Of a DNA stretch of 63,757 nt, positions 1 to 63,757 are shown piece after piece. The first letter of the stretch is position 1. Every line of letters starts with the position of its first letter. Made by a program: the position numbers and the translations under genes. This DNA comes from Candidatus Eiseniibacteriota bacterium (GTDB taxonomy: Bacteria; Eisenbacteria; RBG-16-71-46). Below the pieces are notes generated by a model that saw only the letters and a list, made by a program, of their open reading frames with translations, did no database searches and was not told the origin of the DNA. Location of the stretch: assembly GCA_038231135.1 (NCBI GenBank), contig JBBRLX010000027.1, positions 1 to 63,757 of the forward strand, written 5' to 3'.

Positions 1-1444
1 CCGCATACGTGTGCGTGGCGGTCGCCGTCGGCGGATGCTTGATCACGGGCGGAGTGCCGTCGCCGAAGTCGAACGAATAGGTGGCGACGCCGGTGCCATC
101 GGTGTCGGTCGAGGTCGAGGCGTCGGCGGTGATCGTGCGCGGCGGCGACGCGGCGTTCGCGAGCGTCAGCCCCGGCACCGGCGGCAGATCGGGATTGACG
201 GTCACGTCGGCCGTCACGGCGGTGGACGGCTGCGCACCGGTGTCGGTGGCGATCAGCGTCACGGTATAGGTGCCGCCGGTGGCGTACGTGTGGTCTGCCG
301 TGGTGGCCGGAGCCGTGACGTTCACGGGCGGCGTGCCGTCGCCGAAATCGAACGAATAGGAGGCGATCGGCGTGAGGTCGGTGTCGGTCGACCCCGCTGC
401 GTCCGCGGTGACGTGCAGCGACGGGATCGGCGAATTCGTCACCGTCAGCTTCGCCACCGGCGCGAAATCGGGCGGCGGCAGGTTCACGGTTACGCTGGCC
501 GTCGCGGCGGCGGACGGCTGCCCGCCGGTGTCGGTCGCAATCAGCGACACGGTGTAGGTGCCACCCGTCGCATAGGTATGGGGCGTGCTCGCCGTGGGAG
601 ACGTGATCGTCACGGGCGGCGTGCCGTCGCCGAAATCGAACCGGTAGCTCCCGATCGGCGTGACGTCGGTGTCGGTCGACAGCGACCCGTCGGCCGTGAC
701 GGCCAGCGATCCCGCCGTGGAGGTGATCGACAGCCGCGCGACCGGCGCCAGGTCGAGGGGTGCGGACGGCGTGTACGTCACGACGCCTGCCATCCACGTG
801 CCGCTGATCGTGCCGGACGCCGCGAACGCCGCCGGCGCACCGGCGAGGCGCCACGCGGCGGTGAGCCGGTCGGTGCTGATCGACAGCGTCGGCAGCGCGG
901 TCCATCCCGAAGCCCAGACGGGTGCGTTGCCGGATTCGTTGCCGACCACGCCGAACACCAGCTCGTTCGACTGGGTGGTCGTTCCCGACGTCCCCGAATT
1001 GAAGCTCGTACCGGTGGCGAACGCCGATGCCGAGCGATCGGGAGCCAGCACTCCGGTGAACTCGTCGGCGCTCACGTGCCAGGCGGCGGACTTGGGGAAC
1101 GTCACGGTGAGCGTGGCACCGCTCGCCAGCGCCTTCACACTGCGCGACGAGAACATCAGCACGCGGTCGGCCGCACTGCCATCGTTCTGGTCGCGATCGA
1201 GCGAATACACGTTGCCCGCCGTGTCCGTGACCTTGGCGGTGGCCGTGGTCGTCGACGACAGCAGCACCGCGACGATCACCGCGTCGCCGGCGGGCACGGC
1301 GCGCGTCGTCTTCACCGCGGCCGAGGTGGCGGACACGGCGGATGTGGCGCTGGCGACGCGACCTACGTAAGTGATGGCTGCGGAAGCGGGGGCGGCGGAC
1401 CCCAGCGCGACGGCGAGCGCGAGGAGAGGGGCGGCGATCCTCAT
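1..1444 (-). CDS. Secreted PKD-repeat surface protein, N-terminal part (runs off left edge)
   Basis: Not in the ORF track; translated by hand from ATG 1444 (AGGAG upstream). Signal peptide MRIAAPLLALAVALGSAAPASA, a ~200-aa Ser/Thr/Ala-rich domain, then PKD units (SYRFDFGDGT...HTYATGGTYTVSLIATD), open to position 1. Confidence 0.85.
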   Translation of the reverse strand, partial: MRIAAPLLALAVALGSAAPASAAITYVGRVASATSAVSATSAAVKTTRAVPAGDAVIVAVLLSSTTTATAKVTDTAGNVYSLDRDQNDGSAADRVLMFSSRSVKALASGATLTVTFPKSAAWHVSADEFTGVLAPDRSASAFATGTSFNSGTSGTTTQSNELVFGVVGNESGNAPVWASGWTALPTLSISTDRLTAAWRLAGAPAAFAASGTISGTWMAGVVTYTPSAPLDLAPVARLSITSTAGSLAVTADGSLSTDTDVTPIGSYRFDFGDGTPPVTITSPTASTPHTYATGGTYTVSLIATDTGGQPSAAATASVTVNLPPPDFAPVAKLTVTNSPIPSLHVTADAAGSTDTDLTPIASYSFDFGDGTPPVNVTAPATTADHTYATGGTYTVTLIATDTGAQPSTAVTADVTVNPDLPPVPGLTLANAASPPRTITADASTSTDTDGTGVATYSFDFGDGTPPVIKHPPTATATHTYA

Positions 1445-1639
1445 CGTAAGGGTGCTCCTGGCAAGGTGCGGTTAAGGAATGGCGGAGATTCGGAATAGCC
1501 TGACAGAGGGGGAGGCAAAATCCAAGAGTCGATTGTTGCGATCGAACGATGAGTCGCGTGATTCGATATTGGGCGCCGCGAGTGTTCGGGGACGCCATTC
1601 CAAGTTCGCCGCCAGAAAACCGCTGTGTACCGTTTTGCC

Positions 1640-1670
1640 CCGTTTTCCCGGTGACTACCCGGGAAAACGG
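1640..1670. repeat. Perfect 12-bp inverted repeat CCGTTTTCCCGG-N7-CCGGGAAAACGG (terminator or regulatory hairpin)
   Basis: Read directly; lies between the DUF5916 gene stop and the PKD gene start. Confidence 0.6.
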
Positions 1671-1753
1671 AATCCAACGGGAGTTCGCCGGCCCGGTCGG
1701 TGCTGCCGAAGGGGTGCGGGTAGCGGCGAGGGTATGGAGGAAGGCGCGGTCTG

Positions 1754-4444
1754 CTAGAGGCCCACCCAGAACGTGACCTTGGCCGCGAACACGTTTTGGG
1801 GGGCGCGATCGACGAGCCCGCGATAGTCCCGTGAGAAATCGAAATCGCCAAATGGCTCGACATCGGTGCGGGTCTGCTGCCACACGATGAACAGCGTCGA
1901 CCCCGGGCGATATTCCCATCGCAGCACGGCGTTGCCAAGCAGCGAGCGGAAGTTGAAGTCAGGATTCGACAGCTCGAACGCCGGACCATTGCCGGGATCG
2001 ATGGTGTAGCCACCCGTCGCGGGGTTAGGCGTGATGGTGCCGCGCTGGCGTCCATAGACGTCGAACTGGAACGTGCGCGGCTCGCGATACTCCTTGAAAT
2101 GCGTGTAGGCGCCCGACACCACCAGCGGTTGCAGGTAGAGCTGGAAGCTCAGCCGAGGTGTCAGCGTCCAGTCGGCGCGGGTCACGAGCGACAGCGTCCG
2201 CTGCTCCAGGTTCGCGAATACGTAGCGCCGCCCATACGTTGCTGTTGCAAGGGGATCCGTTACCACGCTCACGTACTGGGCGAGGGCATGCGTGGCGGAA
2301 TACGCGGGCTCGAACCGGATGCGCAGCGTGGGCGACGGGCGAAACGATGCCGACACCGACGGGAAGTGCCCGGTGCCGCCGATCTCGTTCCAGGAATAGG
2401 TGTAGTCGGCGCTCACCGACCACGGCCGCCGCGAATCGGTGGTGAGGTCGCCGATCCAGGAGCCGCTCTCCGGCAGCCGGGCCTGCGGCCCGCCGCGCGT
2501 CAGGCGGTCGTCGAGCGTGCTGCGGTTCAGCGTTCCGCGGGCGTCGAACGACCAGAAGTTCGCGAGCGTCCCGTTCGCGTCGAGCGCCCAGGAATCGAAC
2601 ACCACGTCGCCGCCGAAGTTCCACATCCGGTTTTCGTACGGGAAGATCGCGTAGTTGCGGAACCAGCCGCCCGGCTTGTTCTGCTGGTAGAGCGCGATGC
2701 TCGAGAACGCCCGGTAGTCCGCCCGGGTCTGGAAGCCGAGATCGTTCGCCTCGTAACCCGGGCTGCGACTCACGTAGGCGAGCGAGCCGAGCCAGTGCTC
2801 GCCCGAGGTCTTCGAGATCGACCCGTCGACTCCGTAGCCCGACAACCGGGTGCGCGTCGGGTCGTAGCTGGCGTAGTCGCCATGATCCGGGCGTTGGAAG
2901 TAGCGCGAACTCGAGCGTTGGGCGCCCGCGATCGCGCTCGCGCTGCCCTCGGTGGTGGAGCCCGTCACCGCGGCATCGAGCGCCCAGCTGCGCTGCGCCC
3001 ACGCCTGCGCGAGATCGAGGCCGCCAATGTACGCATTCTTGCGCAGCAGGCCCGCCAGTGCGGGGTCGCCGAGCTGGCGGTTCACGCCGGTGAACAGCGC
3101 GCCCACGGAGGTGTCGCCGCCCCGCAGGTCGCGGCGCACGCGCCCCGCGAAGTATTGAGAGAGTGGCTCGACCGGGGTTTCCCGCCGGACGCCGAGCGTG
3201 TCCACGTAGTGCGCGTCCTCGCGCGTGGTGACGGCGTCGAGCATGCCCAGCGCCCAGCCGCCGCGGGTGCGGCCGGTGAGCTTCGCGGCGCCGGCGATCG
3301 TCGACTGCGAGGGCGCGTCGAGGAATCCGAACTCCGGTCCCCCGAGCTGGAGCTGCGGCGTGCGGCCGATGCGGCGCGAATTGAAGATCGTGGGCACGCT
3401 GAAATTGTTGAACGCGCGCGAACGGCCGAACGCGAACAGGTCCGCGCCCTCGACGAAGAACCCGCGGTGCTCGGGGAAGAACGTCTCGAACGCGGTGAGG
3501 TTCACCTCGGCCGGGTCCACCTCGACCTGGCCGAAGTCCGGGTTCACGGTGACGTCGAGCGACAGATCGCTCGTCACGCCGTATTTCGCGTCGACGCCCG
3601 CGTTGCGGAAGTAGTCGCTGCGGCTGCGGAACGGATTGCCGTTGGGGAAATCGAGGCGTTCGTTGCGCAGCACCGTGAATGGCAGCAGTTCCAGGTGGCG
3701 CGGCTCGGCGAGCTGCCCCAGGCCCGTCAGATGCCCGTAGCGGTTCACGCCGCCCTGGGCCTTCTTCGGCGTGAACGCGAAGTAATCGGTCTCGCCCTTG
3801 CGGAAGATCACGCGCGAGAACTGGATTCCCCACGTGGCGTCGGGCACGGAATGATAGCGGAGCTGCGACAGCGGAATGCGCAGCTCGCAGCTCCAGCCCA
3901 GCGAGTCGACGGTCGCCGCGGCCTCCCACACCGCGTCCCACGTGGCGTCCTCGCTGCCATCGGTGCCGATCGCGGCGTCGCGGATCGACCCCGACGGATT
4001 CACCCGGAACCGCCGGGCGGTCAGGTGATCGTGATAGGAGTCGATCGACACCTCGAACGCATCGCATGCGGTGGCATCGTCGCGGCGGGCGAGCTGCGCC
4101 TTGATGCGGCGGGCATCGCGATCGAACAGCCGGGCGCCGATCACGAGCGCGTTGTCGCCGATCAGCACGCGCACCTCGGTGCGCTCGGAGGCCGGCGCGC
4201 CTTCGTGAGGGTCGAGCTGGGTGAACGCCGTGGCGGGTTCGGCGGCGCTCCACGCGGCCTCGTCGAGCACGCCGTCGATGCGCACCGCACCCGTGAGCGC
4301 GGCGGCCCGGATGCGGGGTGCGTCCTCGTGGTGGTAGGCCGAGCTATCGGCGGGCGCTGGCGCGCCGTGCGCGAAGCTGGCGGCACAGGACAGCGCCGAG
4401 CATGTCATCACGACACGGACGAGTGCTCCCGGAGTCTCGCGCAT
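1754..4444 (-). CDS. CBM9-like / DUF5916 outer-membrane protein
   Basis: Signal peptide; IDGVLDEAAW, W..ELRIPLSQLRY, TVNPDFGQVEVDPAEVNL..FETFFPEHR.FF.EG and IFNSRRIG motifs; beta-barrel-like C-terminus. Confidence 0.85.
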   Translation of the reverse strand: MRETPGALVRVVMTCSALSCAASFAHGAPAPADSSAYHHEDAPRIRAAALTGAVRIDGVLDEAAWSAAEPATAFTQLDPHEGAPASERTEVRVLIGDNALVIGARLFDRDARRIKAQLARRDDATACDAFEVSIDSYHDHLTARRFRVNPSGSIRDAAIGTDGSEDATWDAVWEAAATVDSLGWSCELRIPLSQLRYHSVPDATWGIQFSRVIFRKGETDYFAFTPKKAQGGVNRYGHLTGLGQLAEPRHLELLPFTVLRNERLDFPNGNPFRSRSDYFRNAGVDAKYGVTSDLSLDVTVNPDFGQVEVDPAEVNLTAFETFFPEHRGFFVEGADLFAFGRSRAFNNFSVPTIFNSRRIGRTPQLQLGGPEFGFLDAPSQSTIAGAAKLTGRTRGGWALGMLDAVTTREDAHYVDTLGVRRETPVEPLSQYFAGRVRRDLRGGDTSVGALFTGVNRQLGDPALAGLLRKNAYIGGLDLAQAWAQRSWALDAAVTGSTTEGSASAIAGAQRSSSRYFQRPDHGDYASYDPTRTRLSGYGVDGSISKTSGEHWLGSLAYVSRSPGYEANDLGFQTRADYRAFSSIALYQQNKPGGWFRNYAIFPYENRMWNFGGDVVFDSWALDANGTLANFWSFDARGTLNRSTLDDRLTRGGPQARLPESGSWIGDLTTDSRRPWSVSADYTYSWNEIGGTGHFPSVSASFRPSPTLRIRFEPAYSATHALAQYVSVVTDPLATATYGRRYVFANLEQRTLSLVTRADWTLTPRLSFQLYLQPLVVSGAYTHFKEYREPRTFQFDVYGRQRGTITPNPATGGYTIDPGNGPAFELSNPDFNFRSLLGNAVLRWEYRPGSTLFIVWQQTRTDVEPFGDFDFSRDYRGLVDRAPQNVFAAKVTFWVGL

Positions 4445-4588
4445 GGCAGCACGCTAGGGTCGCGGCAGCCTCCGCGCGACTCCGATGACCCCGGCGCGTG
4501 GATTTCATGCACCAGCGCCGACGTTGCGGCGACGAAGGAAGCGCGGCATGCGTCGCGGTCACGCCCCGGCGCGGGCCACGCACACGGT

Positions 4589-6478
4589 TCAGCGCGCGGC
4601 GACGCGCAGCGCCTCGTCCAGATCGCGGTAATACGCCGCCGTTTCGAGCACGCTGCGGTCGGTGTCGAGCGGTAGCGGGCTGACCTGCTCGGGCCGGATG
4701 TGTGGATCGAACCCCGCCGCGGTCTCGAGCAGCGGGATCACGGCGCTCTTACGGCCATGTGCCAGCTCGTATTCGGCACGGTCGAGCCGCGAGGCGCCGT
4801 AGGCGCGGATGGCCAGCGCCGTCTCCTCGTCCAGCCGCCCGTGCCACGGCCGCCACGCGTAGGTCCACGGCGGTTCGGTGACATAGGAGCTGTCGGCGCG
4901 GAGCCACCAGGCCAGCCGGTATGGGACGCGGACCTCGCCGGTTCCGAGCTCGGGCAGGCCGGTGGTGCTGAACACGGCGCGGTTCGGGCGGGCGCCGGCG
5001 GCCAGCGCACTCAGGAACGCGCGGCGTGCGGTCTCCACCCCGGCGCCGCGGTAGGGCATGCCCCGCTCCACGTTCCGCAGCATGCCGCGGTACGCCTGGA
5101 ACGGGCCGGCAGCGCGGCTCACCAGCAACGGCTCCTGCCGCTCGAGGACGTCGAGATACCAGCTCACGCGCGTCAGTTCGAGGTTCACGACCGTCACGTC
5201 GCGACGAAACTGCTCGACGTTCTGGGCGTACGCGGCGGCCGAGGTGCCCGCTCCCCACACGTCGGTGAACAGCAGCGCGTGTGGCGGCAGCGGGCCGATG
5301 AGGTCGTGAATGAACGACTCGGCCAGCACATCGCCGCGCTCGTTGCAGTCGCTCGCGTGGAACCCGGCGTTCACCAGCACCAGCGCCACGCCACACACCG
5401 CGGCCGCGCGCGGGCCGAAGCTCTCGGACACCCGGAGCAGGCCGATCGTGAAGCAGATGCCGAGCCCGAACACCGCGGTGAGCAGGTAGGAGTCCAGGTC
5501 GGGGATCCGGTAGCCCGCAGCGAAGCCGAGGCCCGTGATCACGAGCGCCAGCGCCAGCACCGCGAGGCGCGGCGACCGCCGCGCCAGCGCGACGGCGCCG
5601 ACGCAGATCGGCACGAGCGAGATCCACGCGGCTTCGCCCGGGATCCGCCACGCGAGATACCGGGTCTGCTCGGCGAAGCTGTGCGGGTCCCCGAACATCC
5701 ACGAATGGTAGTCGGCGCCCGTCACGTGGTGCAGGAATGCGCGCCACGTGCGGGGCGCGCCCCAGTCGAACAGCGGATGCATCGACGAGCGGATCGGCAG
5801 CCAGACGTAGGGGACGAGTCCGAGCGCGAACGGCGGGATCAGCCGCGGCAGCGCGGAACCGAGGCGGCGCGGGCCCAGCGCCATCAGCGCGTAAAGGATC
5901 AGCGCGGGCGCCAGCAGCACGGTCGTGAGGTGATTCGTGAACGACAGCCCGGTCACAAGCGCGAACGCGAATCCCGCCTGGTGTGCCCCTGGTTCGCCGG
6001 CGGCGGCGGCGTTCGCCCAGCGAATTCCCAGCATCACCACGAGCGGCATCATCAGGCAGTGGAGCGGATACACCTCGAAGCCGTTCGCCTGCTGCCACCA
6101 CGTCAGCGTGAAGCCGGTGAACAGCGCCCCCAGCAGCGCGAGCCCTGCGCGGCGGCCGGGTTCCAGCGCCGGCGCGACCTGCGCCAGCACGTCGTCGAAC
6201 ACCAGCGTCAGCGCCGCGGCGCCACAGGCGACGAGCAGCGCGGCGAACGTGTTCAGCACCAGCACGGGAGGCAGCGGCACGAGGTGGACGAGCGCGCCGG
6301 CGAGCAGCATCAGCGTGGGATAGCCCGTGGCATGCGGGATGCCCCAGGTCGCAGCCACCGCGGCCAGCTCGCCACGATCCATGAATCCGATCGTGAGATT
6401 CATGGTCGCGAGATAAACCGGCAGCGTGACCGCGAGCGCGATGCCCGCGGCGCGCCAGCGCCAGCTGTGGAATGACAT
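4589..6478 (-). CDS. DUF2723 (TMEM260-like) GT-C membrane glycosyltransferase
   Basis: D.GEL.......GIPHATGYP N-terminal motif, EVYPLH, GLSFTNHLT, YVWLPIRS...P.FDWG; many hydrophobic segments. Confidence 0.85.
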   Translation of the reverse strand: MSFHSWRWRAAGIALAVTLPVYLATMNLTIGFMDRGELAAVAATWGIPHATGYPTLMLLAGALVHLVPLPPVLVLNTFAALLVACGAAALTLVFDDVLAQVAPALEPGRRAGLALLGALFTGFTLTWWQQANGFEVYPLHCLMMPLVVMLGIRWANAAAAGEPGAHQAGFAFALVTGLSFTNHLTTVLLAPALILYALMALGPRRLGSALPRLIPPFALGLVPYVWLPIRSSMHPLFDWGAPRTWRAFLHHVTGADYHSWMFGDPHSFAEQTRYLAWRIPGEAAWISLVPICVGAVALARRSPRLAVLALALVITGLGFAAGYRIPDLDSYLLTAVFGLGICFTIGLLRVSESFGPRAAAVCGVALVLVNAGFHASDCNERGDVLAESFIHDLIGPLPPHALLFTDVWGAGTSAAAYAQNVEQFRRDVTVVNLELTRVSWYLDVLERQEPLLVSRAAGPFQAYRGMLRNVERGMPYRGAGVETARRAFLSALAAGARPNRAVFSTTGLPELGTGEVRVPYRLAWWLRADSSYVTEPPWTYAWRPWHGRLDEETALAIRAYGASRLDRAEYELAHGRKSAVIPLLETAAGFDPHIRPEQVSPLPLDTDRSVLETAAYYRDLDEALRVAAR

Positions 6479-6642
6479 GCCGCAAGACCCTCCGGGAGGT
6501 CCCCCGCCGGAAGCAGGCAGGGGAGTTTGCCGTGGTTATCGGTCGGCGGGGCCCGTCGCGTGAGGGGGCGGTTTGGCTCGGAACCACGGGCCGCGACCGC
6601 CGCCTCGAGAGCTAAGGAGCGGATCGGCGGGGCCGGGCGGCC

Positions 6643-7115
6643 CTACTGGATGACGCACACCTTGGCGCGGGCGCTGTGCGAGCCCTGGGTGAGCTGGATC
6701 ACGTAGATCCCCGGGGCGGGAGCGTCGCGCAGCGTCACCGAGTGGGAACCAGCGGCGGCGCCCATAGGGAGCGCGCCGCCGCCCGCCGCCCGGTGACGTC
6801 GAACGCATCGACCCGGGCATCGCCCGCGACCGGCAACGTGAACGACAGGCCGAGCGGACCGTTCGTGGGATTGGGGCTCGGGCGCAGCAGCGCAAGCGTC
6901 AGGGTTGCGGGAATGTCGATCACGGTTTCGTCGGAGACGACATCGATGCGGGGCCGCGGGCGCGTTCCACCTGCGCCCGGTCGGACTGCACGGCCAGCCA
7001 GTGCACCCGAACGACTCCGTGGTCGAGTTCCGCCGCGCCGCCAGAAACCAGCGTCGGCGTCGAATGGTCGCCGCGGTTGGGCTGCACGACGAGCGCGCGG
7101 TAAGTGGATCCCTGC
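6643..7115 (-). pseudogene. Remnant 3' end of a secreted protein (Ig-like linker plus C-terminal sorting domain), two frameshifts
   Basis: Three frames give DHSTPTLVSGGAAELDHGVVRVHW...VER, then VSDETVIDIPATLTLALLRPSPNPTNGPLGLSFTLP...FDVTGR, then GSHSVTLRDAPAPGIYVIQLTQGSHSARAKVCVIQ*; no start codon or signal peptide. Confidence 0.75.
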
Positions 7116-7121
7116 CACGTC

Positions 7122-8147
7122 TCACCGCACCAGCGTGAACGCCCTCCGTTTCGACGCCTGGGGCGTCCACAACGTGCAGTAGTAGACGCCGGCCGGTACT
7201 CCAGTGAGGGTCAGGGTTTGGGTGTGCTCGCCCGATTCGAGCACGTCCTCGATCAGCGTGCGCACCAGCCGACCCTGCACGTCGTGCACGCGGAGCCGCA
7301 CGAGGCCGCGCGATTCGGTCCGGAACCGGATCGCCAGCGGGCCGCGGGTGGGGCTCGGCGAGGGTGGTTCCAGGGTCGGCTCCCGCGCGTCGAGGGTTGC
7401 TGCGGCGGCCGGCACGCCCGCGGTCGCCAGCGTGGCGGCGTCGAAGACTTGCTGCCACAGTTCGGACTCGTCGTTGCGGACGCCGTTATAGGGACACCCG
7501 GCGGCGTCGACGCCATGCGTGTTGAGGATCTGGCCCTCGTCGTAGTAGCTCGTGGCGACGTTGTTCATGACGATTCGAACGACGGGAACGTCACGCGACT
7601 GGCGCGTGGCGCAGTCCCCGGGATCGCAGGTGTAGCAGCCCGCCGGGTTGCTGTCGGAACCGTCGAAATTCTGCGCCGCGGTCTGGGTGAGGATCAGGGT
7701 CTGATGAGGCGCGATCGTCGAGGGATCCCACAGTTCGTAGAATCGAAATCCGATCTGGACCGTCACGCTGACGTTGAACAACGTATCCGCGGTGAGATTG
7801 TCGAACCGAAGCGCGCTCGTGTCCCAGCCGACGCCGGCGCTGTCGGCGACTCCGACGAACTGCACGTTGGGGGAGTCCTGCCAGGGATCGGGTTTGGGCC
7901 GCTCCCCATTGGAGTGATGGGTGTCGTAGTAGCCGGCATACACGGCAAGGTTTCGCCGCGTCCCGCCGGAGTCCGCCTCCGCCGCACGACGAATACCGTG
8001 GTGCAGGCCTGAGCCCCACGCGTGGGCAATCGAAGCATCCGTGAGGGTCGCCGACGCGAGGATCAGCGTCGTGAGCCAGGCGGCCCACGTGTGACGCGAG
8101 CCGTCCCGGTAGTGCATCTCCTGCAATTCCTGCGCGCGCAGCGTCAC
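7122..8147 (-). CDS. Secreted protein with uncharacterised GYYDTHH/Cys-rich domain and C-terminal sorting domain
   Basis: GTG start with GGAGG RBS; signal peptide; domain closely similar to one in 61018-63757; C-terminus PSPSP..GPL.IRF...HDVQGRLVR...PAGVYYCTL. Confidence 0.8.
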   Translation of the reverse strand: MTLRAQELQEMHYRDGSRHTWAAWLTTLILASATLTDASIAHAWGSGLHHGIRRAAEADSGGTRRNLAVYAGYYDTHHSNGERPKPDPWQDSPNVQFVGVADSAGVGWDTSALRFDNLTADTLFNVSVTVQIGFRFYELWDPSTIAPHQTLILTQTAAQNFDGSDSNPAGCYTCDPGDCATRQSRDVPVVRIVMNNVATSYYDEGQILNTHGVDAAGCPYNGVRNDESELWQQVFDAATLATAGVPAAAATLDAREPTLEPPSPSPTRGPLAIRFRTESRGLVRLRVHDVQGRLVRTLIEDVLESGEHTQTLTLTGVPAGVYYCTLWTPQASKRRAFTLVR

Positions 8148-8339
8148 AACGAACCCTCCATGCTTCGCCGCAGGACGTGGTCCCGCAACCGGATGTTGGC
8201 GACCGTATCGGCGTCACCGACGGCCGATCTCCTTGCGGCCACGCCGCTCCAGTGTCTGCGGCGTGGCTCGTCGTGATGCGCGAGACCTGAAGGATGGAGC
8301 CGCGCATGCTCGTTCGAGCGCGCCGTCGGCGAGTGCCCC

Positions 8340-8355
8340 CGCAAGATAGCGGCCA
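8340..8355 (-). promoter_or_regulatory. Candidate sigma54 -24/-12 promoter (TGGCCGCTATCTTGCG)
   Basis: GG-N10-GC spacing with TGGC and TTGC, about 190 bp upstream of the 8147 start. Confidence 0.35.
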
Positions 8356-8452
8356 GTCACGGGCCTGTGAATCCGGGTTCGTGCTAACGTGACCGCGCGC
8401 CGTCCCTTGGGTGGCGAGAGCATTTCGAACGTCGACCGAACGAGGTCCCGTC

Positions 8453-9538
8453 ATGGCGGATGGCTCCGCTCCCGGGGTGCCGTACCAGCGGACCCCGACG
8501 CACAATGTCAATGTCGAGAGTTTTCAATCGCTGATCACGCCGCGACGGCTCAAGGACGATCTGCCGTTGGGCGACGCTTCGCGCGCCACCGTCATCGACG
8601 GGCGCGCGGCTGTGACCGCGATCCTCGAGGGCCGCGACGATCGGTTCCTGGCGCTGGTGGGGCCGTGCTCGATTCACGATGTCGGGGCGGCCGAGGATTA
8701 CGCGCGGCGGCTGGCGCGCGTCCGGCACGACGTCGGCGACCGGATCCTGGTGGTGATGCGCGCGTACTTCGAGAAGCCGCGCACCACGGTCGGATGGAAG
8801 GGCCTGATCAACGATCCGCGTCTCGATGGCAGCTTCGACATGGAGCGCGGGCTGCGCCTGGCGCGGCAACTGCTGCTTGACATCACGGCGCTCGGAGTGC
8901 CGACCGGCACCGAGATGGTGGATCCGATCACGCCGCAGTACATCGACGATCTCGTGGTATGGGCGGCGATCGGCGCGCGGACGATCGAATCGCAGACGCA
9001 TCGGCAGATGGCGAGCGGCTTGAGCATGCCGGTGGGCTACAAGAACAGCACCGAAGGCAACCTGCGCCCGGCGCTCGACGCGCTCCAGTCGGCGCACGAG
9101 CCGCACCGATTCCTCGGCATCGACGACGATGGGCGCACGTGCATCGTGGTGACGCGCGGCAATCCCGCGGGCCACATCATTCTGCGCGGCGGTCGCGAGG
9201 CGCCCAACTACGATCCGCCGCACGTCGCCGATGCCGCCCGGCGGCTGGCGACCGCGGGCCTTCCCGAGCGACTGATGGTCGATTGCAGCCACGCGAATTC
9301 AGAGAAGCACCACGAGCGCCAGCACATCGTGTGGAAGAACGTGATCGAGCAGCGGGCGCGCGGAAACCGCTCGCTGATCGGGGCGATGCTCGAGAGCAAT
9401 CTCGAAGCGGGGCGCCAGGACGTGGGAGACGACGCGGGAGCGCTGCGCTATGGCGTGTCGATCACCGACGCCTGCATCGGCTGGGAAGAGACCGAGGAAC
9501 TGATGCGCTGGGCCCACGGGCAGCTGAACAGAAGCTGA
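8453..9538 (+). CDS. 3-deoxy-7-phosphoheptulonate (DAHP) synthase, class I-alpha (AroF/G/H family)
   Basis: VGPCSIHD, MRAYFEKPRTTVGWKGLINDP, AIGART.ESQTHR.MASGLS, MVDCSHANS, YGVSITDACIGW; ATG 8453 with GAGG RBS. Confidence 0.95.
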   Translation: MADGSAPGVPYQRTPTHNVNVESFQSLITPRRLKDDLPLGDASRATVIDGRAAVTAILEGRDDRFLALVGPCSIHDVGAAEDYARRLARVRHDVGDRILVVMRAYFEKPRTTVGWKGLINDPRLDGSFDMERGLRLARQLLLDITALGVPTGTEMVDPITPQYIDDLVVWAAIGARTIESQTHRQMASGLSMPVGYKNSTEGNLRPALDALQSAHEPHRFLGIDDDGRTCIVVTRGNPAGHIILRGGREAPNYDPPHVADAARRLATAGLPERLMVDCSHANSEKHHERQHIVWKNVIEQRARGNRSLIGAMLESNLEAGRQDVGDDAGALRYGVSITDACIGWEETEELMRWAHGQLNRS

Positions 9539-9761
9539 ACTGCGCCTTCAGGTCGATGTTGTTGTCACGCAAAGAATTGGCGGGCTGGCGCCGGCTGATT
9601 GCCCCGGTGAAAATTCCAGCACCAGCACAAATCCTTCGCATGAATCATCGGAACCCCCTACCCTCCTATATATGTGAAAGCCACGTAACGCACGATTTCG
9701 CTGGCTGCGCCGTCCGCCAACGGTCGGCCCCTCATCGCAACGACGACCCCTCGGAGGGGAC

Positions 9762-12455
9762 ATGCGAGGCAATCGCGTCACCGGTAATCGGATTCCCATG
9801 TCATGGCGGGCTGCAGTCATGCTCGCACTGCCCATCGTATTCCTCGCGGCGGCTGCCTATGCCGCCCCACGCGCCACGGATTGGGAGGGCACACGCCCCA
9901 TCGGTCCCTGGGCCACCGCTCCACCGCGTGGAATGCCGGAGGCACTGTCGCAGATCGGGCCTCCGCGAAACGTCGTCAACGACATCAGTGACGGCCAGTG
10001 GCAGCGCGTGGCGCCGCCCGCCGGCAGCGACCGGCTCGAGTCGTCGTTCATCTACGATGCGGGCTCGAATCGGCTGATCACGTTCGGTGGCGTCGACGAT
10101 CACTACCAGTACACGAACACCGTGACCGCGCTGCAGCTTCCGGCCGGAACATGGTCGACGCTCGTGACCGCAGGCACGCCGCCGTCGCCGCGGCGTCTCC
10201 ACGGGGCGGTCTACGATGCGGCGAACCAGCGCATGATCGTCTACGGCGGCTGGTCGGATTCGCTGCTCAACGACGTGTGGCAACTGACCCTGACGGGTAC
10301 CCCGACGTGGTCGGAGATCACGCCATCCGTGACTGGCCCGTCGGCCCGCGCCGGATCCGGCACGGTCTTCGATTCCGCGTCGCAGCGCATGATCCTGTAC
10401 GCGGGTTTCGATGGCGGCGGCATCACAGGTCTCGCGAACGACGTGTGGGCGCTGTCGCTGTCGGGCACACCTGCATGGAACCTCATCACCCCGTCCGGAT
10501 CGGGACCGGCGGGGAGTTACGGCTCGAGCGTGGCGTACGACCCGAGCGGGCCGGCACTGCTGGCGTTCGGCGGCTATACCCCCGATCTGTCGAACGCGGT
10601 GTGGCGCCTCAGCCTCGGTGGATCACCCGCGTGGAGCCTGGTCGCGACGGCGGGCACGGCGCCGTCGTCGCGTGAAGGACAGACGGCGCAGTTCGATCCT
10701 GCGTCGCACCGGCTCGCGGTGTACGGCGGCGAGGATGGGACCAGCATTCAGAGCGACTTGTGGATCCTCGACTTCGCGGGCGCGACGCCGACCTGGAGCA
10801 ATCCGGCTCCGACGCCGCAGATCACGCCGCGCCTCGGTGCGGTATCGGCGCTGGCCGCCGACGGCCGCATGTATGTGTACGGCGGCCTCGGATCGGGCTG
10901 GGACGTGCTCGCCGACGTGTGGTCGGTGTCGGTCGCGAACCCGGTGTCCTGGCAGACTTGGGAAATCCTGCTGCCGCCGCGCCTCCAGGAAGTCATGGTG
11001 CTCGACACGAATCGTGACCGGCTGATGTCGTTCGGCGGCACCGACGGCGCGTATCGCAACGACACCTGGACGCATTCCATGGTCTACGGCCGCGGCTGGG
11101 ATCCGCTCGCCACCAGCGGCACCCCGCCCGGACCGCGCCGCCTGCATACTGGCATCTTCGACCCCGTGGGTGACCGGTTGATCGTGTTCGGCGGCTACGA
11201 CGACACCTTGCTCGGTGACTTGTGGCAGCTGTCGCTGAGCGGCACACCCACGTGGAGCCCTCTCGTCGCCTCCGGCACAGGTCCGTCGCCGCGTGGCGGT
11301 CACGTGGCGATCTACGATCCCGAAGGCCAGCGCATGATCGTGTTCGGCGGCTACGACGGCGTGACCCCGCCCGGAAACCGTATCGGGGACACCTGGGAGC
11401 TGTCGTTGTCCGGAACGCCGACCTGGACCCAGCTTTCGACCGGGCCCGGTCCGAATCCACGCTCGAGCGCGACGGCCGTCTACGACGCCCAGCATCACGC
11501 GATGGTGGTGTTCGGCGGCACGGATCCGAACTACTACAACGACACCTGGCGGCTGTCGCTGGACGGCACGCCGAGCTGGTCGCTGATCAACCCGTCGGGG
11601 ACGCTGCCGGGCCCGCGCGAAGAGCAGAGCGCCGTGTACGACTCCAAGCGCGACCGTATGGTGATTTTTGGCGGCTACAATAGCTCGCTGATCAATTACG
11701 GCGATCTCCGGTCGCTCGACCTCGGCGACTCACCCGCGTGGTCCCAGCCGGCCCCAATCGGTGTACCGCCATCGGCGCGGTGGGGCATGAAGGCGCTCTA
11801 CGACCCGAACCGCGATGGCATGTGGCTCTATGGCGGCTGGGCGGACACCTATCAGCGCGACCTGTGGTTCCTGCAGTGGTTCGACGCTCCGGCCACCGGC
11901 GCGATCGCGACGCACTCGGCGAACGCGACGCAGGGAACGGCGCGGCTCGAGTGGAGCCTCCCCGGATCGATTCCGAACCCCGCGATCGTGGAACGCAGCA
12001 CCAACGGGTCGACCTGGACGCGGGTGGGGACGGTGTTGCCGACACGGACGGGCCGCATGGTATTCGTCGATCACGGCGTCGCCCCGGGCCAGACGCGTGC
12101 GTGGCGCGTACGCGAGAGCGTAGCGAAGCAGAAGCTCGTTTCGGCGCCGCAGTGGCTGACGATCCAGAGCACCACCGCCGTCGGTCCGCAGACGGTGGCG
12201 TTCGGTGTTCGTCCGGACGGTGCGGCGTCACGCGCCGGATCCGTTGCGGTCTCCTGCACCCTGCCGAACACGGGCCGGGCGCGCGTGGATCTGCTCGACG
12301 TGACGGGGCGGCTGCTCGACTCCCGCAATCTGACGTCGGCGGGCGCCGGTTCGCATCGCGTCGAGCTGGGGCGCGCACTGCCGGCCGGATTGTTCTTCGT
12401 GCGTCTCACCGGCACGCCGGGCACCGCACGGACGAAGGTGCTGCTGCTCCCGTAA
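9762..12455 (+). CDS. Secreted Kelch-repeat beta-propeller protein with C-terminal sorting domain
   Basis: GGAGG RBS; signal peptide; about 12 repeats of P..R..H...YD....RMIVFGG.....D.W.L.L.G.P.W; C-terminus LLDVTGR...LPAGLFFVRL. Confidence 0.9.
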   Translation: MRGNRVTGNRIPMSWRAAVMLALPIVFLAAAAYAAPRATDWEGTRPIGPWATAPPRGMPEALSQIGPPRNVVNDISDGQWQRVAPPAGSDRLESSFIYDAGSNRLITFGGVDDHYQYTNTVTALQLPAGTWSTLVTAGTPPSPRRLHGAVYDAANQRMIVYGGWSDSLLNDVWQLTLTGTPTWSEITPSVTGPSARAGSGTVFDSASQRMILYAGFDGGGITGLANDVWALSLSGTPAWNLITPSGSGPAGSYGSSVAYDPSGPALLAFGGYTPDLSNAVWRLSLGGSPAWSLVATAGTAPSSREGQTAQFDPASHRLAVYGGEDGTSIQSDLWILDFAGATPTWSNPAPTPQITPRLGAVSALAADGRMYVYGGLGSGWDVLADVWSVSVANPVSWQTWEILLPPRLQEVMVLDTNRDRLMSFGGTDGAYRNDTWTHSMVYGRGWDPLATSGTPPGPRRLHTGIFDPVGDRLIVFGGYDDTLLGDLWQLSLSGTPTWSPLVASGTGPSPRGGHVAIYDPEGQRMIVFGGYDGVTPPGNRIGDTWELSLSGTPTWTQLSTGPGPNPRSSATAVYDAQHHAMVVFGGTDPNYYNDTWRLSLDGTPSWSLINPSGTLPGPREEQSAVYDSKRDRMVIFGGYNSSLINYGDLRSLDLGDSPAWSQPAPIGVPPSARWGMKALYDPNRDGMWLYGGWADTYQRDLWFLQWFDAPATGAIATHSANATQGTARLEWSLPGSIPNPAIVERSTNGSTWTRVGTVLPTRTGRMVFVDHGVAPGQTRAWRVRESVAKQKLVSAPQWLTIQSTTAVGPQTVAFGVRPDGAASRAGSVAVSCTLPNTGRARVDLLDVTGRLLDSRNLTSAGAGSHRVELGRALPAGLFFVRLTGTPGTARTKVLLLP

Positions 12456-12473
12456 CCGATTCGCGATTCACCT

Positions 12474-12512
12474 GCGGGCGGCGCGGTCGTACACTGCGCC
12501 GCCCGTTCTGTT
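12474..12512 (+). terminator. Probable intrinsic terminator
   Basis: GCGGGCGGCGCGG-TCGTACA-CTGCGCCGCCCGT stem followed by TCTGTT, just after the Kelch gene stop. Confidence 0.55.
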
Positions 12513-12553
12513 GGTTCGCGATCGCCTTCGAAGTGCGCATGCCCGGAGCCGCC

Positions 12554-13363
12554 ATGACTGACGTCGCCCAACCGTTCGACCCCGCGGAGGACGCGCACGT
12601 CGGACTGTGGGACGAGCTGCCGTTGTGGTCGGCGATGGCGGGCCTGCTGCTGCTCGACCACGTGCCGCTCGACGCGCGGCGGGTGCTCGACCTCGGGTGC
12701 GGCTCGGGATTCCCGGCGCTCGAGCTGGCGGAGCGACTCGGCTCGGGCGCGCGCGTCACCGGCATCGATCCCTGGGGGCCCGCGATCCGGCGCGCGAACG
12801 CCAAGCGGCGGTTGTGGCCGGTGCGCCACGTCGATCTGGTGCGCGGCGAGGCCGCGCGCCTGCCGTTCCGTGACGATGGGTTCGACCTGATCGTGTCGAA
12901 CCTCGGCATCAACAACTTCGCGGATGCCGAAACGGCATTCGGCGAATGCCGCCGGGTGCTGGCTCCGGGGGGCACCGTGGCCATCGCCACCAACCTGTTC
13001 GGGCACTTCGCCGAGGTATACGCGGCGTTCGCGGACGTGGTCGCGAGCGATCCCGCAGCCGCCGCGCGGCTGCGCACGCACGTCGAGCATCGTCCTACGA
13101 TCGACGGCCTCACCCGGACGCTCGCGCGCCACGGCCTCGAGGTCACGGACGTACACGAGCGCGCCCAGCGCATGCGGTTCCGCGACGGCAGCGCGGTCCT
13201 CGAGCATCATTTCATGCGGCTCGGGTTCGTGCCGGCATGGGAGGAGGTCGTGGGCGGCTCCGAACACCTGGGGCCGTTGCGCGCAGCGCTCGACCGGCGG
13301 GCGCGGGGCGCGGGTGGTCTCGAGCTCACGGTGCCGCTCGCGGTGGTGATCGCGCGGGCGTGA
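12554..13363 (+). CDS. Class I SAM-dependent methyltransferase
   Basis: VLDLGCGSG motif I, GIDPW, LPFRDDGFDLIVSN, RVLAPGG; ATG 12554 with GGAG RBS. Confidence 0.9.
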   Translation: MTDVAQPFDPAEDAHVGLWDELPLWSAMAGLLLLDHVPLDARRVLDLGCGSGFPALELAERLGSGARVTGIDPWGPAIRRANAKRRLWPVRHVDLVRGEAARLPFRDDGFDLIVSNLGINNFADAETAFGECRRVLAPGGTVAIATNLFGHFAEVYAAFADVVASDPAAAARLRTHVEHRPTIDGLTRTLARHGLEVTDVHERAQRMRFRDGSAVLEHHFMRLGFVPAWEEVVGGSEHLGPLRAALDRRARGAGGLELTVPLAVVIARA

Positions 13364-13432
13364 CCCTCTGTCGCGGCCCGGAGCCGGAGCGGTTACACTG
13401 CCGCCCTCGTCGGTCCATTCCGGGGGTTCCCA

Positions 13433-16234
13433 ATGCCGCATGGAGATCTCTTGCCGTCGCCGATCCCGGCGCAACGGCCCGTCGCAATGCTGTCGTGGAT
13501 GTTGTCGATGTTCGCCGTCTGCGTCGTCGCCGCGCCCGCCCCGGCCGCGGCCCCGGCGGCGCTGGGGCCGCCCGGCGTCACTGCAGCGAAACCTGCACCA
13601 TCGAAGCCCGTCGCGCGCGCCAACGCGGCTCCCGAGCTCACCGTCGATCACCTCCGCTCACTGACGTGGCGTTCGATCGGGCCCGCGAACATGGGCGGCC
13701 GGGTGTCCGAGATCACGCTGGTGCCGGGCAAGGCACACTCGGTGTTCGTCGGCACGGCCACCGGTGGTTTGTTCCGCACCGACAACGGCGGCACGACGTG
13801 GTCGCCGGTGTTCGACGATCAGCCGGTGATGTCGATCGGCAGCGTCGTCGTGGCGCCGAGCGATTCCCAGATCGTCTACGTGGGAACCGGCGAGGGCAAC
13901 GGCCGGAATTCCTCGACGTGGGGCAACGGCATCTACAAGTCCATGGATGGCGGCGGGAGCTTCACGCACCTGGGGGGCCTCGACGATTCGCGCGACATCC
14001 CGCGCCTCGCGATCCATCCGCGCGATCCCGACATCGTGTTCGCCGCCGTGATGGGGCACCTGTGGGACGCGAACCATGAACGGGGCCTCTACCGCACCAC
14101 CGACGGTGGCAAGTCCTGGAAGCCGGTGCTCCAGATCGACGACGACCACGGCTGCATCGATGTGGCGCTCGATCCCCACGATCCGCAGACGGTGTACGCC
14201 GCGATGTACGCGCGCCGCCGCACGCCGTGGAGCTTCCAGGGCGGCGGCTTCGGCGGCAAGGGCGGCATCTACAAGTCCACCGATGGTGGCGGGCATTTCC
14301 ACCGGCTGACGGCGGGGCTGCCGAAGCAGACCGGCCGCATCGGGCTGGCGGTGTCGGCGTCCCGGCCGGGGCACGTGTACGCGGTGGTCGAATCCGACGA
14401 CGCGGGCGTGGCCACGATCGACGAACAGATTTCGAAGGCTGGCGGAACGTTTCGGAGCGTCGACGGCGGCGAACACTGGGAGCGCCTCAACGGTCTCGCG
14501 CCGCGGTCGTTCTACTTCAGCAAGATCGTGGTCGACCCGACCGACGAGAACCGCGTCTACGTGCTGGGCTACGGGCTCGGCGTGTCCGACGACGGCGGCC
14601 GGACGTTTCTCGCCGACGGGGCGAAGCTGCCGCACGGCGACCTCCACACGCTCGTCGTGGATCCGCACGATCACGATCACCTGTGGCTCGGCACCGACGG
14701 CGGCGTCTACGAGAGTCTGGACCGCTCGAAGACCTGGAACTATCACCGAAACCTGGCGATCGGCGAGTTCTACGAGCTGGGCCTCGGCATGGACGATCCC
14801 TACACGGTTTGCGGCGGGCTGCAGGACAACGGCTGCTGGTGCGGGCCGTCGCGCGGCACGGCGTTCTTCGGCGAAGGCGACGGGGCCGCCGGCAAGAAGG
14901 TGCTGAACGCGAGCAACGAGGACTGGCGGTTCATCTGGGGCGGCGACGGCTACTACGTGCAGATTGACCCGCGCGATCCCGGCATCCGCTACGCGGAATC
15001 GCAGCAGGGCTACGCGGGGCGCATCGACCTGTCGACCGGCCGCGTCAAGGACCTGCGGCCGCGGGCCAAGGAAGGCACGCCGGCGCTGCGGTTCAATTGG
15101 AACACACCCATGCTGCTGTCACACCACGATCCCGACGTCCTCTATATCGGCGGCAACCGGCTGTTCCGGATCCACAACCCGGAAGGCACCGCCGAGCCGA
15201 TCTCGCCCGACCTGTCGAGCAAGGACGCCGAGAAGATCATCACCGACGGCTCGGGGGCGGAGACGCATGGCACGATTGTCACGCTCGCGGAGTCGCCGCT
15301 CACGAAGGGTGTGTTGTGGGCGGGCACCGACGACGGTCGCGTGTGGCTCACGCGCGACGAGGGCCGGAACTGGAACGAGCTGACGCCGGACCTGGGCCGG
15401 CTGGTGCCCAGGGGCACCTATGTGTCGCGCATCGAGGCGTCCCACTATTCGGCCGGCGCCGCGCTGGCCGCGTTCGACGGCCATCGCACCGGCGACAACC
15501 ACGCCTACCTGCTCGAGACCCGCGATGGCGGGAAGACGTGGCGCAGTGCGGCCGGCGACCTGCCCGCGCAGGGCCCGGTGCGCGTCGTGCGCGAGGATCC
15601 CGAGAACGAGCGGCTGCTGTTCGCCGGCACCGAATTCGGCGCGTTCGTGTCGCTCGACCGCGGCCGTCGCTGGCTGCCGCTGCGGCCCGAGGGATTCCCG
15701 TCCGTGCAGTTCCATGATCTGCAGATCCAGCCGCGCGACCGGGATCTCGTCGCGGCCACGCACGGACGTTCGATCTACATCCTCGACGACATCACCGGCC
15801 TCGAACAGCTTACGCCGGAGGTGATGGCGAAGCCCGCGGTGCTGCTGAAGCCGCGGCCCGCGCACGGCTCCTACATGCGGCCGCGCGGCGGCATGTGGGG
15901 AGACGATCAGTTCGGTGCCGCCAACGGCGGGCCGCAGGCGACGCTCAACTACTGGATCAAGGAGCGGGACCGCGAGGGTGTGAAGCTGACCGTCAAGGAT
16001 TCGCTGGGGCACGTCGTGCGCGAGCTCGAAGGCCCCGCGGAGGCCGGGCTCAATCGCGTGACCTGGGACCTGTCGCGCGACAAGGAGCAGCGCTACGACA
16101 CGATCGATGCCGACCGCACCGGCCAGTTCGTGTTCGTCCCTGCCGGCACCTACGACATCGAGCTCAAGGCGGGCAAGGACAAGTCGTCGGCGAAGCTGGT
16201 GGTGAGCCTTCCCAGGGGAGTCGGCGGACCGTAG
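13433..16234 (+). CDS. Secreted VPS10/sortilin-like BNR (Asp-box) repeat glycosyl-hydrolase-like protein
   Basis: WRSIGPANMGGRV, repeated S.DGG.TW Asp boxes, GGLQDNG, RFNWNTP, ATHGRS.YILDD; start codon uncertain. Confidence 0.9.
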   Translation: MPHGDLLPSPIPAQRPVAMLSWMLSMFAVCVVAAPAPAAAPAALGPPGVTAAKPAPSKPVARANAAPELTVDHLRSLTWRSIGPANMGGRVSEITLVPGKAHSVFVGTATGGLFRTDNGGTTWSPVFDDQPVMSIGSVVVAPSDSQIVYVGTGEGNGRNSSTWGNGIYKSMDGGGSFTHLGGLDDSRDIPRLAIHPRDPDIVFAAVMGHLWDANHERGLYRTTDGGKSWKPVLQIDDDHGCIDVALDPHDPQTVYAAMYARRRTPWSFQGGGFGGKGGIYKSTDGGGHFHRLTAGLPKQTGRIGLAVSASRPGHVYAVVESDDAGVATIDEQISKAGGTFRSVDGGEHWERLNGLAPRSFYFSKIVVDPTDENRVYVLGYGLGVSDDGGRTFLADGAKLPHGDLHTLVVDPHDHDHLWLGTDGGVYESLDRSKTWNYHRNLAIGEFYELGLGMDDPYTVCGGLQDNGCWCGPSRGTAFFGEGDGAAGKKVLNASNEDWRFIWGGDGYYVQIDPRDPGIRYAESQQGYAGRIDLSTGRVKDLRPRAKEGTPALRFNWNTPMLLSHHDPDVLYIGGNRLFRIHNPEGTAEPISPDLSSKDAEKIITDGSGAETHGTIVTLAESPLTKGVLWAGTDDGRVWLTRDEGRNWNELTPDLGRLVPRGTYVSRIEASHYSAGAALAAFDGHRTGDNHAYLLETRDGGKTWRSAAGDLPAQGPVRVVREDPENERLLFAGTEFGAFVSLDRGRRWLPLRPEGFPSVQFHDLQIQPRDRDLVAATHGRSIYILDDITGLEQLTPEVMAKPAVLLKPRPAHGSYMRPRGGMWGDDQFGAANGGPQATLNYWIKERDREGVKLTVKDSLGHVVRELEGPAEAGLNRVTWDLSRDKEQRYDTIDADRTGQFVFVPAGTYDIELKAGKDKSSAKLVVSLPRGVGGP

Positions 16235-16244
16235 TCCGGCCGTC

Positions 16245-17612
16245 GTGCCCGTGGAGCCACCCAGGACTCAGGACGTGCCCGACCCGGCGCCGTTGAAGAC
16301 GCCGGCGTCGGTCGATGCGCCCGCCGTGCCGCTGATGCGCCCGGATGCCGCTCGATTTCGGTTTCCGACAGGCTTCCTGTGGGGTGCGGCGACGTCGGCG
16401 CATCAGGTCGAGGGCGGCAACGCGAACAACGACTGGTCGGCGTGGGAGGAGGCCGGTCGCGTGGCGGTGCCCGCCGGCATCGCGACCGATCACTTCAACC
16501 GCTATCGCGAGGACTTCGATCTCGCGCACTCGCTGCGCCACACCGCCCACCGGTTCTCGCTGGAATGGAGCCGCATCGAACCCGAGGACGGCAGGTTCTC
16601 GGACACCGCGCTGCAGCACTACCGTGACGTGATCGAAGCGCTGCGGGCGCGCGGTATCGAGCCGGTGGTGACGATCGTTCACTACACGCTGCCCCGCTGG
16701 CTGGCGGACAAGGGCGGCTGGGAGTGCCCCGACATGGAGAAGTTCTACCTGCGGTTCGTGACGCGGGTGGTGGACTCCTACGGCGACCTCGTGCGCTGGT
16801 GGGTCACGCTCAACGAGCCGGTGGTGCAGACGTTCAAGGGCTGGATCATCGGCCAGTGGCCGCCTGGTCGCACCAGCGACTACGCGCGCGCGTTCCAGGT
16901 GATCCGCCGCATGCTGCGCTCCCACGTGCTGGCCTACCACGCGATCCACGAGCGGCGCCCCGATGCGATGGTGAGCATCGCCAAGCACTGTCTCGCGCTC
17001 AGCCCCAATCATCCGCATAACCCGTTCGACGTGGCGTCCACGCGCGGCCGCGACTTCCTGTTCAACAACCTGTTCATCGAGGCGCTGCACACCGGTCGCC
17101 TCGCGCTGCCCGGACAGTTCTTCGAGCGGCTGCCGTTCGGGCGCACGCTCGATTTCATCGGCATCAACTACTACACGCGGGACTTCGTGAAGAACACCGG
17201 CCTCACGCTGCCCGGGCTCATGGGCACTTCGGCCACGCTCGAAAAGGAATCGCGGATCGGCAAGCGCAACCAGCTGGGCTGGGAAGTGTTTCCCGAGGGG
17301 TTGGGGTACTTCCTGCGCACGTTCCGGCGTTACAAGGTGCCGCTGCTGATCACCGAGAACGGCGTCCCGGCGGAGGACGAGGACGACCGCTGGGGCTTCA
17401 TCTACCTGCACCTGTGGCAGGTGATGCGCGCCATGTCCGCGGGCGTGCCGGTCGTCGGCTACCTGTACTGGTCGCTGCTCGACAATTACGAGTGGGCCGA
17501 CGGCTACAATCCCAAGTTTGGCCTGATCGCGGTGAAGACGAAGTCGCTCGACCGCATCGTCCGCCCCAGCGCCCGCTGGCTGGCGCAGGTCATCGATAAA
17601 CGATCGCTGTAA
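16245..17612 (+). CDS. Glycoside hydrolase family 1 (beta-glucosidase-like)
   Basis: FLWGAATSAHQVEG, RFSLEWSRIEP, TLNEP (acid/base), ITENG (nucleophile), WSLLDNYEW..GY..KFGL. Confidence 0.95.
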   Translation: MPVEPPRTQDVPDPAPLKTPASVDAPAVPLMRPDAARFRFPTGFLWGAATSAHQVEGGNANNDWSAWEEAGRVAVPAGIATDHFNRYREDFDLAHSLRHTAHRFSLEWSRIEPEDGRFSDTALQHYRDVIEALRARGIEPVVTIVHYTLPRWLADKGGWECPDMEKFYLRFVTRVVDSYGDLVRWWVTLNEPVVQTFKGWIIGQWPPGRTSDYARAFQVIRRMLRSHVLAYHAIHERRPDAMVSIAKHCLALSPNHPHNPFDVASTRGRDFLFNNLFIEALHTGRLALPGQFFERLPFGRTLDFIGINYYTRDFVKNTGLTLPGLMGTSATLEKESRIGKRNQLGWEVFPEGLGYFLRTFRRYKVPLLITENGVPAEDEDDRWGFIYLHLWQVMRAMSAGVPVVGYLYWSLLDNYEWADGYNPKFGLIAVKTKSLDRIVRPSARWLAQVIDKRSL

Positions 17613-17728
17613 TTCGCGCTGCCAAGTCGTTGCCCGCGCATCGTGGGCGAGCTGGTGGCGGCGCTGGACACCCGCGTTTTGCCAACCCGGCCATGCGTTT
17701 CCGGGGCGCGGTGTGAGAGCTTCCGACC

Positions 17729-19744
17729 ATGACTGGATCCCGTTCATCCTGGGCCGGCCCGGCCGCCCAGACACTCGTGCTGGCCGTCGGCGTCGCGCTC
17801 GCCGCCGTGGCGCTGGGGCCGCACCGGATCGGTGACTACTACACCGAGACGGACTTCTACGGCGGCTACGCCGGAGGGGCGCGCCTGATCCAGCGTGGCG
17901 TGCTCGATCCCGCCCGCTACGGCGTGGTGGGGCCGGTCTACGAGCTCGCGCTGGCCGCGATGGGGTTCGTCACCCGCGAGCTGTTCACGGCCGCTCAAGC
18001 CCTGTCGATTCTCGGCGCGATCGCGGCGCTGTGGCTGTGGTTCGCACTGCTCCGGCGCCGTGCCGGCGACTGCGTGGCACTCGGAACGATCGCGTTCCTC
18101 GCGGCCAATCCGACGTTCTTCCGCTACGGCTATTCGGCGACGACCGACATGTTCGCGTTCGGCATCGAGGCCGCGGCCGTATATGCGCTGCTCGCCCCGC
18201 GCAATCACTGGGCACCGCTGGCGGCGGGCGCGCTGTGCGCCGTGGCGGCGCTGACGCGCTACAGCGCGATCGCGCTGCTGCCGGCGGCGGTCGTGTGCCA
18301 CGTGGCGGGATGGACGGCCGGCGCGGGCTCGCGCCGGCGCGCACTGGCGCTCTACCTCGCTGGTTTCGTGTGCGTCGCGGGTCCGTGGCTGGCGTTCGCG
18401 CTCAGGTCGGGGCAGGTGCCGGGCGGGTTGCTGTTCCACGATGTCGCCTACGACATCTATTCCCGCGCACAGGGCCGGACGTGGGCCGACTATCAGGCGG
18501 GGCTTGAGCCCGGGTTCCGGTCGTTGGTCGACGTGCTGGTCCGCGACCCGGGCGCCGTGGTGCGGCGGGACTGGGCGAACCTCCTGTCGCATGCCGCCGG
18601 CGACGCGAGCAGCCTGCTGGGCCGGCCGGTGGCCGTGGTGTGCGTGGCGGGTCTCGTCGTCGCGGCGGTCACCGGCGCGTGGCGGCGGCTCGTGCCGCTG
18701 ATCGCCATCGGGGGATTGCTCTACCTGGCCCTCGTGCCGGCGACCTATTCCGAGCGATATTCGCTCGTGCTCGCCCCGTGCTATCTCATGTTCGCGGGCG
18801 TGCTGATCGACGCGGCATGGCAGGGCGCCGTCGCCCGCAAGCGCTCGGGCGTCGCGCTCGCGGTCCTGGTCTGCGTGCCGTTCGCGCTGTCGATCCGTGC
18901 CAGCGTCGCCGAGCAGCGCGGCGTGTGGGAGTCGCTGCCGACGGAGGTGCTCACGGTGGCGCGGGCGTTGCGCGAGCGAGCGGGGCCCGGCGCGCGCGTG
19001 ATGGCGCTCAAATCCCACATCGCCTACTACTCCGGCGCCGCGCTCGTGCCGATGCCGGCGACGACATCACTGGCGGAGCTCGCCGACGATTGCCGGCGGG
19101 AGCACGTCGGCCAGCTCTACTACTCGTGGCTGGAAGCGAACAATCGGCCGTCGTTCTGGTATCTGCTCGATCCCGCGGCCGAAGTGCCGGGACTGACGCG
19201 CGAGCTCGTGACGCGGGAGCTTCCGGCGGTGCTGTATCGCGTCGGCCCCGGGTTCGGCATCGTGCCGGCGTGGCTCGGGGACGACAGCGCCCGGGTGCGA
19301 TCGGAGGGGCGCGTGCTCGCGCTCGCGCGGCCGGCGTGGGTCTGGCGCACTCGGCTGTCGCTGGCCATCGCCGCATTCGAGCAGCAGCGCTGGCGCGAGG
19401 CGTTCGCGCATGCCTCCGAGGTCACGCGACTGCGCCCCACCGATCCGCTCGGCTGGCGGCTCTACGGCGACGCGATCCTGAGGCTCGGCGACCGGGAGCG
19501 TGCGATCGCCGCGTTCGAGCGCGTGCTGGCGCTCGAGCCAGGGGATGCGAACACGCGCATCGCGCTCGGCTGGCTGCTGCTCGGCGCGGGCCACGACGAT
19601 CGCGCCGCCGCCGCGTGGCGGCCGGTGGCCGGCAGCACCTCGCACCGGCCGACGCTCGAGCGGATGGTCGAGCTGTTCCATGCCCAGGGCGATGCCACGG
19701 CGGAGCGGCAGGCTCGGGAGGCGCTGGCGCGACTGCGTCGTTGA
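17729..19744 (+). CDS. GT-C (ArnT/PMT, GT39-like) membrane glycosyltransferase with C-terminal TPRs
   Basis: ETDFY loop after first TM, GPVY, ATTDM, LTRY, ERY.L; about 11 hydrophobic helices; TPR-like tail (AIAAFERVLALEPGDANTRIALG). Confidence 0.8.
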   Translation: MTGSRSSWAGPAAQTLVLAVGVALAAVALGPHRIGDYYTETDFYGGYAGGARLIQRGVLDPARYGVVGPVYELALAAMGFVTRELFTAAQALSILGAIAALWLWFALLRRRAGDCVALGTIAFLAANPTFFRYGYSATTDMFAFGIEAAAVYALLAPRNHWAPLAAGALCAVAALTRYSAIALLPAAVVCHVAGWTAGAGSRRRALALYLAGFVCVAGPWLAFALRSGQVPGGLLFHDVAYDIYSRAQGRTWADYQAGLEPGFRSLVDVLVRDPGAVVRRDWANLLSHAAGDASSLLGRPVAVVCVAGLVVAAVTGAWRRLVPLIAIGGLLYLALVPATYSERYSLVLAPCYLMFAGVLIDAAWQGAVARKRSGVALAVLVCVPFALSIRASVAEQRGVWESLPTEVLTVARALRERAGPGARVMALKSHIAYYSGAALVPMPATTSLAELADDCRREHVGQLYYSWLEANNRPSFWYLLDPAAEVPGLTRELVTRELPAVLYRVGPGFGIVPAWLGDDSARVRSEGRVLALARPAWVWRTRLSLAIAAFEQQRWREAFAHASEVTRLRPTDPLGWRLYGDAILRLGDRERAIAAFERVLALEPGDANTRIALGWLLLGAGHDDRAAAAWRPVAGSTSHRPTLERMVELFHAQGDATAERQAREALARLRR

Positions 19745-19784
19745 ATCCCATCACGGGCCTGGCGTCTCCCTGAACACCGAATGG

Positions 19785-22478
19785 CTACCGGCGAACGACG
19801 ATCCGCCGGGTCGTGCGGCGGCCCGCGGCTTCGAACACGACGAAGTACACTCCCGGCCGAACGGCGCGGTCGGCGCCGTTCCAGACCGCCTGGTAGCGGC
19901 CCTCGTGCCGGTTCGCGTCGACCATGTTCGCGACGCGCCGGCCATTCACGTCCACTATCTGAAGGCGTGCCCACGCGCCCCGAGCCATCGTGAACTCGAT
20001 CGTCACCGGTCCCGAGGCCGGGGACGGAGTCACGCGGGTGAGGCCGAACTCCCGAAGCGCCTCCGTGGTGCTCGCCGCGATCGGTCCGACGCGCACGGTG
20101 TTGCCCGCGATCGTCGCGGCCAGCCGGTACCAGTAGGTGACGCCGTGCTCGACGTCGCGATCGATGGCCGACTCCGCACGCCCTGCGGCGCGAGCCACCA
20201 GAGCGAGGCGGCGCCATGGCCCGGCGGGGGAGGTGGAACGCTCGAACCAGGTGTCCGTCACCCGCTCCGGGATCGCGAATTCCCAGCGGAGCAGGATGCC
20301 GTCCTCCAGAGACTCGGAATCGAACAGCGACACCAGCGTCGGAGTCAGTTGATCGGCCGGTACGACCGAATATCCCGAGTGGCGGAATTGGTCCGGGCCC
20401 GTGAGATCCCCGCCGATATAGACGGTCCTCGTGGTGGCTGCCAGCGCCTGGGCGACACCACCCACCCCGGGATTCCATCCCGTCACGTTGCCGTCCGCCG
20501 TGTCGAATGCGCCGAGGATTTCACCGCCGACATAGACCACGCTCGCCCCCGGCGACGGCCCACCGAGAGCGAGCGTGTATGCCGTTTGTGAAAAACCCGG
20601 CGTCCAGGACGTTGCGAGCCCGGTTGTGGCGTCGATGGCGGCAACATGGGCTCTCGATGCCCCGCCGATGGTCAGGAAATCCCCGCCCACGTAAATGATG
20701 TCGCCGTCCGGCGCGATCGCATACACGTCCGGATTGAGGCCGTCGGCGCCGGGATTCCACGCCGTCGGGGATCCGGTCGTCGCGTCGAGCGCGGCCAGCA
20801 GGCTGCGCCCGAGCCCGTCGATGTGCCGGAACGAGCCGCCCGCGTAGACCACGGAACCCTGGACGGTCAGCGTTCGCACCGTGCTGTCGGCGTCGGCCAC
20901 CCAGGCCGTCGCAAGGCCCGAGTTGGAATCCACGGCTCCCATGCGTTCTCGCGGCTGGCCTCCGATGTGCTTGAACGTGCCGCCCGCGATCAGCGCCGAA
21001 CCCCTCTTCGCGAGCGCCCGAACGCTCCCGTCGGGGGCAGGATCCCAGGCGGTGGGGAGTCCGGTGGCGGCATCGATCGCCGCGAGGAACCGGCGCCGGG
21101 CAGTGCCGATGCTGTCGAACGAACCGCCGGCATAGATCGTCGGTCCGTCGGCGATCAGGGTGCTCACGGAATTGTCGGCGGTGGGATTCCACGCCGTGAC
21201 GTGATGCGTGGCGAGATCGATCGCCGCCAGGCGGTGCCGAACCTCGCCGCCGCACATCGAGAACATTCCGCCCACGAACACGGTCGAGCCGTTCACGGCG
21301 ATGGCATCGGTGAACCCGTAACACGCGGGATCCCAGGGGGTGGCGCCGGCGGTGGCAATGTCGAGCGCACCCAGATTGCTGCGCGGGCTCCCGCCGATGC
21401 TGTCGAACTCACCACCGACATAGAGCGTGGACGCATCGCGATGCAGCGCGTTGACGAAGCCCGGTCGCGAGTTCGTGATGTGAGCCTGCCATGGCGTCGC
21501 GCCCCCGGTGGCGGAGTCGAGGGCCGCGAGGAAGGCGCGGGGCTGGCCGCCGATGTTCTGGAAGGTGCCGCCGGCATAAATCGTGGAACCGTCGTGTTCG
21601 AGTGTTTGCACGGTACCGTCGGCGTCCGGGTCCCACCCGGTCGGGACGCCGGTGGCGGCATCGATCGCGGCAAGATGCTGGCGGGGCTGTCCGCCCATCG
21701 TGGTGAACCCGCCGCCCGCATACAGGGTGTTGCCGCGGAGCAGCAGCGTATGGACCGGCGCATCGGCGCCCGGATCCCAGTCGAGCACCTGGGCTGTGGC
21801 GGAATCGACCGCCACCAGGTTCTGTCGAAACACTCCGCCGAATCGCGTGAAGTCGCCGCCGAGGTAGACGATGCCGTCGCGGACGACGATGGAGTTGACC
21901 GAGGTGGAGACGACGACGCCGGCGTTGGGATTCCACGCCGTGGGAACGCCGGTCACGGCATCGATCGCGGCGACGTGATAGCGGGTCTCGGTGCCAATGG
22001 TCGCGAAGTGGCCACCCACGTAGACGGTCGAGCCGCTGACGGTGATCGTGTACACGTCATACCCGGGTTGGGGGTCCCACGGGGCCACGGTGCCGTCGGC
22101 GAGCACGTGGGCAAGCTTCTCGCGCGGAATCCCGCCGACCACGTGAAACCGGCCGCCCAGATACCAGCCACCCGAGCCGTCGGGAGCCACCGCGTAGACC
22201 TCGGAATCGACGTCGGGGATGCTGACGGGTCTGCCGGTCGCGGAAGACAGTCCGACCGCGTTGGGGGTCGGCCGGCCCACCCGTATGAAATCGCCTCCGA
22301 GATAGAGCGTGCTGCCGGACGTGGCGACCGCGTGGACGGGCCTATCGGCGAGGTCGAAGCCCAGGTCGACGGCAAGCGCGCGATTCGTGGCGGCGGAGCC
22401 GATCGCCAGCGCGGCCGCGAGCCGGAACACCGATCGGAGCAGGGCAACGCGTACCCTTGAGGGGAGTTGGCACGGCAT
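19785..22478 (-). CDS. Secreted ~14-bladed beta-propeller repeat protein with Ig-like linker and C-terminal sorting domain
   Basis: True start ATG 22478 (GGAGG RBS); about 14 repeats of V.AL...G.T.Y.GG.F..IGG..R..LAA.D..TG..T.W.P; TPTLVS linker; C-terminus VDVNGRRVA...PGVYFV. Confidence 0.9.
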   Translation of the reverse strand: MPCQLPSRVRVALLRSVFRLAAALAIGSAATNRALAVDLGFDLADRPVHAVATSGSTLYLGGDFIRVGRPTPNAVGLSSATGRPVSIPDVDSEVYAVAPDGSGGWYLGGRFHVVGGIPREKLAHVLADGTVAPWDPQPGYDVYTITVSGSTVYVGGHFATIGTETRYHVAAIDAVTGVPTAWNPNAGVVVSTSVNSIVVRDGIVYLGGDFTRFGGVFRQNLVAVDSATAQVLDWDPGADAPVHTLLLRGNTLYAGGGFTTMGGQPRQHLAAIDAATGVPTGWDPDADGTVQTLEHDGSTIYAGGTFQNIGGQPRAFLAALDSATGGATPWQAHITNSRPGFVNALHRDASTLYVGGEFDSIGGSPRSNLGALDIATAGATPWDPACYGFTDAIAVNGSTVFVGGMFSMCGGEVRHRLAAIDLATHHVTAWNPTADNSVSTLIADGPTIYAGGSFDSIGTARRRFLAAIDAATGLPTAWDPAPDGSVRALAKRGSALIAGGTFKHIGGQPRERMGAVDSNSGLATAWVADADSTVRTLTVQGSVVYAGGSFRHIDGLGRSLLAALDATTGSPTAWNPGADGLNPDVYAIAPDGDIIYVGGDFLTIGGASRAHVAAIDATTGLATSWTPGFSQTAYTLALGGPSPGASVVYVGGEILGAFDTADGNVTGWNPGVGGVAQALAATTRTVYIGGDLTGPDQFRHSGYSVVPADQLTPTLVSLFDSESLEDGILLRWEFAIPERVTDTWFERSTSPAGPWRRLALVARAAGRAESAIDRDVEHGVTYWYRLAATIAGNTVRVGPIAASTTEALREFGLTRVTPSPASGPVTIEFTMARGAWARLQIVDVNGRRVANMVDANRHEGRYQAVWNGADRAVRPGVYFVVFEAAGRRTTRRIVVRR

Positions 22479-22598
22479 GATCGAACCTCCCGTGGTGCGT
22501 GCACAATAGATCGGCGGGGTGACAGAATCCTGCGCGAATCCATGGTGGCGGCCACGGGGTACAGACTGCCATGGACTGCAGTGTACCATGATCGATGC

Positions 22599-23282
22599 AT
22601 GCGAACCGATGCTGGCGTGACCTGCGGAATTCACCTGCTCGCCATCTCGATCCTGGCGTTCCTCGTCACCCCCGCCGGTGCGATCACGCTGGGGGTGGAG
22701 GCGTTCGGCGCGTTCGACACGCACGCGATGACGTTCTGGAATACCGACCTCGATGTGGCCAATGCGGCCGGCGGCCGGTTCCATCATCTGAACGTCGATG
22801 TCACGGGCGGTCTCGGCGCGCGGGTCTGGATTTCGCGGCCATGGAGGGTGCACGCGGACTGGGAGCCGTTGCGGCTCGAATCGCGGGACGCCGCTACGGG
22901 CCGCAGGCTCAACTTCGATGCCGGCTCGCTCCAGCTCGGCGCCGCGTACTTCTTTCCGACCGCCCGAGCGTTGCGCCTGGGGCTCTCCGCCGGGCTCGGG
23001 TACTACTCGCTTCACGGCCTGCGCGCCAGCTCGGGAGTCAAGACCGCCGGCTTGTCGGGCACGACAACCGGAATGCAATTCCAGGGACTGTTCGAGTGGC
23101 CGGCGCAGCGGTGGGTCGCCCTGAACGGCTCGGTCGGATACCGGATGGCCCGAATCGCCGACACGAAAGTCGACGGCCGCAGCCTCGCCCCCAGGGTCGA
23201 AACCGACTACTCCGGCCTCATAATGAGGATCGGAATCGCGTTCTACCTGCCATCGCGCAGCCGCGAGGTCGTGGCCGGCTGA
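22599..23282 (+). CDS. Outer-membrane beta-barrel protein (OmpA/OmpW-like)
   Basis: Signal peptide, alternating amphipathic strands, terminal strand MRIGIAFY. Confidence 0.7.
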   Translation: MRTDAGVTCGIHLLAISILAFLVTPAGAITLGVEAFGAFDTHAMTFWNTDLDVANAAGGRFHHLNVDVTGGLGARVWISRPWRVHADWEPLRLESRDAATGRRLNFDAGSLQLGAAYFFPTARALRLGLSAGLGYYSLHGLRASSGVKTAGLSGTTTGMQFQGLFEWPAQRWVALNGSVGYRMARIADTKVDGRSLAPRVETDYSGLIMRIGIAFYLPSRSREVVAG

Positions 23283-23351
23283 GCCGCCAGGGCCGGGGGG
23301 ACGGTGTTCCCGGCGTCCCGGGCTCCGTCGCTGTAGCACTGGCAGGAATCG

Positions 23352-23374
23352 TGGCAACAATGGCATTGTTGCCA
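23352..23374. promoter_or_regulatory. Palindrome TGGCAACAAT-GGC-ATTGTTGCCA, candidate operator of the GlxA-family regulator
   Basis: Perfect 10-bp inverted repeat immediately upstream of the regulator gene. Confidence 0.55.
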
Positions 23375-23400
23375 ACATGGCGCCGGCGCATGCTCCTCCC

Positions 23401-24511
23401 ATGACGAAACGAACCCACGATGCGCCGCCCAAAGCACGCGCGACGGTACCGGGACGTCCCCGCCTCATTTCGATGCTCGCCTATCCCGATTGCCAGATTC
23501 TCGACGTCGCGGGACCGCTCGAAGTGTTCGCGCGCGCGTCTCGCTGGCTCAAGGACAACGGCAGACGCACGACCGACACGTACACCGTCGAGATCCTCGG
23601 GTTCGAGCGCGGTCCGTTCCGGGCGTCCTCCGGGCTAAGGCTGTTCGCCGACCGTGGCTACGCCGAGGCCGGCCGCGGCATCGACACGCTGCTGGTCGCA
23701 GGCGGACTGGGGGCCGAGCGTTACCACGCCGATCCCAGGATCCTGCGCTGGCTCAGGAGGCAGGCCGGCCAGGTCCGGCGCATGGCGTCGGTCTGCACCG
23801 GCGCGTACTTCCTCGCCGAAGCCGGCCTGCTCGAGGGCCGCCGTGCCACCACGCACTGGGCCGACTGCGAACAACTGGGGCGGCGCTATCCCAACGTGCG
23901 CGTGGAACGGGACATGATCTTCGTGCAGGACGGATCCGTCTATACCTCGGCCGGTGTCACGGCGGGTATGGACCTGGCGCTCGCCCTGGTGGAGGAGGAC
24001 GAGGGACGCGAACTCGCGCTCGCGGTGGCGCGCGCGCTTGTGATGTTCCTGCGGCGTCCGGGCGGACAGGCGCAGTTCAAGCGCGCAGCTCTCGGTACAG
24101 TTCGCGACGCACAAGCCGCTGAGCGACGTGCAGGCCTATATCATCGACCACCCGGGCAAGAATCTGTCCGTGCAGAACCTGGCACGCCGCGCGTCCATGA
24201 GCCCGCGGAACTTCGCGCGCGTGTTCACGCGCGAGCTGGGCGTCACGCCCGCGCGATTCGTCACCTCGGTGCGGGTGGAAACCGCCCTGCGGTTGCTCGA
24301 GGAGAGTTCCGAGTCGCTCGAGGCGATCTGCGAGCTGAGCGGACTCGGCACCCGCGAATCGATGCGCCGCGCGTTCCTCGGCATCGTCGGCATTCCTCCC
24401 GGCCAGTACCGGGAGCGCTTCAACCGCCAGCAGCCATCACAGGCGCAGCCGGCCGGCTGGCCTTCGAAGGTACTCGCGCGAACGCCGCGCTCGCCGGACC
24501 CGATTCCATAA
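23401..24511 (+). pseudogene. GlxA-family regulator (DJ-1/PfpI + AraC HTH) with a +1 frameshift
   Basis: DJ-1 half (SVCTGA, ATTHW, TSAGVTAGMDLAL, RRPGGQAQF) and AraC half (LARRASMSPRNFARVF...MRRAF....GIPPGQYRERF) are in different frames; removing one A at 24079-24080 restores GGQAQFSAQLS. May be a sequencing error. Confidence 0.85.
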
Positions 24512-24524
24512 GAGGAGACACCTT

Positions 24525-25664
24525 GTGACACCGTTCACACGCAACTTCGCCGCCGCACTGATCGCCCTGTCGCTGCTCGGAGCCGCCGCGTACGGCGCGT
24601 TCGCCGCCGCGCCTGCCAGGCACTACGTCTGCGTGCCGTGCGGACTGCCGTGCGACGCGACCGTGTTCGACAAGCCCGGCACCTGTCCCCAGTGCGGAAT
24701 GGCGCTCGTCGAGCAGGGCTCTCCCGAGTCCATTGCCGCCCCGGACACGCGCAAGAAGGTCGGGATCCTGGTGTTCAACGGCGTCGAGATCATCGACTAC
24801 TCCGGACCCTACGAGGTGTTCGGGGCGGCCAACTACGACGTATTCACGGTGGCCGCGACCCCGGATCCGGTGACGACCGCCATGGGGCTGACCGTGGTTC
24901 CCAGGTACACGTTCGCCACTGCTCCGCAGCCAGACGTGCTCGTGGTTCCCGGCGGCGGCGTGCGTGGCGCGCAGCGCGATCCGGCGACCCTGAAGTACGT
25001 GGCCGACGCGACGGCGAAGACCGAACACACCATGTCGGTCTGTAATGGATCGTTCATCCTCGCGAGTGCCGGGGTCCTCGACGGGCTCACGGCCACGTCC
25101 ACCTACGGGAACGTCGCGACGCTCAAGGCCGAGTTCCCGAAGATCAAGGTGGTCGGCAACCAGCGCTACGTGGACAACGGCAAGGTCATCACGACCGCGG
25201 GTCTGTCGGCGGGCATCGACGGCGCGCTCCACGTGGTCGCCGTGATGCAGGGTGACACCGCGGCCCGGGAGGTCGCGCTGCAGGAGGAGTACGACTGGCA
25301 TCCCGACGCGGGCTACGTACGGCCGTCCTTGGCCGACCGGCTGCTTCCGCACATCGACCTGGACAAGACGGTCGAGGCCGTCGGCAAGTGGGACATCGTG
25401 AGCAACGCTGGCGGCGCGGATCGCTGGCGGCTCGTGGTGAAAGGGGGGACCCGGCTCAGCAGTTCGGAAGTGCTCACGAACCTCACCAGGGCGTTCGAGA
25501 GCGAGGCAAAATGGACTCACGTGGAGTCATCCGCCACGGATCCCGCCAGCTGGAAGTTCAATGACTTCGACGGCCACGACTGGAAGGGCACGCTGACGGT
25601 AAAGCCGGTGCAAGGTGCCGCCCGTCAGTACACGGTGACCCTGGCCATCGAACGGGCGAGCTGA
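24525..25664 (+). CDS. Exported DJ-1/PfpI protein with N-terminal heavy-metal-binding Cys domain
   Basis: AAGAGGAG RBS; signal peptide; YVCVPCGLPCD...KPGTCPQCGMAL; EIIDYSGPYEVF, VPGGG, SVCNG, TTAGLSAGIDGALH. Confidence 0.9.
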   Translation: MTPFTRNFAAALIALSLLGAAAYGAFAAAPARHYVCVPCGLPCDATVFDKPGTCPQCGMALVEQGSPESIAAPDTRKKVGILVFNGVEIIDYSGPYEVFGAANYDVFTVAATPDPVTTAMGLTVVPRYTFATAPQPDVLVVPGGGVRGAQRDPATLKYVADATAKTEHTMSVCNGSFILASAGVLDGLTATSTYGNVATLKAEFPKIKVVGNQRYVDNGKVITTAGLSAGIDGALHVVAVMQGDTAAREVALQEEYDWHPDAGYVRPSLADRLLPHIDLDKTVEAVGKWDIVSNAGGADRWRLVVKGGTRLSSSEVLTNLTRAFESEAKWTHVESSATDPASWKFNDFDGHDWKGTLTVKPVQGAARQYTVTLAIERAS

Positions 25665-25832
25665 CGATCCCTGACGAGAACTTGTCAGTGGAACCCGTGT
25701 CTTCTATGGCCCCGCCTTCCGGCCCGGTGTAGCGTGCCCGCCATGGACGATCCTGGAAGCGTCCTGATCGCCATGGGCCCCTCGACAGGTACAGGCTCGG
25801 ATCCCGAGCCGAAACGAACGGGAGGCGGCGTC

Positions 25833-26732
25833 GTGCTTTCGAGGTATTTGTTGCCGGGCATGTTCGTGTTGGCGCTGGCGAGTGCGCTGACGGGCTGCAG
25901 CAAGTCCACGACCGCTCCGATCATTCCGCCGACGGAGCAGTCGCAGGTCACAACGGTCCTCACCCAGGCGACCCCTCTCATCGATGACGATGTAACCGGC
26001 ACCGAAACGCAGGCGTTTGGCATGCGACCCGCGGGCAGCGACGCCGCGGAGACTGCCATCACTCCGCTGTACTTCTGGAGGCGGATCGACTCGGTGACGC
26101 GCTCGTACGAGTTCGCATTCTCGGACAGCGATTCGACCGGCCGCCCGCGCCAGGTGCTGGTGACGATCCGCAAGCACCTGCTGGGAGCCTTCAACGTCAT
26201 CGCCAGCACCGATTCGGTGAACGTGATCCACAAGCCCCTCGACGAGACCTGGACGCGGGTGGTGCAGCTCGTCCGGTTGAGGGCGCCGACGGACTCGACC
26301 CGTACGGTCTGGCGCATCCGCGCGGTGTCCGGAGCAAGCATGTTGTCGACCGGTGCCGTGACGCGAATTCAGAGCCTGCGCATCGTGACGACGGGCCTGG
26401 ACACCACGCTCACCGATCCGCTCGCGGCCCTGGCCCTGCGACGCACGCTGAGCTTCCCCCCCAGCGACAGCGTGCGATTGACGGTCACGATGCTGGTGAA
26501 CAACGACGTCGTGGTGCTCCATCATCGGGACCATCGGCGGCTGTTCCGCAACAACGGTGACAACACCTACACGCTGGCGTTCGTGACGGGCGCGTTCCCG
26601 GGCTGGCGGCACTTCGGGGTCGACGCGATCGCACACGCGTCGCTGTTCGATGATGCGGCGGCGTACGATGCGAATCGCTGGCACATCCCGTTCAAGATCC
26701 AGTCGGAAGTTCCGGTCGACTACTATCCGTAG
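25833..26732 (+). CDS. Hypothetical lipoprotein
   Basis: GTG 25833 with GGAGG RBS; lipobox LASALTG-C; GC-rich third codon positions. Confidence 0.75.
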   Translation: MLSRYLLPGMFVLALASALTGCSKSTTAPIIPPTEQSQVTTVLTQATPLIDDDVTGTETQAFGMRPAGSDAAETAITPLYFWRRIDSVTRSYEFAFSDSDSTGRPRQVLVTIRKHLLGAFNVIASTDSVNVIHKPLDETWTRVVQLVRLRAPTDSTRTVWRIRAVSGASMLSTGAVTRIQSLRIVTTGLDTTLTDPLAALALRRTLSFPPSDSVRLTVTMLVNNDVVVLHHRDHRRLFRNNGDNTYTLAFVTGAFPGWRHFGVDAIAHASLFDDAAAYDANRWHIPFKIQSEVPVDYYP

Positions 26733-26762
26733 GCGGTGGCCGTGACTTGAGCCCGCGCAAGA

Positions 26763-26790
26763 GAGCCCGTGGTCGATCGGCCACGGGCTC
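26763..26790 (+). terminator. Stem-loop GAGCCCGTGG...CCACGGGCTC after the lipoprotein gene
   Basis: At least a 10-bp stem; no clear U-tract. Confidence 0.4.
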
Positions 26791-26832
26791 CCGGCCGCCC
26801 ATGAAGCAGGCTCGATTCGCCGGGAGGCTGCC

Positions 26833-27105
26833 ATGCTGTACATGGTCGTCGAACACTTTCGCGATGGCGACGCCGTTCCCGTCTACCGGAGGTTTCGGGA
26901 CGAGGGCCGCCTCGCCCCGGACGGGCTGACCTATGTCGCGAGCTGGGTCACCGCCGATTCGGCTCGGTGCTATCAGGTAATGGAGTGTTCCGACCCGGCA
27001 TTGCTCGAGATGTGGATGGCACGCTGGAACGACCTCGTGCGCTTCGAGGTGTTCCCGGTCGTCACATCCGCGGACGCCGCCGCGGACGTGGGCCGGCGTC
27101 TCTAG
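26833..27105 (+). CDS. DUF3303 family protein
   Basis: MLYMVVEHFR.....VY.RFR..GR..P.GL.YV.SWV......CYQVME......W...W.DL..FE..PV; GGAGG RBS. Confidence 0.85.
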   Translation: MLYMVVEHFRDGDAVPVYRRFRDEGRLAPDGLTYVASWVTADSARCYQVMECSDPALLEMWMARWNDLVRFEVFPVVTSADAAADVGRRL

Positions 27106-27352
27106 GATGCGAGTCGGGCACAGGCACGCTCAGCCGCGTGGCCGCCCACCCGGAGTTGCGCCTGGTGCCTGAGGCAGTACAGGACTACACTGTCCGTACG
27201 TCGTCGACTGACGACAGCCCGCCCCGTTCGCGTCATCCATGATCGAAGGCCAAGACCCGACTCTTCGCTACCCCCCGCAAGACATTGGCGCGGCCGCGCC
27301 GGTCGAGGATTCTCCGCGGTGAACACCAGCGAACGTGAGGAGGGCAGTCCCG

Positions 27353-30300
27353 ATGCGAGCCCTGACAATCGTATTCCGCATTGCCATCCCCGTGGCGGTG
27401 CTGGTGTCCTTTGGGGAACGTGCGGCTGCGGACGCGGAGGTCACGTCGTTCATCGTGGCGCCCGGAACGGAGTCTTTCGATGGAGTGCGGGCCGATTCGC
27501 TGGTGACTGCGTTCCCCGGTCGAACTGCCGGCGTTCCCATTCTGCGCTCCGTTCCTCGCGGCCTGCCGCGGCAGAAGTTTCCCCGCTCCACCGGTGACCC
27601 ACAGGGCAGGTGGTCGCGATTGGGATACGCCGACCCCGAGCCGCGCGACTCTCCGTCGCTGGTCTATGACCCGATTCGCAAACGCCTGATTCTATTCGGC
27701 GGCTTCGATGGGTCGGAATACCACAATGATACCTGGGAGCGGCCCGCCGATGGCGAAACCGAATGGCAACGGCTGCCGTTGGAGGGTCGCCTGCCGCCGG
27801 GCCGCAGCCGCCACGTCGCGGTGTTCGATTCCATCGCCGACGCCATGGTCGTGTACGGCGGTCAGGACGCGAATCACTACCTTGGTGACATCTGGACCCT
27901 GGATTTGAAGGGCGGGACCGGCTGGCGCGAGCTCGAGCAGGCGGACGAGCCCCGGCCCGTTCCGCGGGGAGGCTGCGTGGGTGTGCTCGAAACGACCCGT
28001 CATCGCCTCGTGATCGCGGCCGGCGCCACCGATCTGACCGTGTTGAACGACGTGTGGGGGTTCGACCTCGATACGGGTCACTGGGCCACCATGGTTCCCC
28101 AGGCGGTCGAAGCGCTTGCCCGTTCGCATCTGGCGCTTGCGTATGATTCGCGGCGGCAGCGCTGGCTGGGCTTCGGGGGTGAGGGTTACAACGACCTGTT
28201 GTCGTGGGACATGGCGCGCGGCAACGGCTGGTCGAAGCTCGACTACGCGGACCAGGGGCCCGTCGGGCTCGGGGACCCGTGCGCGGTGTACGACTCGCTG
28301 CGGGATCAGTTGATCGTCCTCGGTGGATCAGCGGATCCGGACTTCGCGATGGAGCTGTCGGTGATCGACCTCGCGCGGCAGACGCGCGGCGCTCCGCGCC
28401 ACGTTCCGGGTGAACAGCCGCCCCCACTGCATGGCGCCGCGGCGGTCTACGACCCGCTGCATGACCGCGTGCTGGTCTTTGGCGGCGCCACCGAATCTGC
28501 CGTGATGGGGGATCTATGGCAGTTGAGTCTGGGTGACTCGATGCACTGGACCCGCCTCGCCGGACCGGGTTCCGGCGCACCGAGTCCGCGTGAATATGCA
28601 TCCTCCGTGTACGATCCGGTGCACAGGCGCTGGGTGATCCTGTTCGGCTGGGACGGCTCGAAGCCGTTGAGGGATATCTGGAACTATGATTTCGAATCAG
28701 GCCGCTGGTCGCAGAACCTGTTCGCCGACTATGGCTTCCCCGCTCCCGGACTCTACGGTGTCGCCACCGCGTACGATCCCATCCACAATCGAGTTCTGCT
28801 GTTCGGTGGCTCCGACGGGGTGAACTGGCTGCAGAATGCATGGCAGTTCGAGATGGCGCCCGAGCCGGATCGGCTGTCGCCGCTCGCCGTGATCGGCGAC
28901 TGGCCCCGCAAGCGCGCGTTCGCCAGCGCATTCTACGACCCGTCGCTCGACGCCATGCGGATGTTCGGCGGCCAGCCCGAAGGCGGCGGGTCATCCTATG
29001 GTGACCAGTGGATCATGCGGACGATGGACTTCCACGCCACCTGGCAACGCTGGGTAGCCCCCGACGCAACCCCGAAGCCTCATGCGTTCGGCTCCGGGAT
29101 CTACGATCCCATCGGAGACCGGTTGGTCGAGGTGGGGGGCTGGCAGGATGCTCACACCCTGTTGCCGCGCGTCTGGAGCATCGGATTGGCTGATTCGATC
29201 CCACACTGGAGCCACTATGGAACGGGCATCGAGGCGTATGGAGGAGTTGCGGGGTATGATGCCGGTCGGCAGCAAATGGTGATATTCGGCGGCAATCTCG
29301 GCTCCGAACGCACGAATACAGTGTGGGACGTACCGCTGGCGGACGAGCCGATCCTGCCGGCCTCGCCGGCCGGTCCGACGCCGGCGCCCCGGTACCTGCA
29401 CGCGGCCGCGACCGATCCTCATGGTCATCGAATGTTCGTTTACGGCGGCGCCGCGTACCTTTCGACCAACCGGGACCTGTTCGGGGATTTGTGGGAACTG
29501 GATTTCGACGGCGCAGGCGCCTGGCATCGCCTGCTCGCTTCGCCGCCGTTCCCCGAACAGCGGTCGACTCACGCAGCGCTCTACGATGCGGCACGGGATC
29601 GAATGCTGCTGTTCGGCGGCGGGACGCTCGACGACTCGGTCTGGGTGTTGCCGCTGGGTGGTGCGCTGCGGTGGTCGAAACTCGCGACGCAGGGGCCCTC
29701 GCCCGGCTGGCGTGCGGGCCCGGGCATCGTCTACGACGCCAGACGTGATCGAGCCATCGTGCTGGGCGGGTCGCAGGGACCCACCTCTCCGCTCAAGGAC
29801 GCGTGGGCGCTCACGTTGTCGGAACCTCCCACCTGGTCGCTCATCGTTCCGCGCGACACGCTGCCCGAGGGCGGCGAGAACTCGAGTTGTGTCTATGACT
29901 CGTTGCGCGACCGGATCGTCGACTTCGGAGGAGATGTAACGTTTCAACGCAGGCGATTCGACTACTGGCGGTTCCGGCCGGGCGCATTCGCGCTGTCATT
30001 GGCAGATCCTACGTGGAGCCGTCTCGACGTCGTCGGCGGTCCCGCCGGAAATCGTACGAATCAGGCCGCCGCTCTCGAGCGCTCGGGCACTACGATCCTG
30101 AGTTTCGGCGGCGTGGACGATCAGGTCGACGGAACGGTCTGCGACACGTGGGCGATCGCGCTGGACAGCACGCGATTCGCGTACCAGTCGGTCGACGCGT
30201 GCACCGGGCCCGCCGCCGCCAACAGTCCCACCATCGTCCGGGACCCGGATCACCAAACGCTCCTTCTCAATGAGGGCAATCCGTCCACCGTGTGGATCCG

Positions 30301-30769
30301 GCCCGATGATGGCTCGGGTGCGTGGCAGCAGGTCGCCGTGGGCGACACGATTCCCGAGCCACGCATCGAAAGCTCCGTGGTGTTCGATACCCGCCGCGGA
30401 CGCATGTTGATGTGGGGAGGCAATATCGGCCCCGTCAATTGCATCGCGCTGTGGGCATTCACGCCCGGCTCGCCGCCCTACCCACGGCCGAGACCGCGTC
30501 CGCCGAACTCGCAGTTCGCGCTGCGCACTTCGAGTCCGGCGCGCGGCTGCGTCGGTGTTGCCTTCACGCTGCGCGACCGCGAGCCCGCGCAACTCGAACT
30601 CTATGACATCGCGGGGCGGCGGGTGGCGTCCCACGATGTCGGAAATCTGGGAGCGGGCGAGCATCGGCTCCAACTCGCGGAAACGACCGGACTCGCGCCC
30701 GGGATCTATCTCGTGAGGCTGAGACGTGTTGACGAAATCAGCACCTCGCGCGTGGTCCTGTTGAAATAG
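27353..30769 (+). CDS. Large secreted Kelch-repeat protein with C-terminal sorting domain
   Basis: Signal peptide; about 17 Kelch-like blades (YDP...R.LLFGG....D.W); C-terminus LYDIAGRRVA...LAPGIYLVRL. Confidence 0.9.
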   Translation: MRALTIVFRIAIPVAVLVSFGERAAADAEVTSFIVAPGTESFDGVRADSLVTAFPGRTAGVPILRSVPRGLPRQKFPRSTGDPQGRWSRLGYADPEPRDSPSLVYDPIRKRLILFGGFDGSEYHNDTWERPADGETEWQRLPLEGRLPPGRSRHVAVFDSIADAMVVYGGQDANHYLGDIWTLDLKGGTGWRELEQADEPRPVPRGGCVGVLETTRHRLVIAAGATDLTVLNDVWGFDLDTGHWATMVPQAVEALARSHLALAYDSRRQRWLGFGGEGYNDLLSWDMARGNGWSKLDYADQGPVGLGDPCAVYDSLRDQLIVLGGSADPDFAMELSVIDLARQTRGAPRHVPGEQPPPLHGAAAVYDPLHDRVLVFGGATESAVMGDLWQLSLGDSMHWTRLAGPGSGAPSPREYASSVYDPVHRRWVILFGWDGSKPLRDIWNYDFESGRWSQNLFADYGFPAPGLYGVATAYDPIHNRVLLFGGSDGVNWLQNAWQFEMAPEPDRLSPLAVIGDWPRKRAFASAFYDPSLDAMRMFGGQPEGGGSSYGDQWIMRTMDFHATWQRWVAPDATPKPHAFGSGIYDPIGDRLVEVGGWQDAHTLLPRVWSIGLADSIPHWSHYGTGIEAYGGVAGYDAGRQQMVIFGGNLGSERTNTVWDVPLADEPILPASPAGPTPAPRYLHAAATDPHGHRMFVYGGAAYLSTNRDLFGDLWELDFDGAGAWHRLLASPPFPEQRSTHAALYDAARDRMLLFGGGTLDDSVWVLPLGGALRWSKLATQGPSPGWRAGPGIVYDARRDRAIVLGGSQGPTSPLKDAWALTLSEPPTWSLIVPRDTLPEGGENSSCVYDSLRDRIVDFGGDVTFQRRRFDYWRFRPGAFALSLADPTWSRLDVVGGPAGNRTNQAAALERSGTTILSFGGVDDQVDGTVCDTWAIALDSTRFAYQSVDACTGPAAANSPTIVRDPDHQTLLLNEGNPSTVWIRPDDGSGAWQQVAVGDTIPEPRIESSVVFDTRRGRMLMWGGNIGPVNCIALWAFTPGSPPYPRPRPRPPNSQFALRTSSPARGCVGVAFTLRDREPAQLELYDIAGRRVASHDVGNLGAGEHRLQLAETTGLAPGIYLVRLRRVDEISTSRVVLLK

Positions 30770-30844
30770 CCGTGGTCCGCGCGAGCCTCGATGCCCGAGG
30801 AGCCCGGCGAACCTTCCGCGAATCAACGGAGCCGCCGTGGGTTC

Positions 30845-31789
30845 CTACTTCGAGGTCGCCGAAACGTGAGTCTTCGATGCGCGGCAGCCCGCCTTGATGG
30901 CGTCGGCTTCGGTCATGTACTGCCCATCCTTGGTCTTTCCATACCAGCGGTCGCCCGGGTAGTGGTAGACCTTGGTCGACAGATTGACCCAGACCATTCC
31001 CGCGACCGGCGGCGCGTCCGCACGCGTGGACCGGGCTTCGGGCGCCGATGTTGCGGGCGGCGTGGCGGACTGGGCTTCCGAACCGGTCGGGGATGCCTGG
31101 TTCCGCTTGCCGCCGAACCACCGGGACAGCCGGTTCCCCGATGCGGCGGGGCGGACGGATGCGGCAGCCGCGGGAGCGCTGGTAGGCCCGGCCGACACCC
31201 GGCCCGCGAGCGTTCGCATCGTTCTCGCAGACACCCCCGCGTGTCCGAGATCCGCGACCGACGAATAGGGCCGGCCGGCGATGATCTTCTTCGCCGTGGC
31301 GGCTCCGACGCCGGGCAGCGCCTCGAGCTGGGCCTGGGTCGCGTTGTTGATGTCGACGGGGCCCGCGGATGCCGAAGCCGGCATGGCCGCGGACTTCCTC
31401 GAGCGGCCCGTGGTGCGGGTCATGGGTGGTGAGGAGGACGACGCTCGCGATGCGCCGCCGCCGCTCACGGTCACCCGGTTCGAGATGGTTCGAACCGTGC
31501 CCGCGGCCACGCCGGCGCGCTTGAGATCGGCCACGTCGGAGTAGGGTCGGCCCGCGATGATCTTCTTCGCCGTGGCGGCGCCCACGCCGGGCAACGCCTC
31601 GAGTTGCGCCTGGCTGGCGGTGTTCAGATCGACCGGTCCCGAGGTGGAATTGGCGGCTGCGCCCGCAGTCCTGTTCGACGTGCTCCTGGCGTGACGGCTC
31701 TTGCTCCATCCGGCGGCGGGCATGATCAGCAGCGCCATCAGTCCGAACACCCAGGAACCTGTCCAAACTCTCGCGCGGGATACCGGCAT
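30845..31789 (-). CDS. ComEA-like protein: two helix-hairpin-helix modules plus a small C-terminal domain
   Basis: ATG 31789 with AAGGAG RBS; two copies of PVD(L/I)N.A.QAQLEALPGVGAATAKKIIAGRPYS; C-terminus VWVNLSTKVYHYPGDRWYGKTKDGQYMTEADAIKAG. Confidence 0.85.
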   Translation of the reverse strand: MPVSRARVWTGSWVFGLMALLIMPAAGWSKSRHARSTSNRTAGAAANSTSGPVDLNTASQAQLEALPGVGAATAKKIIAGRPYSDVADLKRAGVAAGTVRTISNRVTVSGGGASRASSSSPPMTRTTGRSRKSAAMPASASAGPVDINNATQAQLEALPGVGAATAKKIIAGRPYSSVADLGHAGVSARTMRTLAGRVSAGPTSAPAAAASVRPAASGNRLSRWFGGKRNQASPTGSEAQSATPPATSAPEARSTRADAPPVAGMVWVNLSTKVYHYPGDRWYGKTKDGQYMTEADAIKAGCRASKTHVSATSK

Positions 31790-32001
31790 CGACGAACTCC
31801 TTCTCAGGGGGCGGCCCCACCGGGCCCGCTCGATGCGGGTGCCAAGGATCGCCACGACGGCCGTTTCGAGGGGGTGAGCTGACCATACCCTAGCGGAGCG
31901 GCACCCACGGCTCAATGACCGCATTCAGAAACCGATTCAGGAACTGGTGTGGGCTGCCGCGACGCGGTTAGACTCCGTTCACGACGGAAGGGGATCCAGC
32001 C

Positions 32002-32409
32002 GTGCCGCACGCAATCTCGATGGTGGCGCTCGTGGTCCGGGAGTACGACGAGGCGATCGCGTTCTTCACCGCGGCGCTCGGGTTCGAACTCATCGAAGAT
32101 GACCCGCGCGCCGACGGAAAACGCTGGGTGGTCGTGGCGCCGCCCGGCGACGGAGGTGCTGCCCTGCTGCTCGCGAAGGCCGTCACTCCCGAGCAGCGCG
32201 CCTCGATCGGCAACCAGGCGGGGGGGCGGGTGTTCCTGTTCCTGCGGACATCCGAGTTCCGGCGCGACTACGAACGCATGCGGACACATGGTGTCCGGTT
32301 CACGGAGGAACCGCGGCAGGAGCCCTACGGCACCGTGGTCGTGTTCCTCGATCTCTACGGAAACAAGTGGGACCTGGTGGAACCGTCCAATGCAATCGAT
32401 GGCATTTGA
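32002..32409 (+). CDS. VOC/glyoxalase family protein
   Basis: ALVVREYDEAIAFF...LGFELIED...KRWVVV...GNQAGGRVFLFL...EPYGTVVVF.DLYGNKWDL. Confidence 0.9.
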   Translation: MPHAISMVALVVREYDEAIAFFTAALGFELIEDDPRADGKRWVVVAPPGDGGAALLLAKAVTPEQRASIGNQAGGRVFLFLRTSEFRRDYERMRTHGVRFTEEPRQEPYGTVVVFLDLYGNKWDLVEPSNAIDGI

Positions 32410-32998
32410 TCGCGAAGTAGCTCGGCTCCAGGCGCAATTACCCGCGGGGCCACGCCTCGCCATCCTGGGTAGCACGTCGTTCTGGCACGCGGAGAGCGAG
32501 GAGACGTGCGGCGCACTCGGACGATCGCTGGCGGGCGTGCACGGGCTGGTGCTCGTGACCGGCGGGGTCGAGGGCGCCGGCGAATCGGTTGGCCGGAGCT
32601 TCCTGGCGACCCGGGAACGCATTGCGGCGGACGGCCGCCTGTACCACGTGCTCCCCGAGGGTTACTCCCCGCGGGACTTCGGCGAAACGCTGTTCGCCGG
32701 ATCCGACATGGGAGAGCGCAGGGAGGTCCTGGGACGATTGGTCGAGGCGTACGTCGTGATCGAAGGTGGCCCGGGCACGGCGCACGAGGCCGCCGTTGCC
32801 ATGGCTCGCCCGGCAGTCGTGATCCCGGTGGGTCGCTCGGGCGGATGTGCCGCCGAGCTATACCCCAAGATGGCGCGACCGGCATTCGCGGACGACCGCA
32901 CATGGGCCCTCCTCGACGACTCGTCCGCCTCGGCGGCGCAGGTGGCTCAGGCGGTCACGGATCTCGTGCGAGCGAATCGGGTGATGCGGCCGGGTTGA
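32399..32998 (+). CDS. SLOG/LOG-like nucleotide-binding protein
   Basis: LAILGS, LVTGG, ERR.VL, IEGGPGTAHEA (PGGxGTxxE-like), VIPVGRSGG; overlaps the VOC stop. Confidence 0.7.
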   Translation: MAFDREVARLQAQLPAGPRLAILGSTSFWHAESEETCGALGRSLAGVHGLVLVTGGVEGAGESVGRSFLATRERIAADGRLYHVLPEGYSPRDFGETLFAGSDMGERREVLGRLVEAYVVIEGGPGTAHEAAVAMARPAVVIPVGRSGGCAAELYPKMARPAFADDRTWALLDDSSASAAQVAQAVTDLVRANRVMRPG

Positions 32999-33050
32999 AT
33001 GCCCGGGGAGTTGGGAAGCGTCCCACGGACGCCCGCAGCCGCGGCGCCGT

Positions 33051-33243
33051 CAGGCACTGGCCCGCCGCGGCGTGAACCCCTGGGCAGATCATCCGGGAGC
33101 CGGTGACCCATATCGATTCCTGGGGACGCGCCTACGCACGGTATCGCGACGTCGTGGAGCCGCCCCAGACGACGACCGAGAAGGTGCTGGCGTTCCAGTC
33201 GGACTTCCGGCGAATCACGGATGCCGGCGGCCGCCTGGTGTGA
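33051..33243 (+). pseudogene. Possible short gene remnant
   Basis: Coding-like codon bias: QALARRGVNP/GQIIREPVTHIDSWGRAYARYRDVVEPPQTTTEKVLAFQSDFRRITDAGGRLV*, with a 1-bp shift in CCCC at 33077-33080; no clear start. Confidence 0.3.
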
Positions 33244-33379
33244 TACCCGTCGCGTCGAGGCACGTGCGTGCCACGACGCGACGGCAACGCAGGCCGATCC
33301 CGACGATCCACGCGTCCGTGAGCCAGGGCAATTGGGCGCAGCCACACTGCTACCTCTGGATACTTTCGCTTCGCCGCCG

Positions 33380-33419
33380 GTCAATCTATTTTGACATCGT
33401 GGTTCGCGAGGTGGACAGT
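33380..33419 (+). promoter_or_regulatory. Candidate sigma70 promoter TTGACA-N17-GACAGT overlapped by palindrome GTCAA-N6-TTGAC
   Basis: AT-rich patch about 130 bp upstream of the cytochrome-porin gene. Confidence 0.5.
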
Positions 33420-33546
33420 GTGCGGCGAACATGCGGGCGGACGGCCGCACGACCGCAGCACGGCCCATGGTTTCGCCGGCGTCGGTCGACATATCGAGGC
33501 AGTCTCCTCACAGGCCGAAGGCCGATCCTACTCGGGAGGTGCCTTC

Positions 33547-34806
33547 ATGCCCACGATCCGGTCGTCCGGGATGCGTCCGCTGCTCCTGATCCTCGCCACG
33601 GCCTGTGTCGCGCTGGCATGGATCGCGCTGTGCGCCCCGCGGGACGTCACGGCCACACCCGCCTACGCGCGCCGGTTCGGCGTCGAGTGCCAGACGTGCC
33701 ACTCGCCGAATCCGCCCCGGCTGAACAACGTCGGCATGGTGTTTCGCCGTTCGGGATTCCGGCTTCCCGACGCCGATGATTCGGGCAAGCTCATGCTCAA
33801 GGCCGTACCCGCGACGACGATCGGTGATGCGGCGGCGATCGCGGGTCAGTTCGACGGAACGCTGATTCAGACCCCCGAACCGGGGGCGAGCAAGTCGACG
33901 TTCGAGCTCAGCGAGGTCGAGTTGATCACCGGCACCTCGATCGGCGACCACTATTCGGCGCAGATGCTGTTCATACCCTATAACGATGCCGGCGAGTCCG
34001 AGCTCGAGAACGCCGAGTTCCAACTCAACTACGGTAAGCCGGGGAGCCAGCTCATCGTCCGTGGTGGAAAGATGCAGCCGCTCGTGTGGCAGAAGGCGGG
34101 ACACGGGAGCATGACGCAGTCCTCGCCCCTGATTCTCGACGAGGGTTCGCCTGCGGCGATCGGCGACTTCGCGGGCCCCGGCTTGAGCCACATGCTGGCC
34201 GGCATGGAAGTCGGCTATATGGGAGCGAGCCTCAAGAACGGCAAGCTCATGTCCGGAATGGTCTCGGTTGCCGCGTTGAACGGCTTCGCGGCCGACGGCA
34301 GCGATGCGCGGACCCATTCCGGAGATGGCATGGACGTGCTCGCGCAGGCTACGGCGCTGTTCGGGTCGCGCAACACCGCGAACGTCTACTACTACGACGG
34401 CCACACGGTCGTCGATCCGGGTGGTGTGCTGACGGTGCCCGGGCCGTTCCGCGACCGGTTCACGCGCTATGGCGTGACGGGCAACTTCGCGCCGGTCGAC
34501 CGCATCGATCTCGCGGCCGGATTCGGCGGCGGCAAGGACAAGTCCGACCAGTTGGCACGCGACGTCACCATAAACGGCTACTACGGCGAAATCACCGGCG
34601 AGATCCTGCCGCACTGGATCGCGACCTACCGCTACGACAACGTGAAACCCGACAAGGACGACGACAACTTCAAGATCAGCGATCACGTGATCGGCACGAC
34701 GTATCTGCTGGAGAGCACGGTGTTCCTGTCCCTGGAGTACCAGGAGATCAAGGTTATCGAGGACAAGTCGCACGGGGTCCTGGCCCGCATCCGCGTGCTC
34801 TATTGA
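33547..34806 (+). CDS. Fused monoheme cytochrome c-porin (Cyc2/ExtI-like)
   Basis: ATG 33547 with GGAGG RBS; signal peptide, then ATPAYARRFGVECQTCHSPNPPRLNNVGMVFRRSGF (AxPx[F/Y]AR..GxxCxxCH..PxL..G..F...G[F/Y]); ~350-aa amphipathic barrel ending RIRVLY. Confidence 0.85.
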   Translation: MPTIRSSGMRPLLLILATACVALAWIALCAPRDVTATPAYARRFGVECQTCHSPNPPRLNNVGMVFRRSGFRLPDADDSGKLMLKAVPATTIGDAAAIAGQFDGTLIQTPEPGASKSTFELSEVELITGTSIGDHYSAQMLFIPYNDAGESELENAEFQLNYGKPGSQLIVRGGKMQPLVWQKAGHGSMTQSSPLILDEGSPAAIGDFAGPGLSHMLAGMEVGYMGASLKNGKLMSGMVSVAALNGFAADGSDARTHSGDGMDVLAQATALFGSRNTANVYYYDGHTVVDPGGVLTVPGPFRDRFTRYGVTGNFAPVDRIDLAAGFGGGKDKSDQLARDVTINGYYGEITGEILPHWIATYRYDNVKPDKDDDNFKISDHVIGTTYLLESTVFLSLEYQEIKVIEDKSHGVLARIRVLY

Positions 34807-34837
34807 TTCTGGGATGTTCTTCCGAGGGGGAGGCTGA

Positions 34838-35320
34838 ATGAGGGCAACCAACGTGCGGCGGATCTATGCGCTCGCGGTCCTGGTACTGGTGTCGCTGGCT
34901 GCCGCAGGGCTGGGGCAGGCGGAGCAGGAGAGTGTCGCGGCACTGAAGGCCCGGCTCAAGAAGCTCGACTCGGGCCCGAAGACGCTCGACGTCGCCAAAT
35001 ACCCCAAGGACATGCAGGCCGGCTACGCGCTGTTCGAGAAGAAGTGCGCCAAGTGCCATAGCCCGGCGCGCGCGATCAACAGCGGCTTCGTTCTGCCGGG
35101 AGAGTGGGAGCGCTACATCAAGCGTATGGTGTTCAAGCCGGACTCGAAGATGACCGAGACCGACGGCAAGGCGATCTACCGGTTCCTGGCTTACGACTCG
35201 AGCGTCCGCAAGGCCGAGAGCCTGCGCGCGCACCTCGCCAGCCTGACGCCGGAAGAGCGCGAGGCCGCGATCGCAAAGATCAAGACGCTGAACCCCGCGT
35301 TCGAGCCGGCCGGCAAGTAG
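34838..35320 (+). CDS. Periplasmic monoheme cytochrome c (P840 c-551 C-terminal-domain-like)
   Basis: GGAGG RBS; signal peptide; LFEKKCAKCHS...W..YIKRM..KP. Confidence 0.85.
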   Translation: MRATNVRRIYALAVLVLVSLAAAGLGQAEQESVAALKARLKKLDSGPKTLDVAKYPKDMQAGYALFEKKCAKCHSPARAINSGFVLPGEWERYIKRMVFKPDSKMTETDGKAIYRFLAYDSSVRKAESLRAHLASLTPEEREAAIAKIKTLNPAFEPAGK

Positions 35321-35329
35321 GCGGAACCC

Positions 35330-35809
35330 ATGACCGGGCACGAGATCGGGAACGCCCGCAACCCGTCGCGACGGGCATTCCTGAGCAACCTGGTGCTCGG
35401 AGTCGCGGCGACGCTCGGCGCGGCCACGCTGGCGCAACGGTTCTTCCAGTTCCTGTCGCCGCCCCGGCCTCCGGAGCGCGTGGTCGAGATTCCGGCGATC
35501 GCGCTCGCCGCGATCCCGGACGGCGGCGGCACGATCGTGAACCTGCCGGGCGGTCACGTCGCGATCGAGCGAACGGGCGACACGGTGCGCGCGTTCTCGG
35601 CGGTGTGCACCCACCTGGGATGCGTGATCCAGTGGCAGCCCGTGGCGGGACAGGCGTGGTACTGCCCCTGCCACCACGGTCGCTACGACCGTGACGGACG
35701 GGTGGTCGGCGGCCCGCCGCCGCGCCCGCTGACACCGATCGCGGCGGTGGTGCGCGACGGGCAGGTGGTGGTGAAGCTCACCGTGCGTCCGCCCGCGGGA
35801 ACGATGTGA
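35330..35809 (+). CDS. Rieske [2Fe-2S] subunit of a Rieske/cytochrome b complex
   Basis: Tat motif SRRAFL plus TM helix; box I CTHLGC, box II CPCHHGRY, GPPPRPL. Confidence 0.92.
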   Translation: MTGHEIGNARNPSRRAFLSNLVLGVAATLGAATLAQRFFQFLSPPRPPERVVEIPAIALAAIPDGGGTIVNLPGGHVAIERTGDTVRAFSAVCTHLGCVIQWQPVAGQAWYCPCHHGRYDRDGRVVGGPPPRPLTPIAAVVRDGQVVVKLTVRPPAGTM

Positions 35810-36843
35810 CGGCACAGGCGCTGCGCCGCTGGCTCGCCGAGCGCGTGCCGATTCCCATCGAGGAGTTGCGAAAACCGCTGCGCGAGGAGCTGCCCGTGCA
35901 CCTGCGCACTTGGGTGGGGTGGCTCGGCGGCACGCCGCTCGTGCTGTTCGGCATCCAGGTCATCACCGGGATCCTGCTCACGTTCTACTACACGCCCGAT
36001 CCGTCGCGGGCGTTCGACAGCGTGCGCCGCATCACGTTCAGTTTGCGGTTCGGGTGGCTGATCCGCAGCCTGCATCAGAACGCGGCGCAGTTGATGATCG
36101 TGGCGCTGCTGCTGCACATGATCCGGGTGTTCGTCACCCGCGCCTACCGGCGCCCGCGCGAGCTGACCTGGGTATTCGGTGTCGGGCTGTTCCTGCTGGC
36201 ACTGGGCTTCGGTTTCACCGGCTATTCGCTGGTCTACGACTCGCTGTCCTACTGGGCGACGACCGTCGGCACCAACCTGCTGGGCAACGTGCCGGTCGTG
36301 GGCGCGCAGCTGCTGTGGCTGCTGCGCGGCGGACCCGAGGTGAACCCCAACACGCTGTCGCGCTTCTACAACTTCCACATCGGGGTGCTGCCGACGCTCA
36401 TGGTGCTGGTGATCGGAGCCCACCTGCTGCTCGTGCGCCTGCACGGCGTCGCGCGGCTCGAAGGGGATCCGCGCCGCGAGACCTACGATTTCTTCCCCGA
36501 ACACGTGCTGCGTGAGGCGGCGATCGCGATCGTATTGTTGTTCGCGCTCGTGGTGTATGCCACCGCGCGGCCCCCCGGAATCGGCGAGCCCGCCGATCCC
36601 AACTTCACGCCGGCGCACATCCGCCCCGAGTGGTACTTCTTCCCCTCGTACCGGTGGCTCAAGGTCGTGCCGATGCAGGTGGGCATCTGGACGTCCGCGG
36701 CGTTCGTCCTCGCCATGCTCGGCTGGCCGTGGATCGACGCCGCACTCGAGCGGCTGGCGCCCGGAAGGCGTCTCGGCCTCTGGCTGGGATCCGCGGGATT
36801 CGTATTCACGCTCGTCCTGTTCCTATGGGAGGCGCTGTCATGA
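35806..36843 (+). CDS. petB: Cytochrome b (cytochrome b6 plus subunit IV-like regions in one chain)
   Basis: QVITGILL, GWLIRSLH..AAQLM...LLLHM.RV, PRELTW, GFTGYSL, SYWA, RFYNFH...AHL, HIRPEWYF; GTGA overlap with the Rieske stop. Confidence 0.93.
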   Translation: MTAQALRRWLAERVPIPIEELRKPLREELPVHLRTWVGWLGGTPLVLFGIQVITGILLTFYYTPDPSRAFDSVRRITFSLRFGWLIRSLHQNAAQLMIVALLLHMIRVFVTRAYRRPRELTWVFGVGLFLLALGFGFTGYSLVYDSLSYWATTVGTNLLGNVPVVGAQLLWLLRGGPEVNPNTLSRFYNFHIGVLPTLMVLVIGAHLLLVRLHGVARLEGDPRRETYDFFPEHVLREAAIAIVLLFALVVYATARPPGIGEPADPNFTPAHIRPEWYFFPSYRWLKVVPMQVGIWTSAAFVLAMLGWPWIDAALERLAPGRRLGLWLGSAGFVFTLVLFLWEALS

Positions 36844-37322
36844 CGCTTACGGCTCAGAAGCTGATCGTGGCGTGCCTGAGCCTCGCGCTCGTGGCGGCGC
36901 TGTTCGCGGCGGGATCGGTGGACGCCCGCCGCCAGGCCAGCGCGCGCAAGCATGCGGACGCGTTGCTCGATGACGCGGCGAATCCGCAAGGGGCGCGCGG
37001 CAAGGCGGTGTTCACGAAGTACAGTTGCAATGCGTGTCATGGGGCGGGCGGCGCCGGCGGCATGATGAACATCAATGCCGAGAGCGGGGGCAAGGTGAAC
37101 GGGCTCCTGCACGTCTCCGAGACCTATACGGCCGACGAGTTGGCCGAGAAGATCCGCGGCGGGGTCCCGCTCGTGGGCAAGGCCGACCCCACCGGGCCCG
37201 AGCCCCCGCTCCGCATGCCGCCATTCCGCGACCTGATCGCCGGCCAGGAATTGCGCGATCTGGTGGCGTACCTCATGAGCCTGCGGCCGCCGCCGGGTGA
37301 GGCGAAGTCGTCGGGCTGGTGA
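36840..37322 (+). CDS. Membrane-anchored or periplasmic monoheme cytochrome c
   Basis: ATGA overlap with cytochrome b; hydrophobic N-terminus; RGKAVF.KYSCNACHG, MPPF (Met ligand), LVAYLMSL. Confidence 0.9.
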   Translation: MTLTAQKLIVACLSLALVAALFAAGSVDARRQASARKHADALLDDAANPQGARGKAVFTKYSCNACHGAGGAGGMMNINAESGGKVNGLLHVSETYTADELAEKIRGGVPLVGKADPTGPEPPLRMPPFRDLIAGQELRDLVAYLMSLRPPPGEAKSSGW

Positions 37323-37372
37323 TGGGCGCTCGCGTCGCGGCGTGAGTTCGGGATCGTAACCGCCCCACGGTG

Positions 37373-38437
37373 TTACGTGTTGTCGTGGCGGGGCATGTCG
37401 ATCGTGAAGATGCAACCCTTGCCGGGCAGGTCGCGCACGCGAACCTCGCCGCCGCTCGCCTGGATTCCCCTGCGGCTGATGGAGAGTCCGAGCCCGAGGC
37501 CCTCCCGATTCGTTCCCACTCGCGTAAAGGGACGAAACATGGTCTCGACGTCACCCGGCGGCAGCCCGCCGCACTCGTCCTCGACCTCGAACAGCACGCG
37601 ATCCATCGTGGCGGAGGTCTTCAACGATACATGACCGTGGTAATGGCTGAACTTGAAGGCATTCTGCAGCAAATTGGTCACGGCTGCCGAGAGCGTGGGC
37701 CGGTCGGCGTCGACCGCGAGCCCGTGCTGGACCGGCATGACGGTGAACTCGACGCCGCGGGCATTGGCCTCGAGCGACGCGTCGACTTCGATCTCCTCGA
37801 CGAATTCGGTCACGGAAATACGCTCCCGGTTCTGGACCCCGGAGTCGATGCGGACCTCGGTCAGCGACCGGTCGATGAGGTCCCGCAGGCCGCGCAGGTT
37901 GCGGTCGAGCACGGCGCCCGTGCTGCCGCCGATGCCGACGAGCCCGCTCTTGAGAGTCGCGTGTGCCAGCATCGCGGCGCTGAGCTTGTTGCGCAGCTCG
38001 TGCGCGAGCGATCCCAGGCGCTCCGTCTCCGCATGGTTCTGCGAAGCCTGGCGCAGGCGCGTGTACTCGGTGACGGCGATCGCGATGGCGTCGTCCAGGC
38101 ACCGGGTCAACGTGTGGAACTCGTCGTTCGTGATCGGCGCGTGGGTCTCCGTGGCCATCTCGGTGACGGCCTGGCAGATGTCGCCGTAGTCATGAACCAC
38201 CTGGGCGACCGTGAATCCCATGCGCAGCAGATCGGCGCCATGAATGGTGGCGCTCGCGCCGATGGCGTCGGTGTCGGGCAGTGACAGGCGCAGTTGCTCG
38301 ACGAGCTGGTCGAGGAACAGCGGCACGCCGTTCTGGAGTTCCTCGGGGGTGGGCCGGGGGGCCAGGCGCTTCGCGACCTTGGCCCGCGTCCGGGCGATGA
38401 TCTCGGCGCGATTCTTCGTGACGAATTCGTGGAGCAT
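37373..38437 (-). CDS. Cytoplasmic sensor histidine kinase with N-terminal helical (RsbRD_N-like) domain
   Basis: LAHELRNKL (H box), NLLQNAFKF, EDECGGL, GLGLGLSI; N-terminus HGADLLRMGFTVAQVVHDYGDICQA. Confidence 0.9.
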   Translation of the reverse strand: MLHEFVTKNRAEIIARTRAKVAKRLAPRPTPEELQNGVPLFLDQLVEQLRLSLPDTDAIGASATIHGADLLRMGFTVAQVVHDYGDICQAVTEMATETHAPITNDEFHTLTRCLDDAIAIAVTEYTRLRQASQNHAETERLGSLAHELRNKLSAAMLAHATLKSGLVGIGGSTGAVLDRNLRGLRDLIDRSLTEVRIDSGVQNRERISVTEFVEEIEVDASLEANARGVEFTVMPVQHGLAVDADRPTLSAAVTNLLQNAFKFSHYHGHVSLKTSATMDRVLFEVEDECGGLPPGDVETMFRPFTRVGTNREGLGLGLSISRRGIQASGGEVRVRDLPGKGCIFTIDMPRHDNT

Positions 38438-38643
38438 GAACTCAATCTAAACGTTCCGAGCCGCCGGAAGCAAAAAATTGGGCTCGCCGAACGCGTCCAT
38501 TCGGCTGTGGTTCAGGACTGCATGCCGGGCGTCGAGGCGAGGTCGTGACGACGGCAACTCGTCGTGCCGCAGCTACTCCCACGAGCGGGGTCGCGGGGAA
38601 CCGCAGGACGTCCAACGCGGTTGACGAGCATCGCACATGGGTC

Positions 38644-38673
38644 TTGACATGCAAGCATGCACTTGCATATTAT
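38644..38673 (+). promoter_or_regulatory. Promoter TTGACA-N18-TATTAT with palindrome ATGCAAG-N6-CTTGCAT (probable ArsR operator)
   Basis: Perfect 7-bp inverted repeat at 38649-38668 between the -35 and -10 boxes, 13 bp before the ArsR ATG. Confidence 0.75.
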
Positions 38674-38686
38674 TCCGCTACCCATC

Positions 38687-39004
38687 ATGGACAAGGTCTT
38701 CAAGGCACTCTCGGACCCGAGCCGGCGGAAGTTGTTGGACCGGCTCTACGCCACCAGCGGGCTGACGCTCGGCCAGTTGTGCGAGCAGATGGGCATGTCC
38801 CGGCAGGCGGTGACGCAGCATCTCGGAGTCCTCGAGGGGGCGAACCTCGTGAGCACGGTGTGGCGCGGACGGGAGAAGCACCACTACCTCAATTCCGTTC
38901 CGATCCACGAGATCTACGACCGGTGGGTGAGGAAGTTCGAACGACGCGGACTGAAGGCGCTGGATCAACTGAAGAGGCAGATGGAAGGGGAGGCGTATGA
39001 CTGA
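38687..39004 (+). CDS. ArsR/SmtB family transcriptional regulator
   Basis: MDKVFKALSDPSRRKLLDRL...MSRQAVTQHL.VLE.ANLV....GREKHHYLN.VPI. Confidence 0.92.
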   Translation: MDKVFKALSDPSRRKLLDRLYATSGLTLGQLCEQMGMSRQAVTQHLGVLEGANLVSTVWRGREKHHYLNSVPIHEIYDRWVRKFERRGLKALDQLKRQMEGEAYD

Positions 39005-39470
39005 AGCGGAATTCGTTTACGTGACGTACATCGCGGCCGCACAGCAGCGAATCTGGGACGCCCTCGTCAAGCCCGAGTTCACGAAACAGTACTGGGGCAA
39101 GGCCAACGTCTCGGACTGGAAACCCGGCTCGACCTGGGAGCATCGCGATACCGATGACGCCGGCTCGGTGATGATCGCCGGCAAAGTGGTCGAGAGCGAA
39201 CCACCCCGGCGACTGGTGCTGACGTGGGCCGCCCCCCGGGATGCCGCCGACCCGGCCGCGCATTCGCGGGTGACGTTCGAGCTGGAGCCGATCGACAGCA
39301 TGGTGCGCCTGACGGTGACGCACGACCGGCTCACGCCGGGTTCGGACATGAACCGCAGCATTTCTGCCGGCTGGCCGCGCGTGCTGTCCAGCCTCAAGTC
39401 ATTCCTCGAAACCGGCAAGGCGCTTCCGACCTGGGTGAAGACCGCGCAGGCCGCGAAGACCGCGCAATAG
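38997..39470 (+). CDS. SRPBCC/AHA1 (CalC-like) domain protein
   Basis: FVYVTYI....RIWDAL..PEFTKQYW...SDWKPGS...G.V.E.EPPRRLVLTW...SRVTFELE...GWP.VLSSLKSFLETG. Confidence 0.92.
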   Translation: MTEAEFVYVTYIAAAQQRIWDALVKPEFTKQYWGKANVSDWKPGSTWEHRDTDDAGSVMIAGKVVESEPPRRLVLTWAAPRDAADPAAHSRVTFELEPIDSMVRLTVTHDRLTPGSDMNRSISAGWPRVLSSLKSFLETGKALPTWVKTAQAAKTAQ

Positions 39471-39899
39471 ACGACCCGAACCCAGCATCACCGCGGGCGG
39501 GCATCGCCGCGGCTCCTCCAGAGACGATCGCGCTGATGGCCGGCGCGGTCGTCGTGGAGGTGATCGCGTGGAGGTGGTTCGGATGGGGCGCCGGGGTCCC
39601 GGATGACACACTCCAACGGGTTCTCGACCGGGCGCGGGTGTTGTCTGAGGGAATGGCTGGCTCCTGCGTTCGCCCGCTGAGCGTCTCCGGAGGGGCCCGC
39701 CGGGCCGATCTCGTGCACCCCGCAGGCCTTGACGTCAAGGGTCTGTCAGTCCACATCGAGAGGTGAGCCCTTTCGAGGCCTGGGCGGAACCGCATGTACC
39801 CATGCGGGTATCTAATAGGTGCGCGCCGTTACCCCTCGCGCTGCCGCCGGGCGGAAGTCCGCCCTCACGTAGTTCCGGATCCCATCGAGGTCGTCGCCG

Positions 39900-40391
39900 A
39901 TGCGAAGGCTGCTGGCAGGTTGTCTGGCGCTGCTCGTCGTTGCGATGCCAGTGTCGGCCAGGACGGCGAAGGCGCCGGCCACTCCGCCGGCGTTCTCGCT
40001 GCCGACGCTGTCGGGCCCGGTATCGCTCGATTCGCTGCGCGGCAAGGTGGTCATGGTGGACTTCTGGGCGTCGTGGTGCGAACCCTGCCGGAAGTCGTTC
40101 CCCTGGATGAGCACGCTCCAGCAGCGCTACGGACCCAGGGGGTTCGCGATCGTCGCCATCAATCTCGACAAGTCCCGGGACGCGGCGGACCAGTTCCTCG
40201 CGGAATTCCCGGCGCCGTTCCTGGTGGCATTCGACCCCGTCGGCAAGACCGCCGAAGCGTACAAGGTGAAGGCGATGCCGTCGGGCTGTGTGATCGGGCG
40301 CGACGGCAAGATCCTCGAGACGCACGCGGGTTTCGACGCGAAGCGCGCGGCGGCCATCGAAGCAGTGATCGCCGGGGCGGTGTCGAAATGA
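39900..40391 (+). CDS. TlpA/ResA-like thiol-disulfide oxidoreductase
   Basis: Signal peptide; LRGKVVMVDFWASWCEPCRKSFPWM; Y.VKAMPS. Confidence 0.92.
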   Translation: MRRLLAGCLALLVVAMPVSARTAKAPATPPAFSLPTLSGPVSLDSLRGKVVMVDFWASWCEPCRKSFPWMSTLQQRYGPRGFAIVAINLDKSRDAADQFLAEFPAPFLVAFDPVGKTAEAYKVKAMPSGCVIGRDGKILETHAGFDAKRAAAIEAVIAGAVSK

Positions 40392-40615
40392 GCCCGCGCA
40401 CGCGACTCGCATGGGGGCTCGTGCTGCTGCTCGCCGCGATGGCGGCCAGCGGCTGTGCGACGGTGCGGCCCTGGGATCGCGACCTGCTCGCCGAGAAGAA
40501 GATGCGGTTCGTGCCCGTTCCGCTCGAAGCCGCCGCGGACGACCACATCTATTTCAGCACCGAGGGTTCCACGGGCGGAATGGACGCCGCCGGCGGAGGC
40601 TGCGGGTGCAACTAG
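40388..40615 (+). CDS. DUF4266 family lipoprotein
   Basis: ATGA overlap with TlpA; lipobox ASG-C; VRPWDR..LA...M; HIYFS.EG; terminal GGGCGCN. Confidence 0.9.
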   Translation: MSPRTRLAWGLVLLLAAMAASGCATVRPWDRDLLAEKKMRFVPVPLEAAADDHIYFSTEGSTGGMDAAGGGCGCN

Positions 40616-41943
40616 AGGATCGCGGCGGCGCGAGCGTCCGCCGGCGGCTGGCCGCGGCCGCGTGTGTATTACTGGCGGCCGGAGCGCCCGGCGCCGCGAG
40701 CGGGCAGAGCGCGACGCCGGCGGCGGCGACCGGCGAAGCCGCGGTGAAATGGCGGTTCGAAGGCTCGGGCCTGCTCTATGGCGAGCAGAGCCGCGCCAAC
40801 GTCGTCGAGCCGGTGGCGCGCATCACCCGGCTGTTCTCGAGCGGGCAGGCGCTGTCGGCGCAGTTCACGCTGGACGCCATCACGGGCGCGTCACCGACCG
40901 GCGCGATGCCGTCGGGCACGGTGCAGACCACGACCTCCGCCTCCGGCCAGACATCGACGACGGCGGCCAATGCGGTCCCGACGCATCCGTTCCATGATCT
41001 TCGGGGAGCGCTGGATCTGCAGTGGGTGCGTCCGATCGGCTCGCTCGTCACCATCACCGCCGGCGGCCATGCATCCCGGGAAAAGGACTACCAGTCGCTC
41101 GGCTCGCATGGCACGTTGTCGGTCGATCTGCTGCACCGCCTCACCACGGTCACGCTCGGTGGAGCCGTATATCACGATGGTGTGTTCCCGGTCGGCGGAA
41201 CTCCGGTCGGGCTTGCCGACAGCACGGTGGCAAAACACTTCGGAACGCAGGCCAAGGACGTCACGACCGCGCTTGCCGGAGTGTCCCAGGTGCTCAGCCG
41301 GCGCTGGATGCTCGGGGTCACCGCATCCCGCACCCGCGAGACCGGGTACCTCACCGAACCTTACAAAATCGTGAGCGTCCTCGATCCCACGACGGGCCTG
41401 CCGACCGGGCAGTTGACCGAGAACCGCCCATCCAACCGGATGCGCAACGACGTTCTGACGAGCTCGGTGTTTCACTTCGACAGCGACGTGTTCTATCTCT
41501 CGCACCGCTACTACTGGGACGACTGGCGCATCCATTCCAACACACTCGACATCAAGGTGCGGCACGACATTTCGCAGGACATGTGGATCCAGCCGCACGT
41601 CCGTGGCTACGAACAGTCGAGCGCGCAATTCTTCGTGTTCGGTCTGACCCACGGGCCGCCGGCGTCGCTGCCGACGTACGCGAGCGCGGACGACCGCCTG
41701 GGTCCGCTGCGCTCCGTGACGCTCGGCGCCACCTATGGGTTCCGCGTGCCCGGGCAGCCGGGCGAGTTCACGATCCGCGGCGAGTACATGTATCAGTGGG
41801 TGTCCGGCCAGCCCGCGGGGCCGAGCCTGCAGCAGAACAACGGTGAGAACGAGAACGGCGGAACCGCAGGCGGGACGGGCGGTGGATCCGTTTCCGGAAC
41901 CAGTATCGGATCGCTCCTGGCCGGCTACACCGTTCAGTTCTGA
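40606..41943 (+). CDS. DUF3570 family outer-membrane protein with flavinylation motif
   Basis: GTG start overlapping the DUF4266 end; LYGE..R, DAITGASPTG, F.D.R, SREKDYQS, GYLTEPY, RYYWDDW, SADDRL; terminal F. Confidence 0.85.
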   Translation: MQLEDRGGASVRRRLAAAACVLLAAGAPGAASGQSATPAAATGEAAVKWRFEGSGLLYGEQSRANVVEPVARITRLFSSGQALSAQFTLDAITGASPTGAMPSGTVQTTTSASGQTSTTAANAVPTHPFHDLRGALDLQWVRPIGSLVTITAGGHASREKDYQSLGSHGTLSVDLLHRLTTVTLGGAVYHDGVFPVGGTPVGLADSTVAKHFGTQAKDVTTALAGVSQVLSRRWMLGVTASRTRETGYLTEPYKIVSVLDPTTGLPTGQLTENRPSNRMRNDVLTSSVFHFDSDVFYLSHRYYWDDWRIHSNTLDIKVRHDISQDMWIQPHVRGYEQSSAQFFVFGLTHGPPASLPTYASADDRLGPLRSVTLGATYGFRVPGQPGEFTIRGEYMYQWVSGQPAGPSLQQNNGENENGGTAGGTGGGSVSGTSIGSLLAGYTVQF

Positions 41944-41949
41944 GGCTCC

Positions 41950-42864
41950 GTGTCCGTTCGGTCGCAGCCAGGGAACGCGGGCTCGCTGTCGCTCGAACGT
42001 CGCGGGGATCACTTCCTCGGACGGTTCGTGGCGATGGCGAGCCCGTGCGAGTTGCTGGTGGATACCGATGACCGCGACGAAGCGGCGGCGGCGCTCGAAA
42101 TCGTGCGGGCCGAGGCGCTGCGCGTCGAGCGCAAGTTCAGCCGCTACCGCGACGACAACGTCGTTCACGCCATCAATCATGCCGGCGGTCGCCCGGTCGA
42201 AGTCGACGACGAGACAGCGAGGCTGCTCGACTACGCCGCGACATGCCACGAGATGTCGGAGGGTCGCTTCGACATCACGTCGGGTGTGTTGCGACGGGTG
42301 TGGACGTTCGACGGCGGCGATCGTGTGCCGGACCCGGCCGCCGTGGCCGAGGCACTGGGGCACGTCGGGTGGCAGCGGGTGACCTGGAGCGGCCGCACTC
42401 TCGTCATGCCCGCGGGCATGGAGATCGACCTCGGTGGCGTGGGGAAGGAATACGCGGTCGACCGGGCGGCCGGGCTGGTGCCTGCCGCGACCCGGGCCGC
42501 GTGCGTCGTCAACTTCGGAGGTGACCTGGTCGCCTCCGGTCCGCGGCGCGGGGACCAGCCGTGGAACGTGGGCGTGGACGATCCGGAGCGCACCGGTGAG
42601 GCCGCGCTGTGGCGGATCGAGTTGTCGCGCGGCGGACTCGCGACCAGTGGTGACGCCCGCCGCTTCGTGATGTGGAACGGGCGCCGGCTCGGGCACGTGC
42701 TCGACCCGCGAACCGGCTGGCCGGTGGCGGGGGCGCCGCGCTCGGTCACCGTGCTCGCCGCGACCTGCGTCGAGGCGGGCATGCTGGCCACGCTCGCGTG
42801 CCTGCGCGGCCCCGCCGCCGCGCGGTTCCTCGAGGAGCAGGGCGTGCGGTTTCGCATCGTGTGA
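41950..42864 (+). CDS. apbE: FAD:protein FMN transferase
   Basis: F.AMASPCE, KFSRYR, SEGRFDITSG, IDLGGVGKEYAVD, VNFGGD, ATSGD, HVLDPRTGWP, SVTV. Confidence 0.93.
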   Translation: MSVRSQPGNAGSLSLERRGDHFLGRFVAMASPCELLVDTDDRDEAAAALEIVRAEALRVERKFSRYRDDNVVHAINHAGGRPVEVDDETARLLDYAATCHEMSEGRFDITSGVLRRVWTFDGGDRVPDPAAVAEALGHVGWQRVTWSGRTLVMPAGMEIDLGGVGKEYAVDRAAGLVPAATRAACVVNFGGDLVASGPRRGDQPWNVGVDDPERTGEAALWRIELSRGGLATSGDARRFVMWNGRRLGHVLDPRTGWPVAGAPRSVTVLAATCVEAGMLATLACLRGPAAARFLEEQGVRFRIV

Positions 42865-42938
42865 CGTTAGGGTGGCGCCGTGCTGTATGACGGCACGAAG
42901 GCGGTGTCCGGAACCGGTGCGCGCAGCTTCCGCCACCG

Positions 42939-43115
42939 CTAGAACGCAATCGAGAGCTGACCGGCGACGAGAGGTAGGTGCGGCGACCGTTCGGACGCCC
43001 GGTATCGAGCTGGGTGCGCGGGTAGGTCAGTCTCACGTTGGTGTCGTGGCTCAGGCGGTAGCCGGCCCCGGCTTCGATTCGCCCGACGTTGGCATCCCAT
43101 GGCAGCCAGTACGCC
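42939..43115 (-). pseudogene. 3' remnant of an outer-membrane beta-barrel gene
   Basis: WLPWDANVGRIEAGAGYRLSHDTNVRLTY.RTQL, then a frameshift (~42972) to LVAGQLSIAF* (terminal-Phe beta signal); no 5' part. Confidence 0.55.
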
Positions 43116-43177
43116 GCGAACCAGCATCGCCGCGCGCGGCCCCCGGCCCGCGCGTTTCGGGCGCGGTGTGCTCCGAA

Positions 43178-44713
43178 CTAGGGCGTGCGCGGCCGGGCCA
43201 CCGCCTGGGGACGCGTGATCAGGCCGGTTCGCGACCAGAACACGGTGTCGTTGTCGAACACGGTCCAGCCAGTGACGTAATAGTCCTCCACGACCTTCTT
43301 CAGGAAGTCGCGGTTGTCGAGGACGACCGCGCTGTAGGCGTTGCGAGCCAGACGCGAGCGCAGGCTGTCCATCAGCGCGTGCTCGAGCGGCGTCTTCGCC
43401 GTGTTCACGATCTCGATGAACGGCATCTCGTGGAAATTCGCCGCACGCCCGGCGCGAACCGCGAGGTAGGAGTGGCCGGGAATGAGCACATCACCCGCGG
43501 TGCTCCGCAGCGTTCGAACGAGGTAGTCTCCGCTGGCGCGGTCCGCGGCGGTGGGCAGTTGCTGGCGCGGGTCATAGACCAGCAGCACGAACTGCGCGAC
43601 CCAGGCGAGGGCGACGAACGACGCGAGTCGCTTCGTCACGTCGGTACCGGCTCCACGGATCCATTCCGTTACCACATGCCACCCGAGCCCGAACAGGATG
43701 GCGATTCCGGCATGCGCGGTCATGAGGACGTTGTCATACCCGCCCCGAAACATGCGCAGCGACCACGAGCAGGCCACCAGCCCGGCAGCCAGTGCGCCGT
43801 AGAACCCGCGCGCCGGCCGGCGTCCGGCCTCGCCGGGCAGGACCAGGAACAGCAGCGACGTGAGCACCGCGATCGCCAGCGGCGCCATCACGTCACGGCT
43901 CCAGAACTGCGGGATCAGCCCGGGATCGATCGTGTGGCGCGATGGAATGTCGAAGATGTAATAGGAATACCAGTGGTGGGTGGCGAGATCGATGGCGAGC
44001 GTGGAGCCCGCGATGAGCACGACCAGCGTCGCCGCGAGCACCATGAACCGGCGCCGGTCCGAGAGCAGTTCGTAGAGCAGCAGCGGCGCCATGACGGTCA
44101 CCGCGGACTGCTTCGAGAGGAACGCGAGCGTGAGCAGCACGCCGCCCGCGACGGGTCCGCGCCAGCGCGTCGCGTCGGCTCGCAGCACCAGCGCCGCCGC
44201 GAGCAGCAGCATCACGTGGAGCGAATCGGCCCGGGCGATGTCGAACCATGCCCCGCCGAGCCGGTAGGTCGCGGCGAACATGCAGGCCGCCAGCGTCCCC
44301 GCCGTCGTGCTGCGGGTCTCGCGGCGGACCAGCGTGAAGATCAGGACGAAGCAGCCGAGCGAGGCCGCGAACGAGACGGCCCGCAGCGCGAGGAAGCCAT
44401 CGCCGAGGATGCGGGTCGCGAGCGCCGCGACGTGAAAATACAGCGGGGTATAGAGGAGCGGGATATAGCCGAGCGACGGCGCCACGTAGAGTGGCTGGGC
44501 GTGCAGCACGCGCTGCGTCTGTTCGAGCGCGACCCCTTCCATCCATTCGAGCTCGAACGGGTACGCCATGCGGAGTGCCGCGACGACGAGGTAGGCGATC
44601 GGATAGACCACCGCGACCGCGAGCAGCAGTCGCTGCAGCACGTTCGCTGGAACGCGGGTGGCGGGGTGACGTGCCAGGGGCGGCCTCCTGTGAACGAAAG
44701 GGCTACTGCGCAT
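43178..44713 (-). CDS. GT-C (ArnT/PMT, GT39-like) membrane glycosyltransferase
   Basis: PFELEWMEG, LYTPLY, R.VS, WFDIARADS, FLSKQ; many TM helices; start uncertain. Confidence 0.82.
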   Translation of the reverse strand: MRSSPFVHRRPPLARHPATRVPANVLQRLLLAVAVVYPIAYLVVAALRMAYPFELEWMEGVALEQTQRVLHAQPLYVAPSLGYIPLLYTPLYFHVAALATRILGDGFLALRAVSFAASLGCFVLIFTLVRRETRSTTAGTLAACMFAATYRLGGAWFDIARADSLHVMLLLAAALVLRADATRWRGPVAGGVLLTLAFLSKQSAVTVMAPLLLYELLSDRRRFMVLAATLVVLIAGSTLAIDLATHHWYSYYIFDIPSRHTIDPGLIPQFWSRDVMAPLAIAVLTSLLFLVLPGEAGRRPARGFYGALAAGLVACSWSLRMFRGGYDNVLMTAHAGIAILFGLGWHVVTEWIRGAGTDVTKRLASFVALAWVAQFVLLVYDPRQQLPTAADRASGDYLVRTLRSTAGDVLIPGHSYLAVRAGRAANFHEMPFIEIVNTAKTPLEHALMDSLRSRLARNAYSAVVLDNRDFLKKVVEDYYVTGWTVFDNDTVFWSRTGLITRPQAVARPRTP

Positions 44714-44778
44714 GACGTTAGCATCTGGCGCCGGCATCGCCCACGCGGCGCCCATCGGCCCCGCCGCGTCCGGGAGCG

Positions 44779-47691
44779 CTACTTCAGCGTATACGTGAAC
44801 AGCAGCATCACGTACGGGCGCAACGTCAGGTTGCTCGTGTCCTGCACGTAACTGTCGGACGTGGTCCGGCTCACGCTGTGATTCTGGTCGAGCAGGTCGG
44901 TCGCCGTGAGTCGCAGCTCGCCGCGGCGGCCTTGCAGGAACTTCTCCGCGAGGCTCGCGTTCCACAGCACGACATTCTGGTCGTAGCCGGCGCCCAGCCC
45001 GCGGTACAGCACCTGGCTCAGCTCGTTGCGCACCACGAGCCGGTTCCAGACGATGACGTTGAGCTTGAGGCCGGCCGTGTGGTTGTAGGTGCGGCTGTTC
45101 GGGGTGCTCGCCAGCGAGTTGCGCGTCGTGTTCCAGTTTCCGGCGTACGACAGCGTGTAGTCGAGGTTCTCACTGATGTTGCTGCTGACCACGGCACCCC
45201 CGGTGAGGGTCCGATTGTCGGCCAGGTTCCCGAGGCCCTGCACGAGCCCCGGCGTCCGGGTCCAGCTGACGCCGCCGTTCAGATTGAGCACGCTCTTGAT
45301 GGGGGCGAGCGACCGGCTCAGCGTGAGGAACGAGTTCACGTTCCAGCGCCCGTCGAGGTTCACGGGCTGGACGAGCTGGCTCCCCGCCCGCAGCACGGCG
45401 CCAGTCGCGAGCGTGCTGTCGTGATCCGCCGTGAGCGTCGTGTTGCCGATGTAGCCGTCGGTGCGCTGGGTGGACAGCAGCAGGAACAGCCCATGGCCCT
45501 TCGCCGCGTCGGTGCTCGAGAGCCGGGCCACCGCCGTGCGGGTGACCGACTCCTGAAGCTGCGGATTGCCGGTGGTCAGCGACAGCGGGTTCGAGACGTC
45601 GATCACGTTCTGCAACTGGCTGATGCTCGGAGTGCTCGACGTGGTGAAGTACGACAACCGGAGATTCCGCTCGGCGGCCACATTCCAGTTCATCGTCATG
45701 GACGGCTGCAGGTCCGTGAACGAGCGATCGACGGTGGAGGTCACGGGCGCGGTCTGCTCGTCGTGCAGCCGGGTCGCCTGCCACCCTACATTGAGCGCCA
45801 GATTCAACCGCTTCGAGCGCACCAGGTAACCGAGCCCCGCCGCCTGCGCCGTGCTCGTGCTCGTGTAGGAGTTGCGCAGCGCGGTGTCGGGCAGCGAATA
45901 GGCGCCGGTGATCGGGTCGCGCAGCGCGGAGTGGTTGTCCGACTGGCTGCTCGTCAGGTGCGGCGCGACGTTCAACTGCAGCATGCCCGCACCGCCGGCG
46001 GGCTCGGTCCACACGAGCCGCGTGGTCGCGGACGACGTGATGGTGTGGAGGTTCGTGTGCCGGTCGGTGGTGTCGGCCGGCGTCGCCGAGCCGGGCGCGA
46101 ACTCGTCCTCCGAGTTCAGCGTGCTGCCGCCGTTCCTGAGCGAATAGCCGAGGCCGATGTCGAGCGAGACCGTGCGCCGGGGGGTGCCGAACCGGTGGCG
46201 GAGCACGGCGTGATCCGAGAGGCTGTTGCCCGACGTGGCGGCCCGGTCGTCATTCGTCGACGCGCTCACCGTCTGCCCGTCCAGCGCCGAATTGGCCCCG
46301 TTCAGGATGCTCGTCGAGCGATTGGTCTGGAAGTACAGGCGCGGTTCCTCGACGAACGAGGTGGCCGGGCTCAGCGTGGCCTCGAACCGGGCGTCGTAGC
46401 GGTGGTTCAGATTCCGGTTGCGCGTGTCCGACGCCTGGCCGTACGCGACGATCGAATCCGCCGGCACGGCATACTGCCGGGCGAGGTCCTGGAGGTTGTG
46501 GTTGTCGGCGGCGTTGAAGAAGTAGCTCTGGGTGAATGTCACGGCCCTGCCCCAGCTCTTCGAGAGATTCGTGCCGAGAGCGCTAGTGGTGGTGAGCCCG
46601 TCCTGCTGCCCGACGAGGAAGTTGCCCGAACGCCCCGATCCGCCGGGCCCACCGCCATTGCCGCCGAAGCCCCCGAACCCGCCTCCCTGGCCGCCGCCGC
46701 GCCCGCGCCCGCCGGCGCGCCGGCCGTTGCCGCCGCCGCCGAACGCGCCGGCGCGCTGCCCGGGGGCGGACAGGACTCCGAGCAGGTCCTGCGAGGAGAA
46801 GTTCTGCTGGTTGACGTTGTCGCTCAGTCCGATGACCGAGAGGCGCGTGTCGCCGCGCAGGACATTGCCGCTGCCGCCGGTCAGATAGCGATCATCCCGG
46901 CCGGCGCCGGAGTAGGCCTTGCCGAATTCACTCGAGCGGCGGTCCGGCCGCAGGATGATGTTGATCGTCTTCGACGACTGGCCGTCGTCGAAGCCCGTGA
47001 ACTCCGACTGATCGCTCAGCTTGTCGAACACCTGGATGCGATCGATCACATCGGCGGGCAGGCTGCGCAGGGCCAGCGTGGGGTCCTGGCCGAAGAACGG
47101 CTTGCCGTCGACCAGCACCTGCTGCACGGTCTCGCCATTCGTCTTGACCTGGCCGTTCGTGACCGTGATGCCCGGCAGCTTCTCGAGCAGGTCGCCCGCG
47201 TCGGCGTCCGGATGCGTCCGGAACGCCCGGGCATTGAACTCGGTCGTGTCGGCGCGCTGGACGGATGGGGGCGGAGATGCCCGAACGTCCACGCCCTTGA
47301 GTGGCACCGCCGATCGAATCAGGACGAGGGTCCCGAGGTCCGCCGTGGCCGGCCCGATCTGGAACGAGCGGCGCAGCGGCTCGTACCCGAGGCGCAGGGC
47401 CTCGAGGCGGTACGCGTGCGGCGCCAGCCCCGAGATCCGGAACGTGCCGTCGTCCGCGGAAATCGCCACGTGGATGTCGGTCGAATCCGCCGCGTCGACG
47501 AGCCGGATGTGCGCCTCGCCGACCGGCAGCTTCGTGCCGCGTTCAACGATCGTCCCGTGAACGTCCTGCCGGGCGAGTGCCATGTCCGGCAGGGCGGCCG
47601 TGATCGCGGCGAGCCCGAGCCCGACGAGCCATGCGGATGCCGGCGGTGCCGCCCCGCGACGGATCTGCGCCGGCGGGCCGCACCCGGTCAC
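44779..47691 (-). CDS. TonB-dependent-receptor-like outer-membrane barrel with carboxypeptidase-regulatory-like N-domain (Bacteroidota type)
   Basis: DTTEFNA.AF.T.PDA...DLLEKLPG, VLVDGKPFFG.DP..AL..LPA..I..IQV.DK.SDQ.EFTGFDDG, GNPQL; terminal FTYTLK; start uncertain. Confidence 0.88.
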   Translation of the reverse strand: MTGCGPPAQIRRGAAPPASAWLVGLGLAAITAALPDMALARQDVHGTIVERGTKLPVGEAHIRLVDAADSTDIHVAISADDGTFRISGLAPHAYRLEALRLGYEPLRRSFQIGPATADLGTLVLIRSAVPLKGVDVRASPPPSVQRADTTEFNARAFRTHPDADAGDLLEKLPGITVTNGQVKTNGETVQQVLVDGKPFFGQDPTLALRSLPADVIDRIQVFDKLSDQSEFTGFDDGQSSKTINIILRPDRRSSEFGKAYSGAGRDDRYLTGGSGNVLRGDTRLSVIGLSDNVNQQNFSSQDLLGVLSAPGQRAGAFGGGGNGRRAGGRGRGGGQGGGFGGFGGNGGGPGGSGRSGNFLVGQQDGLTTTSALGTNLSKSWGRAVTFTQSYFFNAADNHNLQDLARQYAVPADSIVAYGQASDTRNRNLNHRYDARFEATLSPATSFVEEPRLYFQTNRSTSILNGANSALDGQTVSASTNDDRAATSGNSLSDHAVLRHRFGTPRRTVSLDIGLGYSLRNGGSTLNSEDEFAPGSATPADTTDRHTNLHTITSSATTRLVWTEPAGGAGMLQLNVAPHLTSSQSDNHSALRDPITGAYSLPDTALRNSYTSTSTAQAAGLGYLVRSKRLNLALNVGWQATRLHDEQTAPVTSTVDRSFTDLQPSMTMNWNVAAERNLRLSYFTTSSTPSISQLQNVIDVSNPLSLTTGNPQLQESVTRTAVARLSSTDAAKGHGLFLLLSTQRTDGYIGNTTLTADHDSTLATGAVLRAGSQLVQPVNLDGRWNVNSFLTLSRSLAPIKSVLNLNGGVSWTRTPGLVQGLGNLADNRTLTGGAVVSSNISENLDYTLSYAGNWNTTRNSLASTPNSRTYNHTAGLKLNVIVWNRLVVRNELSQVLYRGLGAGYDQNVVLWNASLAEKFLQGRRGELRLTATDLLDQNHSVSRTTSDSYVQDTSNLTLRPYVMLLFTYTLK

Positions 47692-48041
47692 CCGGAAGAT
47701 GATGAGCGTTGGATGTCCTCGAGCATCACGCCCCGGGAATCCCCGGTGCGCGCGTCGTTGAGGTCGCGAGAGGTCCATGCCGTCGGGCAATCGCATACGA
47801 CGGACGCGGCCAGCCATCGAACACAAACGCTACACTCCCCGGGGGCGCCGGTAGAAGCGCCATCCGTCTTTCCGGCGTAGAGATTTGTCAACGCGAACAG
47901 GACCACGAGCAGCGGCGTCCCGAGTTCACCGGTCCGGGATGGGCGCGGCCGGCGGACACCCCCGCTTGCAGGATGCGGCCGATCCCCCGATAGTTCCAGA
48001 GCCGCGACGATCGTCCGCGGCCTCACGAGGAGGTGCCGCGC

Positions 48042-48479
48042 ATGCGGTCCTGGAACTGGATGCTCATCATCGCCGGGGCGCTGATGATCCTGGCGGAGGT
48101 CGCGCTCGGCGGCTTCGCGGGCTTCGATCTCGTCCTCATCGGATCCACGCTGCTGATCGGCGGCGGGATCGGGCTGTGGGCGGGGTCCGCCACGGTGGGA
48201 CTCACCGTGGCTGCCGTGCTGTGCGTCGCCTACGTTGCCATCGGGCGGCGCTTCGTGCGCCGTCGCGTGCAGCGGCCCAATATCAGCACCAACACCGATG
48301 CCTTGCTCGGGCGCGAGGCCCTGGTGCTGCAGCGCATCGCGCCGCACCAGCCCGGCCAGGTCAAGGTCAACGACGAAGTCTGGCGCGCGGCGCTGGCGCA
48401 CGGAACGACCCAGGCCGTCGAGGCGGGCGCGCACGTAACGGTCGCCGCCGTCGACGGCGTCACCCTGCAGGTGAGGTAG
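48042..48479 (+). CDS. NfeD family membrane protein
   Basis: GAGGAGG RBS; three TM segments; LLGREALV...[12 protein letters not shown]...V.V.AVDGVTL.V. Confidence 0.9.
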
Positions 48480-48481
48480 CC

Positions 48482-49360
48482 ATGCTGTCTCAGATCGGAT
48501 TCGTGTTGCTGGTGATCATCGTGTTCATCGCGCTCGTCGGGCTGGCCCGCTCGGCGCGTGTCGTGGCCCAGTACGAGAAGGGCCTCGTGCTGCGGCTCGG
48601 ACGCTACCGCAACACCGTCGATTCCGGGCTCACGTTCCTGATGCCGATGGTGGAGAGCGTGATCAAGGTCGACATGCGCGAGCGCGTGATCAGCGTCGAG
48701 CCGCAGAAGGTCATCACGAAGGACAACGTGTCGGTCACGGTCGACGCGGTCATCTACTACCGCATCAGCGACCCGGTGAAGGCCACGTTCGAGGTCCAGA
48801 ACTTCGGCTACGCCGCGACGACGCTGGCGCAGACCAACCTGCGCAACCTGATCGGCGACAAATCGCTCGACGAGACGCTGACCGCGCGGGACACGATCAA
48901 CGCGAACCTGCGCGCGGTGCTCGACGAGGCCACGAACACCTGGGGCGTCAAGGTGACGCGCGTCGAAGTGCAGAAGATCGACCCGCCCGCGGACATCACC
49001 GAAGCCATGTCGCGCCAGATGAAGGCCGAGCGTGACAAGCGCGCGAACATCCTCGAGGCCGAGGGCGTCAAGCAGGCGCAGATCCTACAGGCGGAAGGCG
49101 TCAAACAGTCGGAGATCCTCAAGGCCGAGGGCGACGCCCAGGCGCGAATCACGCGCGCGACCGCGGACGCCCGGGCGATCGAGATGGTCTCGAACGCCGC
49201 CGAAAGCTTCTTCAAGGAGCGCGCGGAGATGAGCCGGAAACTGGACGTGCTGAATCACGTGCTCGCCCAGCAGACGAAGTTCGTGCTGCCCTCGGGCTCG
49301 GAGCTGCTGAACGTGCTCGGACTCGACGACGCGAAAATCCTGCCGCTCAAGAAGTCATGA
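48482..49360 (+). CDS. SPFH/band 7 (QmcA/stomatin-like) protein
   Basis: [55 protein letters not shown]. Confidence 0.93.
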
Positions 49361-49392
49361 ACCCGTTGCCGCACCGGGAGCGGGCCCGCGGC

Positions 49393-50610
49393 TCACACGG
49401 TTTCGAGATACGCCCGTTCGCCGTGCAGTGATTCGTCCAGGCCCAGCTCTTCGTCGGCGGGGCCGACCTTGACCGGGGTGATGCGGTCGATCAGCCACAG
49501 CATGCCCAGCGTGAACACGAACGCCCATACCGACGAGATCAGCACCGCCGCGCACTGCTTGAGGAAGAACGCGCTGTTGCCGGCCAGCAGGCCGTCCGCT
49601 CCGGCGGGATTGAAGCTGCGGGTGGCGAAGATGCCGAGCATGATGATGCCGATGAAGCCGCCGACGCCGTGCACGCCCCATACGTCGAGCGCGTCGTCCC
49701 ACTGCAGCCGGTTCTTGAGCGCCACCGCGTAGAAGCACACCACGCCGGAGATCGCGCCGATGATGACGGCGCCGGTGGGCGACACGTAGCCCGCCGCCGG
49801 GGTGATCGTGGCGAGGCCGGCGACCGATCCGGTCAATAGTCCGAGGAACTTCGGCTTGCTGCCGGTCAGCCACTCGACGATGAACCACGACATGCCCGCG
49901 AACGATGCCGCGAGGTCGGTATTGATGAACGCCGTCGCGGTCACGGAGTCGACGCGGAACTCGCTGCCGGCGTTGAAGCCGTACCAGCCGAACCACAGCA
50001 ACCCGGTGCCCAGCGCGACGAGCGGAATGCTGTGCGGCCCGGTGTCCTTGACGCGCCGGCGTCCGACGTAGAGCACCGACGCCAGCGCGGCGATGCCCGC
50101 GATGTTGTGCACCACGATGCCGCCGGCGAAGTCGAGCACCCCCCAGCGGGCGAGGATCCCGCCGCCCCAGATCATGTGCACGAACGGGAAGTACACGAGC
50201 AGCAGCCACAGCGTGAGGAAGATCATGTACGCCTTGAACTGGACGCGGTTCGCGAACGCTCCGGTGATCAGCGCCGGGGTGATGATCGCGAACATCATCT
50301 GATACGCGACGTGCACGATCAGCGGGATGCTGTTGTTGGGGGACGGCGTCATGAGATTCACGCCGCGCAGGAACGCCATGTCGAGATTGCCGATCACGCC
50401 GCCGACATCCCCCGAGAAGCACAACGAGTAGCCGCACACGAACCAGATCACGGTGGTCCAGCACAGCGACACGAAGCTCTGAATCATGATGGCGAGCACG
50501 TTGCGACGACCGACCAGCCCGCCGTAGAAGAACGCGAGCCCGGGTGTCATGAGCATGACGAGGCTCGAGCACAGCAGCATGAATCCGGTGTTGCCGGTAT
50601 CGATGTGCAT
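49393..50610 (-). CDS. amtB: Ammonium transporter
   Basis: LV.LMTPGLAFFYGG, YQMMFAIITPALI.GA, LDFAGGIVVH, LLWFGWYGFNAGS, DDALDVWGVHG, GLD..LHGE. Confidence 0.96.
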   Translation of the reverse strand: MHIDTGNTGFMLLCSSLVMLMTPGLAFFYGGLVGRRNVLAIMIQSFVSLCWTTVIWFVCGYSLCFSGDVGGVIGNLDMAFLRGVNLMTPSPNNSIPLIVHVAYQMMFAIITPALITGAFANRVQFKAYMIFLTLWLLLVYFPFVHMIWGGGILARWGVLDFAGGIVVHNIAGIAALASVLYVGRRRVKDTGPHSIPLVALGTGLLWFGWYGFNAGSEFRVDSVTATAFINTDLAASFAGMSWFIVEWLTGSKPKFLGLLTGSVAGLATITPAAGYVSPTGAVIIGAISGVVCFYAVALKNRLQWDDALDVWGVHGVGGFIGIIMLGIFATRSFNPAGADGLLAGNSAFFLKQCAAVLISSVWAFVFTLGMLWLIDRITPVKVGPADEELGLDESLHGERAYLETV

Positions 50611-50800
50611 TCGCGTGGTCCCGCGCGGCCGGGGGACTCCCCGGCGGTCGCGTCGCGCATGCGTTCCGGCCGGGCGTCGGGTCCCCACAGGAATCCCCGA
50701 ACGGCGCGGAGATTACTCGCGCGACGCGGGCGATCACAAGAGTTTCATGCAGCCATCCGGCGAAGTGGCCCGAGCCGGTTTGTGATGCCGGCGTGCTGGC

Positions 50801-51172
50801 TTACGGACCGGCCACGGCGGCCTCGATGGCATGCATCAGCCGATCGGGCCGGCAGGGTTTGACCAGGTAGGCGGCCGCGCCCATCTGCGCCGCCTCGACA
50901 CGACAACTGAGCTCGTTGCGGGCGGTCAGGTAGATGATGGGGATCCGGGAGGTCTCCGCATGACCGGACAGCTCGAGCGCGACCTTGTGACCGCTGAGAT
51001 CGGGAAGGCCGATGTCGAGCAGGATCACATCCGGGATCGCGGTCGTCGCCAGGGACACCGCCTCGGCGCCGTTCATGGCGCTTGTCACTTCGTAGCCGTC
51101 CGACTTGAGGCGCAGAGCGATGGTCAGATTCAGATCAGCATCATCCTCGACGATCAGGACTCGTGAAGCCAT
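50801..51172 (-). CDS. Single-domain response regulator (receiver)
   Basis: VLIVEDD, ILLDIGLPD, IIYLTA, YLVKP. Confidence 0.9.
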   Translation of the reverse strand: MASRVLIVEDDADLNLTIALRLKSDGYEVTSAMNGAEAVSLATTAIPDVILLDIGLPDLSGHKVALELSGHAETSRIPIIYLTARNELSCRVEAAQMGAAAYLVKPCRPDRLMHAIEAAVAGP

Positions 51173-51273
51173 GCAATTTGCCCGCTTTCACCGTCGCCAG
51201 GTGTAGTTCTGCGGCGACGCGACGGCGCTGACGCACCCATCGCGCCACCGTGGTCCGTCCGGCCCCGCGTTCG

Positions 51274-51302
51274 ATCAACCGCAGCAGTCGCAGCCGGTTG
51301 AT
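51274..51302. repeat. Palindrome ATCAACCG-N13-CGGTTGAT, copy 1 of 3
   Basis: Related copies at 51897-51925 and 57926-57954 with identical spacing and shared flanks. Confidence 0.7.
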
Positions 51303-51419
51303 GGTCGGCGCCGAGCGCTGCCGGTGTCCGCATCCCGGCGGCCCGGGCAGTTCTTGCAATTCCGGGCGGGACACGTGACGAACATGCTCCCGGGTCTCGG
51401 GACGGCTCCGGCTTCGGCC

Positions 51420-51797
51420 CTACGAGGCGACGGATTCCAGGGCGGCCTCGATCGCGAGCATCAGCCGGTCGGGCCGGCAGGGCTTGACGAGGTAGGCGGC
51501 GGCGCCCAGTTGCGACGCCTCGACGCGGTAGCTCGCCTCGTGGCGCGCGGTCAGATAGATGATGGGGATCCGCCGGGTGTCCTGCTGTCCGGACAGTTCG
51601 AGGGCGACCTTGTGGCCACTGCGGTCAGGCAGGCCGATGTCGAGCAGGATCACGTCCGGGATCTCCGCCGTTGCGATGGACACCGCCTCGGCGCCATTCA
51701 TGGCGCTCATGACTTCATATCCGCCCGACTGCAGGCGCAGAGCGAGGCTCAGATGGAGATCAGCGTCATCCTCGACGATCAGCACTCGTGCAGCCAT
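51420..51797 (-). CDS. Single-domain response regulator, tandem paralog of 50801-51172
   Basis: Nearly the same sequence (VLIVEDDADL.L..ALRL.S.GYEV.SAMNGAEAVS...SGHKVALELSG...YLVKPCRPDRLM). Confidence 0.9.
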   Translation of the reverse strand: MAARVLIVEDDADLHLSLALRLQSGGYEVMSAMNGAEAVSIATAEIPDVILLDIGLPDRSGHKVALELSGQQDTRRIPIIYLTARHEASYRVEASQLGAAAYLVKPCRPDRLMLAIEAALESVAS

Positions 51798-51896
51798 GGC
51801 GGTGTGTTCCCTTCTATAGAACCGGGGGTGGTGGACGACTGCGGCGCGTCGACAGACGCACCCATCGCGCCACTGTTGAGTCCGGGCCGATCTTGG

Positions 51897-51925
51897 TTCA
51901 ACCACATTCGCCGCCTCCGGTTGGC
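51897..51925. repeat. Palindrome copy 2 (TTCAACCA-N13-CGGTTGGC)
   Basis: About the same distance from its receiver start as copy 1; shares flank GACGCACCCATCGCGCCAC. Confidence 0.6.
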
Positions 51926-52107
51926 GCGTGGCGTCCCCACGTGACCGAAGTTCTCGTCCGCGGCGATCGGTCCGATTGCAACGTCCGCCGCACCAGGTCG
52001 ATTCACTCTGCAAGTTGCTGGCAAATAACTCTCAAGGTCCGTATCCACCACTCCGATCACCACTGCACGCTCCCGCGATCCGCGCGAGCCTCCCCGATCG
52101 GAGCTCC

Positions 52108-54015
52108 ATGCAGTTCAATCCGGGCCAGGCAGCAACCCGCCCGGGCCGAGTTCGGTTGCTGCTGATCGAAGACGACCCACACGATGCCCGCCTGATTTGC
52201 GAGTACCTCTTCGAGTACGACCCGTCGATCGAAATCCTGCAGGCCCGCAATATCACCGAAGCGACGCCGATGCTGAGCGATCCCTCGGTGGATGCGATTC
52301 TGGTCGATCTGCACCTTCCCGATGCAAGCGGCTTGCAGTCGGTGGCGATGGCGCATGCCGCGAGTGCGGGGCAGCCGATCCTGGCCATGACGGGCCGGTC
52401 GACCATGGACATGGGTGTCGAGGCTGTGCGCCTGGGCGCGCAGGACTTCCTGGTCAAGGACGACATGACTCCGGGCAGCCTGGGTCGCGCGCTCCGTCTG
52501 GCGATCGAGCGCCAGCATCTGCTCGCATGCATGCGCGACAGCGTGCAGGCCTCGCTGGAAGGCGAGGAGAATCTGCGTCGGTTGTTGCTTGGCGGGACCG
52601 AAGCGCTGGTCGTCTATCTCCCGGATGGCCGCGTGTGCTTCGCGAATGTCGCCGCCGAGGAGTTGTTCGGCTGGGCCCAGGCCGGCTCCCAACTGCGACA
52701 GTTCCCATTGCAGGCCTCGTCGGACATCGACCAGGAGCATGAGATCACCCGGCCCGACGGAACCCTCGTGGTGGCGGAAATGCGCACCGCGGATGTGGTG
52801 TGGCGCGATCAACCCGCACGCCTGGCGTCGCTGCGCGACGTGAGCGAGCGGCGCAAGGCGACCGAGCACCAGATCCGCCTCGACATGCTGACCAGTTTCC
52901 TGGGCAACATGTCGCACGAGTTGCGCACGCCGCTCGCGGCCATCTATCAATTCGTGACCAACGTGCGCGACGGCATCGACGGCCCGGTCAATGACGCCCA
53001 GCGTCACAGCCTCGAGGTCGCGGTCCGCAATGTGGACGAGGTGCTGGCGATGATCGCGAACCTCCTCGAGGTGGCGCGCTCGCAGGCCGGCAAGCTTCGC
53101 ATCGAGCCCCGGATCGTGCGGCTGGCCGACGAAATGGCCGGACTCGTCGATGTGCTGAACGCGTCGGCCCGCGAGCACGGCATTCGATTCGAGTGCCGGG
53201 TGCCGGCGGGACTTCCACAGCTGCTTGCGGACCCGGCGCGCGTACGGCAGATCGTCGCCAACCTGACCGAGAACGCGATCAAGTTCACGCCGCGAGGCGG
53301 CAAAGTCGAGGTGAGCGCCTGTCATGATGTCGCGAGCGGCCGCGTGTCCCTCATGGTTTCGGATACCGGCGGCGGCGTCGCGAGCGAACACCTCGAGGAC
53401 ATCTTCGACCAGCTCCACCAGGTTCCCGAGACCGTCCATCGAACACGGCGCGGCCTCGGCCTGGGCCTGTACATCACGCGCGAACTCGTGCGCGGCCTGG
53501 GCGGCGAGATCCACGCTCGGAACGAGCCTGGCAAAGGTATGCGATTCGAGGTGCTGCTGCCGGTGTTCTCGTGGAACGAACTCCTCAAGCCGTTGTGCGG
53601 GCAGATCGACGCCATCGAGTGGTCGGCCGTGCTCGTCCGCGTCCACTGGCCTCAGGCCGCCGCGTTCGAGCCGCTTCCCGAGGGCGCGTTGTGGAAACTC
53701 AAGGACATCGTGCGAGCCGTGGTCGGAAACTGCCCGTATGTGGCGATTCCGCGGGTTCAGGCGGACGAGCACAGCCAGCTCGGCGTGGTCCTGGCGGCGC
53801 CGGAGTCCGTGGCACGTGAATACGTTGCGAACATCGAGTGGCGGCTGACCGACGACGGCTCGTGGAACGATTCCGCATTGGTGGTCGATCTCGAAGCACT
53901 GTCACTCGGTCCCGCGCCGTTGCGGACCGACACTTCCCGCGTCGTCTCGATCCTCGAGCGGCGGCACTTCAAGCTTTGCCCCCAGGGAGACACTTCATGC
54001 CCCATCCGGCGGTAA
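52108..54015 (+). CDS. Hybrid histidine kinase (REC-PAS-HisKA-HATPase plus C-terminal extension)
   Basis: LLIEDD/VDLHLPD/GAQDFLVK; FANVAAEELFG; MSHELRTPL; NLTENAIKFT; GLGLGLYI. Confidence 0.92.
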   Translation: MQFNPGQAATRPGRVRLLLIEDDPHDARLICEYLFEYDPSIEILQARNITEATPMLSDPSVDAILVDLHLPDASGLQSVAMAHAASAGQPILAMTGRSTMDMGVEAVRLGAQDFLVKDDMTPGSLGRALRLAIERQHLLACMRDSVQASLEGEENLRRLLLGGTEALVVYLPDGRVCFANVAAEELFGWAQAGSQLRQFPLQASSDIDQEHEITRPDGTLVVAEMRTADVVWRDQPARLASLRDVSERRKATEHQIRLDMLTSFLGNMSHELRTPLAAIYQFVTNVRDGIDGPVNDAQRHSLEVAVRNVDEVLAMIANLLEVARSQAGKLRIEPRIVRLADEMAGLVDVLNASAREHGIRFECRVPAGLPQLLADPARVRQIVANLTENAIKFTPRGGKVEVSACHDVASGRVSLMVSDTGGGVASEHLEDIFDQLHQVPETVHRTRRGLGLGLYITRELVRGLGGEIHARNEPGKGMRFEVLLPVFSWNELLKPLCGQIDAIEWSAVLVRVHWPQAAAFEPLPEGALWKLKDIVRAVVGNCPYVAIPRVQADEHSQLGVVLAAPESVAREYVANIEWRLTDDGSWNDSALVVDLEALSLGPAPLRTDTSRVVSILERRHFKLCPQGDTSCPIRR

Positions 54016-54413
54016 CTGCCCCTCACGAACACGCACGGCTACCCGAAAACGTACGAGTCCTGGTCGTCGAGGACGACGCGGATGCCCGCAGCGGACTGTC
54101 ACAGCGGTTGCGACACGACCGCTTCGAGCCGTTGTTCGCCGTGGACGTGCCGGGTGCCCTGCGACTCGCTCGCCTGCAGAAGCCCGATGTGATCATCCTC
54201 GACCTGGGTCTGCCCGGCGGCGACGGTTACCTGTTCATGGAGCGGCTACGTGCGATGCCGGAGCTGGCGCAGATTCCGATCATCGTGTTGTCCGCGCGCG
54301 AGCCTGCGGTCGAGCGCCAGCGCGTGCTCGATGCGGGCGCCGTCGCCTACTACCAGAAGCCGATGCGGAACAACGTGCTGAAGGCTGCAATATTTCAGGC
54401 GCTCGAGGCGTGA
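53997..54413 (+). CDS. Single-domain response regulator
   Basis: VLVVEDD, IILDLGLPGGDG, IIVLSA, YYQKP. Confidence 0.9.
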   Translation: MPHPAVTAPHEHARLPENVRVLVVEDDADARSGLSQRLRHDRFEPLFAVDVPGALRLARLQKPDVIILDLGLPGGDGYLFMERLRAMPELAQIPIIVLSAREPAVERQRVLDAGAVAYYQKPMRNNVLKAAIFQALEA

Positions 54414-54555
54414 AACGGCGTGCCGTGAGGGCGCCGATCGAGCAGGGACGGGAGCAGTCAGGGACGACGGCGTCGCCACAGCGGACGGCGCCGCCGGATG
54501 CCCGGGTCCTGGAGGCGCTCTGGTCCCTCGCGTACGATGTGAAGGATGGCGCAAC

Positions 54556-54978
54556 ATGAACCGGTTGTTGCTGGTGGAAGACGATCCGAACGATGCCCTG
54601 CTCATGATCGAGGCGCTGCGGGAGAGTCGCATCGAAGTCGACGTGAGGGTGGCCGAGGACGGCGACAGGGCATTCGCGATACTGCGCGAGGATTCCGTAC
54701 CGGGTCGGGAATGGCGCCCCGATCTCATCGTGTGCGATCTGCAGCTTGCCGGAGTCGGCGGGCACGAACTGCTGCGCAAGCTCAAGTCCGACCCCGATCT
54801 GCGACGGATACCGGTGGTGATCATGTCCGGCTCGCGGGAATCGATCGTCGTGAACCTGTCCTACGAACTGCATGCCAACTGCTACATCCACAAGCCCGAC
54901 AACTTCGTCGAATTGTGCGCCGTCACGAATAGCCTGTTGCCATTCTGGTTCTGCACCGCCCTGTTGCCGAAGAGCTGA
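54556..54978 (+). CDS. Rcp1-type single-domain response regulator
   Basis: LLVEDDPND, PDLIVCDL, LRRIPVVIMS, SYELHANCYI.KP, FW. Confidence 0.9.
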   Translation: MNRLLLVEDDPNDALLMIEALRESRIEVDVRVAEDGDRAFAILREDSVPGREWRPDLIVCDLQLAGVGGHELLRKLKSDPDLRRIPVVIMSGSRESIVVNLSYELHANCYIHKPDNFVELCAVTNSLLPFWFCTALLPKS

Positions 54979-55013
54979 TCGACAGTTCGAATAGCCAAGG
55001 AGAGTCCGGTGCC

Positions 55014-55847
55014 ATGTCGGTTCCCGAACGCGCTGTGAACGCGGACGCACTCATCGTGCCCGACATCCGTGAAGCCGGCGACCCGCGGCCAGCAGAGGGC
55101 GCGACGAGCCAGCCGGCGTTTTCCGCGGAGCGCACGGCAACCCAACGCGCCCCGAGCCTCGAGGACCCGCGTGTCGTCGCCGAAACGGCCTCGCACGATC
55201 TCCAGGCTCCGCTGCGCCAGGTCCTGCAGTTCCTGACCTTGATCGAGCGGCGCAGCCACTCCGAGCTCAACCCCCAGGCCCGCGAGCACCTGCGCTGCGC
55301 CATCGATGCCGCCGGACGCGCCCAGGCGATGACACGGGATTTCATGTCCTACTGGCTCGTCGGCTGCGGCGAGGGTCCCCGCGACCCGGTACCGCTCGAC
55401 AACGTGCTGGCGGGCGTTCTCGACGGGCTCCGCCGCCGGCTGTCGGATGCCCGAGCTGTGCTGACGCACCAGCCGCTCCCTGTGGTCACCGGAGACCGTG
55501 CCCAGCTCGCGCTGCTGTTGCAGACACTCATCGTGAACGCGATCGTGCATCACGACGGTCCGGCCCCGCGAATCGAGATCGCGGCCCACGATGCCGGCGA
55601 CGGCCACGTCGTCTCGGTGACGGACGATGGCCCGGGCATCGACCCTTCCGACCACGAACGCGTGTTCAGGCTGTTCCAGCGGGTGGCCGTAGCCGGCGCT
55701 CCGGGTGGGTCCGGCGCGGGCCTGGCGATCTGCCGCAGCATCGTCGAGCGCCATGGTGGCCGCATCTGGATCGACTCGACCCCCGGTCACGGCTGCACCG
55801 TGGCGTTCGTGCTGCCCGCCACCGACAGACGCGGAACCCAGCAGTAG
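55014..55847 (+). CDS. Cph1-type histidine kinase core without a sensor domain
   Basis: ASHDLQAPLR, LIVNAIVH, DDGPGI, VFRLFQR, GSGAGLAIC, HGGRIW. Confidence 0.85.
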   Translation: MSVPERAVNADALIVPDIREAGDPRPAEGATSQPAFSAERTATQRAPSLEDPRVVAETASHDLQAPLRQVLQFLTLIERRSHSELNPQAREHLRCAIDAAGRAQAMTRDFMSYWLVGCGEGPRDPVPLDNVLAGVLDGLRRRLSDARAVLTHQPLPVVTGDRAQLALLLQTLIVNAIVHHDGPAPRIEIAAHDAGDGHVVSVTDDGPGIDPSDHERVFRLFQRVAVAGAPGGSGAGLAICRSIVERHGGRIWIDSTPGHGCTVAFVLPATDRRGTQQ

Positions 55848-55880
55848 GGGGCCGGGGCCGGGATCCCGGCCCTCACCCGA

Positions 55881-56339
55881 TCAGGCGGCGCGGCGAATGG
55901 TGCCCGGCGGCGTCTCGTTGAGCAGCGCCCAGAACAATCCGAGGGTCTTGATCGAGTGCATGAACTCGTCGAACGCCACGGGCTTGACCACATAGGCGTT
56001 CACGCCCAGCCTGTAGCTCTCGACCAGGTCCCGCTCCTCGCGGGAGGACGTCAGCATCACGATCGGCACCGACTTGAGCGTGTCGTGCGCCTTCATCCGG
56101 CGCAGTACCTCGAGGCCATCCATCCTGGGCATCTTGAGGTCCAGCAGTACGACGGCCGGTGAGCCGGGCGGGCGATCGGCATAATGGCCGGCGCACGTCA
56201 GGTAGTCCCAGGCCTCCACTCCGTCACGCACGACCATGACTTCATTGGCGAGATTGTGTTCGCTGAGGGCGGCGAGCGTGAGTTCGACGTCCTTGGCATT
56301 GTCCTCGGCCAGCAGCACTCGTTTGAGTCCCGTCATCAT
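55881..56339 (-). CDS. Rcp1-type single-domain response regulator
   Basis: LLAEDN..DVELT, LLDLKMP, MLTSSREERD, SY.LGVNAYVVKPV, FWALLNE. Confidence 0.92.
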   Translation of the reverse strand: MMTGLKRVLLAEDNAKDVELTLAALSEHNLANEVMVVRDGVEAWDYLTCAGHYADRPPGSPAVVLLDLKMPRMDGLEVLRRMKAHDTLKSVPIVMLTSSREERDLVESYRLGVNAYVVKPVAFDEFMHSIKTLGLFWALLNETPPGTIRRAA

Positions 56340-57574
56340 GCAGCCTCCTCATGTTGGTGAAACGTTTCCTTGAGCTTCGGTATTGCAATGTAGAACGTGG
56401 CGCCCATCCCCAAGTGGCCCTCGGCCCACACGCGGCCGCCATGCCGCTGGATGATGCGGCGGACATTCGCCAGGCCGATCCCCGTCCCTTCGAACTCGTC
56501 GGAGCTGTGCAGGCGCTGGAACACGCCGAACAACTTGCTCGCATAGGCCATGTCGAAGCCCGCGCCGTTGTCCTGTACGAACAACACCAGTTCGTCGGAA
56601 TCTTCGAGTGATCCGACGGTGATGATCGCTGGCGTCCGCCCGCGCGTGTACTTGATGGCATTCGACAACAGGTTTGTGAACACTTGGCGAAGCAGGGAGG
56701 GATCGCCATGAGCGAGGGGCAGTGCCGTGACGATCCAGCGAATGTCGCGATCCGTCATCTCCAGTTTGAGCGAAGCCCGCACGGTGGCCACCATGGCCGC
56801 GAGATTGACCACCGACTGCCGCATCTCGGCGCGGCCCATCCGGGAGAACGACAGCAGATCGTCAATGAGCGTCCCCATGCTGCGCGCCGACTCGGAAATC
56901 GCCGCCAGGTAGCGGCGCCCCTGATCGTCGAGGGCCGCGGAGGAATGGCGGCGCAGCAGATCCGCGAAGCCGTTGATGTGGCGGACAGGCGCCCGCAGAT
57001 CGTGGGAAACCGAATACGAGAACGCTTCGAGTTCATGGTTGGCTTCCCGGAGTTCCGCCGTGCGCTCCGCGACCCGATGCTCGAGTTCCGCACTCTGCAG
57101 CGCGTTCGCCTTGAGCAGCGCCGCCTCGGCCTGTTTGCGTGCGGTGTTGTCGGTGCCGATGAGCAGGTAGCCGAGGATCGTGTCGTGCCCGTCGCGCAGC
57201 GCCGTGATCGACACCACCGCCGGGAACCGGCTCCCATCCTTGCGGATGTAGGTCAGCTGGTAGATGTCCTCGATGCCGCGCGAGGCCTTGAACACCAGCG
57301 CCTCGAACCCGGGTGCGATCGGGGTTCCGAGTTCGGCGCTTAGCGCGGCGGCTCGCACGATCCGTTCCTGTGGATCCGAGATGTCGGCCGGGGTGATGCG
57401 GTTCACGACCTCGGCGGCCGTGTAGCCGAGCATTCGCTCCGCCCCCACGTTGAAGATCTGGATGACGCCGCTGGCATCGGTCGCGATGCTCGAGAAGTTG
57501 GCGCTGTTGAAGATCGCGTTCTGCAGGGCCCCGGTTCTCAGCAGCGCCTCGGAGCGCTGGCCCTCCGTGTTCAT
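56336..57574 (-). CDS. PAS-domain sensor histidine kinase
   Basis: True start ATG 57574; PAS (IFNVGAERMLGY...RKDGSRFP); FSYSVSHDLRAP; NLLSNAIKY; DNGAGF; GTGIGLA. Confidence 0.93.
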   Translation of the reverse strand: MNTEGQRSEALLRTGALQNAIFNSANFSSIATDASGVIQIFNVGAERMLGYTAAEVVNRITPADISDPQERIVRAAALSAELGTPIAPGFEALVFKASRGIEDIYQLTYIRKDGSRFPAVVSITALRDGHDTILGYLLIGTDNTARKQAEAALLKANALQSAELEHRVAERTAELREANHELEAFSYSVSHDLRAPVRHINGFADLLRRHSSAALDDQGRRYLAAISESARSMGTLIDDLLSFSRMGRAEMRQSVVNLAAMVATVRASLKLEMTDRDIRWIVTALPLAHGDPSLLRQVFTNLLSNAIKYTRGRTPAIITVGSLEDSDELVLFVQDNGAGFDMAYASKLFGVFQRLHSSDEFEGTGIGLANVRRIIQRHGGRVWAEGHLGMGATFYIAIPKLKETFHQHEEAA

Positions 57575-57925
57575 GGGCACTCTGGAAGCGCGCTTGCGGT
57601 GACGGTCGCCAGCTGCGACGGGCGTTCTCCGCCTCCACGGGCCGATGGGCCGGAGGGCAGCCACATCGGGAGCGCACCGGGGGGCGTGGTGCACGAGCGA
57701 CAGGCGGCCGGCCTGCGGTGGACCACGTGGACGGCTATGACGAACTCCGCTGCGACACGGGAGCTGGGGCCGCGCTGTGCCCGGTCGCGCATTGCTGCGC
57801 CGCGGTCCCTGTGGTGCTGTGGGTGAGGAAGCGATCGTGCTTCCTGCACGTGATCGGCCGGGGCGGCGCCCGACTTTAGGGTGATTTGCACGGGCCGCAG
57901 TCGTCCGTTCGGCCGCACCGGTTCG

Positions 57926-57954
57926 ATCAACCGCCGCAGTCACAGCCAGTTGAT
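57926..57954. repeat. Palindrome copy 3 (ATCAACCG-N13-CAGTTGAT)
   Basis: About 60 bp of context closely matches 51253-51308. Confidence 0.7.
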
Positions 57955-58180
57955 GGCCGGCAGGCGAACCGCGGAGGGCGTCCCGTCGAAGCGCCGAGGG
58001 TGTCGATTGAATATCTGCCCGGCGGGCCGGGTACACGGTGCAAGTCCGCGGGCGTCCGGCGGGACCGGGCGGGATGATTCAGTCGCCGTTCAGGCTTCCG
58101 ATCCATCCTGCTGTCCGCAGTCTCCGAAGCGATGGTGGCCGGCCATCACGAGTGCCCGGAACACGATCGAGGAACGCTGA

Positions 58181-59014
58181 GTGTCCATTCACCGTCGACG
58201 ATTCTCCATCGCCCGGTTCGCCCTGCTCGTTGCCTGTCAGGTAGCCCTCCTCGTCTTCTGCTTTCGCCAGTTCTTTCCGAAGCTCTGGGCCTCGCAGTCG
58301 AGCGCAGGCGCACTGGCCATTGCCCTGACATTCCTGGTCGTGCACCTGTTCCTGTCACTGTTCGAGTGGTGCTTCCATCGTTACGTCCTGCATGGGGTGA
58401 CCGTATGGTGGCTGACGCGGTTCGCCCGGGGACACCGCCATCACCACAGCCTGACGTCCATTCGCCTGCAGCCGGCCCCCGAAGGCGCCGACCGTTTCGT
58501 ACTGAACGAATACCCGATCACCGAGAAAGAGCAGTATCCGGATTCCGACTTTCCGGTTTACGCGCTGGCCGCGCTGTGGGTGGTATTCACGCCCCTGCTG
58601 ATGGGCGCCCAGTGGCTCGCGCCCCGATGGCCGGTCATGCTCGCGGGGTATGCGGCGATCGCGTGGTCCGTGTCGCTCTACGAGATCCTGCACGCGATGG
58701 ACCATTGGCCGTACGAGTGGTGGAAGAAGGCCACGGAGCATCCGCGGTTCGGCGCCTTCTGGCGCAGGCTCTATGGCTTTCACCTGATGCACCACGCGAA
58801 CATCGGGTGCAACGAAGCCATCTCGGGATTCTTCGGGATGCCGATCCCGGATTGGTGCCTGGGCACCTACCACCAGCCGAAGGAGCTGCTGCTCAGCGGC
58901 CGGTTGGCGACGGCGAGAGACTTCGCGATCCGGTCGCCGCGACCGTTCGTGCGGTGGCTCGATCGCTGGGCGCGCCAGCGTGAAGCCGGAATTGTGCGCC
59001 GCCGGACGTCGTGA
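58181..59014 (+). CDS. Fatty-acid hydroxylase/sterol desaturase-like di-iron membrane protein
   Basis: His boxes EW.FHRYVLH, HRHHH, YEILH, HLMHH with TM segments. Confidence 0.8.
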   Translation: MSIHRRRFSIARFALLVACQVALLVFCFRQFFPKLWASQSSAGALAIALTFLVVHLFLSLFEWCFHRYVLHGVTVWWLTRFARGHRHHHSLTSIRLQPAPEGADRFVLNEYPITEKEQYPDSDFPVYALAALWVVFTPLLMGAQWLAPRWPVMLAGYAAIAWSVSLYEILHAMDHWPYEWWKKATEHPRFGAFWRRLYGFHLMHHANIGCNEAISGFFGMPIPDWCLGTYHQPKELLLSGRLATARDFAIRSPRPFVRWLDRWARQREAGIVRRRTS

Positions 59015-59026
59015 GGCGCGGGTCCG

Positions 59027-60838
59027 TCATCTCACGATCGTGAACCGCCGGGTGACGCTGCCAGCTCCGGTATCCACCGCATAGAAGTAGACCCCTGCGG
59101 GCAGCCGCTTCCCGCCCGCACTCCTGCCATCGAACGCAAGGCGATGAGTCCCGGCGATGGCCTGCGGTTCGTCCGCCAGCGTCCGGACGCGCCTGCCTCG
59201 CACGTCGAACACGGCGCAGCGCAGGCGGGTGCTGCGCGGCAGCGATATCGTGAACGTGGCGGTCGTCTGCACCGGGTTGGGCGAGATGCTCGCGGATACG
59301 CGGTCGACCTGATCGGGCGCCAGGACGATGACCTCGCGAATGTCGGGTGTGGGGTCCCGGAACCCTTCGGAATCCACCACCGTGAACGACACCCGGTACA
59401 TTCCGGGGACGTTGAACATGACGGGGCCGGGACTCTGGACATTCAGATTCGGCGCGGCCCCGTCGAAATTCCAGTGGTAGCGCAACGGATCGCCATCGGC
59501 GTCACGCTCGACGCCGCGCCCCTGCCACGTTATGTCCTGACCCTGGACGATCGTGATGTCGCCCGGGGGAGGCGATGTGATCACGCCATGCGGGGGTCTC
59601 ACCGAGATCGTCGTGCTGTCGAATACGGCACCCAGGTCGCAGGTGATGTCATTCGGATTGAGCACGTCGCCACCAGGCGGGCCGCAAATCGCCTCGAGCT
59701 TGATCGCGGTCGCCGAGAACGTGAGCCGCACCGTATGGTGGTGAAACGCCCGGTATGCGGACCAGTAGGGCGGCGGACAGCCGCCGAGCCAGAAACAATC
59801 GAGTCCCTGGTCGTTCTCGAGACTCGCGCCACCGCCTCCCGTGGTGATGTGCGTCACCCCGTGTTGCGGGTACGTGCGTTCGTAGTTGTGGGAATGACCG
59901 GTGATATTGAGCTTGTACTTGCTGTGCGTGGCCCCGAGCGAATCGAGGTCCGCCTTCAGCTCCGGCATGCCGGGATGGTGTCCGGACGAATATGCGGGAC
60001 GGTGCCCGAACGTCACGACGAACGTGATGTTGCCATCCGCTTCCGCCGAATCCATGAGCGCGTTGGCGACCGGGAACCATTCGTCGAGAGCGTTCGGCCA
60101 GGGCTCTGGATATGCGATGAACCGGACGTTGCCGTAGTCGAACCAATACCAGTCCTTGCCGCAACACGAGATCGCGGGCGAACCGGTGGACGTGTGCCCG
60201 TTCGGCAGATCGAACCGGCCCTTGTAGTTGCGCAGATCGTCGAGACTGTCGCTCGGTTCCCACTCGTGATTGCCCCACGCGGGCATATAGGCTGCGTCCT
60301 GGGACCAGATCATCATGTCGTTGAAGTGCTGGTCGATGCTCTCGAGGCCCTTGTTGTCGCCATACGTGAGGTCGCCGACGAGGAGCGCGAACGTGGGGTG
60401 TCCTTGCGCGATCAATCCCTGGACCACCCCGCAGCGCGCATAGTTCTCGGTGCTGCCGATGTCCGCCTCGGCGTAGATGGTGAAGTCGGATGTGCCGGGA
60501 GCCCGCGGCGTCCGGAACGTGTGATCACCGCCGCCGCCGATCGCGTAGTGATAGAGGGTGTCGGGCTGCAGATCGGTGAGCGGTGCTTCGCGGAATGGCC
60601 CCGCCGAGGAATAGGGGACGGGACTCGGGGCGTGAGCCACGGCCTCATGGTCGTACGCCGAAGTCAGACCAAAGCGGAGGGTGTTGTCGACTCCCCGCCA
60701 GTCGAACGTGACGGCGGTTGGACCCATGATCGTCCAGTGGATCTCGTCGGCGGCGTGGACCGCCGCGGGGAACATCAGCGAGGCGGCGAGCAAGGCCATG
60801 ATCGACGGTCGGCGCACGATAGGGTCCCTCTCGATCAT
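59027..60838 (-). CDS. Secreted purple-acid-phosphatase-like metallophosphoesterase with PKD and C-terminal sorting domains
   Basis: Signal peptide; Fn3-like LQPDTLYHY; ADIG, GDLTY, GNHE, GHRP, GHSHNYER; PKD YHWNFDG; C-terminus PNP...FDVRGRRVR...PAGVYFY. Confidence 0.9.
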   Translation of the reverse strand: MIERDPIVRRPSIMALLAASLMFPAAVHAADEIHWTIMGPTAVTFDWRGVDNTLRFGLTSAYDHEAVAHAPSPVPYSSAGPFREAPLTDLQPDTLYHYAIGGGGDHTFRTPRAPGTSDFTIYAEADIGSTENYARCGVVQGLIAQGHPTFALLVGDLTYGDNKGLESIDQHFNDMMIWSQDAAYMPAWGNHEWEPSDSLDDLRNYKGRFDLPNGHTSTGSPAISCCGKDWYWFDYGNVRFIAYPEPWPNALDEWFPVANALMDSAEADGNITFVVTFGHRPAYSSGHHPGMPELKADLDSLGATHSKYKLNITGHSHNYERTYPQHGVTHITTGGGGASLENDQGLDCFWLGGCPPPYWSAYRAFHHHTVRLTFSATAIKLEAICGPPGGDVLNPNDITCDLGAVFDSTTISVRPPHGVITSPPPGDITIVQGQDITWQGRGVERDADGDPLRYHWNFDGAAPNLNVQSPGPVMFNVPGMYRVSFTVVDSEGFRDPTPDIREVIVLAPDQVDRVSASISPNPVQTTATFTISLPRSTRLRCAVFDVRGRRVRTLADEPQAIAGTHRLAFDGRSAGGKRLPAGVYFYAVDTGAGSVTRRFTIVR

Positions 60839-61017
60839 CCTGCCTGGCACGCGATGAATCCGCTCCGGTGCAGGGGGACGATCGAAAGGTTCGCCGCGGC
60901 GATATCGAATCCACGAGAACCGCCCACGATGTCGGAGGCCTGAAACAATCGTGGGCCCGGCGCCTGAATGACACCTGAATGCTGCGACTGCTGGCGCGGC
61001 TGTGCACGCAGCCGGGT

Positions 61018-63757
61018 TTACCTCATCAGGACAAATGCCGTGCGTCGCGTTCCCGAGGTCGTCCACAGCGTGCAGTAATAGACGCCCGCCGGGGCGCCGG
61101 CCAGGTTCACGTGCAGCAGGTGAGTGCCGGGCTCGAACACGCCGTCGGCGCAGGTGCGAACCATTCGCCCCGTCACGTCGAACACGCCGATCCGCACCGG
61201 GCCCGCCGCCGGCGTTCGAAACCGGATGTCGAGATCGCCCAGGGTCGGGTTCGGGGCCGCCGGCGCGAGCCAGACACCCTGCAGCGGCGAATCCGCGACC
61301 GCGGCGCCGGCGTGCGCGGGCTGCGCCAGGAGCGCGGGTTTCGGCAGGACCTGCTGCCACGCGTGTGACTCGTCGTTGCGTGTGCCCGTGTAGGGGCACC
61401 CCGCGCCGTCGGCGCCCTTGGTGTTGAGCACCTGCCCGGAGTCGTAGTAGTCCGTGGTCTTGCCGGCGACCGTGACGTGCACCACCGGAATCGTGTTCGA
61501 GATCAGTCGTGCGCAATCCGCGGGATCGCAGCCGTAGCAGCCCGCCGGGTTGGTATCCGAGCCGTCGAACGCCTCGAACGACGTCTGCGCGAGAACCAGC
61601 CTGCCGCCCGCGGGCACCGTTTGGCTCCCCCACAGGTCGTACACTTTGGACCCGATGTTCGCGGTGACGGTGACCGCCGCCGCGGCGCCGGTCAGGTTGT
61701 CGACGCGTAGCGCGGCCGAGTCCCAGGAATTGACGGTGCCGGGATCGGGAACGCCGACGAACACCACGTTGGACGAACTCATCCACGGATTCGGCTTGGT
61801 CTGAGTATTTCCCGGATGATGAGTGTCGTAGTACCCCACGTATACCGCGACGGGACCACTGCTCGAAGTCGTGCTGCTCTGGGTGACCGAAGCGCTCACG
61901 ACCGCCGAGACCTTGCCGCCGGCGTCGGTCGCGGTGAGCTTGATCACAAAAGTGCCGGTCGCGGCGTAGGTGTGGTTCGCGGTCGATACCGGGGCCGTCC
62001 GGGATACGACCGGCGTGCCGTCGCCGAAATCGAACTTGTAGCTGGCGATGGGAGTGGCGTCCAGGTCCGTCGAGCCTGACGCGTCGGCGATCACCGTGAG
62101 GGCCGGCGTTGAGGCCTGACTCACGCTCAGGCGGGCGATGGGGGGATCGTCCACCGGGGCGGGCGCCGGGACCGTGACCGTTGCGTGTGCTGGAGCGGAG
62201 GCACTGCCGCCGGTGTCGGTGGCGATCAGCGTCACGGTGTAGGTGCCTTTGACGGCGTAGGTGTGCGATGCGGTGGCGTCCTGGCTCGTCACGGTGACCG
62301 GCGCCGTGCCGTCGCCGAAATCGAACCGCCAGCTCGCAATCGGGGTCGCGTCCTGATCGGTGGACGGCGAACCGTCGGCGATCACGGCGAGCGATGGATT
62401 GGGCCGGGGCGTGACGAACAGCGCCGCCACGGGGGGCGCCTCGGGCGGCGGTCCCGCGGTATAGGTGGCGCAGATGGACATCCAGGAGCCGGCGGCCGTG
62501 CCTGCCGACGCGAAGGCTCCGGTTGCCGTGGCCATGCGGTAGTCGTCGCCCAGCAGATCGCTGCCGATCGAGAGCGTGGGCAGCGCCGTCGCCGGAGCAG
62601 CCCACGCGGGCGCCACGCCCGACTCGATGCCGACCACGCCGAACACCAGCTCGGACGGTTGGGCGGTGGGGGCGGTGAGGCCGGAGCTGAACGCGGTGCC
62701 GGTGGCGAACGCCGATGCGGCCTTGTCGAACGCGGTGATGCCTGAGAACTCCTCGACCGCGACGTGGCAGGCGGCGGCGGAGGGATAGGTGATCTTGAGC
62801 ACCTGGCCCTGGGCGAGCGGCTTCGCGTTGCGGGCGGAGAACAGCAGCGTGCGGTCGCCGGCCGCGCCGTTGGTCTGCTCGCGATCGAGCGAGTACGCGT
62901 TGCCGGCGGCGTCGGTGACGGTGACGGCGCCGGCCTTGCACGAACTGAGCAGCAGCGCCACTAGCAGTGCATCGCCGCCGGCGACATCCCGGTCCGGCGC
63001 GAGTGAAATGGTGGTGGACGTCGTGGCGAACGTCGTGCTGGCGATCCGCGCCACGTAGCGGGGCGGCGCGGTGGTGACTGTGACGCTGGCTGTCGCCGGC
63101 GATGACGCCAGTGCGCCGGTATCGGTGGCGACCAGGGTTACGGCATACGTGCCGGGCGATGCGTAGCCGTGGCTCGCCGTGGTGGCCGGCGCGGCGACGT
63201 TGACGGGAGCCGTGCCGTCGCCGAAGTCGAACCGGTAGCTGGCGATCGGCGTGCCGTCCAAGTCCGTGGAGCTCGTGGCATCGGCCTGGACGGTGAGCGA
63301 CGGCGCGGCGTTGGTCATCACGAGTCTGGCGACGGGCGCAAAGTCCGGCGGCGGCGGCGCTGCCACCGTGACGCTGGCGGACGCAGGAGTCGACGCCAGC
63401 GCGCCGGTGTCGGTGGCGATCAGGGTTACGGTATAGGTACCGGGTGCCGCGTAGGTGTGACTCGCCTTCGTGGCCGGCGCCGCGACCGTGACGGGAGCCG
63501 TGCCGTCGCCGAAGTCGAACCGGTAGCTGGCGACCGGCGACACGTCGGTGTCGGTGGAACCGGTGCCGTCGGCCTGGACGGCGAGCGACGGCGCGGCGTT
63601 GGCCATCACGAGTCTGGCGACGGGCGCGAAGTCCGGCGGCGGCGGCGCTGCCACTGTGATGCTGGCGGTCGCCGGAGTCGACGCCAGCGCGCCGGTGTCG
63701 GTGGCGATCAGGGTTACGGTATAGGTACCGGGTGCCGCGTAGGTGTGGCTCGCCTTC
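61018..63757 (-). CDS. Large PKD-repeat surface protein, C-terminal part (enters from right edge)
   Basis: Frame open from the window end; at least 4 full PKD units, an internal ~200-aa domain, the GYYDTHH domain and a C-terminal sorting domain. Confidence 0.9.
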   Translation of the reverse strand, partial: KASHTYAAPGTYTVTLIATDTGALASTPATASITVAAPPPPDFAPVARLVMANAAPSLAVQADGTGSTDTDVSPVASYRFDFGDGTAPVTVAAPATKASHTYAAPGTYTVTLIATDTGALASTPASASVTVAAPPPPDFAPVARLVMTNAAPSLTVQADATSSTDLDGTPIASYRFDFGDGTAPVNVAAPATTASHGYASPGTYAVTLVATDTGALASSPATASVTVTTAPPRYVARIASTTFATTSTTISLAPDRDVAGGDALLVALLLSSCKAGAVTVTDAAGNAYSLDREQTNGAAGDRTLLFSARNAKPLAQGQVLKITYPSAAACHVAVEEFSGITAFDKAASAFATGTAFSSGLTAPTAQPSELVFGVVGIESGVAPAWAAPATALPTLSIGSDLLGDDYRMATATGAFASAGTAAGSWMSICATYTAGPPPEAPPVAALFVTPRPNPSLAVIADGSPSTDQDATPIASWRFDFGDGTAPVTVTSQDATASHTYAVKGTYTVTLIATDTGGSASAPAHATVTVPAPAPVDDPPIARLSVSQASTPALTVIADASGSTDLDATPIASYKFDFGDGTPVVSRTAPVSTANHTYAATGTFVIKLTATDAGGKVSAVVSASVTQSSTTSSSGPVAVYVGYYDTHHPGNTQTKPNPWMSSSNVVFVGVPDPGTVNSWDSAALRVDNLTGAAAAVTVTANIGSKVYDLWGSQTVPAGGRLVLAQTSFEAFDGSDTNPAGCYGCDPADCARLISNTIPVVHVTVAGKTTDYYDSGQVLNTKGADGAGCPYTGTRNDESHAWQQVLPKPALLAQPAHAGAAVADSPLQGVWLAPAAPNPTLGDLDIRFRTPAAGPVRIGVFDVTGRMVRTCADGVFEPGTHLLHVNLAGAPAGVYYCTLWTTSGTRRTAFVLMR
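63070..63757 (-). repeat. Near-identical 288-bp (96-aa) tandem PKD repeats
   Basis: CGAGTCTGGCGACGGGCGC occurs at 63321 and 63609; long identical stretches continue to the window end. Confidence 0.85.

Follow-up and report, generated by a model that had tools for sequence, protein, structure and literature searches.

A five-gene operon of Eisenbacteria joining a predicted Cyc2-type haem-porin to a Rieske/cytochrome b complex

Cyc2 homologues serve as metagenome markers of iron oxidation; they are found in many heterotrophs, Eisenbacteria included (PMC9769843), and the function of the distant homologues has been called uncertain (10.1101/228056). An operon of Candidatus Eiseniibacteriota bacterium (Eisenbacteria; RBG-16-71-46) raises the question of which partners such a porin would serve and in which direction electrons would flow through it. 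The window analysed here is the whole 63,757-nt contig JBBRLX010000027.1 of assembly GCA_038231135.1, and the operon occupies about 3.8 kb of its + strand (positions 33,547-37,322; Table 1). Everything that the initial annotation had reported of its layout was confirmed in the sequence, namely five co-oriented open reading frames, gaps of 31 and 9 bp followed by 4-bp overlaps (GTGA and ATGA), and the motifs CAKCH, twin-arginine SRRAFL, both Rieske boxes, four haem-b histidines, PEWY and CNACH. GC3 is 0.87-0.91 across all five genes, and GGAG/GAGG-like sites lie upstream of genes 1, 2 and 5. The promoter scan of the operon gave 0 sites, and terminator predictions were no better than chance level.

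Table 1. Features of the operon, in positions of the window
Feature	Position	Strand	Length or motif	Description
Gene 1	33547-34806	+	419 aa	Cyc2-type fused monohaem cytochrome-porin (predicted); predicted regions: signal peptide ~1-35, haem domain 36-95, 16-strand barrel 97-418, long loop 3 177-216
Cyc2 signature, gene 1	33652-33723	+	ATPAYAR, 5 residues, CQTCH, 4 residues, PRL	
Gene 2 (cytA)	34838-35320	+	160 aa, CAKCH	Monohaem cytochrome c, likely exported and soluble
Gene 3	35330-35809	+	159 aa	Rieske [2Fe-2S] protein, twin-arginine anchor
Gene 4	35806-36843	+	345 aa	Cytochrome b, b6-like N-part fused to subunit-IV-like C-part
PEWY motif, gene 4	36625-36636	+	PEWY	
Gene 5 (cytB)	36840-37322	+	160 aa, CNACH ... 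RMPPF	Class I monohaem cytochrome c

An assembly artefact is excluded by single contigs from two public runs, both of which may be the source of the assembly, that cover the whole operon, as well as by orthologous loci with the same gene order; the contig of run X1 differs from the operon region by 3 other letters and 3 gaps over 6 kb, and that of run X2 shows 0 differences from the operon. Composition gives no sign of a recent foreign insertion, the GC content being 0.672 in the operon and 0.681 in the window. The genome carrying the operon is 93% complete; a genome of the same genus (G133, 97% complete) contains neither a close porin nor a cytochrome b match.

The product of gene 1, in whose sequence ATPAYARRFGVECQTCHSPNPPRLN is present, had been proposed to be a barrel with a haem motif, and the predicted structure agrees with this. 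The AlphaFold2 model (pLDDT 91) has 16 strands, its top fold matches are OprP and OprO, and OprP ranks first both by Foldseek (E 2e-12) and by VIA-align (Z 25.1, rmsd 3.1, 300 aligned), with the Cyc2 motif placed at Cyc2 spacing. FeGenie accepts as Cyc2 those proteins of 375 aa or more that have one N-terminal CXXCH (PMC7005843), and the 419 residues of gene 1 include a single such motif, CQTCH at 48-52. In the published Cyc2 motif, AXPXFAR[Q/K][T/Y] stands five residues before CXXCH and PXL four after it (10.1101/228056). The signature originally assigned to gene 1 held in its exact spacing and in the presence of PXL, but not in every residue, since ATPAYARRF deviates at three consensus positions, among them a Tyr where the consensus has Phe. 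In a census of 257 proteins from which 26 shorter than 330 aa were omitted, CXXCH was found in 102 of 105 close homologues and a second CXXCH in none; the strict AxPxFAR occurs in 5/105 close and 53/126 distant homologues, the relaxed motif in 93/105 and 89/126, respectively. C48, C51 and H52 are invariant in 64/64 aligned rows; no residue could be assigned as sixth haem ligand, His186 being present in 52 of the 64 and absent from distant rows. Gene 1 had no match in Pfam or NCBIfam, and no named Cyc2 was reached by sequence among solved structures, plasmids, Atlas clusters (all 'hypothetical') or with a broad profile. A scan of genome contigs with the single protein as query returned 1 locus. 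The genome has two cytochrome c assembly matches. By motif and model, gene 1 is predicted to encode an outer-membrane haem-porin of the Cyc2 ("iron-oxidase") type.

A related architecture in Geobacter ExtI, as suggested in the initial annotation, was not recovered. Gene 1 gave no match to NF040900 at E 0.1 and 1 of 94 relatives matched at E 0.0064; ExtI is described as a porin, the cytochromes being encoded by other genes of the ext cluster (PMC5877670), and the ExtI paper shows no haem-porin architecture. None of the ExtH rhodanese, the multihaem cytochromes ExtKL/M/N/S and the split ExtP/ExtQ is found in the cassette, whose cytochromes c are all monohaem and whose cytochrome b is fused, although the best NCBIfam match of gene 4 is ExtP, at 209 bits, below the cut-off of 290. 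The Geobacter ext cluster is thus a precedent for the operon logic, not for the architecture of gene 1.

In gene 2, C70, C73, H74 and M97 are invariant across 59 rows, and Met97 is likely the sixth haem ligand. Its N-terminus is poorly conserved (0.22 vs 0.71 for the core); matches to SorB and Chlorobium cytochrome cz are sub-threshold only, and a fold search returned nothing at E 0.001, its weak top rows being again SorB and cytochrome cz. Gene 3 matches PF00355 above the cut-off and is the only Rieske-box pair detected in the genome by pattern scan. Its boxes are CTHLGC and CPCHHGRY with a G-Y signature, for which the rule of PMC4122944 predicts a potential of about 200 mV. It adjoins gene 4, so that a twin-arginine Rieske protein with both boxes stands next to a four-His cytochrome b with a Qo motif, as in a Rieske/cytochrome b complex. 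Gene 4 matches PF00033, PF13631 and PF00032 above the cut-offs, is the only PF00033 match in the genome, has 7 hydrophobic segments and finds its closest solved relatives among the cytochromes b6. A b6f/b6c-type complex with haem ci was rejected: helix A lacks the CxGG cysteine, WLGG placing Trp at the haem-ci Cys position (Trp or Ala in 15/15 orthologues shown, one row being unmatched by the pattern), and the b6-like and IV-like parts are fused, not split. Gene 5 matches PF00034 and PF13442 above the cut-offs and has no relative among solved structures at E 0.1. Its N-terminal helix and its core are equally well conserved (0.69 each, 14 sequences), in contrast to genes 1 and 2 with their signal peptides, and gene 5 probably provides the complex with a cytochrome c subunit anchored in the membrane.

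The five-gene synteny and the linkage of porin homologues to Rieske/cytochrome b genes elsewhere, on which the initial proposal depended, were both observed. All five genes recur in this order at 14 other distinct loci, those of Eisenbacteria relatives and Vicinamibacterales-like contigs, in keeping with the Eisenbacteria-like kinship assumed for the operon, and 6 further loci match it up to the contig end. With identities of 42-86% in these 14 loci and flanks varying between lineages, the arrangement is not due to chance; in 13/13 loci measured, the gaps are 2-68 bp or the genes overlap by 4 bp. A close porin (E < 1e-147) occurs in 8 of 206 phylum genomes, which are the same 8 that contain a cytochrome b of at least 70% identity; cytA adjoins the porin in 7 of them, and the eighth porin match lies at a contig end. 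Several clades are common to the porin tree and the cytochrome b tree, the latter built after removal of 27 loci that duplicated longer ones, with 5 duplicates still among its rows. As judged from these comparisons, the five genes are a co-inherited cassette.

Other arrangements occur as well. The porin-cytA pair lies upstream of a Qrc/ACIII-like complex in four loci (L024-L027), a partner that gives no clear direction, and upstream of a flavoprotein-Rieske-b6 complex in two (L028, L029); Cyc2-like porins adjoin cytochromes b of three separate well-supported clades. Among the matches listed, 16 of 115 Cyc2-like porins of the phylum lie within 6 kb of a cytochrome b, against a crude chance estimate of about 0.5 and with kin not independent, while the other 99, including two other copies in this genome, have none nearby. 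This count draws on 150 of the 268 matches to the porin, which manual merging reduced to 115 genes and which include weak rows without row-by-row check of the haem motif, and on 150 of 173 cytochrome b matches. In L022, porin and cytA are followed by an opposite-strand gene and the complex is absent; the porins of L031 and L032 have no redox neighbours. The complex prediction lends weak support to docking of the porin with cytA, with a score of 0.42 vs 0.00 for the best control. The mark was reached by 116/157 solved complexes and 2/215 mismatches, but just 18 of these 157, along with both mismatches, did so at scores up to 0.60; runs agree in at least 90% of contacts and partner pLDDT is at least 81.

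The gene content, cofactor motifs, conservation and co-inheritance of the cassette are established, and we infer haem attachment, protein locations, carrier order, direction and an energy-conserving Q-cycle as follows. The reading that we prefer, tentatively and as somewhat less than evenly probable, is that of an outward trans-envelope electron path. Electrons drawn from menaquinol by the Rieske/cytochrome b complex would pass to the cytochrome c of gene 5, likely anchored, and then to that of gene 2, likely soluble. From there they would reach the haem of the Cyc2-type porin, which is predicted to sit as a plug at its inner opening; a small acceptor of high potential that enters the pore would take them up there, energy being conserved by the Q-cycle. 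Two points weigh against this path: with a Rieske start at about 200 mV, the chain should be unable to reduce ferrihydrite (0 +/- 100 mV), and a single haem facing the periplasm cannot extend to the surface of a mineral. The acceptor would have to exceed about +200 mV, which would suit Fe(III) in chelated or acid-soluble form and soluble Mn(III) or Cu(II). Outward flow from bc1 to Cyc2 has been modelled in A. ferrooxidans (PMC8790237) and cluster 3 cyc2 is carried by iron reducers (PMC7005843), but the purified Cyc2 proteins described in the cited literature all oxidise Fe(II).

As to direction, PEWY is found in 15/16 cytochrome b orthologues (one truncated), and the Rieske signature of the 15 complete orthologues is G-Y in 12, G-F in 3 and Ser in 0. 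PEWY and G-Y/G-F signatures have been tied to menaquinol oxidation, and PPWY, PAWY or APWY are reported from Acidithiobacillus, from Leptospirillum and from proposed reverse complexes; the Qo-motif rule is a correlation, not strict, and the same authors tie PPWY and PAWY also to acid adaptation (PMC4122944). The genome, 93% complete, has MqnC of the menaquinone pathway above cut-off, no UbiG above cut-off and no match to RuBisCO or ACS; other fixation routes are possible, and the search for ATP-citrate lyase lacked a working control. Together, PEWY, the G-Y Rieske signature, the menaquinone-pathway gene and the lack of RuBisCO/ACS matches speak for quinol oxidation in the forward direction rather than for uphill electron flow from Fe(II). 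Of the conduit originally proposed, the recurrent link of such porins to quinone-linked complexes is supported; reverse flow from Fe(II), one of its two directions, is disfavoured by signatures and genome context. Such flow, in which Fe(II) would reduce the porin haem and the proton-motive force would drive a reversed Q-cycle reducing menaquinone, appears improbable to us. It has a known counterpart in the Cyc2-rusticyanin-CycA1-PetI route of A. ferrooxidans, also proposed for Mariprofundus (PMC13741234); a potential of -130 mV, reported for one Cyc2 (PMC13692758), makes a low-potential donor side possible, and a flavoprotein of NAD(P) type is part of related operons. The cassette itself, however, is without flavoprotein and has PEWY in place of PPWY, PAWY or APWY, and the genome reveals no evident demand for reverse flow.

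The chief rival, absent from the initial annotation and close to the outward reading though in our view rather unlikely, is that two inputs converge: the porin would be fed by Fe(II) or some other reduced solute and the complex by menaquinol, both loading gene 2 and, through it, a caa3 oxidase, with no electron transfer between surface and quinone either way and with mixotrophic aerobic respiration as the outcome. Both ends would then work in their best-documented direction, Cyc2 in Fe(II) oxidation and the complex according to its forward signatures. A route from Cyc2 via cytochrome to oxidase has been proposed for Acetobacteraceae (PMC10715153), and the genome is fitted out for oxygen respiration, with caa3-type and bd oxidases together with an ACIII-like complex, which offers gene 2 another possible acceptor and weighs against the outward path. 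The ACIII-like complex is, on the other hand, already available for quinol oxidation; no terminal oxidase was recognised, from N-termini and motifs, beside the cassette in the 13 loci with flanks listed, and the recurring partner of the porin-cytA pair is a quinone-linked complex. Quite improbable is a porin for a solute other than iron, whether an oxyanion of a chalcogen, as with ExtI, or a small organic molecule with redox activity; the haem would then be a catalytic or sensing site, and the complex would supply or accept its electrons. The nearest folds are indeed the anion porins OprP and OprO, the ext cluster joins Rieske/cytochrome b to a porin required for selenite/tellurite reduction (PMC5877670), and gene 4 scores best against ExtP; however, gene 1 does not match ExtI, multihaem, rhodanese and selenoprotein genes are absent from the cassette, and the mature porin is net acidic (45 D/E vs 32 K/R) with acidic predicted outer loops, which would suit a cation better than an anion. 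That the linkage is merely historical, an ordinary menaquinol:cytochrome c reductase travelling with an unrelated porin-cytochrome pair, is very improbable. Most Cyc2-like genes of the phylum do lie apart from cytochrome b, among the matches listed, and L022 has the pair without the complex; against this stand the tight spacing at all loci measured, the exact co-occurrence in 8 genomes and the repeated joining in separate cytochrome b clades.

Compared with known systems, gene 1 shares with Cyc2, Cyc2PV-1 and Cyt572 the signal peptide, the single N-terminal CXXCH and a length above 375 aa (10.1101/228056; PMC13741234), besides AxPx(F/Y)AR and PxL spacing and a predicted 16-strand barrel nearest to OprP/OprO; it is likened to them by motif and predicted fold, with Tyr for Phe, and not by sequence match to a characterised Cyc2. 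The tested Cyc2 proteins come from autotrophic iron oxidisers, and the cited literature shows none sharing an operon with Rieske/cytochrome b. The Acidithiobacillus ferrooxidans chain likewise combines an outer-membrane haem-porin, periplasmic carriers and Rieske/cytochrome b and has been modelled in both directions (PMC13741234, PMC8790237), but that acidophilic autotroph uses separate rus, petI and petII operons, relies on rusticyanin and c4 cytochromes, and has PPWY in its bc1-type cytochrome b, whereas the cassette is one 3.8-kb unit with two monohaem cytochromes and a cytochrome b that is b6-like, has 7 helices and carries PEWY, in a genome with a menaquinone pathway. Geobacter extHIJKLMNOPQS unites an OprO/P-family porin (ExtI), Rieske (ExtO) and cytochrome b (ExtP) in one cluster (PMC5877670), albeit with 4- to 12-haem cytochromes, a selenoprotein, a rhodanese and a short ExtP with separate ExtQ. 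MtoABD-CymA, PCC3 and PCC4 also cluster porin, cytochromes and a quinone-active inner-membrane protein; they differ in multihaem conduits and in CymA or a simple b-type membrane protein, no Rieske being named in the available part of the source (PMC5566968). Eight-gene Cyc2-flavoprotein-Rieske/b6 operons (L116, L118, L119, L121, L131) are likewise headed by a Cyc2-like porin. Their porin is distant, however, and their cytochrome b belongs to another clade; b6 and subunit IV are split, the Rieske signature is S-F, and an NAD(P)-type flavoprotein and a multihaem cytochrome are present. Our literature search found no single operon of Cyc2-type porin and Rieske/cytochrome b of this five-gene form, nor is it described in the available parts of PMC13510729 and PMC10732223.

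The cassette points to likely partners of one such Cyc2-type porin, and its 3.8-kb size allows expression as a whole, so that donor, acceptor and direction become testable. If outward flow were true, some Cyc2 marker counts would point the wrong way, and energy-conserving extracellular respiration would be possible without a multihaem wire; if the inputs converged, a simple route to iron-assisted respiration in heterotrophs would be at hand. Extending the preferred outward path, we offer as a doubtful but conceivable generalisation that a portable module, made up of a single-haem Cyc2-type porin and a docking cytochrome of its own, plugs into different quinone-linked complexes, the five-gene form being a minimal Q-cycle-coupled export wire, that heterotrophic Eisenbacteria/Acidobacteria would respire extracellular acceptors with monohaem cytochromes only, and that some marker Cyc2 would act as reductases. 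No match to MtrA or MtrB was found in this genome, which tells against the outward path; in its favour, an MtrA/MtrB-like pair lies within a cytochrome b cluster in another genome (G171).

The five genes, from the porin to the second cytochrome c, constitute a real, conserved and compact cassette. The five open reading frames described in the initial annotation, spaced first by 31 bp, next by 9 bp and then joined by two 4-bp overlaps, are borne out by the sequence, and their GC3 values lie within 0.87-0.91. The operon is spanned unbroken by contigs from two public sediment runs; since both of these may be the source of the window's DNA, they serve as a check of the assembly only. Among the genes nearby, a 1144-aa Kelch-repeat protein carries a weak C-terminal sorting-type domain, and a short histidine kinase that lacks a sensor domain converges on the cassette end. 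A string encoding a TlpA-like redoxin, DUF4266, DUF3570 and an ApbE flavin transferase, located 2.6 kb downstream, is not seen next to the cassette at any other listed locus.

Coordinates of the cassette, of neighbouring genes and of loci used for comparison
Feature	Sequence	Coordinates	Strand
Gene 1, porin	window	33547-34806	+
Gene 2, cytA	window	34838-35320	+
Gene 3, Rieske protein	window	35330-35809	+
Gene 4, cytochrome b	window	35806-36843	+
Gene 5, cytB	window	36840-37322	+
Kelch-repeat protein	window	27335-30769	
Histidine kinase	window	37373-38437	
Redoxin to ApbE string	window	39900-42864	
Porin-cytA, Qrc/ACIII-like complex	L024-L027	about 6860-15209	
Porin-cytA, flavoprotein, split b6	L029	6983-13656	
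Cytochrome b cluster, MtrA/MtrB-like genes	L133	3065-10385	
Different porin-like protein	L149	4271-11735	
Further Cyc2-like gene	L075 (C20)	5914-7077	
Further Cyc2-like gene	L076 (C6)	6769-8088	
Locus of G101	L067	1819-3676	
223-aa protein	L120	7423-8091	

Among 31 metagenome loci, the full order is present in 9 (8 distinct, L002 and L023 being counted as one for their identical coordinates and identities); 6 agree up to the contig end, 7 end too soon to judge, 6 have other partners, 2 are without redox neighbour, and in 1 the porin and cytA are followed by a cytochrome on the opposite strand. With additional complete copies in six other genomes, the five-gene synteny is supported, and with it the linkage of the homologues to Rieske/cytochrome b genes elsewhere. 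The 8 of 206 phylum genomes with a close porin are the same 8 that contain a cytochrome b at an identity of at least 70%. The flanks vary by lineage, the spacing stays tight, and some clades recur between the tree of the porins and that of the cytochromes b. Because the loci L004, L013 and the truncated L019 group with Vicinamibacterales-named porins, the cassette probably spans two phyla. Its distribution is patchy; it is absent from G133, a genome of the same genus as that of the window. In G151, of the same family, the porin is identical to a protein that NCBI assigns to Candidatus Eisenbacteria.

The cassette is a novel form of known porin-cytochrome-to-quinone systems. Its parts are shared with the chain known in Acidithiobacillus, where they are, in contrast to the single cassette found here, distributed over separate operons (PMC13741234, PMC10654088). 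Like the cassette, the Geobacter ext system joins a porin to Rieske protein and cytochrome b within one cluster (PMC5877670); clusters of porin, cytochromes and quinone-active protein have been described (PMC5566968), and Cyc2 has been reported in Eisenbacteria genomes, in passages that give no gene context (PMC9769843). In agreement with the initial annotation, which was not aware of a description of this five-gene unit, no gene of Cyc2 type sharing an operon with Rieske/cytochrome b was found in the literature searched, which covers few subscription journals and includes PMC10715153, PMC10732223, PMC13510729 and PMC13692758; supplementary Cyc2 trees and tables to 10.1101/228056, PMC5566968 and PMC9769843 could be relevant to neighbourhoods and cluster placement. 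The cassette is of value because it makes it testable what a Cyc2-type protein does in a heterotroph, and in which direction it works.

For gene 1, the AlphaFold2 model (64 homologues, pLDDT 91) predicts a helix at the N-terminus, a small domain of helices around CQTCH and 16 barrel strands, which is in line with the outer-membrane barrel proposed initially. OprP and OprO are the top matches by Foldseek, and OprP by VIA-align (Z 25.1); the same fold and templates have been predicted for Cyc2 (10.1101/228056). The spacing of the Cyc2 motif, AXPXFAR five residues before CXXCH and PXL four residues after it (10.1101/228056), is exact, with Tyr where the consensus has Phe; in a motif census, this Tyr was found in 86 of 105 close homologues and the strict motif in 53 of 126 distant ones. 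Since predicted fold, templates and motif spacing match, gene 1 is regarded as a Cyc2 in structural terms. By the topology usual for porins, its haem domain is expected at the periplasmic side. Searches of Pfam and NCBIfam at E 0.1 gave zero matches, and no named Cyc2 was returned by sequence searches with gene 1 that included solved structures, plasmids, Atlas clusters and a broad profile. The suggested kinship with ExtI was rejected, given that gene 1 has no match to NF040900 and that, of 94 relatives, a single one gives a hit (E 0.006). The genome of the window carries two additional Cyc2-like genes, L075 on contig C20 and L076 on contig C6, that have no cytochrome neighbours. In genome G101, a dihaem cytochrome comes after the cassette, together with a second Cyc2-like porin that is only distantly related, and at L120 a Rieske/cytochrome b/octahaem set is followed by a protein with a Cyc2-like N-terminal motif and five CxxCH that is too short for a barrel.

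Gene 2 encodes a monohaem cytochrome whose Met97 is invariant and which resembles SorB and cytochrome cz only weakly. Over 14 sequences, the identity of its N-terminus is 0.22, like that of the porin signal peptide; for gene 5 the value is 0.69, equal to its core and much alike in conservation to the Rieske anchor (0.62). Because of this variable N-terminus in gene 2 and the core-like one in gene 5, the former protein would be soluble and the latter anchored. Complex prediction of porin with cytA (score 0.42, best control 0.00; contacts agreeing to at least 90%, partner pLDDT at least 81) lends weak support to their contact, since at scores of up to 0.60 only 18 of 157 solved complexes reached the mark, as did both mismatches (2 of 215) that passed. 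Gene 4, the sole PF00033 match in its genome, is nearest to cytochromes b6 and is fused to a subunit-IV-like part; its sequence contains 7 hydrophobic segments as well as four His ligands, and the Cys for haem ci is absent.

Rieske centres with G-Y after the second box are placed at about 200 mV and those with G-F at about 150 mV, and such centres are tied to menaquinol (PMC4122944). G-Y is found in the cassette and in 12 of 15 orthologues, G-F in 3 of 15. The Qo motif of the cassette cytochrome b is PEWY; PPWY is given for Acidithiobacillus, PAWY for Leptospirillum and APWY for proposed reverse complexes (PMC4122944). In the window's genome (93% complete), MqnC was over the cut-off, UbiG was not, and RuBisCO and ACS were searched for without a match. 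On these combined grounds, the Rieske/cytochrome b complex most likely oxidises menaquinol. The genome also encodes a bd oxidase, together with a caa3-type oxidase and an ACIII-like complex, the last two labelled in part by their gene orders.

Electrons from menaquinol would pass from the complex to gene 5 and gene 2, and might then, in the tentatively preferred reading, leave through the porin haem. Such export is in keeping with the presence of cluster 3 cyc2 in iron reducers (PMC7005843) and with the outward bc1-to-Cyc2 flow modelled in A. ferrooxidans (PMC8790237). Against it, the purified Cyc2 proteins in the literature covered all oxidise Fe(II), with potentials from -130 to +560 mV (including PMC13741234 and PMC13692758), and ferrihydrite is beyond the reach of a 200 mV chain. 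Somewhat less likely than export, but a close rival, is a convergent arrangement, by which menaquinol electrons would reach the caa3 oxidase together with those that the porin takes in. Uphill flow is unlikely, and a non-iron solute as the porin's substrate is less probable still. Least likely is a chance linkage of the porin-cytA pair with the complex. Among the matches listed, 16 of 115 porin hits lie within 6 kb of a cytochrome b, versus about 0.5 by a crude estimate in which kin are not independent, and the other 99 have no listed cytochrome b nearby.

The porin-cytA pair is also combined with other complexes. At L024-L027, it precedes pentahaem, molybdopterin-type, 4Fe-4S and NrfD-type genes, whose best matches, below cut-off, are QrcA-D; the NrfD-type gene, divided over two frames in L027, is followed by the start of a gene resembling the L029 flavoprotein. 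For the porin of L027, an identical protein carries an Armatimonadota name. At L028 and L029, the pair is followed by a GltD-like flavo-FeS protein, a Rieske protein (S-F), a split b6 that has the haem-ci Cys, then subunit IV and a hexahaem cytochrome. In five genomes examined (L116, L118, L119, L121, L131), an operon is headed by a more distant Cyc2-like porin, before a 196-aa uncharacterised protein, flavoprotein, Rieske protein, split b6/IV, and multihaem and monohaem cytochromes, with a PAS-LuxR regulator ahead of the porin in 4 of the 5; in genome G110, another heads a Rieske-cytochrome b-heptahaem set. The cytochromes b beside Cyc2-like porins fall into three separate well-supported tree clades. 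In genome G171, MtrA/MtrB-like genes occur inside a cytochrome b cluster. At L133, the cytochrome b cluster continues with heptahaem, monohaem and MtrA-like decahaem genes and one for an MtrB-like porin, which puts another kind of outer-membrane conduit at the same place. L149, L150, L151 and L152 encode a different porin-like protein, whose CxxCH is at residue 81, ahead of a protein of 370-420 aa that contains a cytA-like domain; at L149 and L151, flavoprotein, Rieske protein and split b6/IV come next. The top-scoring other cytochromes b of the phylum (L122, L123, L124; 42-45% identity) stand before octahaem or tetrahaem genes and before a 715-785 aa protein resembling periplasmic nitrate reductase, as labelled from the N-termini.
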